Shown here: positions 1 to 52,402 of the stretch, one piece after another | Position numbering within the stretch: the stretch's first letter is position 1 | Layout: the number at the start of each line of letters is the position of its first letter | DNA from: an uncultured Rhodobacterales bacterium | GTDB taxonomy: Bacteria; Pseudomonadota; Alphaproteobacteria; Rhodobacterales; Rhodobacteraceae | Length of the DNA: 52,402 nucleotides | NCBI GenBank assembly: GCA_964384315.1 | Contig: CAYLLD010000001.1 | Span: 5,224-57,625 of the forward strand | Direction of reading: 5' to 3' | Position numbers and translations under genes: made by a program | Notes under the pieces: generated by a model | Database searches by the model: none | What the model was told of the DNA's origin: nothing | What the model saw: the letters and a program-made list of their open reading frames with translations, nothing else

Positions 1-29
1 AGCGAAAGGGTTAGGTAGATGCCGCGGAA

Positions 30-3000
30 CTAGGCGGCATCAAACGCCTCGATATGCAAAACAATATCTTGGAAATCATCATCGCTTGTTGCATCACGAC
101 GCTGGTCTTCGAACCCAATTTGCAAACCTTCGCCAGATAGCGATAGTCCCGAAACCACGTGTTCCATCCCATCGGCGTTAAGCTCAGCGTCATGAGATAA
201 GAAAATCGTCGACCCCAATACTTGCTCGCCATCATTGGTAAGTTGCGCACGACCAGAAGAGGTGTCGAGCCCAAGATCGCCTTGGATGAGGGTTGTGGTG
301 TCGAGTTGGTTGTAGCCGTTTTGGATAACAAAAAAGCCAAGTTTGTGGCCTTCGGTTACGTCGTCAACAGTGAAGGTTGTAGGAGCAGTCTTAATATTGC
401 CCGCCAATAGACGCACTTCATAAATCGCCCCGCTTTCATCATACTCATAAACTCCAAGTGAGTTTGAGTAGAGGGCGGTATCATCTGATGCAACGATCGT
501 GACCATGAAGTCCGAAATAGCTTCGGTACCCATGAGATAGAGGTCATTTTCGATGCCGTTGACCAAATTGTCGCCGACGCGGCCACCTTCGGTGAGCCCG
601 CCGATGAACTTATTAAAGGTCACCACGGTTTCAGCGCCATTGTAAATCGCCAAGAAACCACCGCCGGAAAATTCGCCCTGCAAGAGAATAACCTCATCAA
701 CAGTGCCGTCATTGTCACGGTCAATTCGGATTTCTTGGTTCGCCATATCGACCAATAATTTGTCTTGCTCGATCATGCCTTGCAGCGAAATGTCGTCCTC
801 TTCCGAGATCGTCGCTAGGATAGGTGCTGCAATCTCCGGTGCGACTTCCGTTAAATCGGATGACACAACCAATGGCTCAACCTCTGAGGTAATCGGGTCC
901 AAAGTTGATCCCAAAGTTGCCGCTTCGATGCGCGGTCCACCGGTAACCCCCGATAGGCCAGCGTCGAGATTTGCCACTGAAATACCACCAGAAATTTCAA
1001 CTGATGCGGAAATTCCGTTCCCATCGGCATCGGTGGTCCAGACGTCGCTATCTACGGCCTCATTGCCACCAACATTGCCGCGCATGAACCCGCGTCCATC
1101 GCGGTCGCCTTCGAATAGGACGTAATAATGTCCATCAGATAGACCGCCAAAACCATAGTAGCCGTCTGCGCTGGTGGTGGTTGATGCAACAATCAAGCCA
1201 GCGGACATCAAGATTACCCGTGCGCCAGAAACCGCATTGTCGCGCGAGCTTTCAAAACCGTCGAGATCATTATCGACAAAAAAGCGACCAGTGATTTTGC
1301 CTTCGCCGGACGTGGCAACCGAAACAGGTGTTTCATCAGGAACTGAAATTACAGGCGGAGCTATTGCTACAGCCTCAACGCCAGCATCAACGATGACGCT
1401 GGTTTGGGTACTGGATATCTCAAAGGTGCCCGAAATGCCGTTACCATCGGAATCGGTTTTCCAAACGTCGCTATCACGGCTTTCATCACCGCCCACATTG
1501 CTGCGAACAAATGCACGTCCGTTAGCGTCGGCGCCAAATTCGACATAATAATAACCGTCGTCCAGCCCTGTAAATTTGTAACCGCCATTGGCGTCGGTAG
1601 ATGTCGTTGCAACCACTTGGCCTCGACTAATCAAAGCAACGGTTGCGCCAACAACAGCGGTCTCACCAGCATCAACAAAATCATTGTTGTCGTCATCGAT
1701 GAGGTAACGGCCACTCACTTGGCCGCCTGCCACGAGTGTTTCGGGCACTTCGACAATAATTGGGGCCGAATTTTCTGCCAAAGTTTCAGGCGCTGCCGTA
1801 ACAGGAGTCTCAGGCGCTGTTGTGACAGGAGTCTCAGGCGCTGTCGTGACAGGAGTCTCAGGCGCTGTTGTGACGGGTGCGGCGGGTGCCGCCTCTGCCT
1901 CTAGGCCGAGATCAACATCGGTGATCGTTGTTCCAGACGAGACTTCATAAGTGGATGAAAATCCACGTCCTTCTGAATCCGTCTTCCAAACATCGCTATC
2001 AACCGCGTCGTTCCCGCCGACATTGCCGCGGATAAAGTCGCGGCCCTGCGCGTCGGTAGAGAACCGTACGAAATAGTAACCATCCGCAAGGCCACCAAAC
2101 GAATATGCGCCGTCACCATCAGTGAGCGTGGTTGCAACGACGCGGCCGCCGCTCATCAGTTCAACTTTGGAACCGCTAACCCCCGCCTCATCAGTGTCTT
2201 CGAGATCATTGTCGTTGGCATCAACAAAGATGCGTCCAGCAATCGATCCACCAATTTTGGCAGGCTGTGGCACGGGGCCGACGTTGGATGTCGTTGTCTC
2301 TTCAACCGTGAGGACCGGAGCAACTGGCGCAGGTTCAGGGGTCACTTCTACAAGTGCCGCTGGTTCAGAGACGCTAAGCTCAATACCTTGCTCGAATGGC
2401 TCACCATCCATGAAGCTCTTGGTGATTTGATCTGGGCCGGTGCCAGCCGCGCCCATTTCGGCAATTTGATCCGCCGACATTGCGCCGCGCAGGAAAGAGA
2501 AGTTATCGACCAAACCATCGAAACTCTGACCATAGGGGCTACCGATGTAGAGCTTATCGTTCACGCCAATTTGCGACGTCCCAACATTGTTGATCGTCTT
2601 GATGTGCTCACCGTCAAGATAGAGCGACGCGGTTTTCTCGACCCCATCAAAGGTCATCACAACGCGGTGCCAATCAGTGTTATCAATCGGCAGAAACCGC
2701 TCGTTGATCCAGTGAATGCCAGTATCCGACCCGTAGGATGCAATCAAAGCATCATTGCGAATGCTCATGGTGAAGCTATTCGAGAACCAGAACAGATCGC
2801 CCCAGTCAGACATATTGTCCTTGCGGAAATCGGCGACAACCGTGAACTCGCGGTTATTGAAGAAATCGGCGGTGTTTTCATAGGCGATGTGGCCGCCGGA
2901 AAGCTTGGCAACTTTAGAGCCGCCATCGTCAACGAATTGAACCGACCCATGTGCCACGCCAGCCATGTTATGCGGCGACGCCTCGCGCACGCCGCTATCA

Positions 3001-4466
3001 AAGCCCGTGCCAATAGCCAGAGGCAGCTCGGCATCAATGGTTTTTTGGCTCTCGATCGTGCGGCCATCTGCCAGACGGACCGTGGCCTTCACTTCGTAGA
3101 TGCCATATTCAGCATAGAAATGCGTGGTTGTAAGCTCGCTCGTCGACATCTTTTTGCCGTCGCCAAAGTCCCAGTCAACGCGGGTAATCTCGTCAGTAAT
3201 TCGGCCGTCTTCGTCAAAAAGCTCAGACAAATCAAAGCTGTGGTTGTTTAGGTAAAGACCGTCACCCGCCTCGTTTTGCAACAGGCCGTAGGGCTCTTCG
3301 GGATTGGTATCAAAATCCAAAAGACGCGAGCCGATGTTTTTACGTGCAACTGTACTGCCCGGCAGGTCCATCAAATCCGTCAAGATATCCAGATCATTGG
3401 CCAGCGGGTTCACGAAGTTGTTCGCGATATTATTATCCGAAAGCGGGTTATCGTAATTCGCGATCAGATTATTGGCTTCATAGGCACCCGAGGGTGCTAA
3501 GATTTCGGTTGTGACGTTATTGATGATCCGCACGTTGCTAGAGCCGTCAGACACGCGAATGATCGGCGGGTGCGATTTCACCTCACCATAGGCAACCGAG
3601 TAGGATTTCTCATTCACAACAATCGTGTTGTTATAGATCGTGACGCCATCGGTCTCTGCGATGGTGATCCCATGCGGGTCGTTGTTGTGGATGATGTTAT
3701 CCGTCACAACGATGTTTTTGTATTTCTTGCCCGTCGAGCCGTATTGCTCGTTGTTCAGGAAAATCGACTGCGCCGCCAAACCGTCGGCGCTATCCAGAAT
3801 ATTGTTCCGGATATAAAGGTCTTGCGTCACGCTCTCCGCACTTGTTGACCACAGTTGGATCATGTCGAGGTGGTTAATGCTGGCATCAGAGCCAAGCAGA
3901 TCGTGGATGTAGTTATTCTCGATATAGGCTTTCTGAACGCCAGCGACCTGAATCGGATCCGCCTGCATCGAGTGAAACTCATTGCCGCTGATCGTAACAT
4001 TCTCGCTCTCAAGAACGGTCACGCCAAAGAAAAAGTTCGACACAAGGTTATTTTCAAACGTCAGACCATCGGCATATTTGATGTTCGTCAAATTTCCAGC
4101 GGCCCGCTCGTTGCCGTTTTGGGACAGATACTCGGTGCCTGTGCCAACCATGACGCTGTCGCGCACGGTTACATTTTTACTATCGCGCAGATGCAGAACC
4201 ACATCAGCACCACCAAAGGCCGTGCTTTCCTCGAACCGAAGGTTTTCGAAGGTGAGGTTGTTGACGCTATAAAGTTCGACGCTCTGGAACACCGCCGGAT
4301 CATTTGGATCAGCCGAGCGGAACGTGATGCCCTGTTTGTAAATATTGTAGGGGTCCAGCCGCAATGCATAAGCAGTTTCGGACTTATTGAGCAGGATAAC
4401 ATCGCCCGGATTGGTTTGCTCAACCGCGGCAATCAGCTCTTCGTTGTTACTAACAACATATTCCAA
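30..4466 (-). CDS. Giant (1478 aa) leaderless multidomain extracellular-type protein: right-handed parallel beta-helix, PKD domain, LamG/concanavalin-like domain, 3 SdrD-B-like (Cna-B-type) repeats, C-terminal DUF4114-like domain
   Basis: One uninterrupted 1478-codon ORF with a TTG start preceded by GGAGAG. The N-terminal ~330 aa show beta-helix periodicity (NLTFENLRF, NVTVRDSV, NVTISGNEF, IYNNTIVVN). PKD signature VDWDFGDGK at aa ~430. LamG-like block at aa ~495-672. Three ~115-aa repeats of the form G(R)xFxDxNxNGxxDxxExGVxGxxVxL...TDxxGxYxFxxLxDGxYxVxF...DSDVW. The C-terminus, IGFEDQRRDATSDDDFQDIVLHIEAF, matches the DUF4114 end motif. No N-terminal hydrophobic signal. Confidence 0.85.
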   Translation of the reverse strand: MEYVVSNNEELIAAVEQTNPGDVILLNKSETAYALRLDPYNIYKQGITFRSADPNDPAVFQSVELYSVNNLTFENLRFEESTAFGGADVVLHLRDSKNVTVRDSVMVGTGTEYLSQNGNERAAGNLTNIKYADGLTFENNLVSNFFFGVTVLESENVTISGNEFHSMQADPIQVAGVQKAYIENNYIHDLLGSDASINHLDMIQLWSTSAESVTQDLYIRNNILDSADGLAAQSIFLNNEQYGSTGKKYKNIVVTDNIIHNNDPHGITIAETDGVTIYNNTIVVNEKSYSVAYGEVKSHPPIIRVSDGSSNVRIINNVTTEILAPSGAYEANNLIANYDNPLSDNNIANNFVNPLANDLDILTDLMDLPGSTVARKNIGSRLLDFDTNPEEPYGLLQNEAGDGLYLNNHSFDLSELFDEDGRITDEITRVDWDFGDGKKMSTSELTTTHFYAEYGIYEVKATVRLADGRTIESQKTIDAELPLAIGTGFDSGVREASPHNMAGVAHGSVQFVDDGGSKVAKLSGGHIAYENTADFFNNREFTVVADFRKDNMSDWGDLFWFSNSFTMSIRNDALIASYGSDTGIHWINERFLPIDNTDWHRVVMTFDGVEKTASLYLDGEHIKTINNVGTSQIGVNDKLYIGSPYGQSFDGLVDNFSFLRGAMSADQIAEMGAAGTGPDQITKSFMDGEPFEQGIELSVSEPAALVEVTPEPAPVAPVLTVEETTTSNVGPVPQPAKIGGSIAGRIFVDANDNDLEDTDEAGVSGSKVELMSGGRVVATTLTDGDGAYSFGGLADGYYFVRFSTDAQGRDFIRGNVGGNDAVDSDVWKTDSEGRGFSSTYEVSSGTTITDVDLGLEAEAAPAAPVTTAPETPVTTAPETPVTTAPETPVTAAPETLAENSAPIIVEVPETLVAGGQVSGRYLIDDDNNDFVDAGETAVVGATVALISRGQVVATTSTDANGGYKFTGLDDGYYYVEFGADANGRAFVRSNVGGDESRDSDVWKTDSDGNGISGTFEISSTQTSVIVDAGVEAVAIAPPVISVPDETPVSVATSGEGKITGRFFVDNDLDGFESSRDNAVSGARVILMSAGLIVASTTTSADGYYGFGGLSDGHYYVLFEGDRDGRGFMRGNVGGNEAVDSDVWTTDADGNGISASVEISGGISVANLDAGLSGVTGGPRIEAATLGSTLDPITSEVEPLVVSSDLTEVAPEIAAPILATISEEDDISLQGMIEQDKLLVDMANQEIRIDRDNDGTVDEVILLQGEFSGGGFLAIYNGAETVVTFNKFIGGLTEGGRVGDNLVNGIENDLYLMGTEAISDFMVTIVASDDTALYSNSLGVYEYDESGAIYEVRLLAGNIKTAPTTFTVDDVTEGHKLGFFVIQNGYNQLDTTTLIQGDLGLDTSSGRAQLTNDGEQVLGSTIFLSHDAELNADGMEHVVSGLSLSGEGLQIGFEDQRRDATSDDDFQDIVLHIEAFDAA
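1786..1881 (-). repeat. 4 x 24-bp in-frame tandem repeat encoding the (TAPETPVT)n linker inside the 1478-aa gene
   Basis: Units tcaggcgctg(c/t)(c/t)gt(a/g)acaggagtc at 1786, 1810, 1834 and 1858, differing by 1-3 nt. They translate on the minus strand to TTAPETPVTTAPETPVTTAPETPVTAAPET. Confidence 0.9.
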
Positions 4467-4625
4467 AATTACTCTCCACTGCCGATTGGCTTGGGGGCTG
4501 TCCCTGCTTCATTCCGAGAACTTGCAAAACGGGCACTAGTTAACCTAGGAAGATATGAACCATCCCTGTTGGCTTTCATAGCGGCACCCTGCCCTCGTGA
4601 CTTAAAAAATTAACTAAAGAATTGC

Positions 4626-4696
4626 CGACAAATTTCGACAAATAATTGTCGCTTTCGCAATTATGGCGAAAAGGCGCGGATGCGTAAAATTTGTCG
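4626..4696. promoter_or_regulatory. Cluster of four CGACAAAT / ATTTGTCG-type half sites in the divergent intergenic region between the beta-helix giant gene and the exosortase gene; candidate operator array
   Basis: gCCGACAAATttCGACAAATaaTTGTCG at 4626-4651, plus AAATTTGTCG at 4687-4696. That gives two direct and two inverted copies within ~70 bp of a 765-bp AT-rich non-coding spacer. Confidence 0.35.
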
Positions 4697-5231
4697 TTAG
4701 TTTTCATTTTCAGTCAGCTATATTTTTCTCTTTTATTTCAACAGGTAAACCCGCATGCAAGAAGCCGATTAGTGAAACATTTACCAAACCGGCGGCATTC
4801 CGCTGGCTGCTAAAAAAAGCAGCAATCACGGACATGTTACGCATCTTGCTTGGAAAATTATGGCCCCACCTAGAATCATCCCCAACACGCTGATTTCACC
4901 ACATTAGAAAGGGACAAGCAAAGTGGCCTGCGCACCTCTGGGCGGCAAAATCCTTTACTATATACGCCATTTTTACTGTGATTTTCGTACATATCGGGGC
5001 CGGATTGCCCACAGATCAAGGCGAGCCACCACTCGACTCACGTTACGTAACCTGTTTAACAGATTAAAAACGGGAAACAATAATTTGAGTAACTTTATCA
5101 AGAGGTTGATGCTTTCCTGCGCCAAACGCCTTATTATCTACGTGATTTGATGCAAAAATTCGGGCCAATGCGCCCTATTTGAACCCAAACGGTGGAGACC
5201 GCCGTAGTTTGAAAGCGAATACGGAGTAGTC

Positions 5232-6833
5232 ATGGTCGCCTATCAAGAAGAAACCAAGACCAATTGGCTCGCGGACCTTGCAGCCAACCGCTATGGTATG
5301 TTCTGGTTTTTGCTGCTTGTTGCGTCATCAATCCCAATATTCTGGCTTGGCTTTGTTTCATTGGGCGATGCTTGGTCGACGCCCGAATACAGCCACGGGC
5401 CGATTATCCCGTTGTTGTCATTCTATATGTTTCTGCGCGAAATGCGTCAGGTGCCTGCCGATCAAAGTGTAAAACGCCGCTGGCCCGGTGTTTTAATCAT
5501 CGGCCTCGCCCTATCCGTCGCTATTTTTGGCAACCTCACACGCATCCCCGACATCGTCACCTACGCTTTTATACTTTGGGTCGCGGGGGTGATTCTGCTC
5601 TGTTTCGGCTGGTCTCGTGGGCTGTTTTTCTGGACTGGCGTGCTGCATCTCGTTTACATGCTGCCCCTGCCGCAATTCCTCTATTGGAAACTCACGATCT
5701 GGCTGCAGCTTGTGTCATCGGAATTGGGGGTTTGGTTCATCCGGCTCATGGGCATCCCGGTGTTCCTCGAAGGCAATGTTATCGATCTGGGTGTCTACAA
5801 ACTTCAGGTGGCCGAGGCCTGTTCGGGCCTCCAGTACCTTTTCCCAATTCTGTCATTTTCTTACGTGTTTTGCGTGCTTTACAATGGGCCGATCTGGCAT
5901 CGCATTGTGATTTTGCTCGCCGCGGCGCCCATCACGGTTTTGATGAATTCATTTCGCATCGGCATGATTGGGGTTTTGGTAAATTACTTTGGCATCTCCC
6001 ACGCCGAGGGTTTTTTGCACTACTTCGAAGGTTGGGTGATCTTCGGTGCTTGCGTGGCGATCCTATTTATCCTCGCGGTCCTGATGCAGCGGCTTCAACG
6101 CAATCCAAAGCCCTTGGCCGAAACCCTCGACATTGAGTTCGCAGGCACTGGCCCACAGCTCGCCCGTATCTTTTCCATACCCCTGACAGGTTTGCTGACA
6201 ACGGCCGCCCTCGCCACTTTTGCGCTCAGCGCGCTTTGGCTGGCCGGACCGCAACGAGAAATCGAGCGCCCGACCCGTGAGCCCTTCGGCGTATTTCCAT
6301 TGGGTCTTGAAACCTGGAGCGGAGATACATCCCCGTTGGAACCGTCGGTTGAGACGGTGCTGGGTGCGGACGACTATATACAGGCCACTTTCTTTGGGCC
6401 GGGCGAGCCCGCTTCGGTGGGGTTCTTTGCCGCCTATTATCACAAGCAAACCGAAGGTTCGGGCATTCACAGCCCCGAGGTTTGTCTGCCTGTGGGCGGC
6501 TGGGAGATGTTCGACATTCAGCAGGTAGAGGTCGATCTTGAGCCCCAGACTGGCTGGCCACCTTTTCAAACCAACCGAGCGGTGATTCAAAAGGGGTTGG
6601 ATCGGATGCTCGTCTATTATTGGTTTGAACAACGCGGCAAACGCATGACCAACGATTTTTCCGTTAAGCTCTCAACGGTCCGTGACAGTCTAGTTCTAGG
6701 CCGCTCTGACGGGGCATTGGTTCGCTTTACGACGCCAATGGACCGCGAAGAGAGCGTTGCGAGCGCAGAGGCACGCATCCAACGGCTGGTTGCTGAAGTT
6801 TTACCGCATCTTGATCGCTACCTACCCCATTAA
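5232..6833 (+). CDS. Exosortase (EpsH/Xrt family) fused to a C-terminal EpsI-family periplasmic domain
   Basis: ATG preceded by GGAG. Polytopic membrane N-terminal part with exosortase hallmarks: WSTPEYSHGPIIP, catalytic Cys in VAEACSGLQYLF (Cys197, nt 5820-5822), NSFRIG, and His-rich ISHAEGFLHYFEGW. The C-terminal ~200 aa (from ~nt 6234) are EpsI-like: FPLGLETWSGD, LGADDYIQATF, GIHSPEVCLPVGGWE, LVYYWFEQRGKR, GALVRFTTP. Confidence 0.88.
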   Translation: MVAYQEETKTNWLADLAANRYGMFWFLLLVASSIPIFWLGFVSLGDAWSTPEYSHGPIIPLLSFYMFLREMRQVPADQSVKRRWPGVLIIGLALSVAIFGNLTRIPDIVTYAFILWVAGVILLCFGWSRGLFFWTGVLHLVYMLPLPQFLYWKLTIWLQLVSSELGVWFIRLMGIPVFLEGNVIDLGVYKLQVAEACSGLQYLFPILSFSYVFCVLYNGPIWHRIVILLAAAPITVLMNSFRIGMIGVLVNYFGISHAEGFLHYFEGWVIFGACVAILFILAVLMQRLQRNPKPLAETLDIEFAGTGPQLARIFSIPLTGLLTTAALATFALSALWLAGPQREIERPTREPFGVFPLGLETWSGDTSPLEPSVETVLGADDYIQATFFGPGEPASVGFFAAYYHKQTEGSGIHSPEVCLPVGGWEMFDIQQVEVDLEPQTGWPPFQTNRAVIQKGLDRMLVYYWFEQRGKRMTNDFSVKLSTVRDSLVLGRSDGALVRFTTPMDREESVASAEARIQRLVAEVLPHLDRYLPH

Positions 6834-6848
6834 TGGCGCTGGCCGTTA

Positions 6849-7025
6849 TTATTGGCTTTCCGGCTTGGAGTTGACGCTAAAGGTCAGCTCGGTGACCTGC
6901 CCCGCGACAGGAAATTTCGGGCGGGGCGGTTTAGGCAATAGCGTAAAAGCCCCAACGGTGGTGGCGGTCGTCGCGCCAGCCCCGGCCAAAATCAATCGCC
7001 GGGTCATTTTCGCATCGCTGCTCAT
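6849..7025 (-). CDS. Possible small (58 aa) protein with a twin-arginine-like signal or anchor (MSSDAKMTRRLILAGAGATTATTVGAF...)
   Basis: ATG at 7025 with AAGGGG 8 nt upstream, starting 14 nt after the stop of the 827-aa gene on the same strand. T-R-R-L-I-L is followed by a mildly hydrophobic Ala/Gly/Thr stretch. Third-position GC looks genome-like. No homology recognised, and it could be a gene remnant. Confidence 0.3.
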   Translation of the reverse strand: MSSDAKMTRRLILAGAGATTATTVGAFTLLPKPPRPKFPVAGQVTELTFSVNSKPESQ

Positions 7026-7039
7026 GGCCAAGGCCCCTT

Positions 7040-9523
7040 TTACAATATCCAGTCATCGCTGCTGTTATAGACAGCGCCATTTGCCAGCTCGACACCCGCA
7101 TCCGCATGGCGCATCGAGGTGTTGTCATCGACAAAGTACGAGCTGGAAACACCCACTTCGCCGTTTACGCGCCACACATCGCTGTCGATCTGATCATTTC
7201 CGCCAACATTGCCGCGGATAAAATCAAACCGATCCGGCTCGTCAAATGAAACCGAATACCAACCATCGTCTAGTCCGGTGAAGGCATAGGCACCATTTTC
7301 GCCGGTTCTCGTGGTGGCCACAGTTTGCCCGCCGCGCGTTAATGAAACACTAGCACCAAAAACACCGGGTTCGTTGGGGTCTTCGAACTCATCCCCATCA
7401 CGATTGATAAACATTCGCCCAGAAATGACCCCGCCACCTGTAGGCGGCGCAGGTGTCGGGATAGTTGGTGCATTGACCGTACCGCCCGTCCCCAAAAGGC
7501 CCGCATCGAGATCTAGTTCTGATCTAGTCGAAGAAATTTGATACTTTGCCGCCTCGCCATTGCCGTTGATGGTGCGCCAAACATCACTGTCAAAATTGTC
7601 TTCGCCGCCAACATTTACGCGGGAAAATTCGCGGCCGGTCTGCTCTTCGAAGAGCGCCCCGTACCAACCATCGGACAGCCCCGTGAAACTGTAAGCGCCA
7701 TTGCCATCAGTTGTTGTCGTCTCGACAACTTGAGATCCGCGGACCAAAGAGATTGTGGCCCCGGCCACGCCGGTTTCGCCATTATCCTCGCGTCCATTCT
7801 CATTGGCGTCGTTGAAATAGCGCCCGGCCAGAGTGCCACCACCTGCTGGAGGTGTTGGTGCGGGGGGTGTTGGTGCGGGGGGTGTTGGCGTGCCACCGCC
7901 ATTGCCCGAACCCACTAAGCCCGCGTCTAGATCAACCTCGGAGCGAGAAGATGAAATCTGATACTTCGCCGCCTCGCCATTGCCGTTAATCGTACGCCAC
8001 ACATCGCTATCAAAATCGTCATTTGCTGCGTTGACGCGCACAAAGTCGCGACCTGCTTGGGTTTCAAACAAGGCACCGTACCAGCCATCGGACAGCCCAG
8101 TGAAACTATAGGCTCCATTTCCATCGGTGGTGGTTGTGGCAACAACTTGTGACCCTCTTACCAAAGAAATTGTCGCACCTGAGACCCCAGTTTCACCTGC
8201 GTCTTCGCGATTATTCCCATTTTCGTCATTAAAATAACGTCCGGCCAACGTTCCACCGCCAGGTTGAGTTGGCGGTGTTGGGGCCGGTGGCGTTGGGGTT
8301 GGCGGTGTTGGGGTAGGTGTCGTGCTCACCGCGGGCTCAATACCAGCATCCGCATGGCGCATCGAGTTTGAACCGTTGACCAAATACGAACTCGTCACCC
8401 CAACGCCGCCCGCGCCCGTGGTCCAAACATCGCTATCGATCAGATCATTCGATCCGGTATTGCCGCGGACAAAACTGCGACCATTGGCATCCTCTTCGAA
8501 ATGGGCAGCATAATAGCCATTGCTCAAATTATCGAAGCTATAGCGGCCATTTGAATCAGTCGTCGTCGTGTCGACCACCTGCCCGCTGCGCACGAGTGAA
8601 ACTGTTGTGCCCGACACGCCAGGCTCGCCCGCGTCTTCGAGATTATTCCCATTCTCGTCTAACCAAAGGCGCCCAGCCAAAGTGCCATCTTCTGAAGACG
8701 GCGGCGTTGGGGCAGGCGGTGTAGGTTCCGGTGGGGTTGGACGTGCCGCGTTGCCTTCCAGCGGAATTGCGTGGCTTGCATGCGCATCGGCTGCAATTGA
8801 CTGCATCAACTCAGCATCTGACCGCGATACGCCTCGGGGCAGATATTCAGAAGGGCTTGGCGGAGTTTCATTAAAGACCGTCCAATAGAAAACATTCGCC
8901 TGCATATAGGACAAAAGAGCAGTGGCGTGTACCTCGTCTTCGGTCAAAATCCGTTCGGCGGTTTCCCCGTTGTCGCCATTTCCATATCGCGCGGTAATTG
9001 CTTTGTAAGCTTCGGAATAGGCCAGTCCAGCCGGTGCCAAGGCGGCATCATTGCGAATGGCGGTGCTTCGATAAAGGGCTTGAATGTCAGTTCCGAATGG
9101 GTCGCCTGCATTCAGCCGGTTCAAGTCAACCATCCAGTCGCCAGGCCAGTTTGTGTGCATCACTAACTGGCCGCCGTTTGCCTCAACCAAGTTGGAAAAG
9201 CGTGCGGCATAGGTGTTGAATTCGGCAATCCGCGATTGGTCTAAGTTGCGACCGTCGTGCATTTGCGTGGGGAGTGCGCCAAGAATGACAACATCATACT
9301 TGCCGCTGCGAATTTCATCCTGCGCGGCCATATAGCCAACGTCTTCCCAATGCGCGCGCAGGTTCGCACCACCGCGGTCAGACAAGGATGTTGTGACATC
9401 GTGACCGCCGCGTCGGGCGAGGTCTTCGAACTGATCGATTGTGCGTAAATTTACGTCGTTATTCGGACGGAAATAAACAAATGAATTCGATACAAAAAGG
9501 ACTTCCAACGTCTCACTCCCCAA
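7040..9523 (-). CDS. Leaderless 827-aa protein: N-terminal SGNH/GDSL-type hydrolase domain (DUF4886-like) followed by 4 SdrD-B-like repeats separated by Pro/Thr-rich linkers
   Basis: TTG start with a stop just upstream, so no room for a signal peptide. SGNH blocks are present: LFVSNSFVYF (Ser), VVILGA, and DEVH (DxxH) at aa 196-199. Four ~115-aa repeats end in DSDVW. Linkers are RPTPPEPTPPAPTPP, TPTPTPPTPTPPAPTPP and TPTPPAPTPPAPTPP. The protein ends in SSDDWIL. Confidence 0.85.
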   Translation of the reverse strand: MGSETLEVLFVSNSFVYFRPNNDVNLRTIDQFEDLARRGGHDVTTSLSDRGGANLRAHWEDVGYMAAQDEIRSGKYDVVILGALPTQMHDGRNLDQSRIAEFNTYAARFSNLVEANGGQLVMHTNWPGDWMVDLNRLNAGDPFGTDIQALYRSTAIRNDAALAPAGLAYSEAYKAITARYGNGDNGETAERILTEDEVHATALLSYMQANVFYWTVFNETPPSPSEYLPRGVSRSDAELMQSIAADAHASHAIPLEGNAARPTPPEPTPPAPTPPSSEDGTLAGRLWLDENGNNLEDAGEPGVSGTTVSLVRSGQVVDTTTTDSNGRYSFDNLSNGYYAAHFEEDANGRSFVRGNTGSNDLIDSDVWTTGAGGVGVTSSYLVNGSNSMRHADAGIEPAVSTTPTPTPPTPTPPAPTPPTQPGGGTLAGRYFNDENGNNREDAGETGVSGATISLVRGSQVVATTTTDGNGAYSFTGLSDGWYGALFETQAGRDFVRVNAANDDFDSDVWRTINGNGEAAKYQISSSRSEVDLDAGLVGSGNGGGTPTPPAPTPPAPTPPAGGGTLAGRYFNDANENGREDNGETGVAGATISLVRGSQVVETTTTDGNGAYSFTGLSDGWYGALFEEQTGREFSRVNVGGEDNFDSDVWRTINGNGEAAKYQISSTRSELDLDAGLLGTGGTVNAPTIPTPAPPTGGGVISGRMFINRDGDEFEDPNEPGVFGASVSLTRGGQTVATTRTGENGAYAFTGLDDGWYSVSFDEPDRFDFIRGNVGGNDQIDSDVWRVNGEVGVSSSYFVDDNTSMRHADAGVELANGAVYNSSDDWIL
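7427..8260 (-). repeat. Tandem duplication (2 x 417 bp) of one SdrD-B repeat plus PT linker inside the 827-aa gene
   Basis: Protein aa 422-560 and aa 561-699 are near identical. Shared strings include GGGTLAGRYFND, GATISLVRGSQVV, TTTTDGNGAYSFTGLSDGWYGALFE, FDSDVWRTINGNGEAAKYQISS. At DNA level the copies are offset by 416-417 nt (for example 7511 versus 7927). Confidence 0.85.
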
Positions 9524-9656
9524 AACAATTCGCTTTGGCGATGATAGGTCTTGCGATGCAAAAAACCAACTAGTTTGAAGCCCTTAAGCGCTTCAGTTGA
9601 CTAAGTTTTGAACCCGTGAATTGAGGCCCAGTTGAACGCAAATTTGGTTGGCCCAT

Positions 9657-9690
9657 AAAAAAGCCCGCCGAAACCATTGGCGGGCTTTTG
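9657..9690 (-). terminator. Rho-independent (bidirectional-type) terminator downstream of the 924-aa gene
   Basis: AAAAAAGCCCGCC-gaaaccatt-GGCGGGCTTTT: an 8-bp GC stem flanked by an A-run and a T-run, about 20 nt past the stop at 9710. Confidence 0.75.
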
Positions 9691-9709
9691 TAACATATGG
9701 CCTCAGGCC

Positions 9710-12484
9710 TTAGCCGATCCAATCGTTTTGGTTTGCATCAATCGCGTAGCGCGAAGCAACATCATCAGCGATATCTTGCATCAGCCTTGCATCAGCAGTG
9801 GACACACCACCAGGGCGATACTCAGATGTATCTGGCGCGTCTTCATTCATCAAAGTTTCGAACAAGACGTTCGCGGCAAGATACGCACCTATCGAGTCAG
9901 CATGGATGGCATCGACCGTCAAAATTGCCTCAGCTTTCTCGCCATTGTCGCCATACCGCTTGGACAACTCAGCATGTGCCGATGCCATCGCAAGACCGTT
10001 GGGCGCGTAATAGGCGTTATTCGCACTGGCCGTTGACCTGTAAACATCATGCGCCTCGGGCGAGAAGGTGTCGCCACCTCGAACGTCGATCTGCCAATCG
10101 CCAGCCCAGATGCCATAAAACACAGTTTCTGCGCCATTGGCATCGGCCAGATCAGTGAATTTGTCCGCGTAGTTCTTGAACTCGGCAACGCCACTTGTTG
10201 ACTCGATATTCTTATTGCTGCCCTGAAGGACGACCAGATCGATATCACCTGACTTGATGATACGCTGTGCATCCGATGTGTCCCAAAGCTTCTTGAGCGG
10301 CGACCCACCAATATAAGCGCTTTGATAAGTTACATCGTAACCAGCAACATCCAACATGGCGAGGAAATGCCCTTCTGGACTTTCCGATTTGTCCCCATTG
10401 GGGGCGAAGTAGGTATAGCTATTGCCCACGAACAAAATCGACATTTCTTTCTCGCCACTTTGCGGTGTCGGCGTGGGTTTTGGTGTCGGAGTCGGAGTTG
10501 GTGTCGGATCAGGCGTAGGCGCGTTCTTAACCACAATACCAGCGTCGGTATTATAGAAAGACTTACCACCGCTTACATCGCGATAGTCCGCTTCACCCCA
10601 ATTACCCGAGGTTTTCCAGACATCGCTGTCGATTGAGTCATTGCCGCCAGTATTGGTGCGCGTGAACTCGTAGGAAGACGAGGGCAACTGAAACTCAACG
10701 CGATAACCACCATCTTCAAGGCCCGAGAACTTATAGTTACCGTTTCCGTCCGTCTTGGTTGTCGTGACAGTGCGCCCAGATTGCGTCAAACGCACGGTAG
10801 CTCCGGACACGGCGCTATCGCTGCTGTCCTCGATCCCGTCCGAGTCTTCATCGTAGAAAAAGCGGCCTGCAATCGCACCATTTTTCACAACAACTTCAAC
10901 AGGTTCAGGCGTTGGCGTTGTTTGCTTTGACTTGATGCCAGCGTCGACATTGCTAACCGAAGACCCGTTCTTGACTTCGTAGTTTCCAGTCAGGCCAAAC
11001 CCGCCTGAATCTTTCCATACATCACTGTCGTTCGCGTCGTTGCCACCAGCATTGGTCCGGGCAAAATCATTGCTACCGCCTGGCTTGGCGAACTGAACAG
11101 CATACCAACCATCATCGAGATCGGAGAACTTATATTTACCGTTTCCGTCAGTCTTAGACGTCGCAACAACTTTTCCGTTTTGAAGCAAACGCACTTGGGC
11201 GCCAGAAAGGCCGCTATCGCCACCGTTCTCTGTATCCGAGCCATCTCTATCCCAGAAATACCGGCCCTCGAGTGATCCCGCAGATTTGGCAGGAACAGGT
11301 GTCGGCACCGGCTCGACGGATGTTTTTGATAGCAAACCGGCATCGACATTTGAAACCGTACTGCCATTTTTAACTTGGAACGACGTCGTCCGGCCATCGT
11401 TATTTGATGTGGTCCAAACGTCGCTGTCGACTGTGTCACTGGTCGCATTTCCGCGCGTGAATTTATAAGCACTGGAAATCAGGTCAAACTCAACCCCGTA
11501 CCAGCCGTCGGGCAGGTTATCGAAGCTGTAATCGCCGTTGCCATTGGTTTTCGTCGTGGCGATTACTTTGCCGCTTTGCATAAGACGAACTGTCGCCCCG
11601 GACACACCGCTATCGCCGCCATCTTCGCTGGCCGATCCGTTCCGATCAAAGAAATAACGCCCCTTTAGAGTTCCATCTTCCGACAACTTAATCGGTGACG
11701 GCTCAGGTGAACGCTCTTCAGCGTGTTTGGCGCTGTGCAAACCCGCATCTACATCGGAAACTGTGTTACCGTTCTTGATAACGACCTGACTTGATACACC
11801 AGTGCCGTTTGAGTTGGTTTTCCAAACGTCACTATCGACCGCGTCGTTTGAACCCACATTAGTCCGTGCAAAACTTGCGCCGTTAACGCTACCGAACTCA
11901 ACCGAATATCCGCCATCTTCAAGCCCGGTGAATTGGTAGTTACCACTTCCGTCGGTTTTGGATGTCGCAACAACTCTGCCGTCTTTGATCAGTCGGACGG
12001 TCGCGCCGGACACGCCACTATCGCCGCCATCCTGTTTGTCAGACCTGTTGTTGTCATAGAAATACTGACCTTTGACCACGCCTTTACCATCGGACGCGCG
12101 TGTCTGCGTGACGCTTGTGTTTGATGAGGGGACGATCGCTGCATCAATATCACTTACGTAAGAGCCGCGGCCAACATAGAACGAGCCGGAAATGCCTGCG
12201 CCGGAACCATCGGTCTTCCAAACGTCGCTATCTAGACGCTCATCGCGACCAACACCGGTTCGGGCGAACTGGCTGCCATATTCTGACTTAGAAAACTTGA
12301 CGTAGTGGTAACCTTGATCGACGTCAGAAAAGCGGTAGTTCCCGCTAGAATCCGTACGCGTTGTCGCAACCAGGTTCGAGCCCTGATAAAGATAGACGGT
12401 GGCACCGGGGATCCCGATGTCTGAACTGTCTTCGACATTCGTACCGTTCTTGTCGATGAAATAACGGCCTGCAACTGTAGACAT
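9710..12484 (-). CDS. Leaderless 924-aa protein: 5 SdrD-B-like repeats, a PT linker, then a C-terminal SGNH/GDSL-type hydrolase domain (paralog of the N-terminal domain of the 827-aa protein)
   Basis: The protein begins directly inside repeat 1 (MSTVAGRYFIDKNGTNVEDSSD...). There are five repeats ending DSDVWK/T. The linker is APTPDPTPTPTPTPKPTPTPQ. The SGNH domain has ILFVGNSYTYF, VVLQGSN and DAIH (DxxH). It ends in NQNDWIG. Confidence 0.85.
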   Translation of the reverse strand: MSTVAGRYFIDKNGTNVEDSSDIGIPGATVYLYQGSNLVATTRTDSSGNYRFSDVDQGYHYVKFSKSEYGSQFARTGVGRDERLDSDVWKTDGSGAGISGSFYVGRGSYVSDIDAAIVPSSNTSVTQTRASDGKGVVKGQYFYDNNRSDKQDGGDSGVSGATVRLIKDGRVVATSKTDGSGNYQFTGLEDGGYSVEFGSVNGASFARTNVGSNDAVDSDVWKTNSNGTGVSSQVVIKNGNTVSDVDAGLHSAKHAEERSPEPSPIKLSEDGTLKGRYFFDRNGSASEDGGDSGVSGATVRLMQSGKVIATTKTNGNGDYSFDNLPDGWYGVEFDLISSAYKFTRGNATSDTVDSDVWTTSNNDGRTTSFQVKNGSTVSNVDAGLLSKTSVEPVPTPVPAKSAGSLEGRYFWDRDGSDTENGGDSGLSGAQVRLLQNGKVVATSKTDGNGKYKFSDLDDGWYAVQFAKPGGSNDFARTNAGGNDANDSDVWKDSGGFGLTGNYEVKNGSSVSNVDAGIKSKQTTPTPEPVEVVVKNGAIAGRFFYDEDSDGIEDSSDSAVSGATVRLTQSGRTVTTTKTDGNGNYKFSGLEDGGYRVEFQLPSSSYEFTRTNTGGNDSIDSDVWKTSGNWGEADYRDVSGGKSFYNTDAGIVVKNAPTPDPTPTPTPTPKPTPTPQSGEKEMSILFVGNSYTYFAPNGDKSESPEGHFLAMLDVAGYDVTYQSAYIGGSPLKKLWDTSDAQRIIKSGDIDLVVLQGSNKNIESTSGVAEFKNYADKFTDLADANGAETVFYGIWAGDWQIDVRGGDTFSPEAHDVYRSTASANNAYYAPNGLAMASAHAELSKRYGDNGEKAEAILTVDAIHADSIGAYLAANVLFETLMNEDAPDTSEYRPGGVSTADARLMQDIADDVASRYAIDANQNDWIG

Positions 12485-13095
12485 GTACTCAAGTCCTCAA
12501 GATAGTCTTAGCCTCAACTTAATGAGGCGTGTCCCTAATTTGATATAGTTGTACCCGATGATGGTTAACGCGAACACTCGATGGCCAAATTGCACAATGC
12601 CATAGGCGGGATATTGCACATTTTGATTTAGCGAGAAATTGCCAAGGCTGGGCATTGAAAGAATTTTGCGACGGTATGCCCGCATCTGAAGGCGAAATCT
12701 CTCATCAGGCTTCGAGGAATTTTTCGCGATTTGCCACATAAACTATTGTTATATTTGACAAAAAATTGAAATTACTCAGCCGTTAAATCTATGAAAAATT
12801 TAGTTTGGCTTGCAGGGTCTATTTTGTCTGCACCCGATCTCGTTTCAGCAATCTACAAGAAAATCGCGACTAAACTTGGCTCAATTTTCGTATATCTGGT
12901 CAGTTTTTGGAAAATTTTATGCAAAAAGAGAATCGGTTGACCTTTGCAAGCTTAACAAAACGTAAATTTTTGAATGATTCCGAAGGCTGTTGACTTTCGT
13001 CAAACCGGCCTGTTCGATTTTGGGACAGTAGCGTTAAGCCAATGCCCAAATAGGTGTCGGCCGCCACTTGGACGGCCTATAATTTTGCTATGGGC

Positions 13096-14103
13096 TTAGG
13101 CGATTTTCTTTTTGATATCGCGGCTCGGCGGCAGCATCAGCATACCGCGGATTGCTGCGCCTGCAGGCGCAAATTGGCCTCGGATCAACATTTGCGCAAT
13201 TTTACCAGCGTTGAACGCAACGGCAATCGGTAGGGCGATCGGCTTGAATTCTGCGATAAATCGCTGGCGAGACCGGGCCATGAAGTAAGAGGCCAGTTTA
13301 GACGGGGCCTTATCGAAAGAATGCGAGCCGATAACAGTTCCAGCGATGTGATGGATCGAACTGGTCTGGCAGTACTTCAGCGGCAAATCACCCCGATTTA
13401 GGCACCAAGAGACCTCATCATAGTAGATGAAATAGTGCTCGGGCATCGGACCGGCGACATCAAGAAACTCGCGGCTGACGAGCATATGCGCGCCCATGAC
13501 GTAATCCATGTCTTCGCCGCGAGGCGTAGGCGCCTCGCTGCCCTCTACGTAGGCATTCAAGTTTGAACACACACCCGTCCATAGGTTTACGCAACCGCCA
13601 TCTGATTGGATCGTCGTGGGCGGGCGAAGATAGTAAACGCGGCCCCCGATTGCGCCAAAGCGGCCTGCGTTATCCGCGTATTTTTTAAATTCAGCGGCAG
13701 AGTCGTTCAGAACCACAGAATCTGGGTTCAAAATCCAGAAATAGTCGATGTCGTCCATCGCCTTGAAGGCCTCGCAGCCCTTGTTGACCGCATAGGCATA
13801 ACCGCCGTTCTTGCCCGAATGCCAGAGCGTGATCTGACCTTCAGGGATATGTTTGGGCATTTCATGAGTTTCGACATAGGGGAGAGCGCCATGTTCGATG
13901 GGCTCAAACGGCATATCGTCGCTTTTTTGCCAAGTCCGCCGACCCTCTGCCCAGTCGCGGATTAGCTCGACCGTGTTATCTTTGCTTTCGTTATCCACCA
14001 CCAGAATGCGAACGTCACACCCATGAGAGGCAATAACACTTTCCAAACAATCGAGGATTTCTTCGCCCGTGTTGTAAGTCACAATGACAAGGCCAAGAGC
14101 CAT
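13096..14103 (-). CDS. Family 2 glycosyltransferase (rhamnosyltransferase-like GT-A fold)
   Basis: N-terminus LGLVIVTYNTGEEILDCLESV...VVDNESKDNT, then NGGYAYAVNKG and WILNPDSV (DxD-like), typical of GT2. Confidence 0.8.
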   Translation of the reverse strand: MALGLVIVTYNTGEEILDCLESVIASHGCDVRILVVDNESKDNTVELIRDWAEGRRTWQKSDDMPFEPIEHGALPYVETHEMPKHIPEGQITLWHSGKNGGYAYAVNKGCEAFKAMDDIDYFWILNPDSVVLNDSAAEFKKYADNAGRFGAIGGRVYYLRPPTTIQSDGGCVNLWTGVCSNLNAYVEGSEAPTPRGEDMDYVMGAHMLVSREFLDVAGPMPEHYFIYYDEVSWCLNRGDLPLKYCQTSSIHHIAGTVIGSHSFDKAPSKLASYFMARSRQRFIAEFKPIALPIAVAFNAGKIAQMLIRGQFAPAGAAIRGMLMLPPSRDIKKKIA

Positions 14104-14147
14104 GGGAATTCCTTACTTAAAACTTTAAAAATTGCCGCTAGAAAGAG

Positions 14148-14177
14148 CAATTGGCGCCATATCTTTGGCGCCAATTG
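14148..14177 (-). promoter_or_regulatory. Perfect 11-bp inverted repeat (CAATTGGCGCC-N8-GGCGCCAATTG) between the oxygenase and GT2 genes; hairpin (attenuator or weak terminator) or operator
   Basis: Read directly from the sequence. It lies 9 nt after the oxygenase stop and 45 nt before the GT2 start. A moderately T-rich tract (CTCTTTCT) follows it on the minus strand. Confidence 0.3.
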
Positions 14178-14185
14178 TCTTAAGC

Positions 14186-15001
14186 TTAGGCTTTTTCGTC
14201 GTAGACTTGTGAAGCTGTCTCGACGTCGGCGCGTTTGCGGATCAGATCCAGCACCGCCTCATCAGATTTTTGATCTTCGGTTGGGGCGAACAAAGCTTTG
14301 CCGCGATCATCTACATCTGCCGGTGGGTGGCACAAATAGTAAACCGCGAGACTTTTGCGCGATTGGCCATCTGGGCAAGTCAGTGGATCGGGCAGGCCGT
14401 GCCAGCTATTTTGCGTGGTATCAAACACCGCTGCGCGGTTGAATACTGGCTCAATTTGCTTTTCCAAGGCACCTGGTGCCTCGTCGGTTTCATTGCCCCA
14501 AAGGCCAAGGCTGCCGCCCCATGAATTTTGCCAATTTGGGTTCATGTAAACAATGATGTTAACTTTGCGCTGCAGGCCCAATTTCGGGTGCAGCGAGTAA
14601 TCCAAATGGGTGTTTAGCTTGCCGCCCTTGGTGTGGATATGCCAGCCGCCACCGTTTAGGCCGCTATCGGCAAAAAGCTCCATTCCACCAAACAAACGAT
14701 CGGACAAAAGCTTTACGAACTCCGCCGAGTTCAACATGTTGAATGCTTTGTAAGTCTCGGGCCTGAAATCGTTCCAGATGTTGCAAACCTTTTTGATTTC
14801 AATTGGGTTTGCGTATTTGTGCCAAAGCTCATCGTCGAATTCAGGGAATTCAGACTCTAGCTTTTGCGCAACATCCGGCGTGAAAAAGTTGTCGATGACC
14901 ATGTGGTCAAAGGGGCCTTCTTTGCCCCAAGTCTTTGCCGCTTCAACAATCCCGTCGACATTAAAATATGCCTTCAGTTCATCACTCACATCATCTGCCA
15001 T
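14186..15001 (-). CDS. 2OG-Fe(II) oxygenase of the prolyl-4-hydroxylase / Tpa1-OGFOD1-like type
   Basis: Internal ATG at 15001 with GGAGAAG upstream; the longer ORF up to 15103 has no RBS support. Motifs: PFDHMVIDNFF, the HxD iron ligands in NTHLDYS, IIVYMNPNW..WGGSLGLW, the distal His in NSWHGLP, and the 2OG-binding RKSLAVYY. Confidence 0.75.
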   Translation of the reverse strand: MADDVSDELKAYFNVDGIVEAAKTWGKEGPFDHMVIDNFFTPDVAQKLESEFPEFDDELWHKYANPIEIKKVCNIWNDFRPETYKAFNMLNSAEFVKLLSDRLFGGMELFADSGLNGGGWHIHTKGGKLNTHLDYSLHPKLGLQRKVNIIVYMNPNWQNSWGGSLGLWGNETDEAPGALEKQIEPVFNRAAVFDTTQNSWHGLPDPLTCPDGQSRKSLAVYYLCHPPADVDDRGKALFAPTEDQKSDEAVLDLIRKRADVETASQVYDEKA

Positions 15002-15260
15002 CGTTACTTCTCCGAGATCCTGTTCTTTGCCTTCGGTGTACCTAGGGCAGCATGTATTTCTATTCTGCAGGTTCGACAACTTTTTTTGAAACCCCCCACA
15101 CATATACCCTGCAAACTTGGCAGGTTTGCACCAAAAGCGCTCTCGCGAGGCCTTAATAGGCCGAAAAGTACTAATAACCGGGAAATTTGTGACGCTCTAC
15201 GTCAATTTTTTGGAATTCTATCGACACCATTTTTTCGATTAACCGCGTCACTCCCGCGAA

Positions 15261-16040
15261 CTATGCGTCCAAATTGCGGTTGATCTTACGTAAACCCGCC
15301 CGTGCTTTTAGCTCTGCCATTATGCCAAGCTGGCTGCCACGAAACTCTCGCCCAATGTTTAGATCCTGCGGCTCGCCAACGAGCGGCCCCTTTTGTGCGG
15401 CTTTAAGCACGTCGATGTAAGACCGCGTACCCGCCAGCACAGCACGCGCGAAAACCGCATGGAGCCCGTCACCTTTGACAAGCTGCGCCTGCTGGGTCGC
15501 AAAGATGCGCCCACCGTCCACATCCGATGTACATTCATGCACCGTCGCACCGATCATATGCGGCTCATTGAAGGCGAGCGGCCAAAAGGCGCAAGCGACG
15601 CCGCGATACCAAGGGCTAAGGCCCGTGTGCATATTCAGTGCAACCGTGCCCGCAAGTTCCAGCACATCGTCGGGGATGATCCCGGTGCCATAAATCGCTA
15701 GAACATCTGGTGTCTCAGCGCGCAACTGCTCGGCCAAGACCCCGGCGCGGGGGCGACCTACGCGTGATACAAGATCATCGCGTTTGATGGCATGGCTATC
15801 CTCGCCCAGAACCGTGATCAAAGCGGCATCGCGTGCTGCCGCATCGCCGATGAGTTTCAAATAGAGGCTGCGCAGGGTCTTGGAGACAAAGCGTCCCGGC
15901 GTTGCGCGCAGCATCTTTTTCCACGACCGTGGCGGGGTTGGATCGCAAACAAAAATCGCGGCGACATCCATTGCCGCACAAATCTGGTTCGTGACATAAT
16001 TATGGGCGGGGCTATCGCCGGTGATGATGACGGTTTTCAT
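15261..16040 (-). CDS. Formyltransferase-family protein (N-terminal Fmt/PurN/ArnA-type catalytic domain only)
   Basis: MKTVIITGDS..., ALNMHTGLSPWYRGV (NxHxSxLPxxRG-like), GATVHECTSDVDGGRIF (catalytic His...Asp). Confidence 0.75.
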   Translation of the reverse strand: MKTVIITGDSPAHNYVTNQICAAMDVAAIFVCDPTPPRSWKKMLRATPGRFVSKTLRSLYLKLIGDAAARDAALITVLGEDSHAIKRDDLVSRVGRPRAGVLAEQLRAETPDVLAIYGTGIIPDDVLELAGTVALNMHTGLSPWYRGVACAFWPLAFNEPHMIGATVHECTSDVDGGRIFATQQAQLVKGDGLHAVFARAVLAGTRSYIDVLKAAQKGPLVGEPQDLNIGREFRGSQLGIMAELKARAGLRKINRNLDA

Positions 16041-16043
16041 AGA

Positions 16044-16943
16044 TCAAAAGCCCATACGATGGCGCAAACTGCGTAGCCTTGGTTTGACACCCAAATGCAG
16101 GTTGAGCTGCGCAGGCGTTTCGTCGTGCAAAGAGGTTCGATACCAGATGTCTGGGGCCGGACGGTGCGTGTTTGCGCGGGCATGTACAAGAAAAATCGCG
16201 CTGTGACCGGTTTCGCGCAAAGCCTTGAGCACAGTGGCAGGCAGATCAGTTTCATGGCCATAGGGCACTGAAAACGAACGTATTTTTTTCTGTGTCATCT
16301 CTTCTAACATCGCTTTGGACGCGACGATTTCGCTTTCGATCTCTGCGGCATTAAGGGCGCGGCAATGCACGTGACTGGTGGTATGATTGCCCACTTCGAC
16401 GCCATAATCCGCAAGCGCAGCTAGCTCGTTTCGGGTCAAAAGCGGTGCCCTTGGGCCAAGATCAAGCGGGCCGAATGCCTCGATAATCCGCGCCTTGACC
16501 GCCTCACGCGCCACGGCCCCAAGCCGGGCCATATCGCCAACAACCAAATCCGCAATATTCTCGCGCTCTGGCACATCAATCGCCCGGCACAATTCACCAA
16601 CGCCATGCTCATTCGCCGCATAGGCAATCGCACTGTCGAGGGACAGGTCAGGCACGCCCACAAGCCCCGGGTTCACAAAAAACACCGAGGGCAAACCAGC
16701 AGGGGCCAAAACCTCGCGCGCCATGTCATGGACCGAGGCAAAAGCATCATCAAAAGTGATCAAAAGCGGCTTTTTGGGCAGCTTTCCATTAATCAACGTC
16801 TCAAGATCGATGACATCGAAATCACGGCTCACCCGTGCAACTTGCGCCTCAAAGGCCGCACGCGTGCTGGCCACACCCAGCCCCCGTTCGAAACTGGATT
16901 CCGGCCCGATGTGATGATGCAGCGTGCAAATTGGTGCCGCCAT
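16044..16943 (-). CDS. Polysaccharide deacetylase (NodB-homology, CE4-like; ArnD-like size)
   Basis: LLITFDDAFASV (TFDD motif) and GNHTTSHVH (HxxxH). The stop lies 3 nt before the formyltransferase start. Confidence 0.78.
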   Translation of the reverse strand: MAAPICTLHHHIGPESSFERGLGVASTRAAFEAQVARVSRDFDVIDLETLINGKLPKKPLLITFDDAFASVHDMAREVLAPAGLPSVFFVNPGLVGVPDLSLDSAIAYAANEHGVGELCRAIDVPERENIADLVVGDMARLGAVAREAVKARIIEAFGPLDLGPRAPLLTRNELAALADYGVEVGNHTTSHVHCRALNAAEIESEIVASKAMLEEMTQKKIRSFSVPYGHETDLPATVLKALRETGHSAIFLVHARANTHRPAPDIWYRTSLHDETPAQLNLHLGVKPRLRSLRHRMGF

Positions 16944-17092
16944 TTACGGGCCCCCTAGATATTATTATCAAAACCAGCCGTACAATTATGGCACGACAGA
17001 TTCATCACCATTTTTCAGAATTTCGTTGATTCTTTCTAAGAGGCATGACGATTTTTGAAAAAAACTGGTCAGTGCAATCTAAATGAGGCGTC

Positions 17093-18163
17093 TTAAGAAG
17101 ACGTCATCTGATTGATCTGGGCCAATTCAGCCTCAAGCACAGGGGCGTCAAGATCAAGATCTTGGGCGATTTGTTCAAAGCGCCAACGCCAATCCAGCTT
17201 TTTGAGCGCCATTTTCTGATTATGGCGCGCCAATTCAGGGGTCCAAGTTGACAGCGCCTCTTTCAGCGCCGCCAGTCCTTCGGCTCGATTATTGGCCGAG
17301 ACGTCCAAAAGCGCCTCAGGCCAAAGTTCGTGACGGGCGGCAAAATCCGTGCGCGGGGGAATGCCAGCAACAATCGCACCAGCGCCCAGCGCATCGGTCC
17401 ACCGCGACGTGATGTATTCTTTTGTGCCGTGGGTGTATTTCGAGCCATCGACCAAATTGGAATGAGCCAGCAAGAACCGGGCGCGGCGCATAAAGCCTGC
17501 GTTCAATTTCACAACTTCGGTTGGGTCATCCAAATAGGGCGGGCGGCCATGGAACGTTAGACCTTCGGCCTGACACGCCGCCGCGGTTTTCTCATCATCT
17601 TCCCAAACCGGTGGCTGACGGCCCATCCGCAGCAAATCTAGATCTTTCGTCAGCGTCGGATCGTCAAAACCACCAAGTTTCAAGGCATCGGTGCCGAAAC
17701 TCAGATAGCTCGTTTGAACGCCAGTTTTCTTGGTAATGTAGTCAACGTCATTGCCGCTGGTGACGTAAAAATGGTCAAATTTGCCACGCAGCCCAAGCTT
17801 GGGGAAGCGTTCGGTCCAGAAACTATCGATGATCCACGCATAGACCCGCCGGAACCCAAGCCGCCAATCCGGCAGTTCGGACAGCAGCAAAAGATGCTGC
17901 GGCGATGGGGCAATCAAAAGCAGATCACGACCTGTCTTTTGCCCTTTGCGCGACATGAAAGGATAAAGAACTTTCGAGGCTTTAATCGTATGACCATCGG
18001 TGTAGTTCACCGGCGCGCTCAAGCTTTCGCCCAACAGACCAACCATATGGTCAATCGGCGCCCAACCATGGCGGCCCGGTTTACAATACACAATTTCAAG
18101 CTCGGCCTGCTGATTTGCATCAGCATACTCATCGCGGCCAAAATCTAACGCTTGGTCAAACAT
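17093..18163 (-). CDS. Uncharacterised 356-aa cytoplasmic protein, possibly a GT-B-fold (Glyco_trans_1_2/CgeB-like) glycosyltransferase
   Basis: Start chosen at the ATG at 18163 with AGGAAG upstream. The C-terminal half (KEYITSRWTDALGAGAIVAGIPP...) resembles the nucleotide-sugar-binding half of GT-B enzymes. There is no TM segment or signal. Functional assignment is weak. Confidence 0.55.
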   Translation of the reverse strand: MFDQALDFGRDEYADANQQAELEIVYCKPGRHGWAPIDHMVGLLGESLSAPVNYTDGHTIKASKVLYPFMSRKGQKTGRDLLLIAPSPQHLLLLSELPDWRLGFRRVYAWIIDSFWTERFPKLGLRGKFDHFYVTSGNDVDYITKKTGVQTSYLSFGTDALKLGGFDDPTLTKDLDLLRMGRQPPVWEDDEKTAAACQAEGLTFHGRPPYLDDPTEVVKLNAGFMRRARFLLAHSNLVDGSKYTHGTKEYITSRWTDALGAGAIVAGIPPRTDFAARHELWPEALLDVSANNRAEGLAALKEALSTWTPELARHNQKMALKKLDWRWRFEQIAQDLDLDAPVLEAELAQINQMTSS

Positions 18164-18597
18164 TTTCTTCCTACGGTCCATTACACCACACTGGCACCAA
18201 AACATTTAGGCGGCACTTCAAGATCGTCACGCTCACTCAGAAGATTCGACATTCTATTGGGGTTTTTGCCGAACCGTCGCCTTGGTGCAAGTGACTGGAC
18301 GATATTCTGCCTAATTATTTTAAATGCCTCATGGCAACGATTCTGCCATGACCTTTATTTAAGCAAAAATTAGTACAAATTCACGCCACTCCCCCCCCAC
18401 AAGCAGTATTGAGCAGAAACTCGCTTTTGTACTTACCCAGTTCTAGAGTGCTAATTGGACAGAATCTTGGTGTTATTGATAGAAATGAGATGGTTTTTTT
18501 GGAAAACTTAACCTCAATCTGCTCAGGTGCGACAAGAGGCGGTCCGCTCTATCGGATCACGTTGCAAACTCAGGGCCAATCGCGCTAACAGAATTAT

Positions 18598-20118
18598 ATG
18601 ACGGATATGGCAACAGGCAGGACCGAAGGGGTCACGATGGCGCGGCTCGACCGGGCGGCGGCGCAGTACGAGCAAGCGGCAAAGCCGTTTCTGATCGTGA
18701 TTTTCATGGTGCTGGCCTTGATGCCATTTTATCTGCAGCTCGGCCCGCTGCGCATGACGCCAATCCGGTTTTTCCTGCTGATCGCCTTTATCCCGCTAGT
18801 TTTGCGTTGGCTTTCGGGGCGTCACGGCGGGATTATCATGCCCGACATCCTTTTGGCCCTGCACGGGCTATGGATGTTCATTGCAATGGTTATAACCGAG
18901 GGGTTCTCGAACTCTATCGAGTTTCTCGCCACCCAAGTGATGGAAATGTTCGGCCCTTATTTGCTAGCGCGCACCTATATTCGCGACATGGCCAGCTTTA
19001 TCTATTTTGTGCGCATCCTACTGGTCTCGATCGTGCTGCTGATCCCCTTTGCGCTGATCGAAAACATCACCAACAAACTACCAATCAGCATGTTTTTTGA
19101 CTCTTTGCCGGGGTTTGACACCTTGATCAAAGAGCAAAACGACGTGCGCATGGGTCTGTTTCGGGCGCAAGCGACCTTTCCGCATCCAATCTCGTGGGGC
19201 GTGTATTGCGCAACGATCTTTGCGCTCGCGTGGTTTGTGCCGATTGCCCAAGGTGCCGGCATGGCGGCGCGAATATTTTGGTCGGTGATCTGCACGGTCG
19301 GCTCGTTCTTATCCCTATCATCTGGCGCAATTCTGTCCGTCGGCATGCAATTCGCCTTGGTCGGCTATCACATGGTCACAGGCTGGCTGAAAATGCGGTG
19401 GCTGCTGCTGTTTGGCGGCTTTATCGCTCTTTATATTCTGATCGACCTGCTCTCAAATCGCTCACCCATTGAGGTTTTCATCTCAAAACTCGCCTTCAGT
19501 GCCCATAATGGCTACTATCGGATCGAGATTTTCAACTACGGCTGGCTTGAGGTTGAGGGCCACCCGATCTTCGGCATTGGACAGCGCGAGTTTAACCGCC
19601 CTTGGTGGATGCATTCTGCCTCGGTCGACAACTTTTGGCTGCTAACCGCCATGCGTTACGGGATACCCGGCGTTTTGTTGATGATGGCTGGCTTTTTGGT
19701 CGGTCTGTTCAAAGTCGGCTTCATGGATTTCTCGAAACGCCCCGATCTGGCGGCCTGCCAACGCGGCTATATCATCGCCATGGCTGGGCTGTTCTTCTCG
19801 CTGACGACGGTTCACCTTTGGGCCAGCGCCTTTGCCTTTATCTTTCTGCTCTTTGGCAGCGGCATTTGGATGTATACCTCTGAACTGGACCTTGGCACCG
19901 AAGACGAGGTTGCCGACGGGCCCACAGATCGGGCCGCACCGGCACGAGATACGCCCAAACGCCGCGCCGGGCTGGTGCGAAAATCGCTGGACGACGGCAC
20001 TGAGCGCAACACAGGCGTTACGCGTAGCGCTGCACCAGTTCGCAAAGAGGCTAACTTGGCCGAGCGCAAGAGTGGCCGCTATTCACGCGGCACAATCAAA
20101 CCAACCCCCAAACGCTGA
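18598..20118 (+). CDS. O-antigen-ligase/Wzy_C-family polytopic membrane protein (Wzy polymerase, WaaL-type ligase or PglL-type O-oligosaccharyltransferase) with a ~90-aa basic C-terminal tail
   Basis: About 10-12 hydrophobic segments, a large loop with DNFWLLTAMRYGIPG, and a C-terminal tail rich in R/K/P/T/D (DTPKRRAGLVRKSLDD...RYSRGTIKPTPKR). The start could instead be 18607 or 18637. Confidence 0.7.
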   Translation: MTDMATGRTEGVTMARLDRAAAQYEQAAKPFLIVIFMVLALMPFYLQLGPLRMTPIRFFLLIAFIPLVLRWLSGRHGGIIMPDILLALHGLWMFIAMVITEGFSNSIEFLATQVMEMFGPYLLARTYIRDMASFIYFVRILLVSIVLLIPFALIENITNKLPISMFFDSLPGFDTLIKEQNDVRMGLFRAQATFPHPISWGVYCATIFALAWFVPIAQGAGMAARIFWSVICTVGSFLSLSSGAILSVGMQFALVGYHMVTGWLKMRWLLLFGGFIALYILIDLLSNRSPIEVFISKLAFSAHNGYYRIEIFNYGWLEVEGHPIFGIGQREFNRPWWMHSASVDNFWLLTAMRYGIPGVLLMMAGFLVGLFKVGFMDFSKRPDLAACQRGYIIAMAGLFFSLTTVHLWASAFAFIFLLFGSGIWMYTSELDLGTEDEVADGPTDRAAPARDTPKRRAGLVRKSLDDGTERNTGVTRSAAPVRKEANLAERKSGRYSRGTIKPTPKR

Positions 20119-20239
20119 GTATTTGGTGCCCTATTTACCAAAGATGCGCACTTTTATGATGATGAACGATGGACCCAATGAGACGCGCGCCGTATAGGCG
20201 GCGCATCGACCAATCCCAAAGGCGCAAGAACCGGAACCC

Positions 20240-20815
20240 ATGTCGAATTTATTAGAAGTCACCCCGACGCAAATCCCTGATGTTGTTATTCTAAAAGCCC
20301 GCCGCTTCGGCGATGATCGTGGCTTTTTCTCCGAGCCATGGAACCGCGCCCGCATGCGCGAAGTGGGCTTGTCGATGGATTTCGTTCAGGACAACCATTC
20401 CTTTTCGGCCATCAAAGGCACCGTGCGCGGGCTGCACTATCAGGCCCCGCCCTTTGCGCAGGACAAACTGGTGCGGGTGACGCGCGGCGCGGTGATGGAC
20501 GTTGCCGTCGACGCGCGCAAAGGCTCCCCCACTTTTGGCAAATGGGTGGGCGTTGAACTATCGGCGGAAAATGGGCTGGCGCTTTTGGTGCCCAAGGGCT
20601 TTCTGCATGGCTTCGCAACACTGACGCCGGATGTCGATTTCTCTTACAAATGCACCGATTACTACAACCCTGAATGCGAAGGATCGGTTTATTTCGCCGA
20701 CCCTGACTTGGGCATTGACTGGGGCGTTGAGGCGGATCTTGACGCGCTTTCGGGCAAAGATCGCGCGGATCAGGCGTCGTCTTGGGCCGCATTCGATAGC
20801 CCGTTTACTTACTAA
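20240..20815 (+). CDS. rfbC: dTDP-4-dehydrorhamnose 3,5-epimerase
   Basis: IPDVVILKARRFGDDRGFFSE, RGLHYQ, QDKLVRVTRGAVMDVAVD, LVPKGFLHGF, YKCTDYY: classic RmlC motifs. Confidence 0.93.
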   Translation: MSNLLEVTPTQIPDVVILKARRFGDDRGFFSEPWNRARMREVGLSMDFVQDNHSFSAIKGTVRGLHYQAPPFAQDKLVRVTRGAVMDVAVDARKGSPTFGKWVGVELSAENGLALLVPKGFLHGFATLTPDVDFSYKCTDYYNPECEGSVYFADPDLGIDWGVEADLDALSGKDRADQASSWAAFDSPFTY

Positions 20816-20828
20816 GGAGCACTGAGCG

Positions 20829-21866
20829 ATGAAAATTCTTGTTACTGGGGGGGCTGGTTTTATCGGCTCAGCAGTTGTTCGTCAGGCAGTGCGTGACGGC
20901 CATAAGGTGGTTAACGTTGATGCGCTGACCTATGCGGCCTGTCTGGACAACGTAAAGTCTGTCGCAGATAGCCCGAACTACGTGTTCGAACAGGCGGACA
21001 TTCGCGACAAGGCGCGTTTGGACGAAGTTTTTGCCGCCCATAAGCCGGATGTGGTCATGCATCTGGCCGCCGAAAGTCATGTGGATCGCTCGATTGATGG
21101 CCCCGGTGAGTTCATCGAAACCAATGTGATGGGCACCTATAATATCCTAGAGGCGGCGCGCAGTTATTGGATTGAGCAAGGCTCGCCCGAGACGTTCCGC
21201 TTCCATCACATCTCGACCGATGAGGTTTACGGCTCTTTGGGTGAGACGGGAATGTTCACTGAAGACACGCCTTATGATCCGCGCTCGCCCTATTCAGCCT
21301 CGAAGGCATCCTCGGACCATTTGGTCCGCGCATGGCATGAAACATACGGCCTGCCGATTTTGGTCACGAATTGCTCGAATAACTACGGCCCGTTCCACTT
21401 TCCCGAAAAGCTGGTCCCTGTGGTCATCCTTAAGGCCCTCGCTGGGGCACCGATCCCAGTTTACGGCAAAGGCGAGAATGTGCGGGACTGGCTATATGTT
21501 GAGGACCACGCCGACGCGTTGTTGACGGTAGTGGCCAAAGGCGAAATTGGCCGCACTTATAACATCGGCGGCGAGAACGAAGCCCGTAACATCGATTTGG
21601 TCACAACCATTTGCAGTGTTCTAGATGAACTGCGGCCAGCCGATAAGCCTTACGCTGAACAGATCACCTTTGTCACCGACCGTCCCGGTCATGATATGCG
21701 CTATGCCATCGACCCAACCCGCATTCGCAACGAATTGGGTTGGCGCCCTTCGGTCACTGTCGAAGAAGGTCTGCGCAAAACAGTGCAATGGTATCTGGAA
21801 AACGAAGACTGGTGGCGCGCCTTGCAAAACCGTGACGGCGTCGGCGAGCGGCTCGGCAAAGGCTAA
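20829..21866 (+). CDS. rfbB: dTDP-glucose 4,6-dehydratase
   Basis: [50 protein letters not shown]. Confidence 0.95.
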
Positions 21867-21877
21867 GCGCGCATCAG

Positions 21878-22240
21878 TTAATCAGACTTATGCGCTAAAT
21901 AGTACCGAACAGCCGCTTGCACATGGCGAAACCGATCGCCGCCCAGATGCTTGCCGCCATACCAACGCGTGACCACCACTATATGGTCACGCAGATTTTC
22001 CTGCTCTAACATCCGTAAAATCAACGCGCCCGCGCCAGTTTCACCGTCATCATTTTTAATTGGGCCAGCATCGCAAACCAGACCCCAACTGTGATGCGTC
22101 GCCTTGGCAAATTTCTTACTGCGCGTGAGCGCTTTTATGAATGCCTTGGCCTCGTCTTTGCCCAAACAGACCCCGCCAGACACTGCATATTTCGAACCGC
22201 GGTCGCTGATAATATTGTCAAAGACAACAGGCTCGGTCAC
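21878..22240 (-). CDS. Short (120 aa) YigZ/IMPACT-family (UPF0029) N-terminal-domain protein
   Basis: DRGSKYAVSGG, ATHHSWG, NDDGETGAGALIL, IVVVTRWYGGKHLGGDRF. The GTG start overlaps the stop of the upstream 662-aa gene (GTGA). Confidence 0.7.
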   Translation of the reverse strand: MTEPVVFDNIISDRGSKYAVSGGVCLGKDEAKAFIKALTRSKKFAKATHHSWGLVCDAGPIKNDDGETGAGALILRMLEQENLRDHIVVVTRWYGGKHLGGDRFRHVQAAVRYYLAHKSD

Positions 22241-24225
22241 GAAAGATGCCCGCGCCCATTTCCAAGCCCGCTAGATTTCGTGGCAAAAACCGCGTCAATC
22301 GAAGCCTTGGTGGTCGCGCGGTTGGTCAGATCAATCGAGTACTGCGCATAACCAGTGGCGCCCATACTGAAATTTCCCTCAAAAATATCATCCGCTGCAT
22401 TGGTCACACTGGGCGCCCCAAGCTGCGCCCGCCAATCCAAATTGGCCATGTTGTTGCTAGAAGTTGTGCCATCGTAGGCGGCAAACTCCTGCGTCACACA
22501 TTTATGCACATGGCAGGCCTCTGCACTGCTAACGCTGGTGATATAAATCCGCGCGCGGGCATTGCCGTAGGGGCTCTCGGGGATACTAATCTTATCCCGA
22601 ACCACGGTGTTCGCCTCAATGTTCATATTTGCGCCATTGTCGACGTTGATGCCCCAAGTCGAGGACACCATGATGAAGTTATTCCGAACAGTGCCCGTCA
22701 CGCGGGTCGTGTTATTGTTCTGAAAATTGGTGAACAAGCCTTGGGTTGAATTGTGTTTTTGGTGGTTAATACTGCCGCCTTGCGCCGGCGACGGGCGCAC
22801 ACCCGCAACGGTACCCGGCGCGAGCATTGGCATGTAATTGCCTTGGATCACGAGATGATAGTCTTTGTTATCCGAGCCGGTGCCGTACTGAATACCATCC
22901 TTGTGAGCGCCCGCAAAAGTTTCGTGGTCGGTGCCGTCGAAGGAATTGAGAATATAACTATTGGTAATCTCAAGGCGGATATTACCCGGCTCGGTTTGGT
23001 TAAGGCTCTGGATCGCATCTTCAAGATAGTCCTTAAAGAAGCTGTTCACACAACGAACCCGCTCAACATCCACCGGCCAAAATCCACGGAACACACGGTC
23101 AAAATCGCAATTTTGAACGACAATCGTGTCAATAAACCGTGCCCGCAACCCGCTTGCAAAATGCCCAGCCGACACACCCTGCGGCGCGCCAAAGCGGCAT
23201 CCGTCAATGATGACTGTACCGCGGGTCGCGTAAGTTCCGTTGGACGTCACATAAAGTGCGGTTGAAAGCAGGTTGAGGTTGGTATTGGCGTAATCGGCAT
23301 TATAGCTCGAGTTGCCGGTTGGATTATCTGAATAATAGTAACCCAAAGGGTCGCTGGGCTTGAGATGCGTCGTGAAGTCAATGTCTTTAAAGGTCACCCG
23401 ATCACAACCCGCGACGATCACCCGGCCCCTGATCTCGGCACCTAGATGAGTTTCGGATCGGATCGTCAGCCGCCCCCCCGAAAAATCAACCGTAGCGTCA
23501 TTGTCGTAGGCATCATCACTCGCGCCGATATTGGGATCAACGACAGACCCATTGCCTTGAATATTATTGACGTCCATGCGTTCATCAAGGGCCCCCAAAA
23601 CCGAGCCATCGCGCAGGATAATCTGATAGTGCTGGCCGCTTGCCACCGGGGTCCGGGCGTTACCAACCGCGCTCGAAAGTTGCGATGCATTGATGATGTG
23701 TGCAGCATTCGGCACGACATTCACAAACATAGTCTGCCCGGTATTCAACTCTAGCGCATAGCCACCCGAAAGGGCGCCCGAGCCTGCGGCAGTGGGCACA
23801 ACCAGACCATTTGAAATCTCGAAATGGCCGTCGTCATTGCCGCCAATAATGGACGCGGCATTGGTTTCAATCCCGCCCGCGCCCGCAGATGTCATCGCGC
23901 CGAAATCGACCGTGCTACCAAGGCCATTCAGCGTAACAGCAACATTATAGACGGGGCTTTCATCAATGCCGTCCCAAAGCGTGTAGGAAAAACTACCGTT
24001 TGCCGCCGAGTTTGAGGTGGACGGGTGGCCCGTTACATCGCCTTGATCGTCATAACTGGCCGTTCCATCCTCTTGGACTTGAACCCGACCACTAGGCAGA
24101 TCAACAAAATGCGGCCAAGTGGTAATGATCGTACCATTAATGCGGCGCACTCGGATTTGATCCCCATCCGGGTCGGAGGCCCCATTCAAAAGGGTAATGG
24201 AATTTTTTTCGCTATATACTGTCAT
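22237..24225 (-). CDS. Leaderless 662-aa protein: N-terminal cadherin-like module plus right-handed beta-helix; candidate secreted glycanase or polysaccharide lyase
   Basis: ATG at 24225 with AGGAAG upstream. ITLLNGASDPDGDQIRV matches the LLxNDxDxDGD cadherin-like signature common in non-Sec secreted proteins. The remainder is Asn/Gly/Thr/Val-rich with beta-helix-like periodicity (VIIDGCRFG, VVQNCDFD, ITNSYILN, VRNNFIMV). No signal peptide. Confidence 0.7.
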   Translation of the reverse strand: MTVYSEKNSITLLNGASDPDGDQIRVRRINGTIITTWPHFVDLPSGRVQVQEDGTASYDDQGDVTGHPSTSNSAANGSFSYTLWDGIDESPVYNVAVTLNGLGSTVDFGAMTSAGAGGIETNAASIIGGNDDGHFEISNGLVVPTAAGSGALSGGYALELNTGQTMFVNVVPNAAHIINASQLSSAVGNARTPVASGQHYQIILRDGSVLGALDERMDVNNIQGNGSVVDPNIGASDDAYDNDATVDFSGGRLTIRSETHLGAEIRGRVIVAGCDRVTFKDIDFTTHLKPSDPLGYYYSDNPTGNSSYNADYANTNLNLLSTALYVTSNGTYATRGTVIIDGCRFGAPQGVSAGHFASGLRARFIDTIVVQNCDFDRVFRGFWPVDVERVRCVNSFFKDYLEDAIQSLNQTEPGNIRLEITNSYILNSFDGTDHETFAGAHKDGIQYGTGSDNKDYHLVIQGNYMPMLAPGTVAGVRPSPAQGGSINHQKHNSTQGLFTNFQNNNTTRVTGTVRNNFIMVSSTWGINVDNGANMNIEANTVVRDKISIPESPYGNARARIYITSVSSAEACHVHKCVTQEFAAYDGTTSSNNMANLDWRAQLGAPSVTNAADDIFEGNFSMGATGYAQYSIDLTNRATTKASIDAVFATKSSGLGNGRGHLS

Positions 24226-24422
24226 GGACACTTCCTGAGCGCTTTTCGGGCACCGGCTTGGACGCAAATCTCACAGACCTAAACCGGGCACTATCGCTGC
24301 ATTTTATCTTTGTCATAGCGTAAAGGATCACTTCAGGCATCGTACGGCGGTCATCGTACGGTGCTTATGCTAGACGAGCAACGGTCTCGGAAAATACCCC
24401 GCGGATACCTCTATGAAAGCAC

Positions 24423-25871
24423 TCACCGACCACCCGCTGGCAAAAACCTACGCACTTGCGCGATCATTGTTTGGCTATATTCACGAAGCTTGTCGTTAAA
24501 ATACAGACTTGCCACCACATAGACCAAAGGAATGAGACAGGCCAAAAAGAAGCGAATGGCGAGACTGTCTGTCCAAACGCTCAGTGCTATAAGCCCCAAC
24601 CCCATCGCGCCCAACGCATATCCGTAACTGCCCAAGCCGGTGTCGATGGGAATAGGTTTTCCGCGACGCAGCTGGTAAATACACAACATAAAGGCAACGG
24701 CTTCGCCCAGTGTCAGGGCAATCCCGACACTAACCAGCCCACCACCCATTTTTAGCGCAACGAAGGCCATGATTATGCCACTGACGCGCATGCCCTCGGC
24801 GTACATAAGCGATTGTGTATTCGCGAAGGCCAAGAATGCATTGACCATGCGGGTCCGCATAAAACGGATGGCACCAGCAATGGATGCCCAGCCCAACAGC
24901 AAGACGGACGAGACATAGGCATCCCCGAAAAACAGGCTGATTAAATCAGTACCCAAAAGGATCAACGGCACAAAAACACCCACGGCCATGACACTTGTGA
25001 CATGACCCATAAGATCATAGCGCCATTGAAACCCGCCTTGATCGTTCTGCACATCCGACATCAACGGCAAGGTCAGCGATGAAATCACCCGGGTCAGCAT
25101 CCCGCTTGGCATAGCGACCAGCATCATGACCACCGCGTAATGCGCAAGCTCCAGCATCCCCAATTCCGACCCGACAAGGAACCGATCCGCCTGCGTCGCC
25201 AGCATCAGCACGATGCCGTTGATCATAATCGGCCAGCCGAACTGAAGCGCAGACATCATGTAGTCTCGGTTCGGTTTGATCTCATATTTGCGCTCAGCCA
25301 TGTAATGCGTGGTCAGAACGAGCGCCGTCGTTTGGAAGATCACCCCCCAAAGCATGGCAATGTAATCGCGGGTCAGATAGGCCACGACGACGCCAACAAT
25401 CAGGCCAATAATCTGCGACGCAAGATGGGCCATAATCTCGACAGAAAAATCCATTTTGCGCTGCACACGGTACATATCCATGTGGATAAAGGCCCGGATC
25501 AGCGGCGAAACCGACAGAATTTGATAGGCAAACTTCGCCTCGGGGATGCCGAACAGATTAGCCAGCCAACCTGCACTAAAATAGAGCAACACCGCCAAAA
25601 GAACGCCGCGCACCAGCGAGAACGTCACCACTGTCGATTGATAGAGCGGGTCGTCCCCGTTTTTGTCGCGAACAATCGCCTTGCCGAGTGAGAAATCAGA
25701 CATCAACTCAAGCGCGGTGGTTGTCACAGCAAAGGTTGACGCAATCCCAAAATCTTCGGGAAACAGCAGCCGCGCAATAATCATGTTTCGCAAAAACGAA
25801 AGGAACTGTATCGCAAGCTGGCTCGCAAAAAGCGTAACCCCGCCGCGCAAAATTCGATCTACATTACTCAC
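24423..25871 (-). CDS. Wzx-type oligosaccharide flippase (MOP/polysaccharide biosynthesis protein family)
   Basis: 482 aa with ~12-14 TM segments. The N-terminus, LFASQLAIQFLSFLRNMIIARLLFPEDFG, is typical of PST-family flippases. GTG start. Confidence 0.8.
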   Translation of the reverse strand: MSNVDRILRGGVTLFASQLAIQFLSFLRNMIIARLLFPEDFGIASTFAVTTTALELMSDFSLGKAIVRDKNGDDPLYQSTVVTFSLVRGVLLAVLLYFSAGWLANLFGIPEAKFAYQILSVSPLIRAFIHMDMYRVQRKMDFSVEIMAHLASQIIGLIVGVVVAYLTRDYIAMLWGVIFQTTALVLTTHYMAERKYEIKPNRDYMMSALQFGWPIMINGIVLMLATQADRFLVGSELGMLELAHYAVVMMLVAMPSGMLTRVISSLTLPLMSDVQNDQGGFQWRYDLMGHVTSVMAVGVFVPLILLGTDLISLFFGDAYVSSVLLLGWASIAGAIRFMRTRMVNAFLAFANTQSLMYAEGMRVSGIIMAFVALKMGGGLVSVGIALTLGEAVAFMLCIYQLRRGKPIPIDTGLGSYGYALGAMGLGLIALSVWTDSLAIRFFLACLIPLVYVVASLYFNDKLREYSQTMIAQVRRFLPAGGR

Positions 25872-26177
25872 ACAAAAACCCTAAGCTGCGGCCGCATCGA
25901 TGCACTTATTGATGATGCTTCTTGTTGATTCTGAGGCTTTTACCCAATCCGAAAAGCATTAGATACCAAGAACACTAAGAAACCGGTATTAGAGCCCAGA
26001 TATCGGCCAAGTTTATGCCACCAGTTGTGGCGGCATCACTAACCCATATTAGTTTGCAAAGAATGTCGCTTGTTTTTCGGTGCGACGATTTCGATTGCGG
26101 GCCGCTTCGGGCTGGACGCGGATCGGCAAAACACTATCGTGGCATTATCGGTTCGGTCACATCATGGGATGGCTATC

Positions 26178-28472
26178 ATGTCGAAATTCGGTGTCAGTCA
26201 GAGCGTTCGGCGCAAAGAAGATTTCCGCTTCACCACTGGTCAAGGGCGTTACGTCGACGATATCGCGCCCGCGAACGCGCTGGTGGCGGTGTTTTATCGC
26301 GCGCCGGTGGCCCATGCGATCATCAAAAATGTCGGCATCGCGGACGCTGCGGCTGCGCCCGGTGTGGCCCTCGTGATGACGGCGGCCGAGTTCAGCGCCA
26401 ACGCCACCAACACCATCAATTATTCCGTGCTATCCGATGGCACAAAACGCCCCTCATCTTCGGCAGCGCGGCCCGTTCTGGCCAGCGGCAAAGTCCGTTT
26501 TGTCGGCGAGCCCGTGGCCATGATCGTCGCCGATACGTTGGCGAATGCCAAAGCTGCAGCCGAGCTGATCGATTTTGACTACGAAGACCTGCCCGCCCAT
26601 GTCGCTTTGGCCGCAGGCGGTGCCCAGATCCATGACGATGCGCCGGACAATGTGGTTTATGACTGGGAATTTGGCGACAAGGCCAAGACCGAAGCAGCTT
26701 TTGCCACCGCCGCCCATACCACGCGCATCGAAGTTGATGATAACCGCGTAATCGCCAACGCGATGGAGCCGCGCGGCTGTTATGGGGAAATGGAGAACGG
26801 CCGTCTGCACGTCTGCGTCAATGGTCAGGGCGTTTGGGGCGATCGCGACGAACTAGCTGAGAAACTGGGGATGGACCGCACGCAGGTGCGCGTGACCAAC
26901 CCTGATGTGGGCGGCGGGTTCGGCATGAAGTCCTTCATGTACCCCGAAACCCTCGCCGTCGCCGATGCCACACGCCGTCTGAACCTGCCTGTGCGCTGGA
27001 TGAGCGAACGCGGCGAAGGCATGCTGACCGACAACGGCGGGCGCGATCTTGTGACCGTGGCCGAGGCCGCTTTTGACGCTGATTACCGCCTTCAGGCCGT
27101 GCGTTTCGACACAATCGCCAATATGGGCGCCTATAACTCGGGCTTTGCGCAGTTCATCCAAACCGAGCTGCAGCTTAAGGTTCTGACCGGGGTTTACGAC
27201 GTGCAGACCGCCTATTATTCCCAGATCGGGGTCTATACCAATACGACCCAAGTCGATGCCTATCGCGGTGCTGGTCGGCCCGAGGCGATCTATACCATAG
27301 AGCGGTTGATGGACACTTCCGCGCGTGTTCTCGGGCAGGATCCGATTGAATTGCGCCGCAAGAACTTTATCCGCAAGGACCAGTTCCCCTATCTTTCAGT
27401 CACGGGCGAGACCTACGACGTTGGCGATTTCGACCGTGTACTAGATCGCGCGATGATCGAGGCGGATGTGGCCGGTTTCCCCGCGCGCAAGGCGGCTGCG
27501 GCCAAGGCTGGCAAACTGCGCGGCCTTGGGCTTTGCTATTACATCGAATCTATTCTTGGCGATCAGACGGAATCGACCAAGATCGAATACGCCGAGGATG
27601 GGATGGTAAATCTCTACGTCGGCACCCAATCAAACGGCCAAGGCCATGAGACGGTCTTTGCGCAGATCCTGAACGAACGCGCCGGCATTCCCTTTGAAAA
27701 AGTCCGGATGATCCAAGGCGACAGCGATCTGATCGCCAAGGGCGGCGGCACAGGGGGCTCTCGCTCGGTGACCATGCAGGGCAATTCGATCAACGCCACG
27801 GCGGATATCATGATCGAGAAATTCAAGCCGCTGGCCGAGGACGAGTTAGAGGCCGCGGCGGCGGATATCGTCTTTGAAGACGGCGCGTTTCGCATCGCGG
27901 GCACGGATCGGCAGATCGATATGATAACGCTGGCTGAAACCGCGCGGACCAAAGGCGCCGCGGACCTGCTGGTGACCCAGTTCGAAAACACCGTCCCCAA
28001 TCGCTCTTACCCCAACGGCGCACATTTGGCCGAGGTCGAGATCGACCCCGAAACCGGAACGACCGCCTGTGTGAAATACACTGTCGTCGATGATTTCGGC
28101 GTGCTGATGAACCCGATGCTCGCCGAGGGTCAGGTTCACGGCGGCGTTGCGCAGGGCATCGGCCAAGCGATCACCGAGCGGGTGGTTTACGACGAGGACG
28201 GGCAGCTTTTGACCGCCAGTTTTATGGATTACGGGATGCCGCGCGCCGATGACATTCCCAACATGCCATTCTTTGCGGAACTGACGCCTTCGACCGCCAA
28301 TGACATCGGCATGAAAGGCTGCGGCGAGGCGGGCACAGTGGGCGCGCTGGCCGCTGTGACCAACGCCGCGCTTGATGCGGTCTGGGATGCGGGCGTGCGT
28401 GCGGTGGATATGCCGATGACGCCGCTGTCGATGTGGGAACGGTTGCAGGCCGTGAAAACCGCCGCCGAATGA
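26178..28472 (+). CDS. Molybdopterin-binding large subunit of the xanthine dehydrogenase / CO dehydrogenase family, form-II CoxL-like
   Basis: Start MSKFGVSQSVRRKEDFRFTTGQGRYVDDI. The form-II signature AYRGAGR is at nt 27258-27278. The C-terminus has GMKGCGEAGTVGA. No FAD (CoxM) or 2Fe-2S (CoxS) subunit gene is adjacent. Confidence 0.88.
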   Translation: MSKFGVSQSVRRKEDFRFTTGQGRYVDDIAPANALVAVFYRAPVAHAIIKNVGIADAAAAPGVALVMTAAEFSANATNTINYSVLSDGTKRPSSSAARPVLASGKVRFVGEPVAMIVADTLANAKAAAELIDFDYEDLPAHVALAAGGAQIHDDAPDNVVYDWEFGDKAKTEAAFATAAHTTRIEVDDNRVIANAMEPRGCYGEMENGRLHVCVNGQGVWGDRDELAEKLGMDRTQVRVTNPDVGGGFGMKSFMYPETLAVADATRRLNLPVRWMSERGEGMLTDNGGRDLVTVAEAAFDADYRLQAVRFDTIANMGAYNSGFAQFIQTELQLKVLTGVYDVQTAYYSQIGVYTNTTQVDAYRGAGRPEAIYTIERLMDTSARVLGQDPIELRRKNFIRKDQFPYLSVTGETYDVGDFDRVLDRAMIEADVAGFPARKAAAAKAGKLRGLGLCYYIESILGDQTESTKIEYAEDGMVNLYVGTQSNGQGHETVFAQILNERAGIPFEKVRMIQGDSDLIAKGGGTGGSRSVTMQGNSINATADIMIEKFKPLAEDELEAAAADIVFEDGAFRIAGTDRQIDMITLAETARTKGAADLLVTQFENTVPNRSYPNGAHLAEVEIDPETGTTACVKYTVVDDFGVLMNPMLAEGQVHGGVAQGIGQAITERVVYDEDGQLLTASFMDYGMPRADDIPNMPFFAELTPSTANDIGMKGCGEAGTVGALAAVTNAALDAVWDAGVRAVDMPMTPLSMWERLQAVKTAAE

Positions 28473-28945
28473 GTAAAAGCCTAAAACGCGTGACCGCCGC
28501 CCTAGAAGCTTGCGGCATTCAGACCGAAATCCGGCACATCGAGGCCTCGACCAAGACGGCCCAAGATGCCGCCGACGCAATTGCCGTCGATGTGGATCAA
28601 ATCGCCAAATCGGTGATTTTTCGGGGCGAGACCAGCGATAAGCCCTATCTTTTCATCACCGCTGGGCGCAACCGCGTGGATACGACACTGGCCACCGCTT
28701 TGGCGGGTGAGCCGCTGGGCAAAGCCGATGCGGCCTTCATCCGCGCGACCACGGGGTTTGCCATTGGCGGCTGCGCGCCTTTGGGCGCGATTGCGCCGCT
28801 GGATGCATGGCTTGATACGAGGCTGACAGAGTTTCAGGCGATCTGGGCCGCTGCAGGCACGCCGCATCACATGTTCGAAATAGCGCCGGAAACTTTATCA
28901 GCCGCTGCAAGCGCCCCGGTTGCGGCCTTCACCCAAAAGCCCTAA
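28469..28945 (+). CDS. YbaK/EbsC/ProX-family aminoacyl-tRNA editing (deacylase) domain protein
   Basis: IAKSVIFRGETSDKPYLFITAGRNRVD...GFAIGGCAPLG. The start overlaps the upstream stop (ATGA). Confidence 0.8.
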   Translation: MSKSLKRVTAALEACGIQTEIRHIEASTKTAQDAADAIAVDVDQIAKSVIFRGETSDKPYLFITAGRNRVDTTLATALAGEPLGKADAAFIRATTGFAIGGCAPLGAIAPLDAWLDTRLTEFQAIWAAAGTPHHMFEIAPETLSAAASAPVAAFTQKP

Positions 28946-30105
28946 GGCGCGCGACCCAAGAAACGCAAAACAGACCGCGCCGCCGCGTCTTTGTCAGTGG
29001 TCAAAAGTGCCATGGTCTGTGCCATGGCAGCCTCTTGCGCCGGATCGCCGCCAAGCGCGCGCTCAAGCGCGGGAACAAGCTGCGCCGCGTTGCAATTCTC
29101 GAAGAAATACTCCGGCACAGCCATCGTGTCTGACACAAGATTGACCAAAGTGGCAGATTTTGCCTTGAACATCCGCTGCACGGTAAATTGGGTCACGGGG
29201 GCCATCTTATAGCCAATCACCATGGGTGTATTTTGGCGCGCCAGTTCGAGCGATACGGTCCCAGAAGCCGCCAAAGCCGCATCGGCCGTGGCAAAAGCTG
29301 CAAATTTTCGGCGCTCTGCAGCGCTGGCCGATAGCCCACTGGGATCAAGCACATGGACGCGCGGCAGATCAAAGTGAGCCGATACCGCCGCCGCTACATG
29401 CGCCGCTGCCGGGACAATCACCTCAAGATCAGGCCGCTTTGCAGCCAGAGCCGCTACAGCTTCGGCAAATACCGGGCCGTGCCGCTTCACTTCACCGCTG
29501 CGCGAGCCAGGCAGAACACATAGAACGGGCGCAGATGCCCCAATCCCCAAATCCGCGCGCAGGGCCGCGCAGCTTTCAGCTGTTGCAACGGGCAAATTCG
29601 CCACCGGATGACCCACAAAATCGCAACTCATCCCAGCCGCTTCCATGTAAGGCGGCTCGAAGGGTAACAAGGCAAGCACATGATCCACCTGCTTGGCCAT
29701 CTTTGCTGCCCGGCCCGGACGCCAAGCCCACACAGATGGGGCCACGTAGTGCACTATAGGGAGTTCCGGCACTTGGCGTTTGACCGCCTTGGCCACCCGC
29801 AAACAAAAATCAGGGCTATCAATGGTGATCAGGACATCCGGTGCCTGAGCAACCACCGCCTTAGCAGTTTCGCGTATCCGGCGCAGCAGATTAGGCAGTT
29901 TTGGCAAAACTTCGGTTAGGCCCATCACCGATAGGTCTGACATGTTAAACCGCGAGGCCAAACCCGCCGCAGTCATCAATGGGCCGCCAATGCCATCGAA
30001 ACTCACACCCGTGGCCTTGCGTTTCAAACCCTCCATCAAAGCGCCACCTAACGCGTCGCCCGAGGGTTCTCCTGCGATGATGAATACCTTGAGTGGCGGT
30101 GTCAT
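28942..30105 (-). CDS. lpxB: Lipid-A-disaccharide synthase
   Basis: KVFIIAGEPSGDALGG..., HYVAPSVWAWR, LPGSR. The ATG at 30105 overlaps the lpxI stop (ATGA). Confidence 0.92.
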   Translation of the reverse strand: MTPPLKVFIIAGEPSGDALGGALMEGLKRKATGVSFDGIGGPLMTAAGLASRFNMSDLSVMGLTEVLPKLPNLLRRIRETAKAVVAQAPDVLITIDSPDFCLRVAKAVKRQVPELPIVHYVAPSVWAWRPGRAAKMAKQVDHVLALLPFEPPYMEAAGMSCDFVGHPVANLPVATAESCAALRADLGIGASAPVLCVLPGSRSGEVKRHGPVFAEAVAALAAKRPDLEVIVPAAAHVAAAVSAHFDLPRVHVLDPSGLSASAAERRKFAAFATADAALAASGTVSLELARQNTPMVIGYKMAPVTQFTVQRMFKAKSATLVNLVSDTMAVPEYFFENCNAAQLVPALERALGGDPAQEAAMAQTMALLTTDKDAAARSVLRFLGRAP

Positions 30106-30947
30106 AGCCCTGTGCCGGGACGGCGCGACCAAATGAAAATGCCAGCTTGGTCGGCGAGACGGATCACCTCGTCGCGCGCCAAGACAATCACCGCGTCGGC
30201 CTCAATCACGATGCCGCCTAAACCAGCGGCCACAACTTTTTCGACAGTTTTCGGGCCAATGGCTGGCAGATCGACACGCCAATCTTGCCCCGGCTTGGGC
30301 GCTTTAAAGAGCACGCCCTTCACGCCCTTAGCGTCGGGCAAAACGGAGTCAGGCAAATTGGTGACGCTCTCAAGCAAACGGTCCGTGCCTTGGATCGCCT
30401 CAACCCCCAGACAAATGCCTTGCCCCACAATCGCCGCTTGCCCCACGTCCAACTCGCCCAAGGTTTTGGCAATATCGACCGCGCGAAGAATGTCCTCATT
30501 GTCATCATGACTTGGCTGGGCCTTAGTCAAAAAACCCGGACCAATTGTGAGATCATTTAGCACTTGATGGGCGGCAACCACCGCAAAGCCTTCGGCCTCA
30601 AAGGTGCTAACGATGACCTTTAGGGTCGCATCGTCGCCGCGTTTCAAAGCGGGCAGCAGCTTGGCCGAAAGCATGGCGAATTTCGCGTCAAAGCGCAGGG
30701 GGTTCAGCCGGGGGCGGCTCATTGCGCCAGCCATGACGACCGAGCCGCAGCCCGCGTCTTTCATAGCGCGAAACATGCTGCCGATTTTCTCGAATTCCGC
30801 CTCAATAACGGGATGCCCTTCGGTCCAGCTCAACGGGACGCCCTTGAAGCTGACGACGCGATAGGCGCGGCCACGCGATGCCGCATCTTCCGCAAGCATC
30901 TGGGGCAAAAGCCCCTGTCCGGCGATTATGGCAAGCGCGTCAGCCAT
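30102..30947 (-). CDS. lpxI: UDP-2,3-diacylglucosamine diphosphatase LpxI (DUF1009)
   Basis: LAIIAGQGLLPQ, DVGQAAIVGQG..GVEAIQGTD, and its position between lpxA and lpxB as in alphaproteobacteria. Confidence 0.88.
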   Translation of the reverse strand: MADALAIIAGQGLLPQMLAEDAASRGRAYRVVSFKGVPLSWTEGHPVIEAEFEKIGSMFRAMKDAGCGSVVMAGAMSRPRLNPLRFDAKFAMLSAKLLPALKRGDDATLKVIVSTFEAEGFAVVAAHQVLNDLTIGPGFLTKAQPSHDDNEDILRAVDIAKTLGELDVGQAAIVGQGICLGVEAIQGTDRLLESVTNLPDSVLPDAKGVKGVLFKAPKPGQDWRVDLPAIGPKTVEKVVAAGLGGIVIEADAVIVLARDEVIRLADQAGIFIWSRRPGTGL

Positions 30948-31740
30948 CGGGCTGGCAGAAGGCCCGGTCGCTGTTGCCCATCACAAAAGCCACCACTTCT
31001 TGCACGAGTTCGTTCTCGGCCTGGGCTTTGCCCACCGCCTGCACCCGTTCTTTAAAGGTGCCCTCTGAAGAGATAATCTCTTTGAAGGCCGCGCGTAGTT
31101 GCATCAGCTCGGTTTTGTCGACACCCCGCCGTTTCAAACCCACCAGATTAAGACCCGCCAGCCTAGCCGCGTCACCCATGACAGTTCCGTAAGGGATCAC
31201 ATCCGCCGAAACCGCCGAAAGCATACCAATCATCGCGCCGCGGCCAATACGGCACCACTGATGGATGCCCGCATGACCGCCAATCACAACATTATCAGCG
31301 ATGCTGACATGCCCGGCCAGCGACACATTATTGGCGATGACAACGCCATTGCCGACCTGACAATCATGGCCGACATGGACATTCACCATGAACAGGCCAT
31401 CGTCGCCCACGCGTGTCATCATACCGCCACCCTTGGTGCCGGGGTTCATGGTCACGCTTTCGCGGATCATGTTGCGCGCGCCGATCACCAATTCACTTGG
31501 CTCGCCTTCGAACTTAAGATCTTGGGGCTGATGCCCAAGGCTCGCAAAGGGCCAAACGACCGTTTCAGCCCCAATTCTAGTATGCCCCGCAACCGCGACA
31601 TGACTTTTCAGCTCTACCCCATCCCCAAGAACAACATCCGGGCCGATATGGCAAAACGGGCCGATCCGGCACCCCGCGCCAAGCTGGGCCCCGGCCTCAA
31701 CGACCGCTTGGGGATGAATAAAACTTGGTTCAACAGGCAT
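30940..31740 (-). CDS. lpxA: Acyl-ACP--UDP-N-acetylglucosamine O-acyltransferase
   Basis: Hexapeptide-repeat left-handed beta-helix (IHPQAVVEAGAQLGAGCRIGPFCHIGPDV...), plus a C-terminal helical domain with GLNLVGLKRRG. Confidence 0.93.
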   Translation of the reverse strand: MPVEPSFIHPQAVVEAGAQLGAGCRIGPFCHIGPDVVLGDGVELKSHVAVAGHTRIGAETVVWPFASLGHQPQDLKFEGEPSELVIGARNMIRESVTMNPGTKGGGMMTRVGDDGLFMVNVHVGHDCQVGNGVVIANNVSLAGHVSIADNVVIGGHAGIHQWCRIGRGAMIGMLSAVSADVIPYGTVMGDAARLAGLNLVGLKRRGVDKTELMQLRAAFKEIISSEGTFKERVQAVGKAQAENELVQEVVAFVMGNSDRAFCQPDG

Positions 31741-31746
31741 TTGTGC

Positions 31747-32211
31747 TCAAAGGTCCTCTGAGGCAATCATCATTGCGGTAAACTCGGCCTCGGCGACCAA
31801 TACACCATCAACGATGCCACGGCCCTTAAATTTCCAGACTTTCGCACCGCCGCGCACCACATCTACATGCAGTTCCAGCCGATCACCGGGGGTGACGGGT
31901 TTGCGGAATTTGGCGTTCTCGATGGACATGAAATAGACCATCATGCCTTTGTCGATCGCATCAATGGAGTGGATCACCATGACCCCGGCCGCTTGCGCCA
32001 TAGCCTCGACGATCAAAACACCGGGCATCACGGGCGCGCCGGGGAAATGGCCTTGGAAAAACGGCTCATTCATCGTCACGTTTTTGATGCCGACCGCGCT
32101 TTTGCTCGGCTCAAGATCAACGACCTTATCGACCAGCAAAAACGGATAGCGATGCGGCAACATCCGCATGATGTCTTGGATATTAATTACGACGTCTGAA
32201 CTGTCACTCAT
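31747..32211 (-). CDS. fabZ: 3-hydroxyacyl-ACP dehydratase
   Basis: [36 protein letters not shown]. Confidence 0.95.
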
Positions 32212-32238
32212 TGTACGATTTCCTTTGTTGCCGAGGGC

Positions 32239-32811
32239 CTATTCCAAGCCAGCGGCCTTGTCCATGCGTGCGATCACGTCGTTCGTAATGTCGACATTCG
32301 CTCCGGTAAACAGAACCGTGCGCTGCTCGAAGACCAACAGGGCGCTCCGCTCTTCCATGATCGCGGCGACAATTGGCACAACTTCTGCAAAAAAGGCTTT
32401 ACGCTTTGCTTCAAATTCAACGGCCAATTCTTCGGCGCTTCGGGCATCTGCCTGCCTAATTTCAACAACACGCGCGTCGAATGCTGCGGCTAGGCCTTCG
32501 AATTCTTTGGGATCAATCTCGGGTTTTCGCGCCGCCAAGTCGCGCTCTTCAGCCTCAAGCTCAGTTTCCAAAGCCCGGCCCGCTTCGTCGCGCTCGGCCT
32601 TGATCTGCTCTTCTTGTTGCAACAGCAGCTGGCCCTTTTTGCTATCGCGCAACAGCCGCTCTTGCGAGAGCACAAGAACACTTTGCGAAATAGCTGGGGC
32701 GAGGGGCAGGGGTTGCGCTGGGGCCTGAGGCGTCACGGTTTGGGCGGGAAGCATTGCCCCCGCCCAAACCATTCCTGAAACCAAAACCAAAAGGCGCAAA
32801 GTTTGCCGCAT
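32239..32811 (-). CDS. ompH: OmpH/Skp-family periplasmic chaperone
   Basis: Start reassigned to the ATG at 32811 (MRQTLRLLVLVSGMVWAGA, a signal peptide). The longer 350-aa ORF would overlap bamA. The body is coiled-coil and Glu/Ala/Arg-rich. Confidence 0.8.
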   Translation of the reverse strand: MRQTLRLLVLVSGMVWAGAMLPAQTVTPQAPAQPLPLAPAISQSVLVLSQERLLRDSKKGQLLLQQEEQIKAERDEAGRALETELEAEERDLAARKPEIDPKEFEGLAAAFDARVVEIRQADARSAEELAVEFEAKRKAFFAEVVPIVAAIMEERSALLVFEQRTVLFTGANVDITNDVIARMDKAAGLE

Positions 32812-32827
32812 CTTGGGGGCGCTCCCC

Positions 32828-35188
32828 CTAGAAACGAGTGTCAATCGTGATGCGGAAGTCTTCGGTTTCGTCGTAGTCTTCCTTTTCAATCGGCCAAGCC
32901 CAGTTGAACCGTAGCGGCCCAATTGGCGTGGTCCAGAAGATCGAGACACCAGCTGCCGAGCGCCAGATTTGCTCGTCATCAACCGTGCCCATAGAGCCAG
33001 TTGTGTTGTCGAGTTCCCAAACCGAACCCATGTCGTAGAAGAGACCGCCGAAAATTCCGTATTCTTCAGGAATACCAATCGGGAAGGAGGCCTCAAGGCG
33101 ACCAACGGCGTAGACATTACCGCCCAGACTATCGTTGACGTTCTGACCTGCACCGCCTGCACCAACACAGCCAGTACAGAAATCACGAGGGCCGATACCG
33201 CCGACGGCAAAGCCGCGCATGCTGTTTCCGCCCAAGAAGAACCGATCCGTGATCCGGCTTTCGCCATCATAGCCCAGAACACCGCCCTCAAGCTCTGCCG
33301 AGATCACAACGTCTTCGTTGATCACCGACGAGTAGCCTTTTACGCGGCCCGTGGTTTTCGAATAGTTCGTGTCGCCGCCAAGACCCGCAAACTCTTGCTC
33401 CAGCGAAAGACGGAAGCCGCTGCGTGGATCAATTGAACTGTCGCGTGTGTCGAGGGTGTAGCGCAAGCCAATCGACGATGTTGTCGCTTTGCCCGGCGCA
33501 ATCAGGATCGATGCATCGTCCTTAACGTCACGGATTTCGTCGTTCGAGACGGTGTAACGCACCTCAAGCCGGGCATTGTCAGCCACGGGGAAGGCAAACC
33601 TTGGGCGGAACCCGATGTTTGTCTCTTGGAACGAGGATTCCGTCCGGTCTTGTTGGCGATAGAACAGATCAACACCGGCCAAAAGATCGCGATCAAGGAA
33701 CGCAGGTTCGGCGAATGAGAAGGCCAACACCCGCTGACGCTCGGCCAAGCTCAACTCGAAGGAAAAGCTCTGGCCGCGACCCAAGAAATTGCTCTCGGAC
33801 AGCGAAATAAGCCCGTTAAAGCCCGCGTCAGATTCATAACCAAGTCCGAAGCTCAGCGCGCCTGTGGCCTTTTCAACCACATCCACGTCAATCACCGCAC
33901 GCTCGGGCGAAGAGCCCTGACGCACCCGAACAGCAACCCGCTCAAACACGCCCAAGGCGCGAATGCGGTTTTCCGCCTCGCGAATATCACGGCGGCTAAG
34001 AGGATCACCCTCAGCAACCGCAAACTCACGACGGATCACCCGATCCAGTGTCTCAGAGTTGCCTTCGATGTCGATCCGCTCAACGAACACGCGCGGGCCG
34101 CGAATGATGTCATAGCTCACATCAATTGTGCGATCAGCGTCGTTGCGCGTGACGCTCGGACGTACCTCAGTGAAGGGAAAGCCGTCTGCATCAACCGCCA
34201 AAGCGATCCGCTCAACGGTCTCATCAACCTTGGAGGCGTTATAAACATCACCGCTGCTCATGCGCGCCAAACGCTTGTAGTTGTCTGCATCCAGATCAAC
34301 GACCCGCGAGGCCACACCGACTTTGCCAAATTTATACTGCGGCCCTTCGATGATGTTGAACGAGATAAAGAAACCAGAGCGGTCACTTGCCAGTTCGGAA
34401 ACCACCGAACGCACTTCGAAATCCACGAAGCCGCGGTCTAGGTAGAACTCGCGCAAAAGCTGCTTGTCCAGCTCGACCCGGTCGCGATCAAAGGTCTCGC
34501 TGCCAAAAATGCCGCTAAGCACCCCGGTCTGACCAGTTTCAATCGCGCGGCGCAGACGGTTATCAGAGAATTGCTCGTTGCCCACAAAAGACACGCGATC
34601 AATGTCGGTCACATTGCCTTCGGTGATCTCAAACAGCACATCGACGCGGTTTTCTTGGCGACGGATAATCACAGGACGCACCTCGGCCGAGAACCGACCA
34701 CTGGCGCGATAGGCCTCAACGATACGCAGAGCATCCGCCTCAGCGGCGGCGGCGTTGTAAGCCTGACGCGGTTCTAGCTGGGTAACAGCTTCGAGCGCTT
34801 CGTTGGACAGACGGTTGTTGCCCTCAAAGGCAACCGCGTTGACGGTGGGATTTTCCACGACGCGGATAACGAGCCGACCTGCAATCGGCTGCAGTTCGAC
34901 GTTTTCAAATAGCCCACTGTCGAAAAGGCGCTGCAGCGCGGCGTTCAACTCTTCGGGGGACACCCGCGTGTTGGGCAGAACGCCGGCGATGACACGAACC
35001 GTGTCCGCCTCAATCCGCTGATTGCCAGCAACATCGATTTGCGAAAAACTTGTCGATACTTGAGCGACCGCTGCGTTTGGAAGTGTGACCAGCGAAACGC
35101 CAGCAACCCCTATTGTCAGCGACGTTCCCAAAACTGCCCGGCGCATAGCTGCTGCCAAAGCATGTTTGCCTGTTGTCATTACCCTCAT
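32828..35188 (-). CDS. bamA: Outer membrane protein assembly factor BamA
   Basis: Signal peptide, five POTRA-like units (IDVAGNQRIE, VAFEGN, VSFVGN, IDIEGN) and a C-terminal beta-barrel ending ITIDTRF. The start is at 35188 or 35179. Confidence 0.93.
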   Translation of the reverse strand: MRVMTTGKHALAAAMRRAVLGTSLTIGVAGVSLVTLPNAAVAQVSTSFSQIDVAGNQRIEADTVRVIAGVLPNTRVSPEELNAALQRLFDSGLFENVELQPIAGRLVIRVVENPTVNAVAFEGNNRLSNEALEAVTQLEPRQAYNAAAAEADALRIVEAYRASGRFSAEVRPVIIRRQENRVDVLFEITEGNVTDIDRVSFVGNEQFSDNRLRRAIETGQTGVLSGIFGSETFDRDRVELDKQLLREFYLDRGFVDFEVRSVVSELASDRSGFFISFNIIEGPQYKFGKVGVASRVVDLDADNYKRLARMSSGDVYNASKVDETVERIALAVDADGFPFTEVRPSVTRNDADRTIDVSYDIIRGPRVFVERIDIEGNSETLDRVIRREFAVAEGDPLSRRDIREAENRIRALGVFERVAVRVRQGSSPERAVIDVDVVEKATGALSFGLGYESDAGFNGLISLSESNFLGRGQSFSFELSLAERQRVLAFSFAEPAFLDRDLLAGVDLFYRQQDRTESSFQETNIGFRPRFAFPVADNARLEVRYTVSNDEIRDVKDDASILIAPGKATTSSIGLRYTLDTRDSSIDPRSGFRLSLEQEFAGLGGDTNYSKTTGRVKGYSSVINEDVVISAELEGGVLGYDGESRITDRFFLGGNSMRGFAVGGIGPRDFCTGCVGAGGAGQNVNDSLGGNVYAVGRLEASFPIGIPEEYGIFGGLFYDMGSVWELDNTTGSMGTVDDEQIWRSAAGVSIFWTTPIGPLRFNWAWPIEKEDYDETEDFRITIDTRF

Positions 35189-35243
35189 CCGTCTCCCCCG
35201 GTTCTTTAGCCGGTTTTCCCCCTCACCTTGTGGTAGGGGAAAC

Positions 35244-36566
35244 CTAAATGCGCATGATGTCGTTGTAAGTCGCAAATAACATCAATGCTAGCAATAACAT
35301 AAAACCAACGGACATTGCCATATTGAGAATGCGTGGGTGTGGCTGACGCCCCACTATTGCCTCATAGGCATAGACCACCAAATGGCCACCATCGAGCACA
35401 GGGATCGGGAAAAGGTTCAAAAGACCGATTGCGGTCGAGATCAGCGCGATCAGGGAAATGAAACTAAGCCAGCCTTGGGTCGCAGTTTCACCTGAAACCA
35501 TCGCAATGCCCAAGGGGCCGTTTAGATTTTCAGTGCCAAGCGCGCCAGTGATCATGTGCTTAAGCCCAGTGAGCGACAGCACAATAACGTCCCAAACCCG
35601 CACGAAACCCGCAGGCAGCGCTTGCCATACTGGCACCGTTTCGGTGGTAGGCAAAATACCCACCGCACCCGCGACACCGATTAGAACTTGGGTTTGCACT
35701 TCGCCATCGGGACCAAGCGCCTCAACAAGCTCTGGCGTGATCGGCAGTTGCAGGATTTCACCTTGGCGGCGCACATCAATGATCAGCTCTTTATCCTGCG
35801 AGGCCAGAACGATGGTTTTCAGCTGGGAAAAACTGTTCACGTCCTGCCCATCGATCCGCGTGATCAGATCCTGCGGCTTTAGCCCAGCTTTACTCGCCGC
35901 CGACAGCGGGGTTACGAATTCAACCATTGGCGGGAAAAGATAGGGCGCAAGCACCTCGCGCTCGGTGCCGTCCCGCAAGACAGTGAGCGGTATATCCCCG
36001 GCACCATCCATGGCACGCACGGTGCGGGCAATTTCCGAATAAGTCGCCACGGGCTGACCCGCCACCGCGAGAATTTCATCGCCCGGGGCCAGATCGTGGT
36101 GCGCCTCTAGCTCAATATTCAGGGCCCCAACCACAGGATCATCAGCCGCTTGGCCATTCCACATGATCAGACCCGCAAAGATAAAGCCCGAGAGGATAAA
36201 ATTGAAAACTGGCCCGGCCAAAACCGTAAGGGCACGGCGGCCCACAGTGGCCGAGGGAAAGGCATCCGCATCTAGCTGCCGCGGGGTGCCATCATCAAAA
36301 GAGGCCGCGTTCAAATCGCCCTTGAATTTGACGAACCCCCCAAGCGGGATCAACGCGACCTGCCAAATCGTGCCGCGTTTGTCCTGCCACTGGGTCAGCG
36401 ATTTGCCAAAGCCGATTGAGAAAACTTCTGCGTGGATACCGCACCAACGCCCGACGATGTAATGGCCATACTCATGGATAAAAACCACGATCCCCAGCAC
36501 AACCAATGTTGGCAAAAGTGTCGAAAGAAGCCCACCGATCAAGGGAATGGCAGCAATGAATTCCAT
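35244..36566 (-). CDS. rseP: RIP zinc metalloprotease RseP (site-2 protease, M50)
   Basis: HEYGHY (HExxH) in TM1, two PDZ-like regions, NLFPIPVLDGGH. Confidence 0.92.
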   Translation of the reverse strand: MEFIAAIPLIGGLLSTLLPTLVVLGIVVFIHEYGHYIVGRWCGIHAEVFSIGFGKSLTQWQDKRGTIWQVALIPLGGFVKFKGDLNAASFDDGTPRQLDADAFPSATVGRRALTVLAGPVFNFILSGFIFAGLIMWNGQAADDPVVGALNIELEAHHDLAPGDEILAVAGQPVATYSEIARTVRAMDGAGDIPLTVLRDGTEREVLAPYLFPPMVEFVTPLSAASKAGLKPQDLITRIDGQDVNSFSQLKTIVLASQDKELIIDVRRQGEILQLPITPELVEALGPDGEVQTQVLIGVAGAVGILPTTETVPVWQALPAGFVRVWDVIVLSLTGLKHMITGALGTENLNGPLGIAMVSGETATQGWLSFISLIALISTAIGLLNLFPIPVLDGGHLVVYAYEAIVGRQPHPRILNMAMSVGFMLLLALMLFATYNDIMRI

Positions 36567-36577
36567 GGTCTAACCTG

Positions 36578-37777
36578 TCAAATTGTCCGGGCCGTTGGCG
36601 TCGTGGTACCTTCACCCGTGATTTGGGCAGCAACATAGCTGCGCGCCGCCTTGTCCAGCTCGTATATGGGGCCAAGCCCGTCCGATGCAACCACGGTACT
36701 GGCGGTCTGGGCCAGTTCTGCCATAGCAGCGGTTACCAAATCACTCATCGCACCAAAGCCAATGGCCTTGGCCAAAAACCCATCAAGCGCCGCCTCTTTG
36801 GCCGCATTGAGCACCGCGCCCATGGCCCCGCCAGCCTCAAGCGCCGCATAGGCGAGCCCAAGGGCGGGAAAGCGTGTTTGATCCGGCGTCTCAAAATTCA
36901 GCTCTGACAATTTGCCAAAATCCAGCCGCTCCACAGGCAAAGGCGCGCGTTGCGGGTAGTGCAGCGCATAACCGATCGGGCCGCGCATATCCGGCGGGCC
37001 TAGCTGCGCCATGATCGCGCCGTCAGTAAAACCCACCATCGAGTGAATGATCGACTGGGGATGCACAACGACCTCGATTTGAGCCGCAGGGAGCCCGAAA
37101 AGGTGATGAGCTTCGATGACCTCAAGCGCTTTGTTGAACATGGAAGCGCTATCGATTGTGATCCGCTGGCCCATAGACCAGTTGGGGTGCTTCAGCGCAT
37201 CCTCAAGCCGGGCATTGGCGATTTTTGCCTTGTCCCACGTGCGAAACGGGCCGCCCGAGGCGGTCAGAATAAGGCGCTCGATCTCTTTGTCCTGTGCGCC
37301 CAGCAGACACTGAAAAATCGCGCTATGCTCACTATCGACAGGAATAAGATTTGTGCCGCTTTGGGCGCAAAGCTCGGTCAGATATGCCCCCGCGCAAACA
37401 AGGCTCTCTTTGTTGGCAAGCGCCAGCGTGGTGCCTTGACGGGCAAGCTGAACCGTTGGCGGCAAACCTGCCGCACCAACAATCGCTGACATAGCCCAAT
37501 CAACGGGAATGCTGGCCGCCTCTTCGAGCGCTTCTGGCCCAGACATCACTTCGGTCGCTGTGCCAGACAAAAGCGCCGCAAGCTTGGGTGCCGCCGCCCT
37601 GTCACCAATGACCACCCGGCGGGCATTGAGCGCACGCGCCTGTTGGGCCAAGAGATCAGCATTCGACTGCGCGCTGAGCACCTCAACGATAAAGGCGTCC
37701 TTGTTGCGCCCGATTAGATCGACGGTGTTCGTACCGATAGACCCGGTCGACCCGAAAATCGAAATTCGACGCGCCAC
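36578..37777 (-). CDS. dxr: 1-deoxy-D-xylulose-5-phosphate reductoisomerase
   Basis: ISIFGSTGSIGTNT, LANKESLV, PVDSEHSAIFQC, VHPQSIIHSMV. Confidence 0.95.
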   Translation of the reverse strand: MARRISIFGSTGSIGTNTVDLIGRNKDAFIVEVLSAQSNADLLAQQARALNARRVVIGDRAAAPKLAALLSGTATEVMSGPEALEEAASIPVDWAMSAIVGAAGLPPTVQLARQGTTLALANKESLVCAGAYLTELCAQSGTNLIPVDSEHSAIFQCLLGAQDKEIERLILTASGGPFRTWDKAKIANARLEDALKHPNWSMGQRITIDSASMFNKALEVIEAHHLFGLPAAQIEVVVHPQSIIHSMVGFTDGAIMAQLGPPDMRGPIGYALHYPQRAPLPVERLDFGKLSELNFETPDQTRFPALGLAYAALEAGGAMGAVLNAAKEAALDGFLAKAIGFGAMSDLVTAAMAELAQTASTVVASDGLGPIYELDKAARSYVAAQITGEGTTTPTARTI

Positions 37778-37781
37778 AGGC

Positions 37782-38639
37782 TCACCCGTCTCCTAAGAGC
37801 GGGCCAAAGGGTTTTAGATAAGACACGATCACGCAAAGGATCAAAACCGGTGCCATGCCATCAAAACGATCCATCAAACCGCCATGGCCCGGCAAAATCG
37901 TACCGGCATCTTTGACCCCATAGTAACGCTTGGCCGCGCTTTCCATCAGATCGCCAGCCAGCGCGACAAAGGCAAAGATCACCGCCCAAATCAAAACCGG
38001 GCCGACCTGACCACCGAAGATCGCTAGGATGATCGCACTAAGCAAGAGGGACAGACCAACGCCGCCCAAGAACCCTGACCATGTTTTCTTAGGGCTCAGA
38101 CGCGGCGCAAGTTTCGGGCCACCTATGACGCGCCCAAAAATGTAACCGCCGCTATCCGCCGCCGCGACGCAAGCCACGATCCAAACGAAAACAATCAAGC
38201 TCTCACGCTCGCGCAACACCACAGCCGAAGCCGCGCCAAGAACAATCATTGCCATGATCGCAGCCGTGCGCCAATCTAGCTGCCGCTCGTTGAACAAATA
38301 GACCAGCCCGAGCGCAACAATCAGGCCAAGTACGGCCCAAACCGCGCCCAAAGCCGCGCAAACCACCGACATCGTGCCGACAACCACCAGCCCATAACCG
38401 CCCTTAGCGCTGAGCCCGCCATCGCTTTGCGCCATAGAATTCAACTCAAGCAGCATCAGGCAGGCGATTGCCATCGCAAAGATGACCAGCACAGCGCCGC
38501 CCATCCAAAGCGCAAAAAACGAAATAGAGGCAAGGATTACAGCGGCCAAAATCCGCAGACGCAGGTCACCAAAAGGACCTTTAGCGTCAGAGGTGCTCTG
38601 GGTAGGCGGACTTGTGGGATCGCCTGGCGTCTCGCTCAT
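37782..38639 (-). CDS. cdsA: Phosphatidate cytidylyltransferase
   Basis: Polytopic membrane protein with SAAKRYYGVKDAGTILPGHGGLMDRFDG. The ATG at 38639 overlaps the uppS stop (ATGA). Confidence 0.9.
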   Translation of the reverse strand: MSETPGDPTSPPTQSTSDAKGPFGDLRLRILAAVILASISFFALWMGGAVLVIFAMAIACLMLLELNSMAQSDGGLSAKGGYGLVVVGTMSVVCAALGAVWAVLGLIVALGLVYLFNERQLDWRTAAIMAMIVLGAASAVVLRERESLIVFVWIVACVAAADSGGYIFGRVIGGPKLAPRLSPKKTWSGFLGGVGLSLLLSAIILAIFGGQVGPVLIWAVIFAFVALAGDLMESAAKRYYGVKDAGTILPGHGGLMDRFDGMAPVLILCVIVSYLKPFGPLLGDG

Positions 38640-39373
38640 CCGGCAACCGCCCCAAAGCGCCGCTCGCGCCCGCCGAAACAATCAAGAATGGCGGCGAATT
38701 GCTCAACGGTAAAGTCAGGCCAAAGCGTGTCGATGAATTCGTATTCCGAATAGGCCGCTTCCCACAAAAGGAAGTTCGAGATGCGGCTTTCGCCCGAGGT
38801 GCGGATCACGAGACAGGGATCAGGGATACCGTGGGTATCAAGATGCTGCTCAAGCATCGCCTCATCAACAGCCGCCGGATCAATCTCGCCCGCCGCAACT
38901 TTCGCCGCAATCTGCGCCGCCGCGCGGGCGATCTCGTCGCGACCGCCGTGATTAAGCGCAATATTGAGATTGAATTTGGTTTTCGAGGCCGAGCGCGTCT
39001 CAAGATCGGCCATCATCGCCAGAACATCATCCGGCAGCCCATCGCGCCGCCCAATAAAGCGCAGCCGCACGTCGCTGGTCAAAAGCCGCTCAGCTTCGCG
39101 CGCCATAAAAGTGCGGAACAGACGCATGAGGCCGTTGACCTCTTCGAGGGGGCGCTTCCAGTTTTCAGTTGAAAACGCAAAAAGCGTTAGCCACTCCACG
39201 CCCACATCCGGGCAGGCCTCAACAATGTTGCGCACGGTATCGACACCGCGCCTATGCCCTGCCAATCGCGGCAAACCTCGCCCCCGCGCCCATCGCCCGT
39301 TGCCATCCATGATGATCGCAACATGCTTTGGCCGAGTTTCTTGTACACTAGGCGCCACAGCCCGTCCCCCCAA
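38636..39373 (-). CDS. uppS: Undecaprenyl-diphosphate synthase (isoprenyl transferase)
   Basis: HVAIIMDGNGRWA, TLFAFSTENWKRP, RTSGESRISNFLLWEAAYSE. The start is TTG at 39373 or GTG at 39358. Confidence 0.93.
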   Translation of the reverse strand: MGGRAVAPSVQETRPKHVAIIMDGNGRWARGRGLPRLAGHRRGVDTVRNIVEACPDVGVEWLTLFAFSTENWKRPLEEVNGLMRLFRTFMAREAERLLTSDVRLRFIGRRDGLPDDVLAMMADLETRSASKTKFNLNIALNHGGRDEIARAAAQIAAKVAAGEIDPAAVDEAMLEQHLDTHGIPDPCLVIRTSGESRISNFLLWEAAYSEYEFIDTLWPDFTVEQFAAILDCFGGRERRFGAVAG

Positions 39374-39381
39374 CGCGCAGG

Positions 39382-39945
39382 CTAAACCTGCATAATCTCT
39401 TCTTGCTTGGTCTCAAGCGCTGTGTCGATGTTCTTGATCGCCTGATCCGTCAGCTCTTGGATCTCATCGGTCCAGAGCTTTTGATCATCCTCAGAAATCG
39501 CATCCTTGGCCTTTTTGACCTGATCCATCCCGTCTTTACGTACATTGCGCACCGCAACGCGGGCGTTTTCGGCGTAAGACCCGGCCAGTTTTGCCAACTC
39601 GCGGCGGCGCTCTTCGTTCAGCTCAGGGATCGGCAGACGCAAGATCGTCCCATCCATCACGGGGTTGATCCCAAGGCCTGAATTGCGGATCGCGCGGTCA
39701 ACATCGTTGACCATGCCCTTGTCCCAGACGTTGACCGTGATCATGCGCGGCTCAGGCACATTCACCGTGGCCACCTGATTGATCGGTGTCGCTGCGCCAT
39801 AGGCCTCAACCATCACAGGCTCTAGCATCGAGGCCGAAGCCCGCCCGGTTCGCAGGGACAAAAACTCGGTGCGCAGCGCGCTCAAGGCGCCCTCCATCCG
39901 CTTTTCTAAATCCGTGAGATCAAGTTCAAAATTTTCATCGGCCAT
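39382..39945 (-). CDS. frr: Ribosome recycling factor
   Basis: [12 protein letters not shown]..., [24 protein letters not shown]. Confidence 0.95.
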
Positions 39946-39987
39946 GGAACGTACCTATTGCGAGTGAATACACCAACTTAACTCAGC

Positions 39988-40722
39988 TCAGTGCTCGCTA
40001 ACAATCGTAAACTTGCCTTTGCCTTTGACCACGTCGAGCAAGCTGCCAGAGCCAAGCTTAAAGACAATGATCGGCAGCGAGTTATCACGGGCGAGCGCGA
40101 TAGCGCTGGCATCCATCACATTGAGATGCTTCTGGAGAACTTCGTCATAACTAACACTTTCATAACGAACCGCGTCAGAGTTGGTCTTGGGGTCTTTATC
40201 ATAGACGCCATCAACCTGCGTGCCTTTAAAAATCGCCCCGCATGCCATTTCACTAGCGCGCAGCGTTGCCGCCGTGTCCGTGGTAAAATACGGGTTGCCT
40301 GTGCCAGCGGCAAAAATAACGACCCGCTCTTTTTCAAGATGCCGGACCGCGCGGCGTCGAATGTAGGGCTCACAAACCTGATCCATCGGGATCGCCGAGA
40401 TCACGCGGGTGTAAACCCCCAGACCTTCAAGCGCACCCTGCATCGCCAGCGCATTCATCACAGTGGCAAGCATACCCATGTAATCCGCCGTGGTGCGTTC
40501 CATGCCTTGAGCCGCGCCTTGCAGGCCGCGAAACACATTGCCGCCACCGATAACCACACAGACCTCAATACCAGCATCGCGTACTTCTTTGATATCTTTC
40601 GCGATGGCTTGAACGGTCGGCGGGTGCAGCCCGAAACCCTGGTCGCCCATCAGGGCCTCGCCAGAGATCTTAAGCATTACCCTATTGTAAGGTGAAGTTT
40701 TCACAGCGTCGATGGTGCTCAT
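39988..40722 (-). CDS. pyrH: UMP kinase
   Basis: ATG at 40722 with GGAGG upstream. [38 protein letters not shown]. Confidence 0.95.
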
Positions 40723-40965
40723 TGGGTCCTCCGAGTGGTGCCGGATGCTATCTGTCCGAAATGCCGCTCTCACGCAATGGTCTTTGTGTTAATTTGGCCA
40801 ATCGGCATCTCGCAGCGTCTTTTCAGTCTCTGGGTATTCCGCCAGGCGTACAAACAACTTAAGTTTAGTCGTAATTCAAACATTTCCTAAATGTCTTTCT
40901 ATTTACACTAATCACAGTCAAAACGCATAGGACACAAGAAATTTGTAGAAATTGAACTGCACTAC

Positions 40966-40987
40966 ACGTCACTTTTAAGGGTGACGT
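40966..40987. promoter_or_regulatory. 22-bp palindrome ACGTCAC-N8-GTGACGT about 70 bp upstream of the LuxR-family gene; candidate lux-box-like operator
   Basis: Perfect 7-bp arms read from the sequence inside the AT-rich pyrH/luxR divergent spacer. A related half site, GTGACTACGT, is at 41010-41019. Confidence 0.3.
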
Positions 40988-41057
40988 CAGTTTAAAAACA
41001 AGTAATACAGTGACTACGTATTGAGACGCCAAGTTAAAGGCGAAGGGATCATAGTAG

Positions 41058-41813
41058 GTGAGTAATTTTATCAAATGCGATACGGTAATGAAAATTGCCA
41101 TTTCAGAAAATATCATTGATGCATGGAGTGTTTTGCGTGATTTTTGTCTTGATTGTGGCTTTGAACACGCGGTTTTTGGGACAAACCGGCTGCACGGCAT
41201 AGAAAAACTTGGGGCCGCAGAAAATAGCTACGTGCTTTCTGATTTGTCGGGCCCGATCGTGGATGCTTTGTGGCGTCAAACCGGGTTTGGGACCACGTCA
41301 GCTGCGCAATGGGCTGAGCAAAGCACCGGCCCGGTTAGCCCTATCGATCCAGCCACGAAAAATCCTGCCGAGCCGCTATACTTTCAAGAGGCAGATGCGG
41401 GGCCGATTTCAACCGGCGTCACCTCGGGCTATCTTGTGGCGTTGCACAAGTCGAACACCCGCGCCCGCTCGCTTTTTGGGGTCTTTAATTTTGGCGGCCT
41501 ACAAAGCGAGGCCGATGCGATTTGGCAGGACCATGGCGCACAAATTGAGGCGCTGGCGACGATCTTTAACCTCAAGGCTGGTTCCCTGCCGCTACCGATT
41601 AAAAAACGAAAGTTGACGACCCGCCAAATTGAAGTGTTGTCGTGGATGGGTGCGGGCAAGACGATGCAGGAAACGGCCACGATCTTGGGGATTTCGCCTG
41701 CGACAGTTGAAAAACATCTGCGGCAAGCGCGGGACACCCTTGGCGTGTCTACGACGACACAGGCGGTGTTGCTTGCCCAAATCAATGGCCAGATTTTTTC
41801 CAACATTGGGTAA
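41058..41813 (+). CDS. LuxR-family transcriptional regulator (autoinducer-receptor-sized N-terminal domain plus C-terminal HTH), with no luxI partner in the window
   Basis: C-terminal GerE/LuxR HTH: LTTRQIEVLSWMGAGKTMQETATILGISPATVEKHLRQARDTLGV. Its 251 aa is typical of QS-type LuxR receptors. GTG start at 41058 (AAGGGA upstream) or ATG at 41088. Confidence 0.8.
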   Translation: MSNFIKCDTVMKIAISENIIDAWSVLRDFCLDCGFEHAVFGTNRLHGIEKLGAAENSYVLSDLSGPIVDALWRQTGFGTTSAAQWAEQSTGPVSPIDPATKNPAEPLYFQEADAGPISTGVTSGYLVALHKSNTRARSLFGVFNFGGLQSEADAIWQDHGAQIEALATIFNLKAGSLPLPIKKRKLTTRQIEVLSWMGAGKTMQETATILGISPATVEKHLRQARDTLGVSTTTQAVLLAQINGQIFSNIG

Positions 41814-42041
41814 GGAAAATCGGACTACCGCTCGCTAAAAATGCCGCTAAGTTTGGATTGTCTTCTATTTAGAGGATAATAGGGGGTAATCGAAAGTCTG
41901 CTAGGTTGTGTGCCCTGCGCTTTCAAAAGGCTGTGCCTCGTGGCGGCCGTACCTTATTAAGACCTGGTCGCGACAGTGCTGGACACACTCGTCGCGACCA
42001 TTCAACCAACCCCACATAAATTTCAGGCATAAGGCGGTCAC

Positions 42042-42077
42042 AAAAAAACGCCGCTCGAGGTTTCTCCCGAACGGCGC
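42042..42077 (-). terminator. Rho-independent terminator downstream of tsf
   Basis: On the minus strand: CGCCGTTCGGG-agaaa-CCTCGAGCGGCG followed by TTTTTTT, about 25 nt after the tsf stop. Confidence 0.8.
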
Positions 42078-42102
42078 CATTTTAACAGTCAGAAACGAGA
42101 GC

Positions 42103-42975
42103 CTAGCTCGACATCTTGGCAACTTCTGCCGCGAAGTCTTCTTCTTCTTTCTCGATGCCTTCACCCACTTCTAGGCGCGCATATCCGGTCAGCTCAACGC
42201 CCGCATCTTTCGCGGCCTCGCCAACAGTTACATCAGGATTGATGACGAACTTTTGGTTGATAAGCGTGACTTCCTCGTAGAACTTCTTCATCCGCCCCAC
42301 GATCATTTTCTCGATCACAGCCTCAGGCTTGCCGCTTTCGCGCGCCTGCTCGGTCAAAACGTTCTTCTCACGCTCGATCATCGCTGGATCAAGATCAGCT
42401 TCGCTCATGGATGCTGGGTTCGTCGCCGCGATATGCATCGCGATCTGTTTGCCGATCCCGTTATCAGGGCCGCTCATACCGACCAGAACGCCGATTTTAC
42501 CCATGCCGTCAGCCGCTGCGTTATGCACATAAGCCGCAACCGCTGTGCCCTCGACCTTAACCATCCGACGCACAGACATGTTCTCGCCGATTGTCGCGAT
42601 CTTATCGGTGACAACTTCGCTAACAGCTTTGCCATCGACGGTCGCGCTCTGCAGCGCGTCAACGTCAGCAACGCCGGTTGCAACAGCCGTGATCTTGGTG
42701 ACCATTTCCTGGAACTCAGCGTTTTTAGCCACAAAGTCTGTCTCGGAGTTCACCTCAACAGCAACCCCAACGTTGCCATCAACCGCAACGCCAACCAGAC
42801 CTTCAGCCGCTGTACGGCCGGATTTTTTGGCCGCTTTCGCAAGACCCTTGGTGCGCAGCCAATCAACGGCGGCTTCCATGTCGCCACCTGTCTCGGTCAG
42901 CGCCTTTTTGGCATCCATCATGCCCGCGCCGGTCGAATCGCGCAGCTCTTTTACCAATGCAGCTGTGATCGCCAT
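42103..42975 (-). CDS. tsf: Elongation factor Ts
   Basis: [26 protein letters not shown], plus the remaining EF-Ts domains. Confidence 0.96.
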
Positions 42976-43116
42976 TTTTCAGTCTCCAATTCGGAAAGTT
43001 ATTTTCGTCAGCCGCTGCAGGTGCTCATGCATCGGCAAGATTTCAAGAATGTGACGGTATTGCGTCGCAGCCGCGGAATGATCCGCGGCCACAATCAATG
43101 CCCGAAAGCGCGGTGC

Positions 43117-43929
43117 TTAGGCCTCAGCCGGGGCAGCCGTGCCGTCGGTTGCAGGCTCAGCCGCTGCGCCGGGATCTTCGGCCAGCGCCTCTTCAACTGG
43201 CGTCTCAGCCAATGCGCCCACGTCAACGCCTTGCGCGCCAAGTTGAGCGGCCATGCCGTCAAGCGCAGAACGCGCGATCAGATCGCAGTAAAGCGAAATT
43301 GCGCGGCTCGCATCGTCATTGCCCGGTACGGGGAAATCAACGCCATCGGGCGAAGAGTTCGTATCCAAAATGCCGATGACAGGAATACCCAGCTTGTTGG
43401 CCTCTTTGACCGCCAGATCCTCACGGTTCACGTCGATCACGAAGAGCAAATCAGGTGTGCCGCCCATTTCGCGGATGCCGCCGAGAGAGGCTTGCAGTTT
43501 GGCCTGCTCACGCTCCATGCCCAGACGCTCTTTCTTGGTCAGACCTTCGGCGCCGCCTTCAAGCTTTTCGTCGAAAGACCGCAAACGCTGGATCGAAGCC
43601 GAAACTGTTTTCCAGTTGGTGAGCGTGCCGCCCAGCCAACGGTGGTTCATGTAAAACTGAGCCGAACGCTCGGCCGCTTCAGCAACCGCACCAGCAGCTT
43701 GACGCTTTGTTCCAACGAACAAAATGCGACCGCCTTTAGCCACGGTTTCGCGCACAACCTGCAGCGCAGCATCGAGCAGCGGTACGGTTTGCGTCAGATC
43801 CATGATGTGGATTCCGTTACGCTGACCATAGATGAACTCGCCCATACGGGGGTTCCAGCGGTGAGTTTGGTGACCAAAGTGCACGCCAGCTTCGAGAAGT
43901 TGGCGCATAGAAAATTCAGGCATCGCCAT
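43117..43929 (-). CDS. rpsB: 30S ribosomal protein S2
   Basis: [34 protein letters not shown], plus an acidic Ala/Glu-rich C-terminal tail. Confidence 0.96.
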
Positions 43930-44373
43930 AGTGCGGTGTTCCTTTCCGGTTTAAACCTCGGTCAGAGCGAATAGGGCATCTGCCCAACCGGCGGACCAAC
44001 AAGGATGTCTCCCTTGGTGGCCCAAACCCTGACCTGTGAAATGAGTGCGCCGCATAGATGATTCACGGCACAAGTGCAAGGCCGGGTTCATTGCTGTTTC
44101 ATTGCTGGGTCATTGGAGAGTTGGCGCACGAATCGCGTCTGGCTTGATTCGCGCCTGAAGGGACTTGAGATCAACGAAAGTCCCAAATTCACGCTTTTTG
44201 CCTATTTATTTTATACCATCTTTGAAAATTTACGTTGGGTAAGCAGTTTTTCCGTAAAATTGACGCTGAACTCACGCTCAGATGACGTGCCGTAGGGTAA
44301 TGTCTTCTTGTAGCGCCACATTAGCTGCACGGGATTTCAGAATTTATTTCATCAAATTATTAAACTACGAAGA

Positions 44374-44414
44374 CTTGCCGGGCATACCATCAATACTCTG
44401 TTGGGCCCGGCAAG
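44374..44414 (-). terminator. Stem-loop (10-bp perfect stem CTTGCCGGGC/GCCCGGCAAG, ~21-nt loop) about 28 nt downstream of the lipoprotein gene; probable terminator of the rppH-proximal operon
   Basis: Read from the sequence. On the minus strand it is followed by TCTTCGTAGTTTAATAATTT, which is only moderately T-rich. Confidence 0.45.
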
Positions 44415-44441
44415 ACATTTAAGCGGCAGCAGCTTGCTCTT

Positions 44442-45245
44442 TTAGCACCCTGATCCTGTCGCTGGCATCTCCCCGACAAATCCCGACTGCGCAAAAAGCG
44501 CTTCGAAAAAGGCAAGCCGGTTAGGAACCGTTTCACGTAGCCGCGCTTCGATATTGTTACCAATGCGCCCCGGCTCGATTTTCATCGCCCAAGCAAACAA
44601 GGCGGTCTCGGCCAAATCCTCGCGCTTTGGCCTACTCTGGGCATAGTCTGTGACAAAAGCGGCATCTGCCCGCTGCGCTGCCCGCCAAGGCGTGCCACTT
44701 GCATGGGGAATATCCAAAGTCGCATGGACAGTTTCGTGAAACACAGTCTCTTGCAAATCATTCGTACTGATCCGCTTCAGAACGTTTTGATGGTAGACAA
44801 CGAAAAACCGCCCCGCGTCTTCGCCTTGCGCGGTCTCGTCACCGTCATTGAGAACCACGTGATCTAATCGGCCCAACATAAACGAGGGCAATTCGCCCAA
44901 GGCCTTTGCCAGATCAGTCACAATCGGTTCGATCTGATCTCGGCTGCCAATTTTAGGATGCGCCCAGATCGGCACCGTCGCCCCGCCTTTAAAGCGCGCA
45001 TCATATACATGGACGCCCTTAGCAAAGAGGTTGTTCCGGTTTTTATGAGGCATTTCTTGCCGCGACGTGCCTTGGTACCGCAAACAGGCAAAGGCGCCCC
45101 GGTCGCCGGGCTTGATGAAATCTATGTCGTTTGAGACCACCGAATTTGGGAAAAGCGGCTGGGCGCGGCTGGCCTGCGGCTGGCAGGCAATCAGCGCAAA
45201 AAGCAGCGCGCTTAGACTATTCAAACGCAGAAATTTCCTCTTCAT
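44442..45245 (-). CDS. Predicted lipoprotein with an HExxH zinc-metallopeptidase-like motif
   Basis: Signal plus lipobox MKRKFLRLNSLSALLFALIAC. HETVH within ETVFHETVHATLD. No family recognised. Confidence 0.6.
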   Translation of the reverse strand: MKRKFLRLNSLSALLFALIACQPQASRAQPLFPNSVVSNDIDFIKPGDRGAFACLRYQGTSRQEMPHKNRNNLFAKGVHVYDARFKGGATVPIWAHPKIGSRDQIEPIVTDLAKALGELPSFMLGRLDHVVLNDGDETAQGEDAGRFFVVYHQNVLKRISTNDLQETVFHETVHATLDIPHASGTPWRAAQRADAAFVTDYAQSRPKREDLAETALFAWAMKIEPGRIGNNIEARLRETVPNRLAFFEALFAQSGFVGEMPATGSGC

Positions 45246-45687
45246 CGCAATGGCCTTTTTTCAAACAGGCCCGCAAGGCACTCACTTGGCCTAGGGACGG
45301 CTTCGTTAAAATATCGCCGCCACAAGGGCGGGCATTCAGGACCAAAGTCTCGTCCTTATGCTCTAAAAACACGATGACCGGCGTGGCCTCGGCGGGGATT
45401 TTCCCACACCATGATGCGGCGCAACTGGCCTCTAGCCGGACAGGTTCGGATCGATCCCCACGGCGAAAATTGATCTGGCCAGTGAATTCGTAAGACAGGC
45501 TGAACGGTTGACCTCGCGGCGTTTCGGGCATCGGTCCGCTTTGCCGCAACGCGCCGTAGCCGATCCAGTAAGGTTCGGGGGCCTCGGCGATGCGGTTAAA
45601 TTCTTTTGCGAAATTGGACGGCATGCAGGACAGGCCCAGCGCCGATGTGGGCAAAAGGCAAATCAGGGCTATCAGCGCTCTAAGCAT
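45217..45687 (-). CDS. Predicted secreted Cys-rich hypothetical protein (156 aa)
   Basis: Start chosen at the ATG at 45687 (MLRALIALICLLPTSALG, a signal peptide). It has 7 Cys after the signal. Its 3' end overlaps the next gene by 29 nt. Confidence 0.5.
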   Translation of the reverse strand: MLRALIALICLLPTSALGLSCMPSNFAKEFNRIAEAPEPYWIGYGALRQSGPMPETPRGQPFSLSYEFTGQINFRRGDRSEPVRLEASCAASWCGKIPAEATPVIVFLEHKDETLVLNARPCGGDILTKPSLGQVSALRACLKKGHCDEEEISAFE

Positions 45688-46201
45688 GCGCCTCAACCTC
45701 TGCCGCAAATTTGTCCCAAACCGCCTCGTAGACATGGGCCTTAAAGGGCACCACCGCTTGGATCAGCTCGGCGTAGGGCATCCATTTCCAACACGCGAAC
45801 TCCGGCTCATCAGTGGCGATATTGATCGGGGCGTCATCCCCATCAAGGCGCATCAAAAACCAGATCTGCTCTTGACCCCGATAACGGCCTTTCCAGAGTT
45901 TACGGACCAAATCGCGGGGCAATTCGTAACGCACGGGCTCATCGGTCTTGGCCAAAAGCGTCACCGCGCTTGGGGGCACCGAGGTCTCTTCTTGCAGCTC
46001 ACGAAATGCAGCCGCCTCGATATCCTCGCCCTCATCAACACCGCCTTGAGGCATTTGCCACGCATCCGGGCGGTCAGGGCTGTCGATGCGCTGCCCGGCC
46101 CAGATCAGACCCTTGCGATTGATCAGCATCACCCCAACGCAGGGGCGATAGGGCAGGGCGTCGATGTCAGCGTCGCTCAATTTGGTGATTTTGTCGCTCA
46201 T
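45680..46201 (-). CDS. rppH: RNA pyrophosphohydrolase (Nudix)
   Basis: YRPCVGVMLIN, Nudix box GGVDEGEDIEAAAFRELQEETS, QEQIWFLMR. ATG at 46201. Confidence 0.9.
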   Translation of the reverse strand: MSDKITKLSDADIDALPYRPCVGVMLINRKGLIWAGQRIDSPDRPDAWQMPQGGVDEGEDIEAAAFRELQEETSVPPSAVTLLAKTDEPVRYELPRDLVRKLWKGRYRGQEQIWFLMRLDGDDAPINIATDEPEFACWKWMPYAELIQAVVPFKAHVYEAVWDKFAAEVEAHA

Positions 46202-46270
46202 TTTTTTCCTCACGATGGCCGGCACATGCCGCCCATCGTTCATTTAACCCAAACGGGTTTAGCTCAAGCC

Positions 46271-47605
46271 TTATTGGGCCTGGGTAACCACCGACAGACC
46301 CTTGATCAGATCAAGCGCATAGGCCAGCTGATTGTCCTGCGCCCGGCGCTTGGCATCTTCTTCTTGAGCCGCACGTTCGTCTTCGAGCAGCTTTTGCTCG
46401 TCCTCGGACAGGCTGTCATTATCAAGCGAACCGCGCAGATCCGCCTCAGAGCGACCCGAGGGCGCATCTTCTTCTTCGCCCTCAACCTCTGGCTCTGGGG
46501 GGATGAACTCGACCAGAATATCAGGGGCAACGCCCAAGGCTTGGATCGAACGACCCGACGGCGTGTAGTAGCGCGCCGTTGTAAGACGAATGGCACCTGA
46601 TTCTTGGAGAGGCATAATCGTCTGGACCGAACCTTTACCAAAGCTCTTGGTGCCCACGATGATCCCGCGACGGTGATCTTGTAGCGCACCTGCCACAATC
46701 TCAGAGGCCGAGGCCGAACCGCCATTGATCAGCACGACCACCGGCTTGCCCTGCGCCAGATCACCCGCGGTGGCGTTATAGCGATCACTATCTGCATTAT
46801 CGCGCCCGCGCGTCGAGACAATCTCGCCCTTTTCCAAAAACGCATCCGAGACTTTGACCGCTTGGTTCAACAGACCGCCCGGATTGTTGCGTAAATCGAG
46901 CACAAAACCGTCGACATTATCAATGCCGCCAAGCTCTTCGATCATCCTATTCGTGCTCTCTTCGAGATTTGGATAGGTCTGCTCGGTGAACGACGCGATC
47001 CGCAGCACAGGCACATTGCCCTCAAGCCGCGCGCGCACGATACGCATTTTAATCGTGTCACGAATAAGCACGACATCAAATGGCTCGGTCTCATCTTCGC
47101 GGACAATGGTGATCGTAATCTCCGAACCCACGGGGCCACGCAGCTTTTCAACGCTTTCGTTCAGGGTCAGACCCAGAAGCGATTCGCCGTCAAGATGGGT
47201 GATGAAATCGCCCGATTGGATACCTGCGGCCGCAGCTGGCGTGTCATCCATCGGGGTGACGACTTTGACGAAGCCATCCTCTTGGGTGACCTCGATGCCA
47301 AGCCCGCCAAATTCACCGCGAGTTTGGGTGCGCATGTCCTGAAAATCATCCGGGGGCAAAAAGGACGAATGCGGGTCAAGCGAGGTCAGCATGCCGTTGA
47401 TGGCCGCCTCGATCAAATCCTCTTCGTCGACCTCTTCAACATAGGCCGAGCGGATCCTTTCGAAAATATCACCAAACAAATCTAGGTTTTCGTAAGTGGT
47501 ACGGACCTTAGCCGTTTCCTGTGCGACGAGCGGCGCGGCAAACTGAGTTGTTACCAGGACGCCTGCTGCGATACCGCCCACCGCTGCCAGTAGATATTTT
47601 TTCAT
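46271..47605 (-). CDS. ctpA: Carboxy-terminal processing protease (S41 family)
   Basis: Signal peptide, PDZ domain (GLGIEV...GDFITHLDG), and catalytic region GGSASASEIVAGALQD...GTKSFGKGSVQ. Confidence 0.92.
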   Translation of the reverse strand: MKKYLLAAVGGIAAGVLVTTQFAAPLVAQETAKVRTTYENLDLFGDIFERIRSAYVEEVDEEDLIEAAINGMLTSLDPHSSFLPPDDFQDMRTQTRGEFGGLGIEVTQEDGFVKVVTPMDDTPAAAAGIQSGDFITHLDGESLLGLTLNESVEKLRGPVGSEITITIVREDETEPFDVVLIRDTIKMRIVRARLEGNVPVLRIASFTEQTYPNLEESTNRMIEELGGIDNVDGFVLDLRNNPGGLLNQAVKVSDAFLEKGEIVSTRGRDNADSDRYNATAGDLAQGKPVVVLINGGSASASEIVAGALQDHRRGIIVGTKSFGKGSVQTIMPLQESGAIRLTTARYYTPSGRSIQALGVAPDILVEFIPPEPEVEGEEEDAPSGRSEADLRGSLDNDSLSEDEQKLLEDERAAQEEDAKRRAQDNQLAYALDLIKGLSVVTQAQ

Positions 47606-47608
47606 GGA

Positions 47609-48754
47609 CTACCTTTCAGTCACGTTTGGAGCCTCAAACCAGGCCCGCGGATTCGTCGCGATTCCATCTTTGCGTGTCTCTATATAGAGCGATTCCTCTA
47701 AGAATGCGCCATCGGGTGCGTCGAGACTAATCAAAAATACTTCATTTGTGGGTTCAGCGCCGCCCAAAAGCCCCAAGGCGTCACCCTTTTGCACTTGTTC
47801 GCCGGTGCGCACATAGGCGCGGCCCAACCCGGAAAAGATCATTAGATAGGACGGTTGTGGCTCAAGAATGACCACCTGACCCAATCCCATAAAGGTGCCT
47901 TGGTACTTGACCCAAGCGGCGCTGGGTGCGCGCACGATGGATAATGCAGGGGCCGCAATGATGATGCCGGGGCGCGCCACTCCAGCGGCATCGCGCTCAC
48001 CAAACTTGCGCAAAAGCCGCCCCGCAACGGGCCATGGCAGGGTGCCAAGCTGCGGCTCAACAAAAAGCTGTTCTTTGGGGGCAGTCTGGCCGCGCCGATC
48101 CAAAAAGGCCCGTGCAAAGTCTTCAAGATTGCGAGAGGCCGCGACAATAGACGCGATTTTGGCGTTTTCTTGCAAAACGGCGGCGGGCAGTTCGCTAGAT
48201 GTTTCAAGCGCAGCATGAACATTTGCCCGCGCAGAAGCGACGACCTGACGGGCGCCTTTCAACTCTTCGAGAGTGGTTTCTTGTAGCGCCGTTAGGGTGG
48301 CCACCTGTTCAAAATCAAGCTGCAAAGCGGCGGTTTCTGACTTTGCCTTATCAATCATCTGCGCCACAATCGTATTCGCCCGTGCGGCCCCAACAACGCC
48401 GCCAGGATGCAGAATATTCAGCTCTTTTGGTGTGCGTCCCATCAGTTGCAGCGTGCCCAAAAGCTGCGCCACCAATTGGCGACGGGTCTCATAGCGCTCT
48501 TCGGAAAGCCGGGTCTCGACCTGCAATTCGCGCAGCCCAGCGCGCATGGCCAGCATCGCCACTTCATAGCCTTGGATGGCCGCTGCATAGGCACGCAACC
48601 GATCGCGTTTGCCATTTGCACTTTCCAGCTTTCCTTGGGCATCTTCGAGCAATCGCAACGCTTCTTTGCTGGCGCTCACCACATCGGCCCGGACAACCGC
48701 TGCCGAACAAAACGCCGCAACCGCGACCGCTAGGATGAGCCGGAAAATCTTCAT
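47609..48754 (-). CDS. EnvC-like murein hydrolase activator: coiled-coil plus a degenerate (non-catalytic) LytM/M23 domain
   Basis: Signal peptide, long Ala/Leu/Gln/Glu coiled coil, and a C-terminal LytM fold. The HxxxD and HxH metal ligands are replaced (RPGIIIAAP, LMIFSGLG, SLYIET). Confidence 0.8.
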   Translation of the reverse strand: MKIFRLILAVAVAAFCSAAVVRADVVSASKEALRLLEDAQGKLESANGKRDRLRAYAAAIQGYEVAMLAMRAGLRELQVETRLSEERYETRRQLVAQLLGTLQLMGRTPKELNILHPGGVVGAARANTIVAQMIDKAKSETAALQLDFEQVATLTALQETTLEELKGARQVVASARANVHAALETSSELPAAVLQENAKIASIVAASRNLEDFARAFLDRRGQTAPKEQLFVEPQLGTLPWPVAGRLLRKFGERDAAGVARPGIIIAAPALSIVRAPSAAWVKYQGTFMGLGQVVILEPQPSYLMIFSGLGRAYVRTGEQVQKGDALGLLGGAEPTNEVFLISLDAPDGAFLEESLYIETRKDGIATNPRAWFEAPNVTER

Positions 48755-50262
48755 CGTAACAGCAGGGTCTCGCCTGTCATTTCGGGGGGCGGCTTCAGAC
48801 CCATCAAATCCAGCAGCGTCGGCGCAAGATCACCCAAACGCCCGCCCTGACGAACTTTGGCGCCACTAGGGCCACCAATGATCGCAACAGGCACAGGATT
48901 GATCGTGTGGGCGGTATGCGGACCGCCGGTCTGAGGATCAACCATCACCTCGCAATTGCCGTGATCGGCGGTGACGATCATCGCGCCGCCTTGGGATTTT
49001 AGCGTGGCATAGGCCCGGCCAAGGCCTGCATCCACCGCCTCACAAGCGGCAATCGCCGCATCAAGATCACCCGTATGACCCACCATATCGGGGTTGGCAT
49101 AATTCATCAAAATCAGATCGTAGGCCCCGCCTTCAATGGCGTTGACCAACTGGTCCGAGACCTCCTCGGCGGACATGGCAGGGGCCAGATCATAGGTTTT
49201 TACCTTGGGACTGGGGGCCACAAACCGCGCCTCGCCCTCATTTGGCGTCTCGACCCCGCCGTTCATAAAGAAGGTGACGTGGGGGTATTTCTCGGTCTCC
49301 GCCAGCCGAAACTGCGTCTTGCCCTGTGCGGCAACCCAAATACCAAGGGTGTTCTTGATCTCCTCTGAGGGGAACATCGCAGGCATAAAATCATTCAGCG
49401 CGTCCGAATATTCGACCATGCCACAAACGGCTGCAAACTTTGGCCGTTTGTCATTGGCAAAGCCATCAAAACCCGGATCAAGCAGCGCCCCCAGAATTTC
49501 ACGGGCGCGGTCGGCGCGGAAATTGGCAAAGATCAGACCGTCACCGTCATTCATGCCAGCATAGCCACCAATTGCCGCTGGCGAGACAAACTCATCCGTC
49601 TCATCCGCGCTATAAGCCGCCTCAACCGCCGCCTGCGCGCTGTCACAGACTTGGCCCTTGGCCGAAACCATCAAAGAATACGCCGTCTCAACCCGGTCCC
49701 AACGCTTGTCCCGATCCATCGCAAAGAAGCGGCCACAAACCGTGCCGATAGACGCACTCGCAGGCAAACCTGCCTCTAGTGTCGCAAGATGCGTCTGCGC
49801 TGTGGTTGGGCCAACATCGCGGCCATCAAGATAGGCGTGAATAACTGCTTTTACACCAGCCGCGTCTGCCGCTTGCGCCAGTGCGATGATGTGATCCGTA
49901 TGGGCATGAACGCCGCCATCTGAAACGAGGCCAGCAATATGAACCACACCGCTCACTTTGCCCAAGGTCTGGGTCAGAACCGTGTTCGCCCCAAAAGACC
50001 CATCAGCAATGGCGTTGTTGATCTTGGGCAGGTCCATCCAGACCACGCGTCCAGCGCCGATGTTCATATGCCCAACTTCGGAATTGCCCATCTGCCCTTC
50101 AGGCAGGCCAACATCCGGCCCATGGGCAACAAGCTGCCCCGAGGGATGCCCAGCCATAATGGCGTCAAAATGAGGGGTCTTCGCAAGCCGCGGTGCATTG
50201 GCGGCTGGATCATCGCGCAGGCCCCAACCATCAAGGATACATAACACAACTGGCTTGGACAT
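48751..50262 (-). CDS. gpmI: 2,3-bisphosphoglycerate-independent phosphoglycerate mutase
   Basis: PVVLCILDGWG, GNSEVGHMNIGAGR, VTADHGNCE. Confidence 0.95.
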   Translation of the reverse strand: MSKPVVLCILDGWGLRDDPAANAPRLAKTPHFDAIMAGHPSGQLVAHGPDVGLPEGQMGNSEVGHMNIGAGRVVWMDLPKINNAIADGSFGANTVLTQTLGKVSGVVHIAGLVSDGGVHAHTDHIIALAQAADAAGVKAVIHAYLDGRDVGPTTAQTHLATLEAGLPASASIGTVCGRFFAMDRDKRWDRVETAYSLMVSAKGQVCDSAQAAVEAAYSADETDEFVSPAAIGGYAGMNDGDGLIFANFRADRAREILGALLDPGFDGFANDKRPKFAAVCGMVEYSDALNDFMPAMFPSEEIKNTLGIWVAAQGKTQFRLAETEKYPHVTFFMNGGVETPNEGEARFVAPSPKVKTYDLAPAMSAEEVSDQLVNAIEGGAYDLILMNYANPDMVGHTGDLDAAIAACEAVDAGLGRAYATLKSQGGAMIVTADHGNCEVMVDPQTGGPHTAHTINPVPVAIIGGPSGAKVRQGGRLGDLAPTLLDLMGLKPPPEMTGETLLLR

Positions 50263-50359
50263 AACTGCTCGCGTTTTCTTTGTTTGCGCTGAACCTAAAG
50301 CGCTCGGCCCGAAGAGTGAACCCGCTTTACGTCAAATTTGCGTAAACAAAGATGCGAAT

Positions 50360-50387
50360 GCGCGCGCCGCCAAGCTGGGGCGCGCGC
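50360..50387 (-). terminator. GC-rich hairpin (GCGCGCGCC/GGCGCGCGC, 9-bp stem) just downstream of infB; probable terminator
   Basis: Starts about 5 nt after the infB stop. On the minus strand it is followed by ATTCGCATCTTTGTTT, an interrupted T tract. Confidence 0.5.
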
Positions 50388-50392
50388 GAAGA

Positions 50393-52402
50393 TTAGTCGA
50401 GCTTGCGCTCAATCTCGGTGGTTTCGAAAATCTCGATGACATCGTTTTCGCGAATATCTTCGTAGTTTTCAAAGGCCATACCGCATTCTTGACCGGCAGA
50501 GACCTCTTTGACCTCGTCCTTAAAGCGCTTGAGCGTCTTCAGCTTGCCTTCGTGGATCACAACGTCGTCGCGCAACAGGCGCACGCCCGCTTCACGCCGC
50601 GCCACACCCTCGGAGACCTCACAACCGGCAATTTTACCAACACCGGTAATCTTGAAGACCTCTTTGATCTTGGCATAACCAATAAATGTCTCGCGCACCT
50701 CGGGGCTCAAGAGCCCAGCCGCAGCCGCTTTAATATCGTCCACCAGATCGTAGATGATCGAGTAATACCGCAGCTCGACGCTCTTTTGGTTCGCCGATTG
50801 GCGCGCCGAAGAGTTCGCACGGACGTTGAAGCCGATGATCGGCGCGTTCGAGGCCTCGGCCAAGGTCACGTCACTCTCGGTGATCGCGCCCACACCAACG
50901 TGTAGCACCTGCACCTGCACCTCGTCGTTGCCGACCTTCTCCATCGCTTGCACGATGGCCTCGGCAGAGCCCTGCACGTCGGCTTTGACCAGAACCGGCA
51001 ATTTCGACACGTCCTCAGCCGCTTTGGCATTGGCCAAGAGCTGATCCAGCGTGACGCCAGCGCCAGACGCGGCCTTTTTGTCTTTGGCCAGCTGCGCACG
51101 GTAATCGGCGATTTCGCGGGCTTTCGCCTCATTGGGCACCACATGCAGAACGTCGCCTGCCTCTGGTGTACCGTTGAGACCAAGCACCTCGACCGGCACC
51201 GATGGACCAGCGGTTTTGACACGGTCGCCGTGATCGTTCACGAGCGCACGGACCTTGCCCCACTGCTCGCCGACCACAAAGATATCGCCAGTATTCAGCG
51301 TGCCTTTTTGCACCAGAACCGTGGCCACAGGGCCGCGTCCGGTATCAAGCTGCGCCTCAATCACCGCGCCTTCGGCAGGGCGATCAGGGTTGGCCTTAAT
51401 TTCCAAAAGCTCGGATTGCAGAACAATCGCCTCTAGAAGCTTATCAAGATTGGTGCCTTGAACCGCCGAAACCTCAACGTCGAGCACATCGCCAGACATG
51501 GCCTCAACAATCACCTCATGCTGCAACAATTCCGTGCGCACTTTGGTCGGATCAGCACCAGGACGATCAATCTTGTTGATCGCCACGATGATTGGCACTT
51601 CGGCCGCTTTGGCATGGGCAATCGCTTCGATGGTTTGCGGCATGACACTGTCATCCGCCGCGACCACGAGCACGACGATATCCGTCACCTGTGCCCCGCG
51701 CGCGCGCATCGAGGTAAAGGCCGCGTGGCCCGGTGTATCGAGGAAGGTCAGAACCGTGCCGTCTTTGACGACCTGATAGGCACCGATGTGCTGGGTGATC
51801 CCGCCAGCCTCGCCAGAGACCACATTGGCCTCGCGGATGGCATCCAACAGCGAGGTTTTGCCGTGATCGACGTGGCCCATGATGGTGATGACCGGCGCGC
51901 GGGGGCTGAGCTGATCCTCATCGTCGACTTTCGAGACAATGACATCCTCAACATCCGCGTCGGACACGCGCACGGTCTTATGGCCAAAGTCCTCAACGAT
52001 CAGTTCCGCGGTATCCGCGTCGATCGACTGGTTCTGCGTCGCCATGATGCCGTTGTTCATCAGGGATTTGACCACATCCGCGACCCGTTCGGCCATACGG
52101 TTTGCCAATTCCTGAACCACGATGGTCTCGGGGATCTGAACGTCGCGAACAACCTTTTCGCGCTCGACCGAGCCTTGGGCCATTTTGCGCTTTTCGCGCT
52201 CTTGGCGGCGGCGCATGGCGGCCATTGAGGGGCTGCGTCCGCCCTCGTCGCCCGAAAGCGCCCGAGAAATCGTCAGCTTGCCACGGCGGCGATCATCGTC
52301 GCCTCTACCGCGGGTGGTCTTTTTGTTATCGGGCTGGCGTGCATCGCGCGCGGGCTCTTGCTTGCGCGCAGCACCGCCACGGCGGTCGCCTTCGCGGGCC
52401 TC
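50393..52402 (-). CDS. infB: Translation initiation factor IF-2, 5'-truncated by the window edge
   Basis: GTPase motifs [21 protein letters not shown]. The reading frame stays open to nt 52402 (…[26 protein letters not shown]…), so the N-terminus lies outside the window. Confidence 0.95.

Follow-up and report, generated by a model that had tools for sequence, protein, structure and literature searches.

Three large proteins encoded in an alphaproteobacterial exopolysaccharide (EPS) locus, P1, P2 and P3, look like a variant of type I secretion system (T1SS) cargo without the classic RTX repeats, which is unusual but has precedents. The probability that they are exported by a T1SS is put at roughly 0.6. 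P1-P3 would then be extracellular enzymes that tailor the EPS made by the surrounding XrtD-linked locus. Their positions within the window, the whole 52,402-nt stretch of DNA analyzed, are given in Table 1.

Domain composition of P1, P2 and P3

Pfam finds in P1, in order, a beta-helix, a PKD domain, a LamG domain, three SdrD_B repeats and DUF4114. The beta-helix domain has no significant match in the PDB by sequence search, and its fold resembles those of polysaccharide lyases, glycanases and epimerases, among them alginate lyases, the matrix lyase RbmB of V. cholerae, polygalacturonase and AlgE4. The terminal domain matches DUF4114 (PF13448) with 34.1 bits against a gathering cut-off of 27, and reading it as a Ca2+-binding lectin of the LecB (PA-IIL) type follows published work (PMC9109919). 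P1 is a beta-helix enzyme, polysaccharide lyase/glycanase-like, that carries lectin modules. The nearest non-orthologous relative of its terminal module is P0196, a leaderless protein in which RTX repeats precede a DUF4114 at the extreme end.

P2 consists of an SGNH-like esterase domain, four SdrD_B repeats and a 16-residue tail; P3 has five SdrD_B repeats, then an SGNH-like domain and an 8-residue tail. The SGNH domain matches no Pfam or NCBIfam family. In alignment A1, S14 (the Ser of GNS), N158 and H199 are invariant and the Asp of D-x-x-H is mostly conserved. An AlphaFold model (pLDDT 88.6) has SGNH acetyl-esterases as its top Foldseek matches at probability 1.0, and the sequence profile matches PDB 4s1p with E = 9e-8. 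The flavodoxin-like fold, the block I Ser, the Asn and the block V D-x-x-H of the SGNH/GDSL superfamily are all found, supporting the assignment, from alignment and model, of an SGNH carbohydrate-esterase-like domain to both proteins. The sequence-only reading had named these domain types, and each recurs here, SGNH by alignment, AlphaFold and Foldseek and the others by Pfam. It also described N-termini that run straight into domains, as they do in P1 (beta-helix from residue 2), P2 (SGNH from residue 1) and P3 (SdrD_B from Met1). A hairpin with a T-run probably ends the P3 transcript, which would make P3 and P2 separate transcription units.

The 12 SdrD_B repeats counted in the earlier reading are recovered by Pfam as 3, 4 and 5 stretches in P1, P2 and P3, with PF17210 scores of 160, 257 and 307 bits, the cut-off being 29.7. 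Its acidic, calcium-type motifs are borne out as well: every one of the 12 repeats has DSDVW, and the consensus contains an EF-hand-like D-x-N-x-N-G-x-x-ED loop that aligns to the SdrD and UafA B-domain structures. The repeats belong to a Cna-B-like Ca2+-binding repeat domain family, Ca2+ binding by P1-P3 being predicted. Homology to the staphylococcal MSCRAMMs SdrC/SdrD and UafA is confined to this B-repeat domain (E = 2e-8 against an SdrD chain in the PDB), whereas the Sec leader, ligand-binding A domain, SD repeats and LPXTG sortase anchor of these Gram-positive proteins are not shared. Assignment of P1-P3 as SdrC/SdrD adhesins was rejected, as the B repeats alone match the NCBIfam models, scoring 70-160 bits against cut-offs of 1700-2500. 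Distant, fragmentary SdrD_B matches are present in other phyla, several ending in transmembrane-plus-basic anchors that P1-P3 lack.

Table 1. Positions of P1-P3, their domains and neighboring features in the window
Feature	Position	Strand	Remarks
P1	30..4466	(-)	1478 aa; TTG start; GGAGAG 5 nt upstream; pI 4.1; leaderless; Cys-free
P1 right-handed beta-helix domain	3432..4466	(-)	aa 1 to ~345; Pfam Beta_helix and fold search
P1 PKD domain	3051..3197	(-)	aa 424-472; Pfam
P1 LamG/concanavalin-like domain	2460..2894	(-)	aa 525-669; Pfam Laminin_G_3
P1 SdrD_B repeats (3)	954..2261	(-)	aa 736-1171; ~116 aa apiece; DSDVW in each
P1 C-terminal DUF4114 domain	48..353	(-)	aa 1372-1473; LecB/PA-IIL-type Ca-dependent lectin
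P1 tail ..HIEAFDAA	33..56	(-)	after DUF4114
XrtD exosortase	5232..6833	(+)	VPLPA-CTERM-specific; fused to EpsI domain; between P1 and P2
P2	7040..9508	(-)	822 aa from TTG 9508; longest ORF, from 9523, 827 aa; pI 4.3; leaderless; Cys-free
P2 N-terminal SGNH-hydrolase-like domain	8756..9508	(-)	alignment, model and fold search
P2 SdrD_B repeats (4)	7091..8686	(-)	Pro/Thr linkers between repeats
P2 C-terminal tail ELANGAVYNSSDDWIL	7043..7090	(-)	candidate type I secretion signal; extreme motif D-W-I-L-COOH
Putative terminator of P3	9656..9688	(-)	GC-rich hairpin and T-run directly 3' of P3 stop (AAAGCCCGCC..GGCGGGCTTTTTT); read off the sequence, missed by pattern scan
P3	9710..12484	(-)	924 aa; ATG start; pI 4.5; leaderless; Cys-free
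P3 SdrD_B repeats (5)	10535..12484	(-)	aa 1-650
P3 C-terminal SGNH-like domain	9737..10471	(-)	42% identity to P2 N-terminal domain (alignment A1)
P3 C-terminal extension ANQNDWIG	9713..9736	(-)	candidate extreme C-terminal signal
Flanking EPS biosynthesis genes	13096..25871		GT2, 2OG-Fe(II) oxygenase, formyltransferase, polysaccharide deacetylase, orf370, Wzy_C polymerase/ligase, rmlC, rmlB, orf676, Wzx-type flippase

Start sites, residue composition and family comparison

P1-P3 have no Sec or Tat signal peptide as judged by N-terminal hydropathy and charge, which served as the leader test rather than SignalP, and by upstream stops. Over the N-terminal 70 residues, the maximum 12-residue hydropathy is 0.8-1.4 in P1-P3 versus 2.0-2.9 in BamA, OmpH, CtpA and M23 of the same window. 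As the earlier reading had it, an in-frame stop lies shortly upstream of each first possible start, at 14 codons in P1, 20 in P2 (25 when counted from the start favored below) and 4 in P3, with no earlier start codon. Its conclusion that the proteins lack an N-terminal export signal holds, although the P2 N-terminus it gave (MGSETLEVLF) is 5 residues too long, because a start at TTG 9508 fits the Shine-Dalgarno sequence (GGGGAG, 6 nt upstream), the database protein P0001, which is identical to P2 from this start, and the start register of the orthologues. TTG 9508 is the likely P2 start, giving a predicted product that begins MEVLFVSNS.

That the leaderless look is an artefact, a signal peptide having been lost upstream by a wrong start call, frameshift or mis-assembly, is hardly credible. 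The 5-codon ambiguity at the P2 start and one hydrophobic, out-of-frame stretch upstream of P1 could be read this way. Against it, 13 genes from independent assemblies, 10 of them relatives from outside the window, share a common leaderless start, each preceded by an in-frame stop at a distance of 1-25 codons, the in-frame peptides ahead of these starts are not leader-like, and good Shine-Dalgarno sequences precede the called P1, P2 and P3 starts.

Composition sets P1-P3 apart from the rest of the window: they contain no Cys in 3224 residues, compared with 0.85% in the other 34 genes (P ~1e-12). Their pI values are 4.1-4.5. T1SS lipases and S-layer proteins have likewise been noted as Cys-free and acidic (PMC3034196). 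The absence of RTX motifs reported earlier was reproduced, with neither strict nor loose GGxGxD matches and no HemolysinCabind (PF00353) match in P1-P3, and the NCBIfam models of T1SS C-terminal target domains also find nothing in the three proteins.

An HMM of the SGNH domain finds 4898 relatives, and the best 144 were compared, 92 with a leader-like N-terminus and 52 leaderless. Among those bearing a leader, 3 are Cys-free, none has RTX repeats and the tail motif occurs in 1; in the leaderless group the counts are 24, 13 and 18. The corresponding Fisher p-values, 4e-10 (Cys-free), 6e-7 (RTX) and 1.7e-8 (tail motif), overstate independence because the comparative sets hold fragments and related sequences. 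The subfamily pattern is a Sec-type leader together with Cys, or neither, the latter in acidic proteins with an Asp or Glu plus 3-4 hydrophobic residues at the C-terminus. The relatives P0006 and P0012 and three tandem paralogues from a Paracoccaceae MAG are leaderless proteins in which SGNH and SdrD_B occur together with RTX nonapeptides and a hydrophobic tail; RTX nonapeptides are present in P0196 as well. A profile scan of genome contigs with a 5-sequence alignment found 6 loci. A metagenome scan with the SGNH alignment gave no matches, and one with the P1 N-terminal domain gave 4 loci, with genes listed for L020.

The C-termini ...SSDDWIL (P2), ...NQNDWIG (P3) and ...HIEAFDAA (P1) read as first described. 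The acidic-then-hydrophobic pattern is followed by P2, by P3 except for its terminal Gly, and in part by P1, where the end partly belongs to the lectin domain. The P1 "motif" is weaker evidence than DDWIL or NDWIG, because ...FQDIVLHIE forms the final strand of the LecB-type lectin domain itself. A tail follows SGNH only where SGNH is the final domain, as in P3 (ANQNDWIG), and follows SdrD_B only where that domain is last (DDWIL, DFIV, ..DAGLDVIV, ..DAGIDFII, ..YDFIV). This distribution supports the view that the D-[WF]-hydrophobic tail goes with the polypeptide end and not with a domain type. A described example of an extreme C-terminal motif is EGVLIS of TliA (PMC3430570).

RTX repeats are found in none of 10 family members with at least three SdrD_B repeats and in 14 of 16 with at most two (Fisher p = 1.2e-5, subject to the same overstatement of independence). 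These counts support the suggestion that RTX and SdrD_B arrays stand in for one another.

It is improbable that P1-P3 remain in the cytoplasm or at the inner-membrane face, acting on lipid-linked or nucleotide-sugar EPS precursors, with the C-terminal likeness a coincidence. Classical export signals of every type are absent, and some distant, short leaderless SGNH relatives that contain Cys may be cytoplasmic. However, PKD, LamG, Cna-B/SdrD_B and LecB-type lectin domains, like Ca2+-dependent repeats, are modules of extracellular proteins; members of this SGNH subfamily in other lineages, such as L012 and L013, have Sec leaders; and a total absence of Cys together with RTX repeats in relatives is unexpected for cytoplasmic enzymes.

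Genomic context and the export route

Family genes lie within EPS loci not just of the window but also of L001/L002, L016 and L018. None of the annotated genes of the 52-kb window is an ABC, MFP or TolC gene, as the sequence-only reading had observed. A screen for Walker-A plus LSGGQ motifs in 23 related loci (~330 kb in total) caught importer-type and ABC-F ATPases only and no T1SS-type ABC exporter, and there is no transporter on the 6-kb contig of the RTX-rich relative P0062.

The XrtD gene between P1 and P2 is context for the three proteins, not a demonstrated partner. P1-P3 were considered as XrtD/VPLPA-CTERM substrates and rejected: they have no NCBIfam sorting-domain match and no hydrophobic 19-mer near either terminus. 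No ORF in the window ends in VPLPA, a transmembrane helix and a basic cluster. A different Sec-independent route would be either an XrtD- or EPS-export-linked pathway reading the D-[WF]-hydrophobic C-terminus or passive escape through cell lysis or in vesicles, which has been debated for leaderless lectins. Some surface lectins of the DUF4114/LecB-type family have no leader either and are exported by a poorly understood route. This, the placement of XrtD between the genes, the conservation of the P3-P2-XrtD neighborhood in a second organism (L018) and the lack of T1SS genes near any family member fit such a route. It is nevertheless unlikely, as XrtD substrates require a Sec leader, VPLPA motif, transmembrane helix and basic tail, all missing from P1-P3; close relatives possess the RTX repeats that are characteristic of T1SS cargo; and XrtD is absent from the P1 orthologue loci in the stretches available, ~10 kb on each side in L001/L002 and 1.7 kb upstream in L016.

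Comparison supports the non-Sec, T1SS-like export first proposed from the sequence, through the shared leaderless starts, the dichotomy within the SGNH family and P0196. For export by a T1SS we infer the following course. P1-P3 would exit the cytoplasm in a single step by way of an ABC transporter plus a membrane-fusion protein and a TolC-like channel, presumably encoded in another part of the genome. The cargo would be recognized by an uncleaved C-terminal signal whose extreme end is an acidic residue plus 3-4 hydrophobic residues: D-W-I-L in P2, D-W-I-G in P3 and perhaps ..EAFDAA, at the end of the lectin domain, in P1. The SdrD_B repeats, Cna-B-like beta-sandwiches with EF-hand-like loops and DSDVW, may take the place of the RTX beta-roll, being poorly folded at the low Ca2+ level of the cytoplasm and folding once they encounter extracellular Ca2+, thereby giving export its direction; after export, the array could act as a rigid spacer. 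Outside the cell, P1 would act as a lyase/glycanase-type beta-helix enzyme with lectin modules and P2 and P3 as SGNH enzymes of the O-acyl esterase type. One point against T1SS export is that the folded SGNH and beta-helix domains must remain export-competent without RTX repeats.

A more far-reaching proposal is that SdrD_B arrays replaced RTX as the T1SS folding ratchet in a Rhodobacterales-like lineage and that a portable D-[WF]-hydrophobic-hydrophobic-COOH tag on any last domain suffices to direct large, multi-domain EPS-tailoring enzymes to the exporter. It is advanced tentatively, with the odds somewhat against it. If true, it would describe a portable, RTX-free T1SS cargo design, ratchet plus four-residue tag, linked to exosortase-type EPS loci.

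Known secretion systems and significance

Several characterized systems offer precedents for T1SS export of P1-P3. In Rhizobium leguminosarum, PrsDE secretes EPS glycanases and cadherin-like proteins that have no leader and whose genes mostly lie apart from those of the transporter (PMC2275737). Its substrates (PlyA/PlyB and the Rap/cadherin-like proteins) resemble P1-P3 in being alphaproteobacterial, in having no leader and in comprising enzymes that process EPS and repeat proteins that bind Ca2+ (as predicted for P1-P3); several are without canonical RTX and most are distant from the transporter gene (PMC2275737, PMC9298526). In contrast, P1-P3 have an SGNH esterase, a LecB-type lectin and SdrD_B repeats in place of Ra/CHDL, lie in an XrtD exosortase context, and are secreted by prediction.

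The T1SS substrate SiiE has non-RTX Ca2+ sites in its Ig-like repeats that are needed for secretion and have been proposed to act in an RTX-like manner (PMC5466336). Giant adhesins of the SiiE, LapA and MpIBP type share with P1-P3 tandem Ca2+-binding beta-sandwich repeats and T1SS export, predicted in the case of P1-P3. The adhesins carry BIg repeats and usually have adjacent transporter genes, whereas P1-P3 are enzymes of 0.8-1.5 thousand residues with Cna-B/SdrD_B repeats and with neither a linked transporter nor an N-terminal retention module.

Serralysin proteases, family I.3 lipases and HasA use ABC transporters without a C39/CLD domain and an uncleaved C-terminal signal in the last ~20 residues (PMC3430570, PMC6891781). 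Their acidic-plus-hydrophobic extreme end has a counterpart in the candidate signals of P2 and, apart from its final Gly, P3, and in part in P1; like P1-P3, they are Cys-free and acidic. Except for HasA, they have 4-5 RTX nonapeptides and a C-cap; P1-P3 have neither and are larger and multi-domain.

The Azotobacter AlgE mannuronan C5-epimerases are secreted by T1SS. Like P1, they fuse a beta-helix polysaccharide-modifying module to Ca2+-binding repeats, and outside the cell they act on the EPS of the very organism that makes them. Fold matches of P1 include the AlgE4 and AlgE6 A-modules, a match that is generic for beta-helix enzymes, and the AlgE R-modules are RTX beta-rolls, unlike the SdrD_B repeats of P1.

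What usually gives T1SS cargo away in a genome is its RTX repeats or its linkage to transporter genes. P1-P3 have neither and are therefore left by standard annotation as "SdrD B-like domain-containing" or without a name. If T1SS export of P1-P3 is correct, recognizable T1SS substrates would widen to enzymes with Cna-B-type Ca2+ repeats, and a leaderless, Cys-free, acidic protein with a D-[WF]-hydrophobic-hydrophobic end would provide the sequence rule for finding them. The family would also offer a natural series of replacements between RTX and SdrD_B, usable for testing the Ca2+-ratchet model. Finally, likely extracellular tailoring enzymes of XrtD-associated marine EPS, a lyase/glycanase and O-acyl esterases, would have been identified.

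Translation starts and N-termini

The three large SdrD_B-repeat proteins P1, P2 and P3 carry no N-terminal export signal by a hydropathy-based test, as the sequence-only reading had noted. The highest 12-residue value within the first 70 residues is 0.8-1.4 in P1-P3 versus 2.0-2.9 in Sec substrates of the same window (BamA, OmpH, CtpA and an M23 peptidase), and the first ten residues include 0-1 basic residues. An in-frame stop does lie close upstream of the first possible start of each ORF (14, 20 and 4 codons for P1, P2 and P3, respectively). In P2, a second TTG (9508), with GGGGAG 6 nt upstream, is the preferred start: translated from it, the protein begins MEVLFVSNS, has 822 aa, is identical to database protein P0001 and shares the register of all orthologues. 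The P2 N-terminus first quoted thus includes 5 residues too many, and the conclusion is unchanged.

Orthologues from independent assemblies (38-76% identity) begin in the same register, whether P1-type (MEYVVSNN, MQHQVYNN), P2-type (MEVLFVSNS, MDVLIIGNS, MKILFVGNS, MNLLFVGHS) or P3-type (MSTVAGRYF, MSAVLGRYF, MSTVTGRYF). In each of the 13 genes examined in the window and relatives, a stop codon lies in frame within 1-25 codons upstream of the start, and none of the 13 has a leader-like in-frame peptide there. An annotation artefact is very unlikely to be the cause of the leaderless N-termini, and the conserved start register makes a hidden leader highly improbable.

A strong, GC-rich hairpin with a T-run directly follows the P3 stop, so P3 and P2 probably form separate transcription units; a simple terminator scan missed the hairpin because of its loop length.

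Features of the window and of related loci (L numbers, other assemblies)
Feature	Position	Strand	Description
P1	window 30..4466	minus	1478 aa, TTG start, GGAGAG 5 nt upstream
Exosortase-EpsI fusion	window 5232..6833	plus	between P1 and P2
P2	window 7040..9523	minus	longest ORF, 827 aa
Hairpin and T-run	window 9656..9688 (about)	minus	loop 9 nt
P3	window 9710..12484	minus	924 aa, ATG start
Deacetylase-formyltransferase-oxygenase block	window 14186..16943	minus	conserved with L018
ORF in EPS locus	window 22237..24267	minus	676 aa
LuxR-family regulator	window 41058..41813	plus	
infB	window 50393..52225	minus	610 aa
P1 paralogue	L018 1091..4150	plus	1019 aa
Tandem paralogues, Paracoccaceae MAG	L010 7795..13490		about 560-575 aa each
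Tandem paralogues, Paracoccaceae MAG	L007 2008..7474		about 560-575 aa each
SdrD_B protein	L001 16261..20313	minus	1350 aa
SdrD_B protein	L001 20582..21712	minus	376 aa
PEP-CTERM-like protein	L020 4299..4949	minus	216 aa

Domains and predicted folds

Pfam assigns Beta_helix, PKD, Laminin_G_3, three SdrD_B repeats and DUF4114 to P1, four SdrD_B repeats to P2 and five to P3, in agreement with the twelve counted earlier (113-116 aa each). DSDVW and the consensus G..GRyF.D.n....ED.g..gVsGAtV occur in all twelve, and the repeats align with the B domains of SdrD and UafA (PDB), EF-hand-like loop included, bearing out the acidic calcium-type motifs proposed for them.

The N-terminal 250 aa of P2 and the C-terminal 250 aa of P3 match no Pfam or NCBIfam family and are 42% identical to each other in alignment A1, where S14 (in GNS), N158 and H199 are invariant and D-x-x-H is conserved in most sequences. 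A confident AlphaFold model of this domain (pLDDT 88.6, pTM 0.90) finds SGNH hydrolases as its best structural matches, many of them carbohydrate or peptidoglycan O-acetyl esterases or transferases (Axe2, rhamnogalacturonan acetylesterase, PatB, Ape1). The N-terminal domain of P1 is a predicted right-handed beta-helix from residue 2 onward that matches polygalacturonases, PL6 and other alginate lyases, and AlgE epimerase A-modules, and also resembles RbmB, a Vibrio matrix-polysaccharide lyase. DUF4114 has been described as a LecB/PA-IIL-type Ca2+-dependent sugar-binding domain (PMC9109919). The L018 paralogue of P1, from a second organism with the same locus, is leaderless and Cys-free, ends ..QAIDTVA, and has the beta-helix, PKD, LamG and DUF4114 with zero SdrD_B, which shows the repeat array to be a modular insertion.

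Composition, C-terminal tails and export route

P1-P3 contain no Cys in 3224 residues, whereas the other 34 genes average 0.85% (P about 1e-12), and their pI values are 4.1-4.5; T1SS lipases and S-layer proteins have been described as sharing these traits (PMC3034196). When 1.84 billion representatives were searched with a profile of the SGNH domain, 4898 relatives were returned. Among the best 144 full-length relatives, 92 have a leader-like N-terminus (3 Cys-free, 0 with RTX, 1 with the tail motif) versus 52 leaderless ones (24, 13 and 18, respectively), the tail being scored as an acidic residue, then at least three hydrophobic residues in the last four. Fisher p-values for these 144 of 4898 (4e-10 for Cys-free, 6e-7 for RTX, 1.7e-8 for tail) are indicative only, because the sets hold fragments and sequences related by descent. 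The split is almost complete within the close subfamily: leader-bearing members come from CPR-type and other lineages and end ..AWYK, whereas Rhodobacterales/Paracoccaceae-type members are leaderless and end DDWIL, DFIV, DFVA, SDWFA, GDWLG, DDILIA, PDFWV, GLLIL and similar. A cytoplasmic role for P1-P3 is improbable, as it clashes with the extracellular module set, the composition and the leaders of homologues in other lineages.

The database proteins P0006 and P0012 and three tandem paralogues from a Paracoccaceae MAG join a leaderless SGNH domain to 1-2 SdrD_B repeats, RTX nonapeptides and a hydrophobic tail, and are by sequence relatives with classical T1SS architecture. The tandem genes adjoin polA, with no transporter gene nearby. 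RTX is present in 0/10 leaderless subfamily members with three or more SdrD_B repeats and in 14/16 with two or fewer (p = 1.2e-5, 26 members, indicative only for the same reason); by this distribution, RTX and SdrD_B arrays are alternatives to each other.

In T1SS substrates of the protease/HasA class, the extreme C-terminal motif consists of one negatively charged residue and then hydrophobic ones. The SGNH domain bears an extension (NQNDWIG, DGDWLG, DVDFVA) only where no other domain comes after it; internal SdrD_B repeats are followed by Pro/Thr linkers and last-placed ones by DDWIL, DFIV, ..DAGLDVIV, ..DAGIDFII or ..YDFIV. The tail tracks the polypeptide end, not domain type. The final residue of P3 is glycine, and NCBIfam T1SS C-terminal target models have no match in P1-P3. 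In P1, ..FQDIVLHIE belongs to the LecB-type fold itself, as its last strand (LecB ends ..NDAVVVINWPLG). T1SS export of P1 is supported only by an RTX-DUF4114 relative, P0196, the closest non-orthologous relative of its C-terminal module: a leaderless 414-aa protein with RTX nonapeptides, then directly DUF4114 at the very C-terminus (..MDAAVI). P0195 ends ..DAPII.

The EPS locus of the P0007 organism (L001) encodes two further SdrD_B proteins without a leader-like N-terminus: one with galactose-oxidase/Kelch, legume-lectin, cadherin and SdrD_B domains (5 Cys; ..DAGLDVIV), and a Cys-free repeat protein (..DAGIDFII) whose gene call may be 5'-truncated. Both tails are of the same class.

Three published precedents fit a T1SS reading. 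The cargo of Rhizobium leguminosarum PrsDE comprises EPS glycanases and cadherin-like Ca2+-binding proteins that have no leader, some without RTX and most encoded away from prsDE (PMC2275737, PMC9298526); P1-P3 are likewise leaderless and RTX-free, with no transporter gene in the window. T1SS secretion of Salmonella SiiE requires Ca2+ sites within Ig-like repeats unrelated to RTX, and these sites have been proposed to act like RTX repeats (PMC5466336), and serralysins hold their secretion signal within roughly the last 20 residues (PMC6891781). The T1SS-like export first proposed is supported, rather than proven, by computational comparison of composition, family split, RTX relatives and tails.

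The exopolysaccharide locus

The window has no ABC exporter, HlyD-type or TolC-type gene, as previously stated, and 23 related loci screened for Walker-A plus LSGGQ motifs yielded no T1SS-type ABC exporter either. The exosortase-EpsI fusion scores 663 bits on the VPLPA-CTERM-specific XrtD model TIGR04152. Nowhere in these 52 kb does an ORF end in a VPLPA- or PEP-CTERM tail, and the substrates of this XrtD are therefore encoded elsewhere. Another Sec-independent route, be it passive release or a pathway linked to XrtD or EPS, is unlikely: P1-P3 have neither the leader nor the VPLPA-TM-basic tail that an XrtD substrate must carry, and the RTX repeats of close relatives point specifically to T1SS. 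On a metagenome contig (L020), a distant P1 relative has as its neighbour a protein that starts with a Sec leader and ends in a PEP-CTERM-like tail (..ALAGLGLARRRKAA).

Upstream of P3 lie genes for a GT2 glycosyltransferase, 2OG-Fe(II) oxygenase, formyltransferase, polysaccharide deacetylase, Wzy_C protein and Wzx-type flippase, with rmlC and rmlB; the oxygenase/formyltransferase/deacetylase block suggests an EPS with an N-formylated or otherwise modified amino-sugar. The order GT2, P3-like, P2-like, XrtD recurs at L018, and in L001/L002 and L016 the P1 orthologues have rml, Wzy and GT genes as neighbours, which argues that P1, P2 and P3 are stable components of this EPS locus type. The 676-aa ORF, apparently leaderless and without Pfam or NCBIfam match, has an N-terminal DPDGD cadherin-like stretch, after which the sequence resembles a beta-helix on visual inspection; with 7 Cys and lacking a hydrophobic tail, this ORF may encode a further protein that acts on polysaccharides. 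The remaining window is alphaproteobacterial housekeeping (lpxB-lpxI-lpxA-fabZ-ompH-bamA-rseP-dxr-cdsA-uppS-frr-pyrH, tsf, rpsB, infB). The infB ORF is short for alphaproteobacterial IF-2, and may have its N-terminal region in another frame or be a genuinely short form. The LuxR-family regulator has a weak autoinducer-binding domain and no adjoining luxI-type gene (a solo LuxR).

P1-P3 are best read as EPS-tailoring enzymes secreted in the manner of T1SS substrates, with SdrD_B repeats that would fill the role of RTX repeats. There are known cases of EPS enzymes secreted by T1SS, of T1SS cargo without RTX and of Ig-like repeats that bind Ca2+ and assist T1SS. Full-text literature on SdrD with T1SS or exosortase, and on VPLPA-CTERM, yielded nothing relevant; Cna-B/SdrD_B arrays in an RTX-like T1SS role, a short D-[WF]-hydrophobic tail tracking the terminus, an RTX to SdrD_B exchange inside one enzyme family, and a link of such proteins to XrtD-type EPS loci all appear to be undescribed.

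Follow-up and report, generated by a model that had tools for sequence, protein, structure and literature searches.

Gene Content of the Locus

The window analysed in this study is a DNA stretch of 52,402 bp. One ORF on the forward strand (5232..6833, +) encodes a 533-aa protein, which was annotated as xrtD, a VPLPA-CTERM-specific exosortase with a fused EpsI domain (TIGR04152, PF09721, PF11984). The gene is flanked on both sides by large leaderless repeat proteins encoded on the reverse strand. NCBIfam and Pfam scans showed that an exopolysaccharide (EPS) or O-antigen-type gene block (13096..25871) lies further downstream. This block encodes a GT2 glycosyltransferase (13096-14103), a 2OG-Fe oxygenase (14186-15103), a formyltransferase (15261-16040), a polysaccharide deacetylase (16044-16943), a product of unknown type (17093-18205), a Wzy_C-like polymerase (18598-20118), RmlC (20240-20815), RmlB (20829-21866), a leaderless cadherin-like protein of 676 aa (22237-24267, reverse strand), and a MOP flippase (24423-25871). 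From 26 kb on, the genes are of the housekeeping type, namely a MoCoBD molybdopterin oxidoreductase (26070-28472), lpxB, lpxI, lpxA, bamA, tsf, rpsB, and infB. The EPS block thus stops where the housekeeping genes begin, so that XrtD belongs to an EPS island that adjoins a conserved gene cluster of the chromosome. The window gave no match to any RNA family in Rfam.

The N-terminus of the 676-aa protein is weakly cadherin/Big_9-like, and the rest of the protein contains no domain that could be recognised. Its homologues adjoin the flippase gene in two loci of relatives, L083 (44%) and L001, and its first 100 aa recur in the loci L084, L085, and L087. A LuxR-type regulator is encoded at 41058-41813 (+), 34 kb from xrtD and among the housekeeping genes. 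It scored 61 bits against the PA1136-family autoinducer-binding model TIGR03541 (cutoff 215.6) and, more weakly, 48 bits against the XrtB/PEP-CTERM-associated EpsA model TIGR03020 (cutoff 170), and both matches are sub-threshold.

The XrtD Protein

The N-terminal half of XrtD is a polytopic exosortase (EpsH) membrane domain at aa 35-282 (5334..6077, +), which scored 217 bits against Pfam Exosortase_EpsH (PF09721). Hydropathy analysis showed several hydrophobic segments in this half and another at about aa 313-339, just ahead of EpsI. The EpsI/DUF3485 domain occupies aa 326-530 (6207..6821, +), with 183 bits against PF11984 and 122.6 bits against the EpsI_fam model TIGR02914 (cutoff 42.8). The candidate catalytic residues on the forward strand are Cys197 (nt 5820-5822) in QVAEACSGL, Arg242 (5955-5957) in LMNSFRIGMIG, and His263 (6018-6020) in ISHAEGFLHYFEGW. 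All three are invariant in an alignment of 14 sequences, comprising the window XrtD and 13 homologues with 58-79% identity, as are about 190 further positions. The exosortase hallmarks (the EACSG cysteine, the NSFRIG arginine, and a group of histidines) and the fused EpsI-like domain had been named in a preliminary description of the locus, and both are borne out.

The protein scored 663.1 bits against the NCBIfam model TIGR04152, "VPLPA-CTERM-specific exosortase XrtD", for which the cutoff is 400. The match takes in every model position (1-486 of 486, XrtD aa 44-532). The exosortase/archaeosortase signature TIGR04178 was also found (67 bits, cutoff 23). The next best model, XrtW (NF038142), matches both domains of the protein as the XrtD model does, but its score of 249 bits is far under the cutoff of 425. 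XrtA (139 bits, cutoff 208) and XrtV (124 bits, cutoff 313) also fall well short of theirs. The superfamily and the catalytic signature are common to the window XrtD, to XrtW, and to the classical PEP-CTERM/EpsH system of XrtA with a separate EpsI (TIGR03109/TIGR02914). In XrtA systems EpsI is usually encoded by its own gene, and the cargo motif is PEP. The exosortase-EpsI fusion is no peculiarity of the window, because TIGR04152 itself spans the EpsI part and this architecture defines XrtD.

More than 7900 database proteins match the window XrtD at E ≤ 1e-20. Both Pfam domains are present in all 120 top homologues listed, and many of these are named XrtD by NCBI or JGI and come from Rhodobacterales genera. 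Homologues annotated as xrtD by RefSeq are also carried by 25 Rhodobacterales plasmids in PLSDB. A protein lookup with the exact window protein, at full length and from Met23, found no identical record. A literature search on VPLPA-CTERM, XrtD, and Rhodobacterales exosortases found nothing specific.

Judged from its sequence, the window gene is a canonical member of the already described XrtD family of marine Rhodobacterales. It agrees with TIGR04152 XrtD in the exosortase with fused EpsI, the Cys/Arg/His residues, the EPS locus, and the Rhodobacterales relatives. Nothing that defines the family differs. Named species reach no more than 58-70% identity. The family is already known, and the gene is an ordinary member of it.

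Leaderless Repeat Proteins Beside xrtD

Three giant proteins are encoded on the reverse strand. The first (30..4466, -) has 1478 aa and, according to Pfam, contains a right-handed beta-helix, PKD, Laminin_G_3, three SdrD_B domains, and a C-terminal DUF4114. The second (7040..9523, -; Pfam) has 827 aa, with an N-terminal DUF4886-like (SGNH-like) domain followed by four SdrD_B domains. The third (9710..12484, -) has 924 aa and the reverse order, with five SdrD_B domains (Pfam SdrD_B, 307 bits) followed by a C-terminal DUF4886-like domain. The N-terminal domain of the 827-aa protein and the C-terminal domain of the 924-aa protein are 40% identical and paralogous. In its maximal ORF, each of the three giants lacks both an N-terminal hydrophobic segment or signal peptide and a C-terminal transmembrane (TM) segment, in agreement with the preliminary description. 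The SGNH label given there to the neighbours is plausible, but the 924-aa protein scored 24.2 bits (E = 2e-5) against Pfam DUF4886, an SGNH-like family, which is slightly under the cutoff of 26.7. The beta-helix N-terminus, the DUF4886-like domain, and the 676-aa protein had no significant counterpart in sequence searches of the PDB. The 1478-aa protein is probably extracellular and either acts on polysaccharide or is adhesive.

Within the 1478-aa gene, positions 1600-1900 of the window encode short tandem Pro/Thr-rich linkers (TTAPETPV, three full copies and further partial ones) between the SdrD_B domains. In the 827-aa and 924-aa proteins, the linkers are of the PTPxP type. The window and the nearly identical contig L081 both stop a few bases beyond the stop codon of the 1478-aa gene, which suggests an assembly break.

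The C-termini of the two SdrD_B/DUF4886-like proteins (window 7040-7060 and 9710-9730) and of their orthologues in a relative (L082 3614-6172 and 6252-9017) are DDWIL, NDWIG, YDFIV, and SDWFA, with the common pattern D-[W/F]-[I/F]-x. Certain type I secretion substrates typically carry an acidic residue and then hydrophobic ones at the extreme C-terminus. Because the C-termini of the giants are acidic and then aromatic and hydrophobic, type I secretion would be the likeliest route for them, and we infer that they are exported independently of Sec, probably by such a system. No gene for a type I secretion ABC protein or HlyD was found in the window, which counts against this part of our explanation, and Pfam gave no HemolysinCabind match for RTX nonapeptide repeats in the giants. 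Type I secretion genes are present in certain XrtD EPS clusters, those of plasmid pOT1-6 (L090) and L053. In the search of the relatives' loci, an ABC match was obtained in four, and ABC and HlyD together only in L053.

The glycanases PlyA, PlyB, and ExsH of rhizobia are leaderless, calcium-binding, EPS-modifying enzymes of alphaproteobacteria that are secreted by type I systems. The giants resemble them in the lack of a leader, the location in an EPS cluster, the modules of a carbohydrate-acting type (beta-helix and DUF4886/SGNH-like), the calcium-binding repeats, and the acidic-hydrophobic C-termini. They differ from them in the lack of RTX repeats and of type I secretion genes in the window, and the likeness is one of resemblance only.

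Sorting Signals in the Window and in Relatives

The preliminary description had stated that no listed ORF in the window ends with a CTERM sorting signal, and this was upheld by three different scans. A motif rule found no CTERM sorting tail in the six frames of the 52 kb. A tail HMM was built from 40 tails of relatives, in which it gave 42 matches at E < 1e-4. Its best match in the 52 kb had E = 0.11 and lay in a non-coding frame. The third scan, which was motif-free, looked for ORF ends with a hydrophobic stretch and basic residues after it, and found nothing credible in the 52 kb.

The comparison set consisted of XrtD loci with flanks of up to 10 kb from 80 species genomes, the best matches listed (1.4 Mb). 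Almost all of these 80 are Rhodobacterales or Paracoccaceae, and a few are MAG records with other or higher-rank labels. Their XrtD proteins are 57-70% identical to that of the window. The closest genomes among the matches listed have XrtD proteins of 67-70% identity, and none among the matches listed is conspecific.

Of the 80 species loci, 29 have a VPLPA-CTERM gene no more than about 10 kb from XrtD (42 genes). Among the loci with full flanks, the proportion was 16 of 40. Nine of the relatives' tails were checked against the VPLPA-CTERM model TIGR03370, of which five were above the cutoff and the rest below. The annotated xrtD of plasmid pOT1-6 belongs to an EPS cluster. A VPLPA-CTERM gene is located about 5 kb from it, and type I secretion genes are nearby. 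These data show that the XrtD family is genuinely associated with VPLPA-CTERM proteins. They also show that about 60% of the species examined have no VPLPA-CTERM gene within 10 kb of xrtD. Given these counts, the absence of nearby cargo is the majority state and is not unusual.

Comparison of the Locus with Its Relatives

The closest locus, L081, is a JGI contig (sample 3300001201, BBAY86) with the same arrangement as the window and 99.4-99.8% nucleotide identity to it. With an identity of about 99.5%, it represents the population of the window itself. The xrtD gene of L081 has an in-frame deletion of 63 bp (window 6570-6632 versus L081 6526-6530). The deletion removes 21 residues of the EpsI domain (QTNRAVIQKGLDRMLVYYWFE), including the invariant YYWFE, and has a short CAA microhomology at its borders.

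In L082, whose XrtD is 79% identical, both SdrD_B/DUF4886-like genes are kept, with 59% identity for the 827-aa protein and 61% for the 924-aa protein. This is the only locus outside the window population with orthologues of the two. L082 also keeps the GT2, oxygenase, formyltransferase, and deacetylase genes, and glmS replaces the 1478-aa giant upstream. The SdrD_B/DUF4886 pair has therefore stayed next to XrtD over a divergence to 79% identity, which shows some persistence within the lineage and counts against our preferred explanation. At 75% XrtD identity, L083 has no repeat protein nearby.

L089, also with an XrtD of 75% identity, has a different gene directly after xrtD. It encodes a metalloprotease-like protein of 227 aa (L089 7612-8295, -) with the zinc-protease motif HEIGHALGADH (HExxHxxGxxH), which ends in VPVPFSILALGSGLAGLVMVGWRRRK, that is, a VPVPFS motif, a TM segment, and RRRK. 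This tail was missed by the VPLPA tail HMM and gave a sub-threshold match (E = 0.006) to an NCBIfam PEP-CTERM family. About 2 kb past this gene, L089 has a MoCoBD orthologue, 81% identical to the gene at 26070-28472 in the window. As the MoCoBD gene follows there too, L089 represents the same chromosomal site with other island content. A metagenome scan with the L089 metalloprotease-like protein found no relative. Another metagenome scan, with the exact 28-mer of the left end of the window, gave no match.

In the two relatives with 75% identity, xrtD has a small conserved ORF of 59-79 aa immediately downstream (L083 11663-11842, -; L089 7280-7519, -). The product of this ORF contains a single hydrophobic segment, and its C-terminus shows the pattern ...Y.(R)P..QA. 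There is no counterpart in the window.

XrtD of L084, L085, and L087 (71-74% identity) lies in an EPS cluster with a GT2 gene, a Wzy-like gene, and a large beta-helix/PKD/Laminin_G protein. The replication and partition genes RPA, ParA, and ParB adjoin the XrtD EPS cluster in L084 (13152-17665) and L085 (14744-19220), so the cluster is probably located on a plasmid or chromid there. In contrast to this plasmid-type context, the XrtD cluster of the window is chromosomal, beside lpxB-lpxI-lpxA-bamA. L084 and L085 also encode an unrelated SdrD_B/cadherin protein about 8 kb from XrtD, beyond the plasmid rep/par genes.

SdrD_B genes adjoin XrtD only in L081 and L082, and are not next to it in L083, L087, and L089. 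An HMM built from the twelve SdrD_B repeats of the window found a match in one of the 80 species loci (L047), in agreement with tblastn. The linkage of SdrD_B proteins to XrtD is shallow and lineage-specific. Eight of the 80 species loci and four of the seven close relatives have the beta-helix N-terminal module of the 1478-aa protein near XrtD. The homologues are mostly leaderless, two have signal peptides, and a CTERM tail is lacking in all of them. The beta-helix protein recurs in XrtD EPS clusters but is not universal there.

Interpretation

We consider it very likely that the window carries a canonical XrtD in a variable EPS island and that its cargo is encoded elsewhere. The leaderless giants are probably passengers exported by another route. 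The exosortase mechanism as described here follows by analogy from the family and from the names of the NCBIfam models. XrtD would be a transpeptidase-like membrane domain with Cys, Arg, and His, permanently fused to EpsI. As a member of its family, it is expected to recognise Sec-exported proteins whose tail combines a VPLPA-type motif, a TM helix, and a basic cluster, and to remove or process this tail at the membrane in the context of exopolysaccharide production. The gene is located at the margin of an EPS island that evolves fast, spans about 0-26 kb of the window, and is inserted next to the housekeeping genes around lpx and bamA. As in the majority of relatives, the cargo would be encoded at other places in the genome. 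The three SdrD_B giants are probably lineage-specific passengers of the island, and their beta-helix and DUF4886/SGNH-like modules suggest calcium-binding extracellular enzymes or adhesins, with a Sec-independent and likely type I export.

The preliminary description had left two alternatives, cargo encoded elsewhere or a non-canonical set of partners, for example the polysaccharide pathway or proteins delivered by another route. The former is favoured by the evidence, since XrtD matches its family model at full length and above the cutoff and the cargo of relatives is mostly more than 10 kb off. In the latter, an XrtD that has no CTERM cargo would have as its target either the polysaccharide pathway or the leaderless SdrD_B/DUF4886 proteins, which would reach it by another route; we consider this highly unlikely. 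The lack of a CTERM tail in the 52 kb, the SdrD_B pair directly downstream of XrtD in the 79% relative, and the return of the beta-helix/PKD/LamG giant in the XrtD EPS clusters of the clade are consistent with it. The giants, however, have no TM helix or basic tail for an exosortase to recognise, and common membership in EPS clusters explains the recurrence of the beta-helix protein equally well. The linkage to the SdrD_B pair is gone at 75% identity and lacking in 79 of the 80 species loci, while a CTERM-tailed gene adjoins XrtD in the closest clade (L089). The catalytic and EpsI residues of the window XrtD are also constrained as in the cargo-bearing relatives. A more specific form is that the XrtD EPS island acquired the DUF4886-like/SdrD_B pair and the beta-helix/PKD/LamG/SdrD_B/DUF4114 giant as proteins working with XrtD, for example as esterases or glycanases that modify the matrix and stay in a polysaccharide layer dependent on XrtD, or, more radically, that XrtD works without any CTERM cargo; this too is very improbable. 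A score of 663 bits against the cutoff of 400 and the lack of a conserved linkage to SdrD_B/SGNH proteins both argue for an ordinary EPS-associated exosortase.

Two other readings concern the cargo signal and the state of the gene. The cargo may exist with a diverged tail such as VPVPFS, which falls under the standard VPLPA and PEP-CTERM cutoffs and would make the genome seem cargo-less. The L089 tail, missed by the VPLPA HMM and reaching only E = 0.006 against an NCBIfam PEP-CTERM family, and the several tails of relatives under the TIGR03370 cutoff point in this direction. This reading is a variant of the main explanation, not a different mechanism, and it concerns only the genome beyond the window, because the motif-free scan found nothing credible inside; we regard it as improbable. 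That xrtD is a relic, no longer functional in this population, would agree with the loss of the YYWFE residues in the 99.5% identical L081, but the window copy is intact and of full length, keeps every invariant column of the family, and scores far above the TIGR04152 cutoff. An assembly artefact or a minor defective allele could account for the L081 deletion, and we consider a relic extremely unlikely.

A canonical XrtD with its cargo elsewhere thus remains the explanation that we prefer, and no new mechanism is needed, because a neighbourhood without cargo is normal for XrtD in Rhodobacterales. The XrtD islands are highly variable and often contain leaderless beta-helix proteins. The comparison removes a false lead, in that an exosortase-EpsI fusion without nearby cargo is the normal state of Rhodobacterales XrtD. 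As a by-product, it gives a rough figure for the family, namely that xrtD has a VPLPA-CTERM gene within 10 kb in only about 36-40% of species.
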